A DNA stretch of 43,071 nucleotides from Candidatus Hydrogenedens sp. (GTDB taxonomy: Bacteria > Hydrogenedentota > Hydrogenedentia > Hydrogenedentales > Hydrogenedentaceae). The translations under genes were made by a program, and so were the position numbers. Shown piece by piece: positions 1-43,071 of this stretch. Location of the stretch: positions 1 to 43,071 of the forward strand of contig JBMFRC010000024.1 of assembly GCA_049968235.1 (NCBI GenBank), read 5' to 3'. Numbering within the stretch: position 1 is the first letter of the stretch; every line of letters begins with the position of its first letter. The notes beneath the pieces are model-generated. The model was given only the letters and a program-made list of their open reading frames with translations, did no database searches and had not been told where the DNA came from.

Positions 1-230
1 TTATCCGAAGAAATTATTTTTTGTATTTTATTAAATATCAACAACTTACAAAATTTAATTTCTTGACATACAGAATTTTTATTTTCCCAGAATTGGATAA
101 AATAAATTATAATAATAACTTATAACAATTATAAGAAATATTTATGATATTTTATAAAGCATTAAAATACAAGATAAATCCAAAAAATAGTAAAAAATAA
201 TTTATTGGAAAGAAATTATACTTTAGAAAA

Positions 231-1763
231 TTAAACAATAGGCATACTTCGTAATTGGCGTTTTAAGATTTTTCCTGTAGGACCTTTTGGTAATTGAGGG
301 AGAACAATGACATCTTTAGGCCATTTGAATTTTGCTATTTTCTCTTGTAAAAACTGCATAATTTCTTCTGGATGAATTTCTTCGCTTTCTTTAGGAGAGA
401 CATAAACACGAACTTCTTCCCCCCTTAATTTATCCGGAATACCTACTACTGCTGCTTCTAAAACTTTAGGGTGTGTATATAGAATTTCTTCAATTTCCCG
501 TGGATATATATTCATACCACCACGTATAATCAATTCTTTCTTACGGTCAACAATGTAGAAATATCCATCCTTATCGGTCCGTCCCATATCTCCTGTATGG
601 AACCAATCATTTACCATTACTTCAGCAGTTGCTTCAGGTCGTTTGTAGTATCCTTTCATTACATTATGTCCACGAATTACAATCTCTCCTATTTCGTCTG
701 CCTCAGCAAATGTCCCGTCATCTCTCATAATTCGCATATCTACACCCCAGATAGGTTTACCGATAGAACCAACACGAATTTCTTCTCCTAAAACCGTAAA
801 CGATGCAACAGGACTCGTTTCAGATAGCCCATAACCTTCAAGAATTGTAATACCATATCTTTCTTGAAATCTTTGATGTATATCTCCGGGTAGCGCTGCA
901 CCTCCCGATACTGCGAGAGAAACACATGAAAAATCAAACTCCTGCCAATTTGGTGCGTTCAATATAAATGCATACATGGTGGGAACCATAGCAAGCACAT
1001 TGACACGGTCTCTTGCTATAACTTCCATTGCTTTCTGTGTTTCAAATCGAGGAAGCATGGACATGGTTCCACCCCGCATAATGCAGGCGTTCATTACACA
1101 AGTTTGACCAAAAGAATGAAACAACGGTAATACAACTAATGCGACCATTCCCGGTTTTACACGCACAATTTCATGTGAAGCATAATAGGCATTAAAAAAC
1201 ATATTGAAATGAGTTAATTCTGCTCCTTTTGGTGCTCCTGTTGTTCCTGATGTATAAAGGATAACAGCGGTATCATCGGGCATAGTTTGCACTATGTCAA
1301 ACTCATCTTTCGACTCCATCAGCAACTTATTAAAATTCTCTCCGACTTCTAAGTCTCCTATATTATCCATAGGGGGTATAATAATAAGATTTTTACATGA
1401 ATCTACAGATTGAAATGCTTTTATTGCTTCTTCAGAACAACCCTGATATACAAAAAAAGTAACCGCTTCGGAATCTCGAATATAATGTTCAATCTCCATT
1501 TTTTGGTATAAGACATTTACAGGAACCACAACTCCTCCCGCTTTCAATATTCCATAATATACTATAGGAAAATATGGGAGATTGGGTATCATTAACGCAA
1601 CTTTATCACCTTTTTTTAGCCCTTTTTGCTTTAATATATTGGCAACTCGATTGGAATATTTGTTCAATTTTGAATAATTAATTTTAATCTGGTCTAAAAT
1701 TATTGCTGTAATATCTGGATAGTTTTTTGCTGTTTCTTCTAATACATAACCAAGGTTTAGCAT
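231..1763 (-). CDS. AMP-dependent acyl-CoA synthetase/ligase (long-chain fatty-acid CoA ligase-like)
   Basis: 510 aa with the canonical AMP-binding P-loop YTSGTTGAPKGA, a downstream GYGLSET-like motif and a C-terminal KILKR motif. ATG at 1763 is preceded by AAGGAGA. Confidence 0.85.
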   Translation of the reverse strand: MLNLGYVLEETAKNYPDITAIILDQIKINYSKLNKYSNRVANILKQKGLKKGDKVALMIPNLPYFPIVYYGILKAGGVVVPVNVLYQKMEIEHYIRDSEAVTFFVYQGCSEEAIKAFQSVDSCKNLIIIPPMDNIGDLEVGENFNKLLMESKDEFDIVQTMPDDTAVILYTSGTTGAPKGAELTHFNMFFNAYYASHEIVRVKPGMVALVVLPLFHSFGQTCVMNACIMRGGTMSMLPRFETQKAMEVIARDRVNVLAMVPTMYAFILNAPNWQEFDFSCVSLAVSGGAALPGDIHQRFQERYGITILEGYGLSETSPVASFTVLGEEIRVGSIGKPIWGVDMRIMRDDGTFAEADEIGEIVIRGHNVMKGYYKRPEATAEVMVNDWFHTGDMGRTDKDGYFYIVDRKKELIIRGGMNIYPREIEEILYTHPKVLEAAVVGIPDKLRGEEVRVYVSPKESEEIHPEEIMQFLQEKIAKFKWPKDVIVLPQLPKGPTGKILKRQLRSMPIV

Positions 1764-1962
1764 AGCCTGTCTCCTTATTAAATTCTATAATTCTGTTAAA
1801 AGCATAATACCGAAAAATAATATGATAAGCAAATTGACATACATGAATCATTCTATACATCATAGGGAATCTCTTCCTGTAGATATTATATAATCTTGCT
1901 TTATTACATGTTCGTATCATCTTTAATTTTTCTAATCTAACAACATATTTTCGGATTGTAGT

Positions 1963-2802
1963 ATGGAAAATTTTTTAACATTGTATGCCTTGCCGAATAT
2001 TCCTGCTGTTTTGTTCTGGATTTTCATTGCTATTGGTGTTCTCATTCAAGGGATTAGTAAATCAGGCTTTGCAGGTGGTGCCGGGATTATCTCTGTTCCC
2101 CTTATGATGCTTGTAATGCCTCCGGATAAAGTAGCTGCGACATTGCTTCCTATACTTATCTTGTGTGACTTAAATGCCATTTATATACACCGTAAAAATA
2201 AAATCTGGAAACCTATAATGGAAGTTTATATTCCTGCAATCATTGGAATACTCATAGGTTCGGTAATGTGGTGGTATATGGGAGAAAATGGAATTAAGGA
2301 ATATGAAAAACCACTGAAGCAATTTGTGGGAATTATTGCAATAACCTTTGCTATCTATATATGGGGAAAAGAATTTTCTTTAAGATGGGTAGAGAACAAG
2401 AGTTTTGGAGTGCGAATAGGAATTATTGCAGGTATTCTTGCAGGCATTACTTCAACACTGGCTCATTCTGCAGGACCTATTGTAAGTCTTTTCCTATTTT
2501 CAAAAAATTTAGGGAAAACCTTATTTGTAGGAACGGTTGCATGGACTTTTACACTTATAAATATTACAAAACTACCTTTTTATATCGCGGTAGGACTTGT
2601 GGATTGGTCAGTACTAAAATTTGATGTGTTTTTAATTCCATTTATCCCGTTAGGCTCATTTCTTGGGGTATGGCTTCATCATAAAATTTCAGAACGAACA
2701 TTTAATTTTGTTATCATGGTGTTAACTATCATAATAGGTATTCAATTGTTGATTGGAATAAATCCAATCGAAGTAATAATAAAAATTTTTGTTAATACAT
2801 AA
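1963..2802 (+). CDS. TSUP (TauE/SafE) family membrane transporter
   Basis: 279 aa and highly hydrophobic, with two repeated halves of 4 TM helices and glycine-rich GxGGG-type segments (SGFAGGAGIISVP) typical of the TSUP sulfite/anion exporter family. Confidence 0.6.
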   Translation: MENFLTLYALPNIPAVLFWIFIAIGVLIQGISKSGFAGGAGIISVPLMMLVMPPDKVAATLLPILILCDLNAIYIHRKNKIWKPIMEVYIPAIIGILIGSVMWWYMGENGIKEYEKPLKQFVGIIAITFAIYIWGKEFSLRWVENKSFGVRIGIIAGILAGITSTLAHSAGPIVSLFLFSKNLGKTLFVGTVAWTFTLINITKLPFYIAVGLVDWSVLKFDVFLIPFIPLGSFLGVWLHHKISERTFNFVIMVLTIIIGIQLLIGINPIEVIIKIFVNT

Positions 2803-2826
2803 TTTTCTGTTACATAACACAAACAC

Positions 2827-3834
2827 ATGGAAAACAGACCTATAAATTACAAATTATCTATTGTAGCCCCTGTATTCAATGAAGGTTCTTATATAAAAAA
2901 TTTTGTATCCGAAATTATCACAGTATTAAATGAGTTAGATATAACAAATAATAGTGAAATTATTCTCGTAAATGATGGTAGTACAGATGAAACAGAAAAG
3001 CATCTGGATACTCTTACAGAAACTTATCCGGGACTTGTTTATGCCATTCATCTTGCAAGGAATTTTGGTCAAGCATCTGCCATAACTGCTGGGTTACATT
3101 ATTCGACCGGGGATTGTGTTATTCTTATTGATTCTGATGGGCAGGATGACCCGAAAAGTTTTTCTAAATTTATAGATTTATGGAAAGAAGGATATGATGT
3201 TGTTTTTGCCAAAAGAGCAAAACGAAAAGAGGGTTTTCTTTTTCGTTTTTGTTCCTGGCTTTTTTACAGGCTTTTATCTATTAGTGCACAAATACCTCTT
3301 CCGACAGATGCAGGTAATTATGCACTGATTGACAAGAAAGTAATGGAAGCAATAAAACTATGTCCTGAGCGAAATCGCTACATTCCTGGTTTGCGAGGTT
3401 GGGTCGGTTTTAAACAAACAGGGGTTGTAGTTGAGAGAAGAGCCCGTTATGATTTGAAACCGCGAGTAGGTTTTCGTGGGTTATGGACACTTGCTATGAA
3501 TGCTTTCTTTTCTTTTTCTTATGTTCCTCTATTCTTTTTTCGGTTTGCAGGTGTTGGCAGTCTGTTTTTATGTCTGGTGTTAATTGTTTTCGCCCTTTAC
3601 CATAAATTAATCACAGGGCTTGCAGTAACCGCATGGGCTTCCCAACTTATATCTATTTCCTTCTTTGGAGGGATTAATTTGATAGGAATTGCTCTTCTGG
3701 GGGAATATATAGCACGGATATATGATGAAGTGAAACAAAGACCTCTATACATTTGTGCTCGGACATCAGGTTTCCAGAAGGGTAATAAGTCTAAGATTGT
3801 TAGTCCCGAAGATGAAAATCATGATAAAATATGA
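2827..3834 (+). CDS. GT2 family polyprenyl-phosphate glycosyltransferase (GtrB/ArnC/DPM1-like) with C-terminal TM helices
   Basis: N-terminal SIVAPVFNE and VNDGSTDET motifs, a DSDGQDDP DxD-type motif, and two C-terminal TM segments. The architecture matches bactoprenol-phosphate sugar transferases. Confidence 0.8.
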   Translation: MENRPINYKLSIVAPVFNEGSYIKNFVSEIITVLNELDITNNSEIILVNDGSTDETEKHLDTLTETYPGLVYAIHLARNFGQASAITAGLHYSTGDCVILIDSDGQDDPKSFSKFIDLWKEGYDVVFAKRAKRKEGFLFRFCSWLFYRLLSISAQIPLPTDAGNYALIDKKVMEAIKLCPERNRYIPGLRGWVGFKQTGVVVERRARYDLKPRVGFRGLWTLAMNAFFSFSYVPLFFFRFAGVGSLFLCLVLIVFALYHKLITGLAVTAWASQLISISFFGGINLIGIALLGEYIARIYDEVKQRPLYICARTSGFQKGNKSKIVSPEDENHDKI

Positions 3835-3867
3835 ATATAAATATAAAAGTGAAATAAGGAAGAACCT

Positions 3868-4797
3868 GTGGGCGATTCCCAACAAAACATTCTAAAAGAA
3901 ATCGGTCCTAAAGATGAAAAAAGATATGCTTTTGATTTAACCGATGAAACCGTTGAAGTCTGTATGATTTCTGACATAGGGAATCGCAGAACAAATAATG
4001 AGGACCACTGCCTTTTCTCGAAGGCTAACGATGCTGATTGTTATGAAAGATTAGGCATATTAACTGCTGTTGCGGATGGTATGGGTGGTGCTGTTGCAGG
4101 AGAACATGCCAGTAAAATGGCAGTTACACTCCTATCTGATTATTATTTTTCGTCAGAAGGGAATAATATCCCTGTAATATTACTAAATTCTATCCAAAAA
4201 ATTAATGAGGATATATTTAATTTAAGCGAAAATAACCCTTCTTATTTTGGACTGGGAACCACCATATCCGCATTAGTTATTCATGGGAATGTAGGATATG
4301 TTGCTCAGGTCGGGGACAGTCGTGTCTATCTCTACAGAAATGGCTACCCTGTAAAACAAATAACGGAGGACCATTCTATTGTAGCCGAGCAACTAAAAGA
4401 GGGGCTTATAAATGAAGAAGAAGCACGAAATCATATGTTAAAGAACCTTATAACGAGAGCCTTAGGAATTAAAGAAACTGTAGAAACGGACTTATACGCA
4501 TTCACGATAAAAACAGGGGATACTTTACTTCTTTGTTCTGACGGGTTAAGTAATATGATAACAGAAGAACAACTCCAGAAAGGTTTATCATCTGAAAAAC
4601 TTGTTGAAGGCTTAAATTCGCTTATAGATATTGCTATTCAAGAAGGGGCTCCTGACAATATAACTGCTGTCGCTATTCGTATTATTGGGGAATTGGAACA
4701 TAAAGATATAACTCATCATGAGAAAATAACAATAGTTTCCCCTGAAAAGAAATATTCACTCCTTCAAAAAATATTGAATCTTTTTTCTTCTAAATAG
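3868..4797 (+). CDS. PP2C-family Ser/Thr protein phosphatase (Stp1-like)
   Basis: PP2C motifs NEDHCLF, AVADGMGG, GTTISAL, VAQVGDSRVY and LLLCSDGLSNM are present. The GTG start follows an AAGGAAG RBS. No cognate kinase is adjacent. Confidence 0.8.
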   Translation: MGDSQQNILKEIGPKDEKRYAFDLTDETVEVCMISDIGNRRTNNEDHCLFSKANDADCYERLGILTAVADGMGGAVAGEHASKMAVTLLSDYYFSSEGNNIPVILLNSIQKINEDIFNLSENNPSYFGLGTTISALVIHGNVGYVAQVGDSRVYLYRNGYPVKQITEDHSIVAEQLKEGLINEEEARNHMLKNLITRALGIKETVETDLYAFTIKTGDTLLLCSDGLSNMITEEQLQKGLSSEKLVEGLNSLIDIAIQEGAPDNITAVAIRIIGELEHKDITHHEKITIVSPEKKYSLLQKILNLFSSK

Positions 4798-4800
4798 ATT

Positions 4801-5142
4801 TCAACTTCTTTTTCGAGGACCACGATGACGGGCATGTGGATGTTTTTTGTGTGAAGGATTCCGACGAGGTTCTATATTTTCTTTCTCAGTTTCTTTCCGA
4901 ACAGTATTATTCACAGAAGGATTCGTATTAAAACTATAGCAACGAGGGCATCGAGAAATCTCTTCTGCTTCGGTATCAAGATATACAAAAGCACAATATT
5001 TGCATTCCCATATATTTTGGTTCTTAAATACGGTATAAATCCGTCGTGTACTAAATTCGGATAATCCCCAAAGAATAATACCTGAAAGAGCAATAATAAA
5101 TGAATAAATGATAAATGCTCCCGTTATTGATATTTCAATCAT
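4801..5142 (-). CDS. small membrane-anchored zinc-ribbon protein with a highly basic C-terminal tail (hypothetical)
   Basis: 113 aa with an N-terminal TM helix (ITGAFIIYSFIIALSGIILWGL), then CKYC...CPRC (two CxxC pairs about 18 residues apart), then the tail RRNPSHKKHPHARHRGPRKRS. Its ATG overlaps the upstream tonB-like stop by ATGA. The stop is 3 nt from the convergent PP2C gene. Confidence 0.45.
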   Translation of the reverse strand: MIEISITGAFIIYSFIIALSGIILWGLSEFSTRRIYTVFKNQNIWECKYCAFVYLDTEAEEISRCPRCYSFNTNPSVNNTVRKETEKENIEPRRNPSHKKHPHARHRGPRKRS

Positions 5143-6131
5143 AACGAGACTCCGTATATACGATAACGAATTGTTACTTGCTGTTCAACAGAATCCGTAT
5201 TTAGCAAAGGCTCAAAACGAATTTTATGAATCTCACCTTCTATATATTTTGACATTTCATCTTCAATTATATTTAAATCTATCACTCGCGATACTACTCC
5301 GTCCGGCAATACTGTTAACATAAAATCATAGTTCTTTTCCCCTTCCCCTATAGATTTTTTTGACATCTCCAATAAACCCGGGAAAAACAGTATCGTTCTA
5401 TTATAGGGAGGGTTAATCCACCTAAAAATAATCTCCGTTCCATCCCCAATATTCTGTTTCATTAATGGAGCATTATTACTATCATCAGGTTCTTTACTTT
5501 GAAGTCCCATAGACGGAGCAAATGGACTTAAAGCACTGATGGATTCTCTAATTCTGTTTATTCCTACACCAAATTGTGCCCAACTATCTTTATATTCTTC
5601 CGATAAAGGCTTTGGTGAAGGTTCCTCCTCTACCAATTTTCTACGGAGTTTTAATTTCTCCAGTTCTTGAAATTCAATTTTAGGAAGTTCAAAGCCACTC
5701 GACTGTTTTAATTCGGTTATATCAAATTCATTATTCTGATTATCTTCTCCCAAATTTTTTGATAATTTTAACCTCGATGTCAAAATAGAATCGGATGTTT
5801 TTTCTACATCTGACTGAACAACACGAATATCCAGATACTGAAGGTCAGAACGAGGAATATAGACCACAATTTTAAAGAGAGTTACTGCAGAAAGGTGCAG
5901 AAGAAGAGCAAAAATAATTGTCTTTAGAAAACGATTACGGTCTTTTTTTATCTGGAGCAGTAAATCTCCCTGATGACTTGTTGAAATGTCATATTGAAAT
6001 ATCTTTGCATCTGTCTTTGGTAAAACAATCGACTCTGAGATTTTTGAAAAATCAATATCCTTTTGAATATTTTCTTCAATCTCGTACTTTTTCTCGTGCT
6101 TGCGCACGGAATTTCGCGTGCGCCTTTTCAT
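5139..6131 (-). CDS. TonB-like energy transducer (N-terminal TM anchor, C-terminal TonB_C-like domain)
   Basis: The ORF track extends to 6302, but that overlaps exbD by 155 nt. The internal ATG at 6131 (MKRRTRN...) removes the overlap. There is a TM helix (IIFALLLHLSAVTLFKIVVYI). The C-terminal approx 90 aa match the TonB_C pattern (PPY..., GEG, LPDGVVSRV, YIEGEIHKIRFEP). It lies directly downstream of exbB and exbD. Confidence 0.5.
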   Translation of the reverse strand: MKRRTRNSVRKHEKKYEIEENIQKDIDFSKISESIVLPKTDAKIFQYDISTSHQGDLLLQIKKDRNRFLKTIIFALLLHLSAVTLFKIVVYIPRSDLQYLDIRVVQSDVEKTSDSILTSRLKLSKNLGEDNQNNEFDITELKQSSGFELPKIEFQELEKLKLRRKLVEEEPSPKPLSEEYKDSWAQFGVGINRIRESISALSPFAPSMGLQSKEPDDSNNAPLMKQNIGDGTEIIFRWINPPYNRTILFFPGLLEMSKKSIGEGEKNYDFMLTVLPDGVVSRVIDLNIIEDEMSKYIEGEIHKIRFEPLLNTDSVEQQVTIRYRIYGVSL

Positions 6132-6147
6132 TGTAATAATCCGTGTG

Positions 6148-6612
6148 TTATTGAGTTTTTTCTTCCGTATTTGATGGAATAGCAGCAATTCCATAATGTT
6201 TAATTCCAACGGAATTGGCAATTCCAAGAACTTTAACCAATCGTTCTGTAGGAACCCGACGGTCAGGTCGAATAAGTAAAAGTCCTTCGGGTTTCCTTTC
6301 ATAAAAACTTTCCATGGCTCTTGTTAATTCATACCAACTTTTAATTGGGATTTCCTTATCTTCCGTATAAAAAATTTCTCCTTGATTGTCGGGGCCTCCT
6401 TCACCGTATACCAATGTTACAGTGGCATCTTTCTGTTCTAATTGTTCTGATGATTCGCTTTTAGATAGTTCCACAGGTATGGATGCCTGCACAACAAAAG
6501 TAGAGGTCAGCATGAAAAAGAGAAGTAATTGAAACACCACATCAATTAAAGGAGTTAGGTCAATAGTGGCTTTAATCATTTTGTTTTGACTTTGTTTCCG
6601 TTTAAATTTCAT
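6148..6612 (-). CDS. exbD: biopolymer transport protein ExbD/TolR
   Basis: Contains the ExbD signature INLTPLIDVVFQLLLFFM and a single TM helix. Start is trimmed to the ATG at 6612 (MKFKRKQ...), which abuts the exbB stop at 6614. Confidence 0.8.
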   Translation of the reverse strand: MKFKRKQSQNKMIKATIDLTPLIDVVFQLLLFFMLTSTFVVQASIPVELSKSESSEQLEQKDATVTLVYGEGGPDNQGEIFYTEDKEIPIKSWYELTRAMESFYERKPEGLLLIRPDRRVPTERLVKVLGIANSVGIKHYGIAAIPSNTEEKTQ

Positions 6613-6613
6613 A

Positions 6614-7249
6614 TCAAATCTCCTTGTCTCCCTGATGCCGTGTAAGTAAATCAACCAACTCTGAGGAACTAATTTCCATCTCCACAATCATATTATCTAC
6701 CCGTGATATAAAATAGTTATAAAACACCAAAAGAGGAATGGCTACCGTTAGTCCGGCTGCGGTTGTAATTAATGCATTGGAGATACCTTCGGCAAGGTCT
6801 GAAGGATTTACCTGTCCCCTTTTGTTCTGAATTGCAGCGAAACATTTTATCATACCTTGAACTGTTCCTAAAAGTCCTAATAGAGGAGCGATACTTGCAC
6901 ATGTTGCCAATGCAGATAGATACCTCTCTAAACGGGGAATTTCCATCTGTCCAGCATCTTCTATGGATTCACGAATCTCCTCCTTCGATTTCTTATATTT
7001 CAAAATCCCTGCTTTTAATATTCTTGCTACGGGCGCGTCGACACGATTGCAAATGTCTACCGCATCTTGAATACGATTCTGCCGAAGTACCTGACGAATT
7101 GTATCCATAAATTCGCTCGTATCAATTCCCGCCTTTCGTAAAAACCAAAAACGCTCAATAATAATGCAAACACCTATCACAGAACACAACATGATAGGCC
7201 ACATTAAAATCCCGCCTTTAAACATAATTTCAAGAGGGTCCATCGGCAT
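6614..7249 (-). CDS. exbB: MotA/TolQ/ExbB proton-channel family protein
   Basis: 211 aa with three TM helices and the conserved C-terminal region (ALITTAAGLTVAIPLLVFYNYF) of ExbB/TolQ. It sits immediately upstream of exbD. Confidence 0.8.
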   Translation of the reverse strand: MPMDPLEIMFKGGILMWPIMLCSVIGVCIIIERFWFLRKAGIDTSEFMDTIRQVLRQNRIQDAVDICNRVDAPVARILKAGILKYKKSKEEIRESIEDAGQMEIPRLERYLSALATCASIAPLLGLLGTVQGMIKCFAAIQNKRGQVNPSDLAEGISNALITTAAGLTVAIPLLVFYNYFISRVDNMIVEMEISSSELVDLLTRHQGDKEI

Positions 7250-7322
7250 CAGATAATCTCCTTTTCAGATAGATTAATAATCTTAAAGTTTTAATTTTAA
7301 TAATATTTGTTACGATAAAATA

Positions 7323-8192
7323 TCATGAAAGATATACAAGGGTTCCTAATCCCTCTCGGGTAAATATTTCAAGCAATAAGCTATGCGGAATTCGTCCATC
7401 TATAATATGAGTTTTGCGAACCCCATGGTCTAATGCTTTAAGGCATGCTTCAATTTTTGGAATCATCCCACCACTAATTATTTTTTCTTCCCTTAAATGC
7501 TGAATTTCATTAGAGGGTAACTGATGAATTAATGTTTCGGGATTGGAAGGGTCTCGAAGCAAACCCGGTGTATCAGTTAAGAATACTAACTTCTCTGCCC
7601 TGATAGCAGACGCAATATCACCTGCGACAGTATCTGCATTAATATTCCATACTCCACCGAACTCATCTGTTGCAAGTGGAGCAACCACAGGAATAAACCC
7701 TGATTCGCAGAGTACCTGAATAACTCTGGTTTCGACCTTTGTAATTCTACCTACTTGCCCAATATCTGTCCCATCATCCGCATATTTCTTCACAGCATAA
7801 AGCAATCCCCCATCTTTTCCGCTTATACCCACGGCAGAACCTCCAACACGATTTATTAAGGCAACAATATCTTTATTCACTACTCCAGAAAGGACCATTT
7901 CTACAACGGATATCGTTTTTTCATCTGTAATTCTAAGCCCCTGTGAACTGAATTGGGGTGTTATTCCTAATTTCTTAAGCATTTCATTTATCGAAGGACC
8001 TCCACCATGAACAACAATCGGATTCATTCCGACATATTTCATCAGTACAATATCTTCTGCGGTACTTTGCCGTAGTCGTTCATCTATCATCGCTGCACCA
8101 CCATATTTTACAACTACGGTCTTACCCCAGAACTCACGGATATATGGCAATGCTTCAATCAGAACATTGGCTTTTTCTATTAGTTTATCCAT
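7323..8192 (-). CDS. argB: acetylglutamate kinase
   Basis: N-terminal VVVKYGGAAM and the HGGGP motif, 289 aa amino-acid kinase fold. It lies in an argC-argJ-argB arrangement. Confidence 0.9.
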   Translation of the reverse strand: MDKLIEKANVLIEALPYIREFWGKTVVVKYGGAAMIDERLRQSTAEDIVLMKYVGMNPIVVHGGGPSINEMLKKLGITPQFSSQGLRITDEKTISVVEMVLSGVVNKDIVALINRVGGSAVGISGKDGGLLYAVKKYADDGTDIGQVGRITKVETRVIQVLCESGFIPVVAPLATDEFGGVWNINADTVAGDIASAIRAEKLVFLTDTPGLLRDPSNPETLIHQLPSNEIQHLREEKIISGGMIPKIEACLKALDHGVRKTHIIDGRIPHSLLLEIFTREGLGTLVYLS

Positions 8193-8210
8193 AAACCTTC
8201 CTTGTAAAGT

Positions 8211-9422
8211 TTAAGTTCTGTAATCTGCATTTATCTTCACATAATCATAACTTAAATCAGAAGTCCAATAACATATTTCCTCGGACCCCATCCCTAAATT
8301 TGCCCGAATAACAAATTCCTTATTTTTCATTACTTCCGCAACTCTTTTTTCATCATAATCCGCAGGAAGTCCTTTTTCAAAAACAAGTGTATCCCCTATC
8401 CACAGTTTTATTTTTTCAGGTTCCACAGGAACACCGCTATACCCTATAGCACATAAAATTCTTCCCCAGTTAGGGTCACCTCCAAAAAAGGCTGTTTTAC
8501 ATAGCTGAGAAACCGCTATAGATTTCGCTATTTTCCTTGCATTATCGATAGTATCTGCTTCACTTATCTTAATCTCAACGAATTTAGTTGCACCTTCACC
8601 ATCTGCAACAATATTTCGTGCTAATCGCTCACATACCTGTAATAAACCCTTATAAAATAACTCTTCATCTTCTGTCCCGGATTGGATTGTGATACTGGAG
8701 GCTCCGTTTGCTAATAAAACTACCGAATCGTTCGTACTCATATCATTATCAACCGCAATACAATTAAACGATTCCTGGACAGCACGTAAAAGCAACTTTT
8801 TTAGATGCTCTGAACTAATTCCTGCATCTGTTGTTACAACTGATAACATAGTAGCCATATTCGGACAAATCATTCCTGCCCCTTTTGCCATTCCTCCAAT
8901 ACGAACAATACCTTTGGATAATTGTACTGCCACCGCATATTCTTTAGGAACGGTATCGGTAGTCATAATTGCTTTGGCGGAATTCAGATGATTTTCTGGC
9001 GATAAAGATTTTGCACATTCATGGACCCCTTTTTTTACTCTATCCATAGGTAGGGGAACTCCAATAACCCCTGTGCTCATAACCAATACATGTGTTTTAT
9101 CTATTTTCAATAATGATGCTACTTCTTCTGCTATTTGTTCTACATCATTTAATCCCCGTTCTCCTGTGCATGCATTTGCATTTCCACTGTTGATAAAAAC
9201 AGCCTGTGCTTCTCCCTGTTCGCAAACTCTTTGGCACCATAATACGGGAGCCGCTTTGACACGATTTGTAGTAAAAGTACCTGCAACAGTTGCTTTATTC
9301 AAAGACATAACTAAAGCACAATCTAATCTCTTGTTTTCTGGATTTTTTATTCCTGCTGATGCAGAAGAAGATTCAAATCCTAAACTTGCACATACACCAC
9401 CATCTATGGGAACTATACTCAT
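8211..9422 (-). CDS. argJ: bifunctional ornithine acetyltransferase / N-acetylglutamate synthase
   Basis: 403 aa with the autoproteolytic ATML-SVV site (PNMATMLSVVTTDA) characteristic of ArgJ. Confidence 0.9.
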   Translation of the reverse strand: MSIVPIDGGVCASLGFESSSASAGIKNPENKRLDCALVMSLNKATVAGTFTTNRVKAAPVLWCQRVCEQGEAQAVFINSGNANACTGERGLNDVEQIAEEVASLLKIDKTHVLVMSTGVIGVPLPMDRVKKGVHECAKSLSPENHLNSAKAIMTTDTVPKEYAVAVQLSKGIVRIGGMAKGAGMICPNMATMLSVVTTDAGISSEHLKKLLLRAVQESFNCIAVDNDMSTNDSVVLLANGASSITIQSGTEDEELFYKGLLQVCERLARNIVADGEGATKFVEIKISEADTIDNARKIAKSIAVSQLCKTAFFGGDPNWGRILCAIGYSGVPVEPEKIKLWIGDTLVFEKGLPADYDEKRVAEVMKNKEFVIRANLGMGSEEICYWTSDLSYDYVKINADYRT

Positions 9423-9454
9423 ATTTATTTTTCTCCTTTACTGTAACATTTTTA

Positions 9455-10465
9455 TTATGGCATCATTCCGGCAAACCGAAGTCCCGTATCTTCAGGAAAT
9501 CCAAACCGAACATTTAAGCATTGTATCCCCATACCTGCGGTTCCACCCACTAAATTATCTATCGCACTAACGATAACGATATTCCCTGTTCTGCCATCAT
9601 AAGTCCAGCCAATATCACAAAAATTGGAATTACGAACATAGTTAATTTCCGGGAATTGTCCTTCTGGCAAAACACGGACAAAAGTTTCGGTATCATAGCA
9701 TTTATATATTTCGCCCGGATTTACCTCTTTTGTGGGTCTCAATGTAATTGTAGAAAGAATCCCTCGTGTTAGAGGCGCTACATGGGGAGTGAACTGCACT
9801 TGATATTTTCCACCAATTTCTTGTTCTATTTCAGGAATATGTTGATGATTCCCAATCCGATATGCCCGCATATTCTCATTCATATTTGGGAAATGAAATA
9901 GTTCATTTAAACTTCGTCCAGCACCCGAAACACCGGATACGGAATCAATAACGATAGGGATATTAGGTTCTGCATATTGAACCAATGGTTTTAAAGGCAA
10001 TATATTACTAATGGGAAAACATCCCGGAACAGCAACAATATCTGCTTTTTTTATCTGTTCACGGTACCACGGCACTAAACCATAAACTGCGCGAGATACC
10101 AATTCCGGATGAGTATATTGTATCTTGTAAAACTTTGAGTAAACTTCTGCATCTTTTATTCGAAAGTCTGAACCCAGGTCCATTACCACTACACCTCTTT
10201 TTACTAATTCCGAAGCCAACGGCATAGATTTGCCTGCGGGCAGAGCAAAGAAAACAACATCACACTTTTTGGAAATAGCATCCGGGTCAAATGTCTCTAA
10301 CTCAACATCCACCAGTTTACGAAAATTTGGAAGAACATCCTGTAATTTTTTGCCTGTTTCCATCGCAACTGCACAAACCAGTTGTGCCTGTGGATGTGCG
10401 ATAAGAAGGCGAACAAATTCCCTTCCTGCATAACCTATTGCTCCAACGATTCCTACTTTTATCAT
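9455..10465 (-). CDS. argC: N-acetyl-gamma-glutamyl-phosphate reductase
   Basis: N-terminal Rossmann motif VGIVGAIGYAGRE and the catalytic Cys region PGCFP. ATG at 10465 is preceded by AGGAG. Confidence 0.9.
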   Translation of the reverse strand: MIKVGIVGAIGYAGREFVRLLIAHPQAQLVCAVAMETGKKLQDVLPNFRKLVDVELETFDPDAISKKCDVVFFALPAGKSMPLASELVKRGVVVMDLGSDFRIKDAEVYSKFYKIQYTHPELVSRAVYGLVPWYREQIKKADIVAVPGCFPISNILPLKPLVQYAEPNIPIVIDSVSGVSGAGRSLNELFHFPNMNENMRAYRIGNHQHIPEIEQEIGGKYQVQFTPHVAPLTRGILSTITLRPTKEVNPGEIYKCYDTETFVRVLPEGQFPEINYVRNSNFCDIGWTYDGRTGNIVIVSAIDNLVGGTAGMGIQCLNVRFGFPEDTGLRFAGMMP

Positions 10466-10480
10466 GTTTAACTCCTAAAA

Positions 10481-10553
10481 AATAAGGGCTCTTGCATTGA
10501 AAAACTCCCCCTTATTCATTTAAACTATCATTCCGATAAATATTATTGGGGGA
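10481..10553 (-). promoter_or_regulatory. argC 5-prime leader with a terminator-like hairpin and an alternative antiterminator pairing (putative attenuator)
   Basis: On the minus-strand RNA the leader reads ...AAUCCCCCAAUAA...AAUAAGGGGGAGUUUUUCAAUGCAAGAGCCCUUAUUUUUUAGGAGUUAAAC-AUG. An 8-bp stem (AAUAAGGG/CCCUUAUU) is followed by a U-run directly 5-prime of the RBS. The upstream UCCCCC can pair with GGGGGA, which overlaps the 5-prime arm of that stem. Confidence 0.3.
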
Positions 10554-10689
10554 TTAAGTGAATATTATACTCTTAGTTACTATTTTTTTTAAAATATAAA
10601 TTTTTATATGTGTTCATTATCATTTGAAGAAATCAAGATAGAAGTTATATATTATCATTCCCAAATATTATGAACAGGAGAAAAATAAA

Positions 10690-12465
10690 ATGCATCTATT
10701 TCGCACCCATAACTGTAATCAATTAAGAAAGTCTGATGTCGGGAAGGTAGTAAAACTTTCGGGTTGGGTACATACAAAACGCGACCACGGAGGAGTTATT
10801 TTTATTGATTTACGCGACCACTATGGAATTACGCAAATAGTTGTAAATCCAGACCTTCCTTTTTTCTCTGAGGTAGAAAGTGTGCGAAATGAAAGTGTAA
10901 TCACCATTGAAGGAGAAGTCGTTGCACGAACCCCAGAGACAGTAAATCCCAATATTGATACCGGTGAAATTGAAGTAGTAGCAGCTAACTTTCTTCTGGA
11001 ATCTGCCTGTGAACAGTTACCTTTCCCTGTTAATAAGGAAATTGAGGCACCGGAAGAACTGCGATTAGAATACCGATTTTTAGACCTCCGTAGAAATACA
11101 CTCCATAAAAACATTATGTTACGGACTCAACTTGCAAAACTTGTTAGAGAACACCTTATATCTCGTGGGTTTAACGAATTTCACACACCTATTCTTACTA
11201 GTTCTTCACCGGAAGGAGCACGCGATTTTCTCGTGCCCAGCCGAATATATCCGGGACAGTTTTATGCTTTACCCCAGGCTCCTCAACAATTCAAACAATT
11301 ATTGATGATTTCTGGTTTTGATAAATATTTTCAAATAGCTCCCTGTTTTCGTGATGAAGACTCCCGGGCAGACCGTAGTCCGGGGGAATTCTATCAGATA
11401 GATATTGAAATGTCCTTTGTAACTCAGGAAGATATTTTTAATGAACTTGAATTATTAATGATTCATATATTCAAAGAACTTTCAAATAAAAAAATTATCT
11501 GGGAAAAATTTCCACGCATTCCATACCGGGAGGCTATGGAAAAATATGGTACGGACAAGCCCGATTTGCGTTATGGATTAGAAATGCATGACTGCACAGA
11601 TATTTTTGCAAATTCAGAACTTAAAGTTTTTAGTGCACAGGTAGTTACAGGAGGAGTTATCAAGGTAATCCATTTGCCTCATGCAGACCAACAACCACGA
11701 AAGTTCTTTGATGATACGGAAGAGTATGCAAAAAGTGAAGGAGCAAAAGGCTTAGCGTGGCTTATTCTTAAAGAAGGAGATTTCAAAGGTCCCATTGCAA
11801 AATTCATGAAAGAGACAGAGAAAAAAGCCCTAATTCAAAAATTACAGATAAATGAGGGCGATGCCGTTTTCTTTGGGGCAGGTTCAAGAAATGAGACCAA
11901 TACGCTTATGGGTAAAGTGCGAACATATCTTGCACGTCAATTGAATATGATAGATTCCAATCAAGTAGCCTTCTGCTGGATTGTTGATTTTCCTATGTTT
12001 GAGTGGAACGAGGAAGAGAAACATTATGATTTCTCACACAACCCGTTTTCCATGCCTCAAGGGGGTATGGATGCATTATTAAACAAGAATCCACTGGATA
12101 TATTGGCATACCAATACGATATTGTTTGTAATGGGGTAGAACTATCTTCCGGTGCCATTCGTAACCATAAACCCGAAATTATGTTAAAAGCATTTGAAAT
12201 TGTTGGCTATCCTCCCGAAGTTGTTAAAAACAAATTTCCGGCGTTATGGAAAGCATTTCACTATGGAGCCCCTCCCCACGGAGGTATAGCCCCAGGTTTT
12301 GACCGCATACTGATGCTTTTGACAGACTCACCGAATATTCGTGAAGTTATTGCCTTCCCACTTAATCAAAAAGCACGCGACCTTCTTATGGGGGCACCCA
12401 GTGAAGTTACACCAAAACAACTTCAAGAACTGCACATCGCTATTGTTTCACCTAAAAGTAAGTAA
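10690..12465 (+). CDS. aspS: aspartate--tRNA ligase
   Basis: 591 aa. The N-terminal anticodon-binding OB region is RTHNCNQLRKSDVGKVVKLSGWVHTKRDHGGVIFIDLRD. Class II motifs FRDE, GGIAPGFDR and the GAD insertion domain are present. ATG is preceded by AGGAGA. Confidence 0.95.
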   Translation: MHLFRTHNCNQLRKSDVGKVVKLSGWVHTKRDHGGVIFIDLRDHYGITQIVVNPDLPFFSEVESVRNESVITIEGEVVARTPETVNPNIDTGEIEVVAANFLLESACEQLPFPVNKEIEAPEELRLEYRFLDLRRNTLHKNIMLRTQLAKLVREHLISRGFNEFHTPILTSSSPEGARDFLVPSRIYPGQFYALPQAPQQFKQLLMISGFDKYFQIAPCFRDEDSRADRSPGEFYQIDIEMSFVTQEDIFNELELLMIHIFKELSNKKIIWEKFPRIPYREAMEKYGTDKPDLRYGLEMHDCTDIFANSELKVFSAQVVTGGVIKVIHLPHADQQPRKFFDDTEEYAKSEGAKGLAWLILKEGDFKGPIAKFMKETEKKALIQKLQINEGDAVFFGAGSRNETNTLMGKVRTYLARQLNMIDSNQVAFCWIVDFPMFEWNEEEKHYDFSHNPFSMPQGGMDALLNKNPLDILAYQYDIVCNGVELSSGAIRNHKPEIMLKAFEIVGYPPEVVKNKFPALWKAFHYGAPPHGGIAPGFDRILMLLTDSPNIREVIAFPLNQKARDLLMGAPSEVTPKQLQELHIAIVSPKSK

Positions 12466-12471
12466 AATAAA

Positions 12472-13260
12472 TCATTTACATGAACAATAAAAGGAGTATT
12501 TTTCCTGCCAGATTTGACTACCTATTTTAACATGACCTTCTTCTACCCAAAAAAAGTCCACTTCCTTCGATAATTGCATATTAGGTCTTCGATAAACTAA
12601 AAATGGTAAGTCGTTTTTTTTTATCTCTTCTGTTTTATCAAAGTATTCATTTTTAGAGATATTCAGCATGTCTGCATTTCTAAATCCATTTCTTCCAAAA
12701 GGTAAAAAACGATATAGGTGCCATGCATGAATTTTTGCTCCTTTTTCCCATAAATGGAGTAGAAAAGCGGTTATCTCGTTTAATATATCTAAATTTATTT
12801 TGCAAACAACGGTGGATATCGTAAAAGGGATTTTTCTTTCTGTTAAATATTTCAGTCTATTCTTTATTATATCGTAGTGTTTTCGGAAACCTTTCCTCAG
12901 ATAATTATGAACCAGCGGATTGTTTGAATCAAGAGGTAGGACATATCTGTCCGCATTCAAATTTCCTATCACCTCTGGAGTTAAACCTATTCCATTTGTT
13001 CCTATTTGAGTATGAAGCCCCATCATCTTTGCTAAATTTATTGAATGTGATAAGGGGAATTTCCATTGCAAAGGTTCTCCTCCCCCAAAAACAACACTCT
13101 CCATTTCTCGTTCTTTTATTATTTTCAAAACTTCTTCTACCTGTTCTGGTATCATCTCTGATAGGGTATTTTCTGTAATACAGAATAGGCAACTCATGGA
13201 ACACGCACCATGAAGCATAATTACTCCTACCCTGCGATGTTGAATATCTATTTCTTGCAT
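12472..13260 (-). CDS. small radical SAM protein (single CX3CX2C cluster, activase-like), function unknown
   Basis: 262 aa. CSMSCLFC (CX3CX2C) at residues about 20-27 and the GGGEPL glycine-rich SAM motif. No SPASM or other C-terminal auxiliary domain is recognisable. Start is 3 nt after the stop of the upstream B12-radical SAM gene. Confidence 0.75.
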   Translation of the reverse strand: MQEIDIQHRRVGVIMLHGACSMSCLFCITENTLSEMIPEQVEEVLKIIKEREMESVVFGGGEPLQWKFPLSHSINLAKMMGLHTQIGTNGIGLTPEVIGNLNADRYVLPLDSNNPLVHNYLRKGFRKHYDIIKNRLKYLTERKIPFTISTVVCKINLDILNEITAFLLHLWEKGAKIHAWHLYRFLPFGRNGFRNADMLNISKNEYFDKTEEIKKNDLPFLVYRRPNMQLSKEVDFFWVEEGHVKIGSQIWQEKYSFYCSCK

Positions 13261-13262
13261 CT

Positions 13263-15389
13263 TTACTTCATCCGAACTGCTGAGATAGCAAACCTCAGTC
13301 CTGTGAAAATTTCAAAAAATAATACTTCTGGAATATAAAACATATTTTTCCATCGAAATCTTCCAATAGATAAATCATGTTTTAATCCTATCCACCAACG
13401 ATTAATTTTCCTTCGATGTGCAACAGATTTTATCATCATTTCTTCATAATTGCAAATTATTCTTTTCTTTACCAGGGAATCTAAACGGACTAAGTTTTCA
13501 AAGTTAGGAACACGACATTTAAAACCGCTTATTTGTTCCCTTAGCCCGGTTAATTGTTGTTCTAACCTTCGTTGTATTTTATGATTTATCTGTCCTGATG
13601 TTTGTGTTAATTGTAATATTAATTCGTTGGTTTTTTGAAGAATTTGCTCATACTCCTGGGAAACAAATTGTGTATAATGACTGGACTGCAATATTTGTGC
13701 TAAACAAGCACGAATTTCCTGAAGGTAAGAGTAAGCGGATGCTAAAGATTCCCGTTTTTCTTTTAATTGTTTTCTTGTTAATAACCATATCTCCTGATAT
13801 TCATAAAACACCTGCATAACTACTTTAACCTGGTTGAGAAAGTCTTTAATTCTCCTGTGTAAAAATGCTGTAATGCTTTCCTTTTCCATTGTTGGACGAC
13901 GCTCTTTGCGCACCTTTTTTCTTAAAAAGCCCATACTCATAGGATGATTAGACAATAGTGTTGAATAGCGATTCCATAAGGTTAACCAAAAAGCATTCCA
14001 ATACTGCTCTGGCGGGCAACGAAGTAAGATATCAATAATATTGTCTTTGGAATAAAAGAGTGACCATGCTTTTAACCATGATTTTTTTAATTCTCCTGTT
14101 TTGAAGTTAGGATGAGGAAAAGTTTCATGGCAACTATCAAAACAGTTGCAATCATCTGATATTTTTTCCCCTCTTTCAATTCGCTCTTTATGGTCTCTTG
14201 AACCCGGAATGGGAGTCATAATGAAAAAAGATGCTTCGTCCACTTTTACTTCACTTTTTAGTAATCGGACATCGTGGATAATAGTTTGAGGAGTATCACA
14301 GGGCATCCCTATGATATAACCTACATGAACAAGAATCCCCGCTTTATGCCATGCTTCTACCATCTCCGCATACTCAGACGTTTTATTTTGTGTCTTTCCC
14401 ATCAATACCAAATTTTGGGGGTTAATACTTTCCATACCGATAAAAACGAGATAACATCCTGCTTCTGACGCCATTTGAACAAAATCAGGAATTTTCCATG
14501 ATTGTGTATCAATTTGCATCATAAAGCGAATTTTTTTACCTTTTTGTTTCAATTCAATAAGCCCTGTAAATAGTTCCTTCCAAATAGGGGAACGGGACAT
14601 ATTATCATCTGTGAAAAAATAACTAAAAAAACCATTATCATAATTCTGCTCGACTACTTCCAGGATTTTTTCTGCAGAGCGACATCTAATTTTCCTTCCC
14701 TGAACATTAATTATGGTGCAGAAAGAGCAATTAAATGGACATCCCCTACTTGTATCTATTGTGCACATCGGTTGCATGAAGTGTTTTAGATATTCCGGGT
14801 CTGCTACAGGAATAGGGGCATTTTGAATATTGGGAGATTCTGAAATTATATAATAAGGTTGTAGCCTATTATTTATAGCATCATTCAATATAGTAGCAAG
14901 AATTCCACTTCCTTCTACTTCACCACACACCAAACTTACACCGTTATCCATCAATAATTTCAAATCAGGGGTGTTCGTGCCAAATAGTTTTATAACTCCA
15001 CTAACGTGAAATCCTCCTATTATTACGGGAACTTGATACTTACGAAATATCATAGCCAAATCGGTTGCCCTTGCGAACATATTGGTTTGCACACCCACCA
15101 GACCTACTATTAATATTTCATTTTGTTTCTTACTTTCTTTGACAATTTTATCTACATCTATCTTTTGAACAAATTCATCTCTTATTTCAACATGAATTTC
15201 ATATTGTTCATCAAGTTTTTTTTCATTAATCAATTGCTGTGTCAAAGCCCTCATGCATACAAGCGTATTGGAAGGCAATAATCCCTTCCAGAAATGATAC
15301 GGATAACCATCGTCATCATAATGTGAAGGAAGAATATAAAGAATTTTTACATTTTTCTTTTGTGTTGTTTTATGAAAAAACCAGTTCAT
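13263..15389 (-). CDS. B12-binding (class B) radical SAM protein with a long C-terminal extension
   Basis: 708 aa. The N-terminal Rossmann-like cobalamin-binding region is VGLVGVQTNMFARATDLAMIFRKYQVPVIIGGFHVSG. The radical SAM core has CPFNCSFC (CX3CX2C). The approx 250 C-terminal residues are rich in Q/E/K/R and look coiled-coil-like. ATG is preceded by GAAGGA. Confidence 0.75.
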   Translation of the reverse strand: MNWFFHKTTQKKNVKILYILPSHYDDDGYPYHFWKGLLPSNTLVCMRALTQQLINEKKLDEQYEIHVEIRDEFVQKIDVDKIVKESKKQNEILIVGLVGVQTNMFARATDLAMIFRKYQVPVIIGGFHVSGVIKLFGTNTPDLKLLMDNGVSLVCGEVEGSGILATILNDAINNRLQPYYIISESPNIQNAPIPVADPEYLKHFMQPMCTIDTSRGCPFNCSFCTIINVQGRKIRCRSAEKILEVVEQNYDNGFFSYFFTDDNMSRSPIWKELFTGLIELKQKGKKIRFMMQIDTQSWKIPDFVQMASEAGCYLVFIGMESINPQNLVLMGKTQNKTSEYAEMVEAWHKAGILVHVGYIIGMPCDTPQTIIHDVRLLKSEVKVDEASFFIMTPIPGSRDHKERIERGEKISDDCNCFDSCHETFPHPNFKTGELKKSWLKAWSLFYSKDNIIDILLRCPPEQYWNAFWLTLWNRYSTLLSNHPMSMGFLRKKVRKERRPTMEKESITAFLHRRIKDFLNQVKVVMQVFYEYQEIWLLTRKQLKEKRESLASAYSYLQEIRACLAQILQSSHYTQFVSQEYEQILQKTNELILQLTQTSGQINHKIQRRLEQQLTGLREQISGFKCRVPNFENLVRLDSLVKKRIICNYEEMMIKSVAHRRKINRWWIGLKHDLSIGRFRWKNMFYIPEVLFFEIFTGLRFAISAVRMK

Positions 15390-15527
15390 AGCGAAAATCC
15401 TTCAAGTAATGTATTAAAATTAGTGAGTTTCCTCTTTAATTTTATATTATAATATTTCTGTTTTAACTTTCTGAAACTAAAATATGTTAATTTATAAATA
15501 CTAATGAATAACACAAGGAGAAAAAAT

Positions 15528-16757
15528 ATGACAAAGGTAGTACTTGTTATAGGTTTATCTTTCTTAATGTTTTTTTTATGTTCCTCATATAATACCGTTC
15601 ATGCTGATTCTCGTTTCAAAGATGATGTTGAATTTTTGAAGCAATATGTAACCGTTATTCTATTAAAGGATGTAGAATCCAATGGAGAGGTAGCCATTGT
15701 TCCGGAATATCAGGGGCGAATAATGACGAGTACAGCAGAAGGTTCGGAAGGATTAAGTTTCGGTTGGATTAATCGTGATTTAATTGCGTCGAAAAAATTT
15801 GAACCTCATATCAATGTCTTTGGAGGTGAAGACCGATTCTGGATTGGTCCGGAAGGTGGGCAATATGGCATTTTCTTCCCTCCCAATACACCCTTTGATT
15901 TAGAGCATTGGCAAACCCCTGCCGTTATTGATACCGAACCGTATGAGATAGTTTCACAAGATGACAAACAAGTTTCTTTTAAAAAAGAGGCAAAATTAAA
16001 GAACTGGACGGGAACTGATTTTCAGATATTAATTGAGCGAACTGTTAGCATTTTATCTAAGGAACAAATAGCAGGTGCATTAGGAATTAGAATCCCTCCC
16101 AGTATTAAATATATAGGTGTTGAATCAAAAAATAAAATTACCAATACAGGCACAGATGATTGGAATAAGGAAAAAGGATTGCTTTCTATCTGGATATTAG
16201 GGATGTTCAATCCTTCGATGGAAACAACCATTGTTATACCTTTTCTACCTGGTTCCGAAGAAAATTTAGGTCCAAAAGTTAATGATGCTTATTTTGGAAA
16301 GGTTCCTGCAGATCGTCTGGTTGTAAGGGACAATGTGTTGTTTTTCCGTGGTGATGGTCAATATCGAAGTAAAATCGGGATTTCTCCTAAACGAGCGTTA
16401 TCTGTTTGTGGAAGTTATGATGCAAAAAACAAAGTTTTAACGATTGTTCAATACAGTAAACCGGATACATTAAAGCCATATGTAAACTCTATGTGGGAAC
16501 TTCAAAAAGAACCTTATGGAGGTGATGTAATTAATTCATACAATGATGGTCCATTAGTTCCCGGCAAAAAACCCTTAGGACCGTTTTATGAATTGGAAAC
16601 CTCTTCGCCAGCAGAAGAATTGAAAAGAGGTGAACATGTCGAACATACACATCGGACATTTCACTTCATAGGTAGTGAAAAAGAGTTAAATTATCTGGCA
16701 GAAGAAATTTTGGGAATTGATTTGCAGACTATCCAGAACGCTTTTGCAGGTAAATAA
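15528..16757 (+). CDS. secreted hypothetical protein
   Basis: The ATG at 15528 has an AGGAG RBS 8 nt upstream; the track ORF starts 24 nt earlier without an RBS. Signal peptide MTKVVLVIGLSFLMFFLCSSYNTVHA. No recognisable catalytic motif. It is followed by a strong intrinsic terminator. Confidence 0.5.
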   Translation: MTKVVLVIGLSFLMFFLCSSYNTVHADSRFKDDVEFLKQYVTVILLKDVESNGEVAIVPEYQGRIMTSTAEGSEGLSFGWINRDLIASKKFEPHINVFGGEDRFWIGPEGGQYGIFFPPNTPFDLEHWQTPAVIDTEPYEIVSQDDKQVSFKKEAKLKNWTGTDFQILIERTVSILSKEQIAGALGIRIPPSIKYIGVESKNKITNTGTDDWNKEKGLLSIWILGMFNPSMETTIVIPFLPGSEENLGPKVNDAYFGKVPADRLVVRDNVLFFRGDGQYRSKIGISPKRALSVCGSYDAKNKVLTIVQYSKPDTLKPYVNSMWELQKEPYGGDVINSYNDGPLVPGKKPLGPFYELETSSPAEELKRGEHVEHTHRTFHFIGSEKELNYLAEEILGIDLQTIQNAFAGK

Positions 16758-16776
16758 TTTGCTTTTTTTAAGATAA

Positions 16777-16815
16777 CAGGGCAAACACGATTAAAAGTGT
16801 TTGCCCTGTTTTTTT
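16777..16815 (+). terminator. rho-independent terminator
   Basis: Perfect 12-bp stem CAGGGCAAACAC / GUGUUUGCCCUG with an 8-nt loop, followed by seven T residues. It sits between the convergent genes ending at 16757 (+) and 16830 (-). Confidence 0.6.
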
Positions 16816-16829
16816 ATTTATTATATTTG

Positions 16830-18041
16830 TTAGACGCTGGCGTTTGTTATCTGTTCTATCATGCTAATCATTGGATAGAACAAGGAAACGAACAGAGTAA
16901 CTACAATAATACCCACAACAATGGTAAAAATAGGTTGTAATGCTTCCCCTAAGGAATCAACTGCTATCTGAACTTCACTGTCATATATATCCGCTATTTG
17001 TTCTGCGATTTTATCTATACTTCCGGATTCTTCGCCAGTGATTAACATATCTGCAACAACGGGGGGTATTACATCCGCAGAGGTTCGTAAGGGTGCTTCT
17101 AAACCTCCTCCCCGTTCGATAGAATCACGCAAAGATTGCAAACTTTGAGCCACCGCCTGATTATGAATAGAATATTTTGTAAGTTCCAGAGACGACATCA
17201 TAGAAAGTCCACTTCTCAATAGCAATGACCATGTCCTCATCATTTCAACGATAGCATATTTATGAATAATCTTACCGATTATAGGAATTTTTAACTTGAA
17301 ACGGTCTGCAGATAATCGGCGGAGTGGATTTCGAATAAACCACACCTGATATAACAATATCAAGATAAGTAGTAATACAATAGGAAGCCACCACCAGACA
17401 CGGAACCAATCGGATATGCTGAAAAATAATTCCGTTGCTGGTGGAATTTTAATATTCTGCTTTTCATACATATCTTGAAATTGAGGAACAACAAAATTGG
17501 TCAGCAATAGTAATACTCCTAAACATGCAATTACAAGAACTATCGGATAAAAAAGAGCGCCGCGGACCTTTCTACGAAGTAAATCTCTTCTCTGACGATA
17601 GTCTACTAATCGTTGCAAAACTGTAGTAAGAGTACCACTGGCTTCACTGGCTTTAATTAAATTTACAAATACAGTATCAAAATATCGTGGGTGTCTATCA
17701 AAGGCTTGCCATAAAGGATTCCCTTCTTCTACATACAATGCCATATCATTAATTAGTCCTCGTATGGCATCTGATTGACCTCGCTGTGCTAATGTCTTTA
17801 ATGATTTTAATAAAGGTGTCCCTGATTCCAGAAGCATTATCAATTGTCGAAGAAAATCAGTAATTTCCTGATAACGAACGGTACCTTTTCTCATAAAGGA
17901 TAAACTTACGGATAAAGTATTGCTAACGATAGGTTCTCGTCGAATCACCTCTTCTTCACTTACGATTTGAGAAAGGCTCTGAACTTTTCCTTTTGTAGAT
18001 TTCCGAACTTTTTTTATTCCTTCGGCGTTCTTCTCAGCCAT
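16830..18041 (-). CDS. type II secretion / type IV pilus platform protein (GspF/PilC family)
   Basis: 403 aa with two repeated GspF/T2SSF domains and three TM helices. Characteristic PilC/GspF segments include LKSLKTLAQRGQSDAIRGLINDMALYVEEG and SLRDSIERGGGLEAPL. Confidence 0.8.
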   Translation of the reverse strand: MAEKNAEGIKKVRKSTKGKVQSLSQIVSEEEVIRREPIVSNTLSVSLSFMRKGTVRYQEITDFLRQLIMLLESGTPLLKSLKTLAQRGQSDAIRGLINDMALYVEEGNPLWQAFDRHPRYFDTVFVNLIKASEASGTLTTVLQRLVDYRQRRDLLRRKVRGALFYPIVLVIACLGVLLLLTNFVVPQFQDMYEKQNIKIPPATELFFSISDWFRVWWWLPIVLLLILILLYQVWFIRNPLRRLSADRFKLKIPIIGKIIHKYAIVEMMRTWSLLLRSGLSMMSSLELTKYSIHNQAVAQSLQSLRDSIERGGGLEAPLRTSADVIPPVVADMLITGEESGSIDKIAEQIADIYDSEVQIAVDSLGEALQPIFTIVVGIIVVTLFVSLFYPMISMIEQITNASV

Positions 18042-18066
18042 TGCTGTTCTCCTTATGTCTTTATCA

Positions 18067-19062
18067 TTATTTTATTTTTTCTGCCGGTATATTTCTATTC
18101 CAAACAACTATCGGATTACCTTCGACAAAAACGACACCTGCTTCCTTTGAAGCAAAAACATAATTGTATTTTTTACCCAAAGTTATCCTGCTTAGTTCTG
18201 CTACAGCTACAATCTTAAAACTGTTTGATTTCTCTGTAAACGGGAACTGCCAATTTAAAGATACATCATCAACTTTTATATTATATCCCGTTGTGGGTTT
18301 GCCTAATATCGTAATTAAGTCATTCATCGACTTTATGGGACGGGCATTAACAATTTTCTGTGCATCATCTGAACTTATATTAAACAAAGCCATCAAAACT
18401 TCTATGGGTGCTTTGTTCACATTTAAATAAGGAACTGGATGAGCAGGATTCCCCGCATTCCATGTAGAAACAAAATTTGTTACTTGTCCATTAAATTCTT
18501 CCGGAATAAATCCATTTGTTCCATACAATTCTTCTACTATATAGAACCACCTTCCTGAGGATGATGCCATTCCTGAATTGGGCAAATTTGTGACGATTCT
18601 TCTCGCTATTTCACCATTTGTATTTAATATTTTCTGTAGCACACTTGCCGGACTACAATTCAGATTAATCTTTCCACTTTCATCTGTTATCCAGACCTTT
18701 ACATTGACACTTATTGTATCCGATGGTTCTAATGCAAAAGTCCCGTTTCCTTTATATTCCTGTTTATAGTAAGGATAACTAAATTCTAGAGGACATTTAT
18801 CCAATAATTCTTGAAGGGTATCTGTTCGCCATGCTTTTTCTAACTCTACCAATGCAGAACTTATACCTGTTTTTGCATACTCTCTTACTCTCATTTCATC
18901 CAGAAGTAATGCTGTTCTTCTCAATTCGGTTTCTGCATCGCGTATATAATACATTCCAAGTAAGGCAAAAACTCCTAACAGGGATATGGCTATCATTAAA
19001 GCCACACCTTTTCTATTTGATTTATAAAATGATTCTTGAATTCTATTAAGCATAGTTCTCAT
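18067..19062 (-). CDS. GspK-like minor pseudopilin (general secretion pathway protein K-like)
   Basis: N-terminal TM helix (GVALMIAISLLGVFALLGMYY) and two helix-hairpin-helix-like motifs typical of GspK (KINLNCSPASVLQKIL and LNVNKAPIEVLMALFNISSDDAQKIVNARPIKSMNDLITILG). The ATG at 19062 overlaps the upstream pseudopilin stop by ATGA. The track ORF begins at TTG 19080. Confidence 0.5.
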   Translation of the reverse strand: MRTMLNRIQESFYKSNRKGVALMIAISLLGVFALLGMYYIRDAETELRRTALLLDEMRVREYAKTGISSALVELEKAWRTDTLQELLDKCPLEFSYPYYKQEYKGNGTFALEPSDTISVNVKVWITDESGKINLNCSPASVLQKILNTNGEIARRIVTNLPNSGMASSSGRWFYIVEELYGTNGFIPEEFNGQVTNFVSTWNAGNPAHPVPYLNVNKAPIEVLMALFNISSDDAQKIVNARPIKSMNDLITILGKPTTGYNIKVDDVSLNWQFPFTEKSNSFKIVAVAELSRITLGKKYNYVFASKEAGVVFVEGNPIVVWNRNIPAEKIK

Positions 19063-19691
19063 AGAATATTCCCTAACCAAAAAGTGCTTTCACGCACTAC
19101 TTGTTCCCATATCCTGTTCTCATCTGCTAAAACAAAACTCACTTTTATGGCTTTGGGATAAAAGGGTTTATCCCACTGTTCCAGCCAGTTATTTCCATCA
19201 TAACAATGAATTTTCATTGCAAGCACACCCGTCATGATAATTTCCCTTGCCCCACTTGGTTCTTTTTGTCCTGACGGACTTACCACTCGGACAAGGGCAG
19301 GGACACCGCCCAAACTTCTGTCTATGTAGTAAAAGACCTGCATAATTGAATTGTTATCATCAGAACTTACATAAAGGATAGGAAATGATATTTTATCATC
19401 ATCCAGAGGAACAGATTGATAACGTTTTTCATTTTCAATGTGTCGAACTACCCTTAAGTTTCCTTTTGTAAAGGTTGGAGAAACTATCTGGTCAAAATCT
19501 AATTGAAGCCGATTTATCAATCTCAAATAATTAATATTGATAGCCTGTCGAATTTCAGACTGGCGACGATAATCCATAATCTTACCGAACATAACCACGC
19601 CAATAGTGGATAGTATGGATAAGACAGCCAGAACCGTAATAATCTCAATTAAAGAAAAACCTCTACCATACACTCGCATAGTTTTCTTCAT
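19059..19691 (-). CDS. prepilin-type N-terminal cleavage/methylation domain pseudopilin (GspJ/H-like)
   Basis: Leader MKKTMRVYGRG, then FSLIEIITVLAVLSILSTIGVV with Gly at -1, Phe at +1, Glu at +5 and a hydrophobic helix. 210 aa. Confidence 0.7.
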   Translation of the reverse strand: MKKTMRVYGRGFSLIEIITVLAVLSILSTIGVVMFGKIMDYRRQSEIRQAININYLRLINRLQLDFDQIVSPTFTKGNLRVVRHIENEKRYQSVPLDDDKISFPILYVSSDDNNSIMQVFYYIDRSLGGVPALVRVVSPSGQKEPSGAREIIMTGVLAMKIHCYDGNNWLEQWDKPFYPKAIKVSFVLADENRIWEQVVRESTFWLGNIL

Positions 19692-20242
19692 TTTTTAATT
19701 ACCTTATCAATTTGGAAACGCGGAATAATTGAATTAACTGTATAGTACTTTGTTCGCCCAAATTCTTTATAAATCACAGTAACTACTATCTCATAGTACC
19801 CTTTTTCTTCGGGTAATAATTTTCCAAATGCTTTCCATCTAAATTTTTGGGAGACATTTTTATAATTTCTAAAACTTGCCCAATCCGGTGGGGCAATAAT
19901 GGGTATCTCTGTTACATTTCCAGCCTTTGCTTCATCTTCTGATGTTAAAATAGGAAAAACTTCTTCTTGAGCACTTGTATCGGGAATTTTCCAGATAAAT
20001 TTTTCAGGACAGTTTTTCAAATAATTTATCTTCTCATATGCTATATTACTGGCTAATATGGCATTTTGAGATGTTTGTGTCAGATTTAAACTTAATATAA
20101 ATAACTGTACCAGTGCAGTTATTGCTATACTTACCACAGCCAGAGCAACAAGTAATTCAATTAAAGTAAATCCCTCTATTCTTTTAATCCAAAATATCTT
20201 GTTTGTATCACAGTGTTTTTTTAGCATATGAAATACCATCAC
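19688..20242 (-). CDS. prepilin-type N-terminal cleavage/methylation domain pseudopilin
   Basis: RIEG-FTLIELLVALAVVSIAITALVQ class III signal with Glu at +5. The leader is unusually long (19-24 aa depending on start). 184 aa. It is the first gene of the operon and diverges from the LarA-like gene. Confidence 0.65.
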   Translation of the reverse strand: MMVFHMLKKHCDTNKIFWIKRIEGFTLIELLVALAVVSIAITALVQLFILSLNLTQTSQNAILASNIAYEKINYLKNCPEKFIWKIPDTSAQEEVFPILTSEDEAKAGNVTEIPIIAPPDWASFRNYKNVSQKFRWKAFGKLLPEEKGYYEIVVTVIYKEFGRTKYYTVNSIIPRFQIDKVIKK

Positions 20243-20265
20243 TCACTCTTTAATGTTCTATAATA

Positions 20266-21642
20266 ATGTATCATGTAAATAATATTCTTATTCAAATTTA
20301 TAATTATATGCAAAAAAAATATAACATAAATAATTTATCTAACAAAATATCCATTTCATTATTTTACAAAAATCGAGAGATAAAATCATCTCTTACACAA
20401 GAGGGATTTAAAGGAATTTTTGAATTACAGTTTCCTAAAATTCAAAATTTACCTGAACATTTATTTGAAGAAGCAATTCAAAATCCTATTGGCAACGCAA
20501 TAAATCCCTTTTCTCAAAAGATAAGTAATTTAAATATTTCGATTGCCATTTCTGATTCTTTTCGATATACAGGTCTTGAACAATTCATTAAACCCATGAT
20601 GAACAAACTATTTGTTTGTGGAGTTAATCCTAAAAAATTAAAATTTTTAGTATCTACAGGTTCTCATCGTCCACCAACAGAAACTGAATTGGAGTTATTA
20701 TTAACACCGGAAATATATAATACTTTCAAACAAAATATCTTTATTCCCCAACCGGAAGACCTAGAACAATATGAATATTTAGGGAAAACCAAAAGAGGGA
20801 CCCCTGTATATATATATAAAGAAGTCATGAATAGTGACCTTTTAGTTTTAACTGGGACTATTTTATATCATTATTTTGCAGGTTTTGGAGGAGGCAGGAA
20901 ACTAATAGTCCCGGGCTTGTCAGCATTACCTACCATTCGTCATAATCATGCATTAAGTATTCATCCAGAAAAATGTGAAATCCATCCCGATGTAAGACTT
21001 GGGAAATTGGATGGTAATCCTGTTGCAGAGGATTTAATGGAAGCAACCTTACTTACACAAAAAAATTATTTTATTATTAATACTATACTTTCTCCTGATA
21101 AAAAAATTTTAAAAATCTTTTGTGGCGACCTGATTAAAGCACATCAGCAAGGAGCGGAATATGCACAACAGGTGTATTCTATTAACATTCCCCATTTAGC
21201 AGATATAGTAATTGCTTCGGCAGGAGACGCAAAAAATTTTCTCCAGAGTCATAAAGCACTTGTAAATGCATGGCAAGCAAGAAAAAAACCTCATGGGAGG
21301 ATAATTTTTATTGCACCTTGTATAGAAGGATTGGGTGGTTATCAATTTCAAAAGTGGCTAGAGATAGGAGAAACGGAACAATTAGTTACTCATTTACGGG
21401 AAAAGGGTGAGGTCAATGGACAGACAGTAATATCCACATTAGAAAAATCTCCCTATACATACTTTCTTACAGAAATGGATGAAAAAATGGTAAATCTGCT
21501 GGGAGGTAAAAAAATTAGTAGTATTGAAGAGGGCTTCCAATTAGCCTGCGAAGAACTAAAAAAAGTTGGAATTTTGAAGCCTTCGTGGATATTCTTACCG
21601 CATGCTTCGTATTCTGTCCCTTATATTTCAGAGAAGAAATAA
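20266..21642 (+). CDS. LarA-like (DUF2088, nickel-pincer lactate racemase family) protein
   Basis: N-terminal region with AISDSFRYTG and STGSHRPPTETE (LarA D-TR / ATGTHR-like) plus the conserved HYFAGFGGGRKLIVPG motif. The true start may be the ATG at 20308. No larB/larC/larE are present in the window. Confidence 0.55.
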   Translation: MYHVNNILIQIYNYMQKKYNINNLSNKISISLFYKNREIKSSLTQEGFKGIFELQFPKIQNLPEHLFEEAIQNPIGNAINPFSQKISNLNISIAISDSFRYTGLEQFIKPMMNKLFVCGVNPKKLKFLVSTGSHRPPTETELELLLTPEIYNTFKQNIFIPQPEDLEQYEYLGKTKRGTPVYIYKEVMNSDLLVLTGTILYHYFAGFGGGRKLIVPGLSALPTIRHNHALSIHPEKCEIHPDVRLGKLDGNPVAEDLMEATLLTQKNYFIINTILSPDKKILKIFCGDLIKAHQQGAEYAQQVYSINIPHLADIVIASAGDAKNFLQSHKALVNAWQARKKPHGRIIFIAPCIEGLGGYQFQKWLEIGETEQLVTHLREKGEVNGQTVISTLEKSPYTYFLTEMDEKMVNLLGGKKISSIEEGFQLACEELKKVGILKPSWIFLPHASYSVPYISEKK

Positions 21643-21645
21643 GAT

Positions 21646-23376
21646 TTACATTCTTTCAGGTACAGAAATTCCTAAAAGATGAAGGGCATTCTGCATGGTT
21701 TGTAATGTCGCAGAACATATCTGTAAGCGTGCTACTTTGATTTCTTCTTTTTCTGCTTGTAAAACAGGGCAGGTGTGATAAAAAGAGGTAAATATATGTG
21801 CTAAATCTAATGCATAGCCTGCAATTATAGCCGGATTGCGTTGTTCAATACTATTCAATACTGTTGATGGAAACTCTGCAATTTTTCGGACCAATATCCA
21901 TTCTTCATCTTGTTGTATCGGAATATGGTTACTTATTTCTGTAGGGATTTCTTTTCCATATTTGCGAAGGATAGATTTTATTCGGGCACAACTATATTGC
22001 AAGTAGGGACCTGTATCCCCTTCAAATGACAACGCACTTTCTATGTCAAAAATAACATTTTTAGTCGGAGTTACTCGAAGTACTGCAAAACGAATAGCAG
22101 AAACAGCCACTTGTTCAGCAATCAGTTTTTGTTCTTCTTCTGAAAGTTCCTTACATTGTTCCTGCACTCTTTTGAATGCTAAATCAGAAGCGGTATCCAA
22201 AAAATCAGAAAGAAGTACCACATTACCCTGCCTTGTTGACATTTTCCCTTCTTTTAGTAAAATATAAGAATAGAACACAGGAACAGGGGGAGTATAACCT
22301 GCACTGGACAAAATCAGAGAAATTTGTTGTAAATATAGTTTGTGGTCTTCACCTAAAACGATAATATCCACATCTGCACCCCGATGTTCCTTATATATGG
22401 TATATGCCAGGTCTCGATAGCCATACATGGAACTACCATTAGCTCGACGCAAAACGAAATAGCGACCTTCTTCTTGAGCATACCCTAATGGAGCCATATC
22501 TACTGTTAATCTTTGTTCTTCATCAATAAATAAAGCACCTTTCGTTTTTAATACATCTAAAACTTTGTTTAATTCTTCGGATTCAATAAAATTTGATTCT
22601 CTATCAAAATAATCGTAATTTATGTCTAATCGTTTCAATACCTGTAGTTGCCCTTTTAAGCACATATCCGTTACATGGAAAAACTTTCTACGAACATCTT
22701 CATCCCCTTCTTCCATCTTTGCTAATAAATCATATCCTTTTTGTGCAAACTCCGGGTCGTTTTCTGCTCGTTGATTTGCTCGAACATAAGCCTGCAATAT
22801 CCCATTAAAATCTAAGTTCTCAATTTCGTCAGAAATAAGAACCAATAAACCTATTTGTCGTCCCATATCATTTACATAGTAATGAACCTCTGTATCATAA
22901 CCTTCAAAACGGAAAATGCGAGATAAACTATCTCCTATCATCGCATTTCTTGCTCGTCCTACATGTGGGCTTGCATTCGGATTAATACTTGTATGTTCTA
23001 TAAGTGCCTTCTTACCTTTTCCAGAAAATGAAGAACCAAATTGTTTGGTATTCAATAATACCTCCTTAATAATTTTCCCTGCAGTAATATCTCTATTAAG
23101 AAATAGATTTAGATAACCACCAACTCGCTCAACTTTATCTACAAAAGGTTCTATATGCACCAGAGGCATACACTTTTCAGCCAGTTCAGGTAAGGGGATA
23201 TTTAGTTTTTTAGATAAAGCAAAAAGAGGAATGGAAACATCACCCATTTTTATATCCGGAGGTGAAGAAATGAGAATATCTTTATCTGTAATTTCTCCAA
23301 AATTATTAACAAGATTACTTTTTACCTTATTTACTATATCTAACACAATAAAAACACTCCTTTTACAAAAGGGCAA
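21646..23376 (-). CDS. argS: arginine--tRNA ligase
   Basis: 576 aa. Class I HIGH-type motif region INPNASPHVGRARNAMIGD and a C-terminal DALR anticodon-binding domain. The stop is 3 nt from the convergent LarA-like stop. Confidence 0.9.
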   Translation of the reverse strand: MPFCKRSVFIVLDIVNKVKSNLVNNFGEITDKDILISSPPDIKMGDVSIPLFALSKKLNIPLPELAEKCMPLVHIEPFVDKVERVGGYLNLFLNRDITAGKIIKEVLLNTKQFGSSFSGKGKKALIEHTSINPNASPHVGRARNAMIGDSLSRIFRFEGYDTEVHYYVNDMGRQIGLLVLISDEIENLDFNGILQAYVRANQRAENDPEFAQKGYDLLAKMEEGDEDVRRKFFHVTDMCLKGQLQVLKRLDINYDYFDRESNFIESEELNKVLDVLKTKGALFIDEEQRLTVDMAPLGYAQEEGRYFVLRRANGSSMYGYRDLAYTIYKEHRGADVDIIVLGEDHKLYLQQISLILSSAGYTPPVPVFYSYILLKEGKMSTRQGNVVLLSDFLDTASDLAFKRVQEQCKELSEEEQKLIAEQVAVSAIRFAVLRVTPTKNVIFDIESALSFEGDTGPYLQYSCARIKSILRKYGKEIPTEISNHIPIQQDEEWILVRKIAEFPSTVLNSIEQRNPAIIAGYALDLAHIFTSFYHTCPVLQAEKEEIKVARLQICSATLQTMQNALHLLGISVPERM

Positions 23377-23443
23377 TATATAAAAATAGGATTTATTTTT
23401 TATTTTTAATAAAACTATCTTGAAAAACAGATTATAGATTCAA

Positions 23444-24331
23444 TTAGATGCCTTCGAGACAGGACAAGGTAGCCCTTAATGTATCTTCATAATTACCCGT
23501 CGAATGTCCACATTCCAGAGATACAAATCCTTTGTAGTCCGTTTGGGCAATGGCTTTAAAGATATTGTGGTAATTCAATTCTCCAGTACCGGGTTCTTTT
23601 CTTCCCGGATTATCAGCCACATGGAAATGTCCAATACGACTTATATTTTCTGTTAAATTGCGGATTACATTTCCTTCTGTTATCTGTTGATGATATATAT
23701 CAAACAGCATTAATACATTGGGGCTATTCACTTCTTTAAGGATTTCCATCGTATCATCTGTCCTACATAAGAAATATCCATGATGGTCAACAAGTGGATT
23801 TAATGCTTCGACGACAATAAATACTTGATTATCCTCTGCAATGGGAGCCAATCTTTTGAGACATTTAATCACATTTTCTTTCTGCACATCTCGCGGAACA
23901 TCATTGCGTTCATTGCCTGTGAGACCAATTAACCGTTTGCAGTTTAATTGTTTTGCTAATCCAATTCTTTCACGGAATTGTTTTTCAAGGCGGTCATGGT
24001 CGGTTTCATCTACCATCTGTCGTGGAGCTATGGCTCCAACCCCGACAATACAACTTAACTCCAATCCTAATGCATCTGCTTTATTACGAATAGCACCAAA
24101 ATCACCCTTAGGATTTAGCCATTCATAAGCAGATAAGCCCCAACCTGCAACCGCTTCTAACTTTTCTTCGGGTTTCCGTCCCGGGAACCAATCCAATGGG
24201 GCAGATATTCTTAACTTAACTTTGGAAAAAGGTTTATCATCAGGAATGGCTCCATAACCTTTTTTACTTGCAATAAATGAACCACCTGCTATGGCACTTG
24301 CACAGGTAATAAAAAAATTCCTTCTTTTCAT
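23444..24331 (-). CDS. Tat-signal sugar phosphate isomerase/epimerase (xylose isomerase-like TIM barrel)
   Basis: The ATG at 24331 is preceded by AAGGAG. Twin-arginine signal MKRRNFFITCASAIAGG, then a xylose-isomerase-like TIM barrel with metal-binding His/Glu positions (FIVVEALNP, GHFHVADN). The track ORF starts 39 nt further upstream. Confidence 0.7.
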   Translation of the reverse strand: MKRRNFFITCASAIAGGSFIASKKGYGAIPDDKPFSKVKLRISAPLDWFPGRKPEEKLEAVAGWGLSAYEWLNPKGDFGAIRNKADALGLELSCIVGVGAIAPRQMVDETDHDRLEKQFRERIGLAKQLNCKRLIGLTGNERNDVPRDVQKENVIKCLKRLAPIAEDNQVFIVVEALNPLVDHHGYFLCRTDDTMEILKEVNSPNVLMLFDIYHQQITEGNVIRNLTENISRIGHFHVADNPGRKEPGTGELNYHNIFKAIAQTDYKGFVSLECGHSTGNYEDTLRATLSCLEGI

Positions 24332-24489
24332 ATTTTTGCTCCTTATTATGTTATATACTTTTTGCGACACAAATTATTTTATTTGATTATACTATGAATA
24401 AAATTTTATTATCGAGTTTATAGTATAAATTATAAAATAACCATGCATTTATGATGTAATAGCCCTTCAACTCAAGGATTGAAGATAGA

Positions 24490-25434
24490 ATGAAGTTATC
24501 GTTTGTCATCCCTGCATATAATGAGGAAAAAACTATAAAGCCCTTAGTTGAGGGTATCATTAAACACACATCTTCTCACGATGTTCAAATTATTTTGATT
24601 GATGATGGAAGCACCGATTTAACTTTTCAAGCCATGTTAAAGATCCAATCAGAGTATCCTCAGGTAAAGATTATAAAATTTCGTAGGAATTTTGGAAAAA
24701 GCCGTGCCTTATCTGCCGGTTTTCATGAAGCAGATGGGGATATTGTTATCACAATGGATGCGGATTTACAGGATGACCCCAAAGAAATACCGCGAATGAT
24801 AGAAAAAATGCAAGAAGGTTATGATGTCGTATGTGGGTGGAAAAAACGACGACTTGACCCATGGCATAAAACATTCCCCTCTAAAATATACAATGCTATA
24901 ATTCGATATGTATTTCATGTAAACCTGCACGATGTCAATACTGGCTTTAAAGCCTTTCGCAAGGAAGTTATTCCCAATATTCCTTTGTATGGAGAGATGC
25001 ACCGATTAATCGCAATAATTGCTTCCGAATTGGGGTTTAAAGTAACAGAAATTCCAGTAGAACACCATCCAAGAAAATATGGTAAATCTAAATTTGGTTT
25101 CAGTCGTTTTTTCTTTGGGGCAGTAGATGTGTATACCGTCTGGTTTTTATCAAGACATAGTCAATCCCCTTCTTACTTTTTTACTAAACGTGGATTAATG
25201 GCTATCGGGATAGGGATGTTGTGTTTATTCGGTAGTCTTATAGGGTTTTACATGGATGGGGAACAACTTCGTTATGTATTTTTGGGAACGGTTGGTTCTG
25301 TCTTTGCAGGGATTGGATTTTTGAATATTGGAACCGGTTTAATTGCAGAAATACTCCGCAGGGAATTTGCTTTCAAGCAGGACCATTCTCTTATCGAATG
25401 TATTAAAAATAGCAACCGAAATTCCATCGATTAA
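24490..25434 (+). CDS. GT2 family polyprenyl-phosphate glycosyltransferase (second copy, GtrB/ArnC-like)
   Basis: SFVIPAYNEE, IDDGSTD and a DADLQDDP DxD-type motif, with two C-terminal TM helices. It is a paralog of the gene at 2827-3834. Confidence 0.8.
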   Translation: MKLSFVIPAYNEEKTIKPLVEGIIKHTSSHDVQIILIDDGSTDLTFQAMLKIQSEYPQVKIIKFRRNFGKSRALSAGFHEADGDIVITMDADLQDDPKEIPRMIEKMQEGYDVVCGWKKRRLDPWHKTFPSKIYNAIIRYVFHVNLHDVNTGFKAFRKEVIPNIPLYGEMHRLIAIIASELGFKVTEIPVEHHPRKYGKSKFGFSRFFFGAVDVYTVWFLSRHSQSPSYFFTKRGLMAIGIGMLCLFGSLIGFYMDGEQLRYVFLGTVGSVFAGIGFLNIGTGLIAEILRREFAFKQDHSLIECIKNSNRNSID

Positions 25435-25466
25435 TATTTGTATAGTTCAAATATAGGAGAATTACT

Positions 25467-27731
25467 ATGATATATTTTACCCTTCTGTTATTTGCTTTGA
25501 ATTCATGGGAATTGCCTGCCCCAATTGATAAGGAAGCAGTTCCATCAGCATTTTTTAAGGACCGTTTACATGCATATATCTGGCTCAACTGGTCTGTTGT
25601 GCCTATTTCACGGATAGCAGATACAATAGGAGCGAAAGAAGAGGATATTCGCACTATTGGAAAACGAATGGGACTGCCTGAACCTTATCCAATTACAGAA
25701 GAAGAATTAGAACGATTGCATTGCACCATAATACGAAGAAATTGGCATCTACTCCCTTATGAACAAATCATAAAATTATTAAAATGGGATACACAGCAAC
25801 TGGCATACACATTACGCGAAGATGATTTCCTCTTTATTAAGTTAGGGGGGTTCAAACCTAAATGTCCACCATTAATCTATCAGGAACCTGATGAAGAAAC
25901 CCTTGAATATGAAAAACAAATAGGGAATATGGTAAACAGACTGTTTCCGGAAGGAATACAATGTTGGGGAGAAAAACCTTTCCATTTTATAGAAGAAATG
26001 TCTGCTATTAATAATAATTCTATTGTTGAAGTTTCAACTAAAGAAATCCCTCGTTATTGTTCCTCTTATTTCTTGAAATATGGAGACCCCTTTGCAAACC
26101 TTGAAGAATCCTATCCCCGGGGATATATACAAAAATTGCGAGAGAACGGTGTAAACGGCGTATGGCTACAATCGGTCCTTTATCTCTTAACTCCTTTCCC
26201 CTGGGATGTAGAAATTAGTAAAGGTTGGGAACAAAGATTAGAAAATTTAAAAGGATTTTCAGAAGAACTGAAAAAAGAAGAAATAAAAGTATATTTATAT
26301 TTAAATGAACCGAGGGCTATGCCTAATTCTTTTTATGAAAAATATCCGGAATTGAAAGGTGTTAATGAAGGAGATTTTTCTGCCCTTTGCACATCTCATC
26401 CTAATGTTCAGAATTATATAAGAAATGCTGTTAAGATGATTTGTGAAAAGGTTCCTGATTTAGGAGGTTTCTTTACTATTAGTGCTTCTGAAAATCTTAC
26501 TAACTGTTGGTCTCATCATCATGGGGAAAATTGCCCTCGTTGTTCGAAACGAAATCCTGCAGAGGTTATAGCGGAACTGCATCAACTCATTCAATCAGGA
26601 ATTGAATCTGCAAACTCGTCGTGTAAACTTATAGCATGGGATTGGGGCTGGAAAGATGATTGGGTCGAAGGAATTATCTCAAATCTACCCCCTAAAACAG
26701 CCGTTATGAGCGTTAGTGAATGGAATATTCCTATTACTCGTGGGGGTATCAATTCTATTATTGGAGAATACAGTTTGACCGAACCCGGACCGGGTCCCCG
26801 TGCTTCTCGGCATTGGGACATTGCCCATAAATATAACCATCCCATCTTTGCCAAACTGCAAATAGGAACAACATGGGAATTAGGTTCTGTTCCATATATT
26901 CCCGTTCTCGAAAATGTCGCTACTCATGCAAAAAACCTACGCGAGAAACATTTAGATGGTTGTATGCTTGGTTGGACATTAGGAGGTTACCCTTCTCCTA
27001 ATATGCAGGTATTTAATCTACTAATGGACCATCCTGAATATGATATAGATACTGCACTAATTCAGACTGCAGAAAAGCGATTCGGGAAAACAATGGCACC
27101 GATAATGGTTAAAGCATGGAAACAAATTACACAGGGATTTAAAGAATATCCATTCCATATTATTGTTGTTTATAAGAGTCCTGTTCATGTGGGTCCATCA
27201 AATCCTTTATGGGTCAAATCTACAGGATATACTGCCACTATGACAGGATTCCCTTATGACGATGTAAAAAACTGGTGTGGTGTATTCCCTCCTGAAATTT
27301 TTGCGAATCAGATGAAAAAAGTATCCAGCAGTTTTATGGATTCGCTTTCAATAATAAAAACAGTAATGAAAAATGACAATATAGATAACCCAATATATAA
27401 AAATAATTTTGAACAGGAGTGTAGAGTTATCGAAGTTTGTGCAATTCATTATGAAAGTGTTGCAAATCAAACTTACTTCATTCTTCTTCGAAATGAACTT
27501 ATAAATGCTAATGCGTCTGATGAGAGGAAAAAACAAATCATTGAAAACTTGAAACAGTTTATCCAGAGAGAAAAAGAATTAGCCATAAGAGAATATCATA
27601 TACAAATTTCTGACAGCCGATTTGGATTTGAAGCAACCAATCATTATTTCTTTGTTCCACTTGACCTGGTTCTTAAATCCCTAAATTGCGAAAACCTCTT
27701 GAATAACTGGATACCTCAAATTTCACAATAA
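25467..27731 (+). CDS. large hypothetical protein, possibly a glycoside-hydrolase-like TIM barrel, with a Cys/His cluster
   Basis: 754 aa with a hydrophobic N-terminus and Trp-rich segments. A CWSHHHGENCPRC motif (C-x8-C-x2-C preceded by three His) is present. It is only 32 nt downstream of the GT2 gene on the same strand. The functional call is weak. Confidence 0.4.
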   Translation: MIYFTLLLFALNSWELPAPIDKEAVPSAFFKDRLHAYIWLNWSVVPISRIADTIGAKEEDIRTIGKRMGLPEPYPITEEELERLHCTIIRRNWHLLPYEQIIKLLKWDTQQLAYTLREDDFLFIKLGGFKPKCPPLIYQEPDEETLEYEKQIGNMVNRLFPEGIQCWGEKPFHFIEEMSAINNNSIVEVSTKEIPRYCSSYFLKYGDPFANLEESYPRGYIQKLRENGVNGVWLQSVLYLLTPFPWDVEISKGWEQRLENLKGFSEELKKEEIKVYLYLNEPRAMPNSFYEKYPELKGVNEGDFSALCTSHPNVQNYIRNAVKMICEKVPDLGGFFTISASENLTNCWSHHHGENCPRCSKRNPAEVIAELHQLIQSGIESANSSCKLIAWDWGWKDDWVEGIISNLPPKTAVMSVSEWNIPITRGGINSIIGEYSLTEPGPGPRASRHWDIAHKYNHPIFAKLQIGTTWELGSVPYIPVLENVATHAKNLREKHLDGCMLGWTLGGYPSPNMQVFNLLMDHPEYDIDTALIQTAEKRFGKTMAPIMVKAWKQITQGFKEYPFHIIVVYKSPVHVGPSNPLWVKSTGYTATMTGFPYDDVKNWCGVFPPEIFANQMKKVSSSFMDSLSIIKTVMKNDNIDNPIYKNNFEQECRVIEVCAIHYESVANQTYFILLRNELINANASDERKKQIIENLKQFIQREKELAIREYHIQISDSRFGFEATNHYFFVPLDLVLKSLNCENLLNNWIPQISQ

Positions 27732-27748
27732 AAATCCGTATAACTTTT

Positions 27749-28519
27749 ATGGAAGAAACCGTAATAAAAAGGCAATATAAAGGAATCATCTGTTATGATG
27801 GTGAGTTTTTTCATGGATGGCAATACCAACCTAATAAAAAAACTGTTCAAGGAGAAGTAGAGAAAAACCTTTCTTTAATTACAAGAAAAGAGATACATGT
27901 TCAAGGTGCTTCTCGAACAGATGCAGGGGTACACGCATTAGGACAAACCTTCACTTTCTATTATGAAGGAACTATACCCACAAGGTTACGCCACGCGGTA
28001 TCTCAACTTCTTGCACCGCATGCTAAAATTTTAGAAATTGAAGAAGTTCCGTTAAATTTTGATGTATGCCGTGATGTAAAATGGAAAAAATATTGTTATA
28101 CATTTGATTTATCAAAAGAACCCAATCCTTTCTCCATCAAATACGCCTGGCATGTCCCTTATAAAATAAATTTAGACCTGCTTTGCGAATTATTACCCGA
28201 ATTGATTGGGACCCATGATTTTGCAGGTTTCCAGAGTACAGGAAGTCAAATGCAGACAACCGTCCGTACCCTGTACTCTCTTGAATTAAAGAAAGGGGGG
28301 GTAATTACATCTATTAATTCAGCCGACCTATGGCACATCGAATTTGTCGGAAATGGTTTTCTTTACCATATGGTACGAAATATTACAGGAACACTCATTG
28401 AAATTGCCAGAGGTAGATTTACAAAAGAATTTCTCTACAAATGCCTTTATGAAAATAAAAAATTTAACGGACTTTGTTCTCCTCCCCATGGTCTTACTCT
28501 TGTAGAAATAAAATATTAA
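27749..28519 (+). CDS. truA: tRNA pseudouridine(38-40) synthase
   Basis: 256 aa. N-terminal ICYDGEFFHGWQYQP and the catalytic Asp motif RTDAGVHALGQ. Confidence 0.9.
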   Translation: MEETVIKRQYKGIICYDGEFFHGWQYQPNKKTVQGEVEKNLSLITRKEIHVQGASRTDAGVHALGQTFTFYYEGTIPTRLRHAVSQLLAPHAKILEIEEVPLNFDVCRDVKWKKYCYTFDLSKEPNPFSIKYAWHVPYKINLDLLCELLPELIGTHDFAGFQSTGSQMQTTVRTLYSLELKKGGVITSINSADLWHIEFVGNGFLYHMVRNITGTLIEIARGRFTKEFLYKCLYENKKFNGLCSPPHGLTLVEIKY

Positions 28520-28528
28520 TATGATAAA

Positions 28529-30070
28529 TTACTCTATCGTGGTGTCATGGCTGGTGTGGAAAAAATTGAAGATATTAATAATTCTGAAATCAATGAATCG
28601 AGGTAGGGTCTTTATGAAACCGAATATTGAGTAATGATTAAATTTCAGAAGTATCCATAGGAAAACAATTGGTTTTATTAGAAAGAAACCTGTATATTTG
28701 AATAATAGAAATAGAATATGAGTGGAATAACTATCGGGGTTTTTCTGATATTGTTTAATAAGAAGTTCAATTATTCCAGATGGATAAATGGTAGCTAGAT
28801 GTTTTAAAAGATTTACCTTTGTCGGAGAAGGAATTAGAAAGTCTTTTTCCGTATCGTCATGTAAAAATTCGGGGTTTTCTTTTTTAACTCGCTCTCGCAA
28901 ATCTGTTCCCTCATAAAGAGTTAGGGAGAATAACAGGAAAAAGTAAGGCTTGGGAATTTGCGACAATGTTCGTATGGTCTCTAACTTGTCCTCTTCGGTT
29001 TCATAAGGGTTATCACAGATAATATCATAATAAGGGACCACAGGATATTTATTCACAATTTTTGTAACATTTAAAAATTGCTCTTTTTTTATCACACGAT
29101 TATATATGTCATGGCTAATTCGTTCACAGCCACTTTGTAATCCTATGTGAATTGCAGATAAGCCTGCATCAACAGCCAATTTTAGTTTATCTTCAGTAAT
29201 AAAATTCGGAGTGCTTAAAATAATAAATGGTTTGTTTACTCTTTCTTTGTATAAAGCAAACAATTTTTCTATTGTCTCTTTCTTTTGGGCGAAAAAATTA
29301 TCATCCTGCATAGAGATAAATAATAAGGGAATATCTTCCGAGACACCTGCACAGATTTCATCAATAATATGCTCAGGTGAAGTCCATCGCAATGACCAAT
29401 CCGGATATAATTTATCAAAAAATGAATTTAGACAATAACTACAACGGAAAGGACACCCTCGCGAACTCACAATACGATAAATACCACCTCGAAAAGCACT
29501 ATATCTCATATATAATTTTCGGTCTAAAATTTGTACTTTATCATTAAAAAGGATATAGGCATTTCTTGCCAATCGGGGGACAAATGGGAGTTGATTTAAA
29601 TCCTGTATTAAAGGATTTAATGGATTTTGTATTATCTCGTCTTTCTCCATCCATGACATATTATTAATAGTTTTTAACGATTTTCCCTCGCAAATAGCAT
29701 TACATATATCAATAACTGTTTTCTCCGCTTCTCCAATACAAACAAAGTCCGCATATTTCGTGCAACGAATAGGGTCGGCTGTCGCTTGCACACCGCCCCA
29801 GATTATTGGAATGTTGAAACTTTGTTTCAAATAAACGGTTATATCCCTTGCAGAACTAAATTCGGAAGCAGTCAAACTAATGCCAATCCATGCAGGGTTA
29901 TAATCTTTGATAAAATCTTTCAATGCTTTCAGCATTCGATTATTATTCGGTTGAAACCGATTAATATATAACAGCCCCGATTCATGACCATTGTCCAGGA
30001 GAATCTGGTGTAAAAGTTTCAGTCCTAGTATATTTAAATTTTTCTGTAAGGATAATAATAAAACACGCAT
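28529..30070 (-). CDS. B12-binding (class B) radical SAM protein
   Basis: 513 aa. The N-terminal cobalamin-binding Rossmann region is RVLLLSLQKNLNILGLKLLHQILLDNGHE. The radical SAM motif is CPFRCSYC (CX3CX2C). The stop is 9 nt from the convergent truA stop. Confidence 0.75.
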   Translation of the reverse strand: MRVLLLSLQKNLNILGLKLLHQILLDNGHESGLLYINRFQPNNNRMLKALKDFIKDYNPAWIGISLTASEFSSARDITVYLKQSFNIPIIWGGVQATADPIRCTKYADFVCIGEAEKTVIDICNAICEGKSLKTINNMSWMEKDEIIQNPLNPLIQDLNQLPFVPRLARNAYILFNDKVQILDRKLYMRYSAFRGGIYRIVSSRGCPFRCSYCLNSFFDKLYPDWSLRWTSPEHIIDEICAGVSEDIPLLFISMQDDNFFAQKKETIEKLFALYKERVNKPFIILSTPNFITEDKLKLAVDAGLSAIHIGLQSGCERISHDIYNRVIKKEQFLNVTKIVNKYPVVPYYDIICDNPYETEEDKLETIRTLSQIPKPYFFLLFSLTLYEGTDLRERVKKENPEFLHDDTEKDFLIPSPTKVNLLKHLATIYPSGIIELLIKQYQKNPDSYSTHILFLLFKYTGFFLIKPIVFLWILLKFNHYSIFGFIKTLPRFIDFRIINIFNFFHTSHDTTIE

Positions 30071-30152
30071 ACGAATTGTCTTATAAAAGAATTATCTAAA
30101 AAAACTTATATAATTATAACAATAACATACTATAACATACACTTAAAAACAC

Positions 30153-30180
30153 AGCCGTAACAGATTTCTCTGTTACGGCT
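30153..30180 (-). terminator. rho-independent terminator of the lipoprotein gene
   Basis: Perfect 11-bp inverted repeat AGCCGTAACAG/CTGTTACGGCT with a 6-nt loop. On the minus-strand transcript it is followed by GUGUUUUUAAG. It lies 35-60 nt downstream of the stop at 30215. Confidence 0.55.
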
Positions 30181-30214
30181 AATTATCTTATTCAAGGATG
30201 TGAATTACTAATCT

Positions 30215-31981
30215 TTAATTTGCCTTCGAGACAAAATAGGCTGTAACCTGTCCTTCCAACAAATTATTTTTCTTTTCATTCATTATCCGTAATTCTTGAA
30301 TTTCTGACAGAACCTTTTCTACATCTCTTTGAGCACCGCCTAAATCCTGTCCCATAATACTCATCAATGGGAATATTGTATCTAACAATAATTTGCTCTG
30401 AATAGAGATAAGGTTATATCTTGGAATAGAAGGGTCCAATGCTGGTTTTAATCCTGCCATATAACCGGATGTTTGTTTATCAAGAACCATGTCTATCATT
30501 TTCTTTAAGACATCTGTGTTATTGCTGGCAATCACTTTATCTTCGACCATTACCAATGTAATTGGTATTGGTGATGGAACTGCTAGTTTTTTCAATGGAA
30601 TATCACGATAATTTTCATCGGACATGGATGGAATAAGCATATCCAATAATCCTTTCACTTGTTCTACATTCGAAGCCTGAATAATCACAATTAAAGCAGG
30701 GAAATCACCCATTGCAGATGTAATAGCTACACCCATTTCATTACCTAATAAGCCCATCGCAGATACGCCATATTGTAGTCCCTGAGCCACTTCTTTTTTA
30801 TTGCTCAACGCTTTTTTTACTTCTGGAAGTGCTGATTGATTCAGGTAGGTCTTATATTCATTAGTAAATTGCAGTAACAAAGTGGCTTGAGTATTATCGG
30901 GCAATATTTTAGGCAATTCCATCGGTTTGGCTTCTCCTAAAATACCTGCGGCTTTGGGTCGTTTTGATAAATCCATTAGGGTTCGTATCTCTAACTTCTC
31001 GCTCGGATTTAAGGAAAAACAAACATAGACCGGGTCCTGATATTCTGGGAGCATCTCAGACCAGGCACTTATTTTTAATTGTCCCATCAATGCATATGGT
31101 GAAGACTGCACTAATGTAGGCATAAGTTGATTTAATAAAGGAATTAGTTCCCTGTCTTTTACAAGCACAACACCTTCCGGATAAGGTGCGGTTGGAATAT
31201 CTACACCATAGCGAATAGCATAAGGGGACTTAAACCGATTCGCCACACCTTTGACCATAGAAGAGGAACCTACTGTTACATAATTTCCTCCAATAAAATA
31301 AGCATAAACGCCATAATCCATTATTTTGGCACCATCTACAATCACTTCTTGGGGTGCGATTGTATTGATTTCAGGGATTTCAATTACCAAATCTTTTAAA
31401 GATGTTTCTACCTTATCCGCATCCTTCACACCTAACATGACTGCCCAATTCGGCTGTTTTACCTGTTTCCAGTCTATCTTTTCTATATCTACTTTTTTAT
31501 CCGCGGTTTCTCCCTCAGGAGGAGTTAATAACGCCTGAATGCTATCAAACGATGGTTTAAAATCTAAAAAAGCACTTATAGGTTGGGTAATATCAAACCC
31601 TCTTGCTTCTGCTACTTCAATTAAACTCTTTGCTTCCGGGACATCCGCAAAATTGGCTAATTGCCTAATTTGATTTTGTAGCCAACCATCTACTTCATCG
31701 GCGGGATAGAATCGTTTTGCTGTTTGGGCAATCTTATCCAAACCATCCGCTAATGATGGTAAAGCAATGCTTAGTTGTGCATTTTCTGGTGTTAGTTTTA
31801 ATAATGAGGTTGTTGGAACACCTCCTTCTGCGGGTGGCAATGTCAACTCCTTAGGTTCAGGAGGTTTCGGTGGGGGTGTTTGTTCTGCAGGTCCACCACA
31901 ACCATAAAATACAAATAACCCGCTTACCAATAAAATGGCAAAGAAACCCAGTAATACTTTTTGCATAATTTTGCTTTTCAT
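30215..31981 (-). CDS. lipoprotein of unknown function
   Basis: 588 aa. Lipoprotein-like signal LVSGLFVFYGCGG followed by a Pro-rich linker (PPPKPPEPKELTLPP). No catalytic motif is recognised. Local nucleotide composition is visibly less AT-rich than the neighbouring genes. Confidence 0.5.
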   Translation of the reverse strand: MKSKIMQKVLLGFFAILLVSGLFVFYGCGGPAEQTPPPKPPEPKELTLPPAEGGVPTTSLLKLTPENAQLSIALPSLADGLDKIAQTAKRFYPADEVDGWLQNQIRQLANFADVPEAKSLIEVAEARGFDITQPISAFLDFKPSFDSIQALLTPPEGETADKKVDIEKIDWKQVKQPNWAVMLGVKDADKVETSLKDLVIEIPEINTIAPQEVIVDGAKIMDYGVYAYFIGGNYVTVGSSSMVKGVANRFKSPYAIRYGVDIPTAPYPEGVVLVKDRELIPLLNQLMPTLVQSSPYALMGQLKISAWSEMLPEYQDPVYVCFSLNPSEKLEIRTLMDLSKRPKAAGILGEAKPMELPKILPDNTQATLLLQFTNEYKTYLNQSALPEVKKALSNKKEVAQGLQYGVSAMGLLGNEMGVAITSAMGDFPALIVIIQASNVEQVKGLLDMLIPSMSDENYRDIPLKKLAVPSPIPITLVMVEDKVIASNNTDVLKKMIDMVLDKQTSGYMAGLKPALDPSIPRYNLISIQSKLLLDTIFPLMSIMGQDLGGAQRDVEKVLSEIQELRIMNEKKNNLLEGQVTAYFVSKAN

Positions 31982-32081
31982 AAATTTTTCCTTATCATTA
32001 ACATTTTAGTTATATTGAACTTACATAATGGATATACATTTGACAGCATATAGGATATAAAAGGTTTCATTCAACCTTAAA

Positions 32082-33428
32082 TTACAATTCTCTTTTATGA
32101 CCTCTCTTTTTTCTTCTAAAAAAAGTTTTATATTCAATTGGGTTCCATCCTGTCGTTTTTTTAAATTTATTAGATACCAATGAACCATACTTGATACCCA
32201 TACAATCACCGATTTCCGAAATATTTTTATCTGTATCTCGTAAAAATTCCGCTATTTTCTCTATCTGAATATAATTTAATAATTCTTCATAATTTATCCC
32301 AATATTTCTCTTAATCCAGTGACTTAACGCGGAAAATTCTATCTGCATTTCTTCTGCTATGGAGAATAAAGAACAATCGGACATAAGTTTTTTTTCAAGA
32401 ACAGACCAAAGTAAAGCGAATCTTTCTTTCTGATTTTTCCTTTTCACACCACAGGCCACTAAATTAAAAATGCTTTGTGTTAGTTTTTTTACAAATACCT
32501 TTAAAGTTTTGTCTTCAAGAAATAACTTCTCTTGCATTTCAAAAAAATTCTGCTTATTTAAAGATTCTTTTTGTGAACCTTCAATGAAAAGGGGACTTAG
32601 AATATTCATTACCCATGTGTATAGTAAAAATTTTGCTTCTTCTAAATTTTTTCTTTGAATATTTAGTTCATCTCCCTTTCCTTCTAAAATAAATTCCATA
32701 AACTGTCTATTTTCCATCTGTACTGAAATAAACAGCATTTGCTTTCTTACTTTGTCAAATTTCTCAAAACATTGATTTATATCTTTAAAATCTTCTTTTT
32801 TCTTTTCTTCTTGATATTTCCTATCACTCATTTCGGATTGTTTGTAATTATCTTCTTGAGATAAATGATACCAAGAAGATTGAAAACCTTCCTGTGTCCA
32901 GAGCATCAATTCTTTTACAGAATCTACAGAATGATATAGGGGAAGTTTCAAGAATTTCATCTCGTCCTCAGGGATATGCAATTTTAATTCCTTGAGGCTA
33001 TTAACTACATTGAAATATAAGACATCTGCTGTTTCCTCTATATAAAAAGGACCTACTGTTAAAACGATGTTATAATGTTGAAAATCTGCCAAATGAATAG
33101 AAACACAACTAAATCCGACATGACATTTATAAAACAGCGGAATTTCCAGATGGGTTGCTTGTTCTGCACATTTATATCTATCTACAAAACATTTTTTATC
33201 CCCCACCGGTTCTGATAAAACACGGGAACATATTGAATATTTTCTATCCGACCAGACTAAAAAATCCTGAACAGTATTCAGGTCCCAGATATGAACCGCA
33301 ACTGGTGAACGAAGAATATTGGAAATCCGCTGAAAAAGTGAAACAAAATCGGGGGTTAGAAGTCGCTTTTTAAGAACCTCTAAAATAATTCGATTAACGG
33401 TGTGGGATTCTTCTGATTGCTTATCCAT
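32082..33428 (-). CDS. AraC-family transcriptional regulator with an uncharacterised approx 330-aa N-terminal domain
   Basis: C-terminal AraC-type HTH (IAEFLRDTDKNISEIGDCMGIKYGSLVSNKFKKTTGWNPIEYK). The N-terminal domain has no recognised motif. The annotated start overlaps the upstream MBL gene by 49 nt. Confidence 0.6.
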   Translation of the reverse strand: MDKQSEESHTVNRIILEVLKKRLLTPDFVSLFQRISNILRSPVAVHIWDLNTVQDFLVWSDRKYSICSRVLSEPVGDKKCFVDRYKCAEQATHLEIPLFYKCHVGFSCVSIHLADFQHYNIVLTVGPFYIEETADVLYFNVVNSLKELKLHIPEDEMKFLKLPLYHSVDSVKELMLWTQEGFQSSWYHLSQEDNYKQSEMSDRKYQEEKKKEDFKDINQCFEKFDKVRKQMLFISVQMENRQFMEFILEGKGDELNIQRKNLEEAKFLLYTWVMNILSPLFIEGSQKESLNKQNFFEMQEKLFLEDKTLKVFVKKLTQSIFNLVACGVKRKNQKERFALLWSVLEKKLMSDCSLFSIAEEMQIEFSALSHWIKRNIGINYEELLNYIQIEKIAEFLRDTDKNISEIGDCMGIKYGSLVSNKFKKTTGWNPIEYKTFFRRKKRGHKREL

Positions 33429-34150
33429 AATTGAATATTTCTCTCCCCAATCGTTTGACGAACCAAGTGTTCTACCAACCCATGATGATTGTTATTTTCA
33501 CTTATATGAGCTAAAACAAGTGTGCGAAGTGCATCATCCATAACGGAAGAAAGTAGTTGTAACATCTGTTGATTAGACAAATGTCCAAACTTGCTCTGTA
33601 TCCGCTGTTTTATATGAGCAGGATATCCGCCACTCATTAACATATTCGGACAATAATTGGATTCAATTATTAGCCCATGGCAACCCTTCAATCTATTTAT
33701 AATCAATTTTGAGGGATAACCACAATCCGTAGCAAAACCAATTTTTGCTTTGTTATTAGAAACGACATAGTTTACCGGGTCTTTAGCATCGTGTGTTACT
33801 GCAAAGGATTGGATAATAAATTCTCCAAAATTTATACTATCCCCTGATTCAAAAAGTTCAACATTGTGATTATCGCTAATAATATCCTGCAAAGCGTTAT
33901 AGGTACCTCGTGTCATAAAAATAGGTATATTATATAAACTAATTAACCGCTTCAAGCCACAAATATGGTCAACATGTTCATGAGTAATAAAAACTGCTCC
34001 AATATCCTCCACAGTTCTCCCTATAATTTCCAGTCTTTTTTTTATTTGAGGCAAGCTAAATCCACAATCCAACAAAATAGATGTGTAGGAACCCTGTATA
34101 AAAGTTGCGTTCCCGGAACTGCCACTTCCTAAAACAGAAAAAGTTAACAT
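33380..34150 (-). CDS. MBL-fold metallo-hydrolase (YycJ/WalJ-like)
   Basis: N-terminal LGSGSSGNA and the HxHxDH motif (ITHEHVDHICGL). The start is set to the MLTFSV ATG at 34150; the track ORF starts 18 nt upstream. Confidence 0.7.
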   Translation of the reverse strand: MLTFSVLGSGSSGNATFIQGSYTSILLDCGFSLPQIKKRLEIIGRTVEDIGAVFITHEHVDHICGLKRLISLYNIPIFMTRGTYNALQDIISDNHNVELFESGDSINFGEFIIQSFAVTHDAKDPVNYVVSNNKAKIGFATDCGYPSKLIINRLKGCHGLIIESNYCPNMLMSGGYPAHIKQRIQSKFGHLSNQQMLQLLSSVMDDALRTLVLAHISENNNHHGLVEHLVRQTIGERNIQLWISNQKNPTPLIELF

Positions 34151-34289
34151 ATAAATACAAACCTTCAATATTTTTATCTTTTTACGAACTGAAAAAAACC
34201 TACTTCAAATGGTGGAATTGAAATATTTATTTTTCCAGGTTCTTTAGCCAGGTATTGTTTTCCATGAACTAATTCAATTACCTCTTTTC

Positions 34290-36125
34290 TTACGAAAAAG
34301 GTATTTTATATGTAATTGAACCTTCCCACGAGAAATCCTCATGATTTACAATAACAATTTTTTGATATTCATTATCCTCTGTAAACAACCATTCACAGGG
34401 AGGACCCGAAATTTCAAATGGCACAAGACTTGTAAAGAGGGTATCTAATAATTTAATAACAGCACCCATTAAAATACCCGAGCTCGTTTCAAACCATGGG
34501 GCAAGACTTATATATAAATTTCCTTTCCCCATTTGTGTGTGAGTAATCAAAGGGGCGTTTTTATTTGCCCATACTATTACTTCTGAATTTGAATCTACAT
34601 TTGCAGGGACAAAACGAAACGACTCGTTATTCCAGTCATCTTTTTGCCATTTCCAGCGATAACCTGTATGAAGTTCTGGAATCATTTGTATGCCTGTCCA
34701 ATCATGGTCTTCCGGTCTTATTACCCCTGCTGAAATTACAACAATCCCTCCATTACGAATATGTTTAATCAATTTTTGTTTTAACTCATCCTGTAATAGT
34801 AATGGACCTAAAACTACTACCACTTTATATGAATTTAGAACTTCATTTTCCACTTCTTCTGTAAACACATCAAAAATATCCCCCCAACGACTAACTCCCA
34901 TAGGACGATACGGCGAGATGTCTATATTATTTTCCCTTAAAAATTTATTCGCCTCTTTACGATTTTTGAACTTCCCGAATGGAATATATGCTTTACTATA
35001 AAATACATTCTGTGGTAAAGGAGCATAACGCGGAGTAACACATGATAGAGCAAATGGACTTGCCGGTGGGTCGTTATCTTCATAATTCCCAAATGGAAAT
35101 GGGTCCATTGCAAAATTACTTCCCGGGAAAATGGTTGTAAAAAAAACATCTATCCCTTTTTCCCCCGGGTTTCTTCTCAATCGAGCATAATTCCATGCAA
35201 ATTGCTGTGTCTCCCAATAAGGCGGAGTAATCCATCCATGGTTCGATGGGAGAATAACAGCAACAGGGACAATCGGAATTCCACGAGGTATTCTTTGTAT
35301 CCATCGCGAGAAATGTTCAAAATCATTCCCCAATCGGGATAATTTTCCATTGGGATAACAAAGCAAATCTCCACCTTCAATTGCCAGATAATCAGCTCCT
35401 GAGAAATATGAAATCATCCAGTTCCTTCGATGATACGAAGTAGATAAATCCTGGACACCTCCATAAAAGACACCCCACCAGAGAGAAAAATCAATCCCCC
35501 AGGAACATTTATATTGTTTTCCTGCACCACGGGTAAAGGCAATTCCGGTTTGGATATCATCTATATCATCATTGGTACGTTCTAACAAAACAGCATCTAA
35601 ACCAATTTTGGCATAGATATGTGAACTACTCGCAAAACCACATCTCACCCATTTGTGAATTCTTGAAGCATATTTCTGAATTTCTGCCAATCCTTCTCTT
35701 AAAAATCGTTCTAATCGTCTTTGAGCTTCATTGTAAGAATATGGGGGATATTCAAGAAAATTTCGTGAAAATCCAACTCCGGAAGAATCTTCCTCTGTAA
35801 AGCCTTCCCATATGAAATCATTTCCAAAAACTTCAAAGTATCCCTTAAGAGATTCTTCCGTTTGGGGAACATCCCTATTATTATCTTTGTAAAATCGTCT
35901 TCTCGTTTCTGGATGTGCCAAAAAGGGCGTAATAATAGGTTTTAATCCTTTATTCTTTAAATATTCAAGATGAAATTTATTTCTAATCGGGGCTGAGGCT
36001 AATCCCCAACACCAATTCCCCTGACCTATCCAGTCCCATGAAGCAGGGATGCTTCCTTCGCTTTCAGGGACAGAAGTTTCTATAATTATTTTTCCCGTTT
36101 GCGATTTCTGAAACATATTTTTCAT
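34290..36125 (-). CDS. large Trp-rich hypothetical protein (possible carbohydrate-active enzyme)
   Basis: 611 aa, an intact ORF with no signal peptide. Many conserved-looking aromatic and Trp residues suggest a sugar-binding or hydrolase fold, but no catalytic motif could be assigned. Confidence 0.4.
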   Translation of the reverse strand: MKNMFQKSQTGKIIIETSVPESEGSIPASWDWIGQGNWCWGLASAPIRNKFHLEYLKNKGLKPIITPFLAHPETRRRFYKDNNRDVPQTEESLKGYFEVFGNDFIWEGFTEEDSSGVGFSRNFLEYPPYSYNEAQRRLERFLREGLAEIQKYASRIHKWVRCGFASSSHIYAKIGLDAVLLERTNDDIDDIQTGIAFTRGAGKQYKCSWGIDFSLWWGVFYGGVQDLSTSYHRRNWMISYFSGADYLAIEGGDLLCYPNGKLSRLGNDFEHFSRWIQRIPRGIPIVPVAVILPSNHGWITPPYWETQQFAWNYARLRRNPGEKGIDVFFTTIFPGSNFAMDPFPFGNYEDNDPPASPFALSCVTPRYAPLPQNVFYSKAYIPFGKFKNRKEANKFLRENNIDISPYRPMGVSRWGDIFDVFTEEVENEVLNSYKVVVVLGPLLLQDELKQKLIKHIRNGGIVVISAGVIRPEDHDWTGIQMIPELHTGYRWKWQKDDWNNESFRFVPANVDSNSEVIVWANKNAPLITHTQMGKGNLYISLAPWFETSSGILMGAVIKLLDTLFTSLVPFEISGPPCEWLFTEDNEYQKIVIVNHEDFSWEGSITYKIPFS

Positions 36126-36235
36126 TCTAATTAAACTTCTTCTATGATTTTACAAATAAACCAATTTAAATTCTTGTTAAAATGCATAGAGAAATAATAA
36201 TTAACACATTAATTATACTAATAGGGATATTATAA

Positions 36236-37000
36236 ATGGAAATTATTGATGTCCATTGCCATTTGGAAGCAGAAGAATTTCGTGATGATTTAGAAGAAGT
36301 TGTAAACGATGCAAAATCTACGGGGATTATAAAAATGATTACTTCTTCTGTAACTCCCGAACAATGGGAAAAGTCATTGAGAATTTCCCAACAATATCCT
36401 GAAATTGAATGCACATGGGGTGTTCATCCCTGGTATGTAAAGGAAGAATATTTTAAGGATTTAAACCGTCTCCTAACTGATTCGGCAAATAAAATTGTAG
36501 CCATCGGTGAAATTGGTTTGGATTTGAAAATTGATAATCCCCCTTATGAATTACAAGAAAAATTTTTTATCCGTCAATTAGAAATTGCAAAAGAAATTAA
36601 TATTCCTGTAGTCATTCATTGTCGTGGGGCTTTTTCTCAACTTGCAGGAATTATAAATAAAATAGGTATGCCTGAACGAGGAGGGATTATCCACGCATTC
36701 AAAGGAAGTCCTGAAATAGTAGAACAATTAATTCCTCACAGAATCTTTTTCTCGTTGGGTTGCGGCATTACATATCGATATAGTTCTAAACGGGAAAAAG
36801 TTTTGAACCAAATTTATCCTGACCATTTATTGGTTGAGACAGATAGTCCAGATATTCCTCCTGCAAGACAATCGGGTATACGTAATGTTCCGTCTAATAT
36901 TATTCTTGTGCTTTCTGCACTCACCGGATATTTAAAAAACTCCGTATTAGAAATAGCAAAAAATACCACAAATAATGCAAAAAAAGTTTTTAATTTATAA
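36236..37000 (+). CDS. tatD: TatD-family metal-dependent hydrolase/DNase
   Basis: N-terminal IDVHCHLE, a GEIGLD motif and conserved His/Asp positions (IHCR, VETDSP). 254 aa. Confidence 0.85.
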   Translation: MEIIDVHCHLEAEEFRDDLEEVVNDAKSTGIIKMITSSVTPEQWEKSLRISQQYPEIECTWGVHPWYVKEEYFKDLNRLLTDSANKIVAIGEIGLDLKIDNPPYELQEKFFIRQLEIAKEINIPVVIHCRGAFSQLAGIINKIGMPERGGIIHAFKGSPEIVEQLIPHRIFFSLGCGITYRYSSKREKVLNQIYPDHLLVETDSPDIPPARQSGIRNVPSNIILVLSALTGYLKNSVLEIAKNTTNNAKKVFNL

Positions 37001-37116
37001 AAAAATTTAATAATAAAAAGAGAAAAAATACTATAATAATAAATATAAATGTATAAATTATTGAGATAAAACAACTTATAATTTTTATTATTTTTTTGTT
37101 TTAATCGATTTTTTAT

Positions 37117-37146
37117 TTGACTTTCAGGATTAAATATGGTATAAAT
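37117..37146 (+). promoter_or_regulatory. near-consensus sigma-70 promoter
   Basis: TTGACT (37117-37122), a 17-nt spacer and TATAAA(T) (37140-37146). It lies in a 290-bp ORF-free AT-rich region and would give a leader of about 145 nt before the small ORF at 37299. Confidence 0.4.
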
Positions 37147-37298
37147 ATATAAACAAACTGATGGACCTGTATAATCAACAAGGTAGTGAGGTTCGTTTTA
37201 TATAAACTCAAAAATAAAAAATTTTTTAAGACTTTTTTTCGTTTACATTATATAATAATATTAAACCTTAACTTTTATGAGAAAGCGAGGTGAATACA

Positions 37299-37508
37299 AT
37301 GAAACGCTGTGCTCTTTGTAACGAGTACATAGAGGACATTGAGTTTCAGTTTGATGAGGCTGTGGAAATAGAAGGAGAATACTGGCATGTCGGATGCTAT
37401 GAAGAGTATTTTGGAGAAATGCCAGAAATGACTACTTCCACTACAGCAACTCCTGCGTATGGTTCCTTAAAAGCAAGCAATGTGTCCATTCAAAAACGGA
37501 ATTCATAA
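37299..37508 (+). CDS. small Cys/His-motif hypothetical protein
   Basis: 69 aa from the ATG at 37299 (MKRCALCNEY...HVGCYEEY). RBS GAGGTG 7 nt upstream. A CxxC...HxxC arrangement suggests a small zinc-binding fold. Ser/Thr-rich C-terminus. Confidence 0.35.
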   Translation: MKRCALCNEYIEDIEFQFDEAVEIEGEYWHVGCYEEYFGEMPEMTTSTTATPAYGSLKASNVSIQKRNS

Positions 37509-37551
37509 CAGGGAAAAATTTACAATTGAATTATCCTCTTGTGCTCTTAAC

Positions 37552-37640
37552 GGGAGTCTTGTTTGATAAGGGTTTTATAAACACCTTCTTCGGTCCTTAT
37601 ATATTTTATTATAACCCTGAACAAGGCTCCCTATTTTTTT
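37552..37640 (+). terminator. compound structured terminator-like RNA element
   Basis: 12-bp long-range stem GGGAGUCUUGUU (37552-37563) / AACAAGGCUCCC (37620-37631) with one G-U pair. It encloses about 56 nt that contain a nested hairpin AUAAGG (37566-37571) / CCUUAU (37595-37600). It is immediately followed by UAUUUUUUU (37632-37640). Confidence 0.4.
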
Positions 37641-37646
37641 ATCTAT

Positions 37647-37997
37647 ATGAATTATTTTAAAATTAAAAATAACAAAATATACTGTGAAGTAACCATAATG
37701 AAATCAAAAACTACATACAAATTTAAAGTTCACATATCTCCAAACGCTCATTTCAACTCCATCAAAGTAAAAGAAGATAGTACTTTACACATTTATGTAA
37801 ATGCTCCTCCTGAAAAAGGGAAAGCTAATGAAAAATTGATTGATATAATTGCAGATTGGTTAAAAATAAATAAAAAGGAAATACATATTGTTCAGGGCTT
37901 AACCAGCAAAATAAAATTATTAGAAATACCGGATGAATTTAAATTACAATTTTTCCATGAATTAAATGAACTTAAAAATAAACTGTGGAGAGAATAA
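37647..37997 (+). CDS. DUF167 (YggU/UPF0235) family protein
   Basis: Motifs HISPNAHFNSI, VNAPPEKGKANEKLIDIIADWL and IVQGLTSKIK match the DUF167 pattern (PnA...ApP.eGkAN...G.tSr.K). The true start may be the ATG at 37698. Confidence 0.65.
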   Translation: MNYFKIKNNKIYCEVTIMKSKTTYKFKVHISPNAHFNSIKVKEDSTLHIYVNAPPEKGKANEKLIDIIADWLKINKKEIHIVQGLTSKIKLLEIPDEFKLQFFHELNELKNKLWRE

Positions 37998-37998
37998 A

Positions 37999-38820
37999 AT
38001 GAAGATGTTACAAGAGCAAATTCAAGAATCCGTTGAAATAATTCGTAAGTCTACTTCTACTGAACCTTCAGTAGGAATCATTTTGGGAACAGGATTGGGA
38101 ACATTGAAAAAGATTATTCAAAGTGAAGTAATTATTCCTTATCAAGATATACCCTATTTTCCGGATGACTCTCTCCATGGAGGGGAATTTATTATTGGAG
38201 AGCTATCCGGAAAAAAAGTCCTCGCCTTATCAGGGCGATTTCATTATTACGAAGGATTTAGTTTACAACAGGTTACATTCCCGGTGCGTGTTGCTAAAGC
38301 AATGGGTGTAAAAACACTCATTATATCTAATGCAGCAGGGGGTATGAATCCTTTATTTAGAGCGGGTGATTTAATGATTATAACAGACCATATTAATCTG
38401 ATGGGTGATAATCCTTTGATAGGTCCCAATGATGATAGTTTAGGACCTCGTTTCCCGGATATGAGTGAACCTTACTCAAAGGATTTAATCCACCTGGCAG
38501 AACAGACTGCCCTTGATTTGAAAATTCCCATATACAAAGGTGTTTATGTCGGTGTAGCAGGTCCCTGTTTGGAAACACGTGCTGAATATCGTTTCTTACG
38601 GGCTATAGGAGCAGATGCTGTCGGAATGAGTACCGTTCCAGAAGTTATTGTTGCCGTTCATTCGGGGATAAAGGTATTGGGATTTTCTGCAATCACGGAT
38701 GAATGTTTTCCCGAAGCACTTCAACCTGCCAATATTGACCACATTATCGCTACTGCTCAGAAAATCGAACCTAAATTGAGAAGTCTGGTAAAAGAAATCG
38801 TTTCACATCTTGAAAATTAG
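37999..38820 (+). CDS. purine nucleoside phosphorylase (PNP/MTAP family I)
   Basis: The ATG at 37999 is preceded by GGAGAG. Motifs GIILGTGLG, LSGRFHYYEG, AAGGMNP and GMSTVPEV are typical of PunA/XapA-type phosphorylases. Confidence 0.85.
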   Translation: MKMLQEQIQESVEIIRKSTSTEPSVGIILGTGLGTLKKIIQSEVIIPYQDIPYFPDDSLHGGEFIIGELSGKKVLALSGRFHYYEGFSLQQVTFPVRVAKAMGVKTLIISNAAGGMNPLFRAGDLMIITDHINLMGDNPLIGPNDDSLGPRFPDMSEPYSKDLIHLAEQTALDLKIPIYKGVYVGVAGPCLETRAEYRFLRAIGADAVGMSTVPEVIVAVHSGIKVLGFSAITDECFPEALQPANIDHIIATAQKIEPKLRSLVKEIVSHLEN

Positions 38821-38942
38821 CCACCCCATTAAATACAACTTCTTATAAACCTCGTGTTTAATAATGAATTTTATGGAAAACTATATTTGATAAAAAGAGT
38901 AAAATAAGATAAAATTATAAAAATATTAGAGAGGTTTTATTT

Positions 38943-39998
38943 ATGGTTATTAAGTTAATAAAGGCTTTTTTTGTATTGGCATGTATTGTTATGGGTATCA
39001 TGTGGGCGTATTACCTTACCGGGGAGTTTAGTGAAAGCGCAAATACAAATATACGCATCTGGGGAATTCCCCAAAGATTATGGATACCTATTGGTGGCGT
39101 AACAGGGGCAATCATTGCCAGTGCTATTTTGTTGGCAATTCAATTTATCACACAGGAGATTTACGAACGTATTGCTCCTGCGCTGGTTGCTATTGTACTT
39201 GCCATGGTTGCAGGTTATTTCATTGGACAATACATCTTTTTCTGGGCACCTCAAGCAGAACTTACACTTCGTATATTCGTGATGGTCTCTTTAGTGCTTG
39301 TCTTTGGGTTCATTGGAATTGTTTTAGGATTAACTCGTGCTTCGAACTGGGAATCTCTCATTAGCGCCGTTCAGAAAAAAGGAACAAATTATAGTAATGT
39401 AAAAATAATAGATACCAGTATTCTCATTGATGGTCGAATTGCAGATATTTGTAAAAGTGGATTCCTTGAGGGAACACTTCTTGTTCCCCGATTCGTTTTA
39501 CGGGAACTACAAAACATTGCAGATTCAACAGACATTCTCAGACGAGCTAAAGGGAGACGGGGTCTGGATGTATTAAAATTTTTGCAAGATACTCAAATGG
39601 AATGTCAAATAGAAATTATTGAAGAAAATCCGAAAGATGTTCGTGAGGTTGATGCCAAGTTAGTTGCACTTGCCAAGAAATATCATGCCCCTATTTTGAC
39701 AACAGATTTTAATTTAAATAAAGTAGCACAAATTGAAGGAATTAATGTCCTGAATGTAAATGATTTAGCCAATGCATTAAAACCCATACTTTTACCTGAT
39801 GAACAGATGGAAATTAAAGTAATCAAAGAAGGAAAAGAAACAGGACAGGGAATTGGTTATTTAGATGATGGAACAATGGTAGTCATTGATGGAGGAAAAC
39901 CTTATCTGGGTCATACTATTAATGTGATCGTTACAAGTATTCTCCAAACATCGGCTGGAAGAATGATTTTTACCCGTTTTCAATCATTAGTATCATGA
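38943..39998 (+). CDS. yacL: PIN/TRAM domain membrane protein (YacL-like)
   Basis: N-terminal TM helices, a PIN domain (IIDTSILIDGRI...) and a C-terminal TRAM-like barrel (GHTINVIVTSILQTSAGRMIF). It lies directly upstream of ispD-ispF, as yacL does in Bacillus. Confidence 0.7.
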   Translation: MVIKLIKAFFVLACIVMGIMWAYYLTGEFSESANTNIRIWGIPQRLWIPIGGVTGAIIASAILLAIQFITQEIYERIAPALVAIVLAMVAGYFIGQYIFFWAPQAELTLRIFVMVSLVLVFGFIGIVLGLTRASNWESLISAVQKKGTNYSNVKIIDTSILIDGRIADICKSGFLEGTLLVPRFVLRELQNIADSTDILRRAKGRRGLDVLKFLQDTQMECQIEIIEENPKDVREVDAKLVALAKKYHAPILTTDFNLNKVAQIEGINVLNVNDLANALKPILLPDEQMEIKVIKEGKETGQGIGYLDDGTMVVIDGGKPYLGHTINVIVTSILQTSAGRMIFTRFQSLVS

Positions 39999-40693
39999 GT
40001 GCTCAATTAATTATACCTGCAGGTGGTTTCGGAAGCCGATTAGGAAAAGGCATTCCGAAAGCACTTGTTCCTATCGCAGGAAAACCTATCCTCTACTGGA
40101 CATTAAAAAGATTGCTTAAATTAGAGTGGGTAGCACCTCCTATCGTAATAGCACCTCCTGTTTGTATTGATACTTTTAATAAAGAGGTTATCCAGAAGTT
40201 TGGACTTCCAACCTGTATTTTTGTTGAAGGTGGGCATGAACGACAGTTCTCCGTTTATAATGGTTTACAACATGTAAGCGAAAAAGCAGAAATTGTTGTA
40301 ATACATGATTGTGCTCGTCCTTTTGTTCCTCTTCAATGTGTTTTTGATTCTATAGAAAAAGCCAAAATCATCGGTTCCGCTACAGTTGCCATACCTTCTA
40401 CGAATACCATATTGGAGGTAGATGAACACCTTTTCCTAAAAAATACTCCTGATAGAAAATATATTTATGAATGCCAGACTCCCCAAACATTTCGCAAAGA
40501 AATTATAATCTCTGCTCACGAATTAGCAAAGCAAAAAGGGATACTATTTACAGATGATGCTACATTAGTTCAACAAATGGGGAATAATGTTGCTATCGTA
40601 ATTGGTGACCCCATTAATATAAAAATTACACTACCTTTTGATATTGGTTTAAGTGAATATCTCTTGAGAACCATTCAAAATGATGAATCATAA
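39995..40693 (+). CDS. ispD: 2-C-methyl-D-erythritol 4-phosphate cytidylyltransferase
   Basis: IIPAGGFGSRLG and ALVPIAGKP motifs. 232 aa. The ATG overlaps the yacL stop by ATGA. Confidence 0.9.
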   Translation: MSAQLIIPAGGFGSRLGKGIPKALVPIAGKPILYWTLKRLLKLEWVAPPIVIAPPVCIDTFNKEVIQKFGLPTCIFVEGGHERQFSVYNGLQHVSEKAEIVVIHDCARPFVPLQCVFDSIEKAKIIGSATVAIPSTNTILEVDEHLFLKNTPDRKYIYECQTPQTFRKEIIISAHELAKQKGILFTDDATLVQQMGNNVAIVIGDPINIKITLPFDIGLSEYLLRTIQNDES

Positions 40694-41183
40694 CACTATA
40701 TATCGCATCGGCATTGGATATGATTTACACCGCTTGGCCGAAGGGAGAAAGTTAATCCTCGGAGGAATTACCATCCCCTACGATAAGGGACTTTTAGGAC
40801 ATTCCGATGCGGATGTGTTAATTCATGCAATAATAGATGCCATTCTGGGTTCACTTGCCTTAGGAGATATTGGCGTTCATTTTCCGGATACAGACCCAAA
40901 ATATAAAAATATAAACAGTAAAATACTACTGCAGTATACCATAAACATTATCAAACAACAGGGATGGCATATAGTTAATTTAGATTCCACAATTATTGCA
41001 GAGAAACCGAAATTAAAACCTTACATCATGGATATAAGGGAAAGTTTAAGCGAGGTCCTTGAAATCCCCATTAATTATGTCTCAGTAAAAGCCAAAACAA
41101 ATGAAGGAGTGGGTCCCGAAGGAAAAGAAGAAGCCATATCCTGTTTTGTCGTTATACTCCTATCCCAGAGTAAAGATGTATAA
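40680..41183 (+). CDS. ispF: 2-C-methyl-D-erythritol 2,4-cyclodiphosphate synthase
   Basis: YRIGIGYDLHRL and GHSDADVLIHA zinc-binding motifs. 167 aa. It overlaps the ispD 3-prime end. Stop at 41183 is immediately followed at 41184 by the stop of the convergent gene. Confidence 0.9.
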   Translation: MMNHNTIYRIGIGYDLHRLAEGRKLILGGITIPYDKGLLGHSDADVLIHAIIDAILGSLALGDIGVHFPDTDPKYKNINSKILLQYTINIIKQQGWHIVNLDSTIIAEKPKLKPYIMDIRESLSEVLEIPINYVSVKAKTNEGVGPEGKEEAISCFVVILLSQSKDV

Positions 41184-41492
41184 CTAAATTTGTCCGCCCA
41201 TCTTCTGGTTTAACCGGAAAACAAATGAGAGGACTTCCGCTACTGCACGGTATAAAATTTCGGGGATTTCTGCACCCACATCAATTTTGGATAATAAAGC
41301 CACAAGTTCCGGGTCTTCATGAATAAAAATACCTTTTTCGCGACCAATAGCAATTATCTTCTCTGCAATTATTCGTTCTCCTTTTGCAATAACACGGGGA
41401 GCATTGTCTTTATGCATTTCATACTTCAAAGCAACCGCTTTTTTTATTTGTAATTCTGATTTTTCTTTATCATTCGGTTCATCAGAAATCAT
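41184..41492 (-). CDS. FlhB C-terminal domain-like protein (YlqH/FlhX-like)
   Basis: KKAVALKY...APRVIAKGERIIAEKIIAIGREKGIFIHEDPELVALL matches the FlhB/EscU C-terminal domain (NPTH-region flanks). The ATG at 41492 overlaps the upstream gene stop by ATGA. Confidence 0.65.
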   Translation of the reverse strand: MISDEPNDKEKSELQIKKAVALKYEMHKDNAPRVIAKGERIIAEKIIAIGREKGIFIHEDPELVALLSKIDVGAEIPEILYRAVAEVLSFVFRLNQKMGGQI

Positions 41493-42700
41493 ACAGACCA
41501 ACCTTTATTCTCAATGGATTGCAGTAAAGAGAATACATTTTTCACTCGATTTCCATCCCATTTGTGAACATGGATATTTACATTTTTTAATCCCAATACC
41601 TTAAAACTACTTTCCAATTCGCTCATAAACTGATTGCATACCTTCTGCGTTTTTTCTTCAGCAATCCTGAATACACATTCCAGTGCTTCTTCCAGCCAGC
41701 ATAGTTCTATCCACATTTTACCCATATTAATAAGTTCTATATCAAAAGCAATAATAGCATATTTAGGTTTTTTACCTTTTCCATGTTCATCCTTTTTAGA
41801 ATATAAAGTATGAATACACACGCGAGAAAAACCATCTTGTATGCTGAAAGGTAATTCAAAAACAAGATAATTATACTGAGCGTTATTCAAATTTAATATT
41901 TGATTGGTTGTAAGTTTCGAGAAAAGGGAATCCAGCGATTTCTGGAATTCTTGATAATACCCCTTACTTTTAAGAAAACTAACAAACATTTCGTTCTTTA
42001 ATAATGAATAAAGAACACGATATCCTTTCAATTCTACAATAGATTTTTGGATACCTATATCTACATCCTTTTCACGAAACAATTGCTTTTCGAAAATGAT
42101 ATATTGCATCTGCTGTTTTAAATAATTGTTGATAATCTGCCAGTCCACCTTCCCTTCAAAAGAGAAAGAAAGATATTGAGGGAACATTTTTAGCCATGAA
42201 GGCTCTAAAATCCCTTTATCTATGGCTTCCTGAACAATCTTATTTATGCGAAAAAGTAAATGACTTACTGTATTTTCCTCATCAAACCATTCACCCAACA
42301 GTTTAATTACAAAATCTGTTTTACCTATTAATTCAGGATTCTGATTAATCATCTTCTGAACAAGTTCTCGAATAACACTATTTTTATCTGAAATATCAAC
42401 CACTTTCTGTGCCGATAAATCAGTCGCTTGAGAAGGTAAATTATCTGTTACAGGTTCTTGTATCACTTCAAATTTCATCTCATATCCCCCTTGTGAAGAT
42501 AAAAGGCGGATTTGTATCCAGGTTCCTTCGGTCAATTCCACATCTTTTGGCAAAGGGATACGAACACCTTTCCACACAATCCATTTCTCATCATTACTAC
42601 TATGGACGATGCCCTGTATCACATCATTCTCAAAATTTTTTATCCATGCATATATCGATGATGTTATGTTAAGCGGAGTAAGCGGTACTTCATTCAACAT
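41489..42700 (-). CDS. hypothetical protein (YlqG-like position upstream of the FlhB-C-like gene)
   Basis: 403 aa, soluble, with no recognisable motifs. It is translationally coupled to the downstream FlhB-C-like gene. Confidence 0.4.
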   Translation of the reverse strand: MLNEVPLTPLNITSSIYAWIKNFENDVIQGIVHSSNDEKWIVWKGVRIPLPKDVELTEGTWIQIRLLSSQGGYEMKFEVIQEPVTDNLPSQATDLSAQKVVDISDKNSVIRELVQKMINQNPELIGKTDFVIKLLGEWFDEENTVSHLLFRINKIVQEAIDKGILEPSWLKMFPQYLSFSFEGKVDWQIINNYLKQQMQYIIFEKQLFREKDVDIGIQKSIVELKGYRVLYSLLKNEMFVSFLKSKGYYQEFQKSLDSLFSKLTTNQILNLNNAQYNYLVFELPFSIQDGFSRVCIHTLYSKKDEHGKGKKPKYAIIAFDIELINMGKMWIELCWLEEALECVFRIAEEKTQKVCNQFMSELESSFKVLGLKNVNIHVHKWDGNRVKNVFSLLQSIENKGWSV

Positions 42701-42746
42701 TTTTAATACCTGAAAGATAATCTACATAATTTCTTTTTACTTTTTA

Positions 42747-42971
42747 TTATTCTTTACTGCTTTTGGAGATTGCAAGACTTAAAATAAGACGAACTTCTCC
42801 TTTGGTTATTCCCAATTCTTTAGCAATTTCTCCAGTGGTCATTCCTGCATTATGATATTCCAGCACCATTTTTTGAATGGGGGTTAATTCATCTTTTTTA
42901 CTCGTTTTATTGTTGATAGATACTTGAAGTTCCTCTTCATCTATCTGACTTTCTTTATCTGACAAACCCAC
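42747..42971 (-). CDS. small sigma-70 region 4-like HTH protein
   Basis: 74 aa with a GTG start. LTPIQKMVLEYHNAGMTTGEIAKELGITKGEVRLILSLA resembles a sigma-70 region 4 / YlxM-type HTH. The start codon is uncertain. Confidence 0.35.
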   Translation of the reverse strand: MGLSDKESQIDEEELQVSINNKTSKKDELTPIQKMVLEYHNAGMTTGEIAKELGITKGEVRLILSLAISKSSKE

Positions 42972-43071
42972 TACTCAGTATTCAATTTCCTAAAGAGGGT
43001 GGGTTAGAAAATAGATTAAGTGAATTCTATGGCAATGTATACGATTTCTTCACACAAGTTCAAACAGTATT

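What the first reader, a model, noticed from the sequence alone, without database searches (positions are those of the whole stretch)
12472..15389. Translationally coupled operon of a 708-aa B12-binding radical SAM enzyme with a coiled-coil tail and a small radical SAM partner, with no recognisable substrate gene
The pairing is a class-B (cobalamin-binding) radical SAM enzyme followed 3 nt later by a 262-aa radical SAM protein with a single cluster. The larger enzyme carries an approx 250-aa Q/E/K/R-rich C-terminal extension. Well-studied class-B radical SAM methylases and cyclases (e.g. HpnP, GrsA, Fom3, TsrM, OxsB; archaeal GDGT ring synthases) usually sit in recognisable biosynthetic clusters. 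Here the pair is wedged between aspS (convergent, 6-nt gap) and a secreted protein, with no precursor peptide, lipid, phosphonate or cofactor pathway genes nearby. It is a compact, self-contained two-enzyme module whose target may be a lipid, an RNA or a protein. The C-terminal extension could be a scaffold or substrate-docking domain.
Basis: partly seen in the sequence, partly recalled or inferred. Interest (0 to 1): 0.55.

Follow-up and report, generated by a model that had tools for sequence, protein, structure and literature searches.

The report
Uncharacterised radical SAM enzyme pair
Two adjacent genes in a Candidatus Hydrogenedens genome encode a large cobalamin-type radical SAM enzyme from a widespread but unstudied family, probably a membrane-lipid modifier, and a rare viperin-like radical SAM enzyme that accompanies it only in this lineage.

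Summary
The two ORFs are real: 708 aa at 13263-15389(-) and 262 aa at 12472-13260(-), separated by TAA-AG-ATG (2 nt, not 3).

The large protein has class-B radical SAM architecture. Its Rossmann domain is homologous to B12-binding domains and keeps invariant Gly-Gly and Gly-Glu cobalamin motifs, followed by a CxxxCxxC barrel. Pfam PF02310 and DUF4070 do not hit, no named NCBIfam family is reached, and the closest solved structure is AprD4.

The "coiled-coil tail" is a conserved helical-bundle domain that matches no known domain.

The large family is big: thousands of protein clusters in at least 598 species genomes across many phyla. It is usually a solitary gene.

Lipid clues:
- Two diverged Phycisphaerae proteins fuse a DesA-type acyl-lipid desaturase to it.
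- Omnitrophota loci place it beside a second B12 radical SAM gene and phosphatidylserine decarboxylase.

The small protein belongs to a rare viperin-like family (36 clusters at E<=1e-30 among 1.84 billion). It is not a viperin, an activase or a SPASM enzyme.

The pair recurs down to 49%/41% identity and in two different neighbourhoods, but each family mostly occurs alone.

Best reading: a lineage-specific operon whose large enzyme modifies a membrane-lipid chain. Substrate and chemistry are unproven.

The parts
13263..15389 (-). Large radical SAM gene (708 aa), a member of an unnamed, widespread class-B-type clade
   Evidence: ORF. PF04055 is the only Pfam family passing its cut-off. All NCBIfam hits lie far below cut-off. 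Thousands of full-length homologs. AlphaFold model pLDDT 85, pTM 0.86.
14835..15362 (-). N-terminal Rossmann domain (residues ~10-185), homologous to the cobalamin-binding domain. Long beta1-alpha1 loop with invariant Y24, D25, G28, P39, S40, N41. Gly-Gly (G125-G126) at the end of beta4 and Gly-Glu (G156-E157) after beta5.
   Evidence: hhalign of A1 against canonical B12 radical SAM alignment A5: probability 100%, E 1e-46, columns 23-469. Invariant columns. Secondary structure. Motif definitions from PMC9204698. PF02310 itself does not hit.
14190..14777 (-). Radical SAM barrel core (residues ~205-400). The CxxxCxxC codons (C217, C221, C224) lie at 14718-14741.
   Evidence: PF04055 residues 213-377, E 2.4e-15. 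Invariant C217/C221/C224.
13269..14189 (-). C-terminal region (residues ~401-707). Residues to ~545 are conserved across phyla (motifs D413, N415, D418, H421-E-T, HPM 482-484, RR 497-498, E530, Q532, W535). Residues 545-707 are helices found only in Hydrogenedentota and some Planctomycetota, ending in the most hydrophobic helix (680-707).
13258..13265 (-). Stop-start junction TAA-AG-ATG (2-nt spacer) between the large and small genes
   Evidence: Sequence. Spacers in orthologous pairs are 3, 3, 17, 26 and 41 nt. No terminator-like site in 12200-15700.
12472..13260 (-). Small radical SAM gene (262 aa), single cluster, viperin-like fold. CxxxCxxC codons at 13180-13203. Family signature H178-A-W-H-L-Y-x-F-x-P-x-G-R-x-G192, plus invariant R105, H118, R122, H128, R225.
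15390..15503 (.). 114-nt divergent intergenic region between the large gene and the DUF6786 gene. Best promoter-like match TTCAGA-18-TATAAT at 15475-15446 (-). GAAGGA lies 8 nt upstream of the large gene's ATG.
   Evidence: The number of promoter-like matches in the region equals the shuffled expectation, so this is only a candidate.
15504..16757 (+). Divergent DUF6786 gene. It is a conserved neighbour in the closest relatives only and has no shown functional link.
   Evidence: PF20583 E 1e-165. Same arrangement in L001-L003 and L086. Absent from L087.

Best explanation
This is a two-gene operon of Candidatus Hydrogenedens.

Gene 1 encodes a member of a large, unnamed clade of class-B-type radical SAM enzymes. 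It has a cobalamin-type Rossmann domain, a [4Fe-4S]/SAM barrel and a family-specific helical C-terminal domain. The enzyme most likely sits at the cytoplasmic face of the membrane. There it would use a 5'-deoxyadenosyl radical, probably with cobalamin, to modify an unactivated carbon of a membrane-lipid hydrocarbon chain. Methylation is the commonest class-B chemistry; desaturation or C-C bond formation are alternatives.

Gene 2 encodes a rare, single-cluster, viperin-like radical SAM enzyme. It is probably co-transcribed, and possibly translationally coupled, with gene 1. In this lineage only, it would perform a second radical step on the same substrate or product, or on its phosphate- or nucleotide-bearing head group.

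Shown: the ORFs, the domain architecture, the conserved cofactor motifs, the family distributions, and conservation of the pair in two genomic contexts.

Inferred: cobalamin use, the lipid substrate, the chemistry, and any functional link between the two enzymes.
For: Architecture:
- hhalign to canonical B12 radical SAM enzymes gives probability 100%, E 1e-46 over residues 23-469.
- The Gly-Gly (G125-G126, end of beta4) and Gly-Glu (G156-E157) motifs are invariant. A review of OxsB, TsrM and TokK defines these as the base-off cobalamin-binding motifs (PMC9204698).
- In NC10 loci a Peripla_BP_2 (BtuF-type fold) gene lies directly downstream.

Lipid link:
- P0119 (1043 aa, in two independent ENA assemblies) and P0340 (881 aa, Phycisphaerae MAG) are 66% identical through the junction. 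Both fuse an N-terminal membrane desaturase domain to this radical SAM family.
- In P0119 that domain matches NF052548, "Delta(5) desaturase DesA", over its full length at 365 bits; this is below the model's 500-bit cut-off.
- Omnitrophota loci L052, L054, L058 and L063 encode the large enzyme, then a B12/DUF4070 radical SAM paralog, then phosphatidylserine decarboxylase.
- 4HBT thioesterases flank it in 3 loci.
- Solitary placement in most genomes suits an enzyme acting on a universal cell component.
- The C-terminal domain is net basic and ends in its most hydrophobic helix.
- B12 radical SAM lipid methylases, cyclases and a desaturase provide precedent (bioRxiv 10.1101/2025.10.20.683597; PMC13459092).

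Pairing:
- The small ortholog lies immediately downstream on the same strand in L001-L003 and L086.
- It does so again in L087, where the proteins are only 49%/41% identical and the flanks are entirely different: UDP-glucose dehydrogenase on one side, lpxC-fabZ, lpxD, skp and bamA on the other.
- No terminator-like site separates the genes.
Against: - No experiment exists and no characterised homolog was found.
- PF02310 does not hit any listed family member.
- The lipid evidence is indirect. It comes from distant family members (42-50% identical) in other phyla.
- The window itself has no lipid genes next to the pair.
- No transmembrane segment is predicted (maximum 19-residue Kyte-Doolittle mean 1.47).
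- Most large-family genes lack the small partner, and the small-family members examined elsewhere stand alone. The two need not act on one pathway.
- The basic tail could equally bind nucleic acid.
Confidence: 0.4

Rival explanations
1. The two genes are co-transcribed, but their products have unrelated jobs. The large enzyme acts on its own substrate, as it does in most genomes. The small viperin-like enzyme acts independently on a nucleotide or another phosphate-bearing small molecule. The adjacency is a lineage-specific accident kept by inheritance.
For: - The small family is found alone in Planctomycetota, Omnitrophota, Schekmanbacteria and one further contig of unnamed taxon, in unrelated contexts.
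- Large homologs at 42-47% identity lack it.
- Family sizes differ by orders of magnitude.
- The small protein's nearest relatives by fold and profile are viperin-like enzymes. Viperins are nucleotide-modifying (own knowledge).
- Conserved Arg and His residues would suit an anionic substrate.
Against: - Adjacency, strand and tight spacing persist down to 49%/41% identity and across a complete change of flanking genes. Selection for linkage explains this more easily than chance.
- The small protein lacks viperin's C-terminal region and scores 48 bits against the 180-bit cut-off.
Confidence: 0.25
2. The pair modifies a macromolecule other than a lipid, such as rRNA, tRNA or a protein. The basic helical C-terminal domain would serve as the docking surface for nucleic acid or protein.
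For: - The C-terminal 250 residues are net basic: +9 for residues 460-545 and +12 for 545-708.
- Placement among housekeeping genes (aspS, argS, truA-like) is compatible.
- Solitary genes are typical of RNA-modification enzymes.
Against: - There is no TRAM, THUMP, PUA or other RNA-binding domain.
- The methylthiotransferase NCBIfam models score far below cut-off.
- The conserved fusion to an integral-membrane acyl-lipid desaturase and the phosphatidylserine decarboxylase linkage point to the membrane.
- No candidate peptide or protein substrate gene is conserved nearby.
Confidence: 0.15
3. The pair is a RiPP or natural-product tailoring pair whose precursor gene lies elsewhere or is too small to be called.
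For: Many class-B and small radical SAM enzymes tailor peptides or secondary metabolites. Weak NCBIfam hits include ApyD, KedN5 and sactipeptide maturases.
Against: - There is no SPASM or twitch cysteine motif and no RRE domain.
- No conserved small ORF, transporter or protease lies nearby.
- The large family is present in hundreds of species, mostly as a solitary gene among housekeeping genes.
- All such NCBIfam hits are far below cut-off.
Confidence: 0.05
4. The small protein is an activating enzyme (PFL-AE/NrdG type) that installs a radical on the large protein.
Against: - The large protein is itself a complete radical SAM enzyme with its own cluster and SAM motifs. It has neither a glycyl-radical fold nor the motif.
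- Activase models score far below cut-off.
- Eight other structures rank above PFL-AE, led by viperin and GDGT-MAS.
- Most large-family members have no such partner.
Confidence: 0.03

Closest known systems
Class B (cobalamin-dependent) radical SAM enzymes with solved structures: TsrM, TokK, CysS, OxsB, MgmA/QCMT
   Different: Only 13-21% identity. Pfam PF02310 does not hit. The beta1-alpha1 loop motif (YDDDGY...LPSNTL) is unique, as is the ~300-residue C-terminal region. There is no biosynthetic cluster. Every named NCBIfam model scores 5-10 fold below its cut-off.
AprD4 (radical SAM 1,2-diol dehydratase, PDB 6fd2)
   Different: 19% identity. NF033070 scores 39.7 bits against a cut-off of 500. 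AprD4 is 454 aa, lacks the helical tail and sits in an aminoglycoside cluster. From my own knowledge, not checked here, AprD4 does not use cobalamin, which is a caution against assuming cobalamin dependence.
B12 radical SAM lipid modifiers (HpnP/HpnR/HpnJ, ladderane TIGR04072, archaeal GrsA/B, Gmm, Cgm, Ted)
   Same: They share the enzyme class. They are often solitary or loosely clustered and act on inert lipid carbons at the membrane. HpnJ and the ladderane model are among the best weak hits. Precedent comes from the literature.
   Different: HpnJ scores 65.7 bits (cut-off 577.6), HpnR 43.1 (cut-off 650) and the ladderane model 55.4 (cut-off 360), so this is not a member of any of them.
Viperin and prokaryotic viperins (pVip)
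   Different: NF038283 scores 48 bits against a cut-off of 180. The match stops at residue ~209-217. The C-terminal part of the viperin models (PADLOC profile positions 194-262) is not matched; instead there is a beta-hairpin plus helix. No kinase or defence-gene context is present. The family has its own invariant HAWHLYxFxPxGRxG motif.
Tetraether synthase Tes / GDGT-MAS (PDB 7tom) and bacterial Mss
   Different: NF045702 scores 24.7 bits against a cut-off of 450. Tes is about 500 aa with additional clusters, whereas the small protein has only the three cluster cysteines conserved.

Membership tests
Radical SAM superfamily (both proteins) | CxxxCxxC cluster motif and a PF04055 match above the gathering score | tested here: met
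   Large: 57.5 bits (cut-off 29.5), C217/C221/C224 invariant. Small: 56.2 bits, C20/C24/C27 invariant.
Class B (cobalamin-dependent) radical SAM | N-terminal Rossmann-type cobalamin-binding domain preceding the radical SAM barrel | tested here: met
   hhalign probability 100%, E 1e-46 to canonical PF02310-bearing radical SAM enzymes across that domain. Fold matches to TsrM, TokK, CysS, OxsB and MgmA.
Class B (cobalamin-dependent) radical SAM | Pfam B12-binding (PF02310) match | tested here: not met
   No hit at E<=0.1 for the window protein. None of the listed homologs carries PF02310 in the precomputed annotation.
Class B (cobalamin-dependent) radical SAM | Gly-Gly motif on beta4 and Gly-Glu motif at alpha5 of the cobalamin domain, as defined from OxsB, TsrM and TokK (PMC9204698) | tested here: met
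   G125-G126 at the end of strand 122-125 and G156-E157 after strand 152-155 are invariant in 22 sequences. GE aligns to the invariant GE of canonical paralogs.
Class B (cobalamin-dependent) radical SAM | Actual cobalamin binding and dependence | not testable with these tools
   This needs purified protein (UV-vis, metal analysis, activity with and without cobalamin). No cobalamin riboswitch occurs anywhere in the window.
Named B12 radical SAM families (PhpK, HpnJ, HpnR, BchE, ladderane TIGR04072, AprD4, MgmA/QCMT TIGR04014, KedN5, BzaD, TsrM) | Score at or above the curated NCBIfam cut-off | tested here: not met
   The best is PhpK at 71.1 bits (cut-off 600). All others score 34.6-65.7 bits against cut-offs of 251-775. 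The same holds for five diverse homologs from other phyla.
DUF4070-type B12 radical SAM | PF13282 match C-terminal to the barrel | tested here: not met
   No hit. The Omnitrophota paralog next to the large gene does have it.
Viperin / pVip (small protein) | NF038283 score of at least 180 bits over the full length, including the C-terminal part of the model | tested here: not met
   48.3 bits, residues 18-207 only. PADLOC pVip 74.5 bits, residues 17-209 of 262. The nearest outgroup proteins are also sub-threshold at 88-133 bits.
Glycyl-radical enzyme activases (PFL-AE, NrdG) | Score at or above the TIGR02493 or TIGR02495 cut-off, plus a glycyl-radical enzyme partner | tested here: not met
   35.5 bits (cut-off 231.75) and 41.1 bits (cut-off 131.15). 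The adjacent large protein is a radical SAM enzyme, not a glycyl-radical enzyme.
SPASM/twitch radical SAM maturases | Auxiliary cysteine-rich C-terminal domain | tested here: not met
   Only C20, C24 and C27 are conserved in the small family. In the large protein C414, C416 and C420 are not conserved. There is no PF13186 hit.
Tes (tetraether synthase) | NF045702 score of at least 450 bits | tested here: not met
   24.7 bits for the small protein. The model is not among the hits of the large protein.

The most novel reading that the evidence does not exclude
The large protein would represent a widespread, previously unrecognised family of bacterial anaerobic membrane-lipid tail modifiers. These would be cobalamin radical SAM methylases, desaturases or cross-linkers acting on phospholipid acyl or alkyl chains. 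They are present in Acidobacteriota, Methylomirabilota, Planctomycetota, Omnitrophota, Hydrogenedentota and some Proteobacteria. Such a family could account for unexplained mid-chain methyl branches or related modifications of bacterial membrane lipids. In Hydrogenedens it would have recruited a new viperin-like radical SAM enzyme for a second step.
Probability: 0.2. Interest if true: 0.75.

Novelty: new variant of a known kind. Interest (0 to 1): 0.4.

Why it matters
Class-B radical SAM enzymes perform chemically difficult reactions on inert carbons, and few families have a known substrate. This family has thousands of protein clusters in at least 598 species genomes. No Pfam or NCBIfam family-level model recognised it, and my literature searches found no mention of it.

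The desaturase fusion and the phosphatidylserine decarboxylase linkage give a concrete, testable hypothesis: membrane-lipid chain modification without oxygen. If confirmed, it would add a bacterial counterpart to the archaeal Grs, Gmm and Ted enzymes. It would also bear on the origin of bacterial lipid biomarkers.

The small protein defines a rare sister group of viperin-like enzymes with a distinct invariant motif. That is of interest for the substrate range of the viperin fold.

If the pair turns out to be a chance adjacency of two orphan enzymes, the finding is ordinary.

Tried and rejected
1. Pfam, NCBIfam and PADLOC scans of both proteins found no family-level assignment. PF02310 and DUF4070 were absent.
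2. PDB sequence search gave only weak hits to AprD4, MgmA and TsrM, and to viperin for the small protein.
3. A synteny survey of 80 genome loci found no neighbour family conserved across the large family. It used all-against-all clustering of neighbours and a Pfam census of 146 immediate neighbours. Only other radical SAM genes were enriched, at 12 of 146.
4. The small protein as an obligate partner was rejected. It is adjacent only in the Hydrogenedens-related clade. The apparent partners in L057 and L067 are SPASM-type enzymes of 363-439 aa, not orthologs.
5. The activase hypothesis was rejected.
6. A defence-system or pVip reading was rejected. The scores are sub-threshold, the match is partial, and there is no kinase or defence context.
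7. An auxiliary cluster from C414, C416 and C420 was rejected because these cysteines are not conserved.
8. No transmembrane anchor was found by hydropathy.
9. Rfam and tRNA scans of the whole window found nothing, including no cobalamin riboswitch.
10. The terminator scan found none, and promoter-like matches were not above chance.
11. Literature searches for Hydrogenedent* with radical SAM returned zero papers. Searches on brGDGT, Acidobacteria and B12 radical SAM found no description of this family.
13. Direct comparison with Mss, Grs, Gmm and Ted was not possible because their sequences could not be fetched.
Full report
**Observation.** The window (about 35% G+C) carries two same-strand ORFs exactly where stated. 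They are 13263..15389 (-), 708 aa, and 12472..13260 (-), 262 aa. The junction reads TAA-AG-ATG, a 2-nt spacer rather than 3. aspS (10690..12465, +) converges on the small gene with a 6-nt gap. A DUF6786 gene (15504..16757, +; PF20583, E 1e-165) diverges from the large gene across a 114-nt spacer. Proteins 100% identical to parts of both ORFs are labelled Candidatus Hydrogenedens sp. Candidatus Hydrogenedens terephthalaticus carries a 90%-identical large protein. Surrounding genes are housekeeping: argB/argJ/argC, aspS, type II secretion and pseudopilin genes, a LarA-like gene and argS. No precursor-peptide, hopanoid, phosphonate or cofactor genes are nearby.

**The large protein: classification.** Pfam passes only Radical_SAM (residues 213-377). 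B12-binding (PF02310) and DUF4070 do not hit at E<=0.1. NCBIfam gives many weak hits to B12 radical SAM families (PhpK 71 bits, HpnJ 66, TIGR04013 60, ladderane 55, BchE 55, AprD4 40). All lie 5-10 fold below their curated cut-offs. Five diverse homologs from other phyla behave the same way.

A profile-profile comparison tested the N-terminal domain. It set an alignment of 22 family members (A1) against 10 canonical B12 radical SAM proteins that do carry PF02310 (A5). The result was probability 100%, E 1e-46, over residues 23-469. So the N-terminal domain is homologous to the cobalamin-binding domain.

A review of the OxsB, TsrM and TokK structures names two base-off cobalamin motifs: Gly-Gly on beta4 and Gly-Glu at alpha5 (PMC9204698). 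Both are invariant here, as G125-G126 at the end of strand 122-125 and G156-E157 after strand 152-155. Cobalamin use is therefore plausible but unproven. The best structural neighbour, AprD4, is to my knowledge cobalamin-independent.

**The C-terminal extension.** It is not a low-complexity coiled coil.
- Residues 400-545 are conserved across all phyla. Motifs include D413/N415/D418/H421-E-T, HPM 482-484, RR 497-498 and E530/Q532/W535.
- Residues 545-708 are conserved in Hydrogenedentota and some Planctomycetota, with E649, R659 and E693 invariant.
- The region is net basic (+21 over residues 460-708). Its last helix is the most hydrophobic segment, but no transmembrane helix is predicted.
- No Pfam domain matches it.

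**Family size and context.** The protein search returned 7987 hits among the 8000 candidates scored. The top 120 are almost all full length, about 700 aa. Two family-specific peptide patterns found at least 598 relatives in species-representative genomes. These span Hydrogenedentota, Planctomycetota, Acidobacteriota, Methylomirabilota, Omnitrophota, Nitrospirota, Delta- and Alphaproteobacteria and Chromatiaceae, including cultured Thiocapsa imhoffii and Thiocystis violacea.

Neighbours in 80 loci were clustered, and 146 immediate neighbours were scanned against Pfam. No conserved partner emerged. The only enriched class is other radical SAM genes, at 12 of 146. The family is essentially a solitary gene, as expected for an enzyme acting on a ubiquitous cell component.

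**Clues to the substrate.**
1. P0119 (1043 aa) occurs in two independent ENA assemblies. P0340 (881 aa) comes from a Phycisphaerae MAG. They are 66% identical straight through the junction, and both carry an N-terminal integral-membrane desaturase domain fused to this radical SAM family. In P0119 that domain matches NF052548, "Delta(5) desaturase DesA", over its whole length at 365 bits, E 3e-109, below the 500-bit cut-off. A conserved fusion to an acyl-lipid desaturase argues that the radical SAM domain works on membrane-lipid chains at the cytoplasmic membrane face.
2. In four Omnitrophota loci the gene is followed by a canonical B12/DUF4070 radical SAM paralog and then phosphatidylserine decarboxylase (PF02666, E 2e-34).
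3. 4HBT thioesterases flank it in three loci.
4. In three NC10 loci a signal-less Peripla_BP_2 (BtuF-type fold) gene follows directly, a weak hint at cobalamin handling.
5. B12 radical SAM enzymes that methylate, cyclise or desaturate lipid tails are established precedent.

None of this evidence comes from the window itself.

**The small protein.** It has a single CxxxCxxC and no other conserved cysteine. Its family signature is H178-A-W-H-L-Y-x-F-x-P-x-G-R-x-G192, with invariant R105, H118, R122, H128 and R225. The model is very confident (pLDDT 92).

An exhaustive phmmer search of 1.84 billion representatives found only 36 proteins at E<=1e-30 and 127 at E<=1e-10. The next-nearest proteins, about 285 aa, are themselves sub-threshold viperin-like. 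The small protein is thus a rare, distinct viperin-like branch. It is not a viperin, an activase or a SPASM maturase.

**Is the pair a module?** Evidence for linkage:
- The small ortholog lies immediately downstream on the same strand in L001-L003 and L086. There the large proteins are 60-90% identical to the window's, and L086 also shares the full DUF6786-pair-aspS-argCJB order.
- It also does so in L087, where the proteins are only 49%/41% identical and the flanks are completely different: UDP-glucose dehydrogenase upstream and lpxC-fabZ, lpxD, skp and bamA downstream.
- Spacers are 2-41 nt. No terminator-like site lies in the region. Linkage has therefore survived substantial divergence and rearrangement.

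Evidence against an obligate partnership:
- Large homologs at 42-47% identity (P0047, P0104, P0020, P0029) lack the partner.
- Small-family members in Planctomycetota, Omnitrophota and Schekmanbacteria, plus one more contig of unnamed taxon, stand alone in unrelated contexts.

The pairing is therefore lineage-specific and not required by either family.

**Conclusion.** The genes most likely form a bicistronic operon. The first product belongs to an unnamed, widespread class-B-type radical SAM clade whose best-supported target is a membrane-lipid hydrocarbon chain. The second is a rare viperin-like radical SAM enzyme that may add a second step in this lineage.

Architecture and distribution are shown. 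Cobalamin use, substrate, chemistry and any cooperation between the two enzymes are inferred. I rate it a new variant of a known kind, of moderate interest. The value lies less in the pair than in the large orphan family and the testable lipid hypothesis that the fusion proteins provide.

Noticed in passing
window 28529-30070 (-): A second radical SAM enzyme of the canonical class-B type (513 aa; PF02310 B12-binding E 1e-11 plus PF04055) lies about 13 kb from the finding. It also scores below every named NCBIfam family cut-off; the best is TIGR04013 at 82 bits against 251.
   Followed up: partly
L084 8001-11132 and L085 8001-11132; protein P0340: Fusion proteins of 1043 aa and 881 aa join an integral-membrane desaturase domain to the large radical SAM family. 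The P0119 domain matches the DesA-type model NF052548. P0340 comes from a Phycisphaerae MAG. The two are 66% identical through the junction. P0340 lacks about 90 residues of the helical tail but keeps the last hydrophobic helix.
   Followed up: partly
L052, L054, L058, L063 (Omnitrophota), e.g. L063 9896-14295: A conserved three-gene array: the large-family radical SAM gene, then a canonical B12-binding/DUF4070 radical SAM gene (about 540 aa), then phosphatidylserine decarboxylase (about 215 aa).
   Followed up: partly
L022 12297-13112, L032 8340-9182, L035 12168-13100 (Methylomirabilota/NC10): A Peripla_BP_2 (BtuF-type fold) protein without an obvious signal peptide is encoded directly downstream of the large-family gene. 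CofH/MqnC-type radical SAM genes lie upstream in the same lineage.
   Followed up: no
window 15504-16757 (+): The DUF6786 protein (417 aa, N-terminal signal-like segment) is divergently adjacent to the large gene here and in L001-L003 and L086, but not in L087. Its function is unknown.
   Followed up: partly
window 25467-27731 (+), 30215-31981 (-), 34290-36125 (-), 5139-6302 (-), 41489-42700 (-): Five sizeable ORFs (754, 588, 611, 387 and 403 aa) have no Pfam hit at E<=1e-5. The first three also have no NCBIfam hit at E<=1e-8.
   Followed up: no
window 16830-20242 (-): A type II secretion / pseudopilin gene set (T2SSF, T2SSK-like, N_methyl prepilin-type proteins) sits next to the DUF6786 gene. 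The same order occurs in L086.
   Followed up: no
window 231-1763 (-) and 38943-40693 (+): A long-chain-fatty-acid--CoA ligase (NF004837, 497 bits, above its cut-off of 476) lies at the window start. A PIN-TRAM protein is followed by ispD near the end.
   Followed up: no
window 1-43071: There are no tRNA genes and no Rfam family at gathering threshold anywhere in the 43 kb, including no cobalamin riboswitch.
   Followed up: yes
L087 8984-14148: In the most diverged genome that keeps the pair, it sits convergent to an lpxC-fabZ fusion, lpxD, skp and bamA (outer-membrane and lipid A biogenesis). KDO/NeuB-type sugar genes lie upstream.
   Followed up: no
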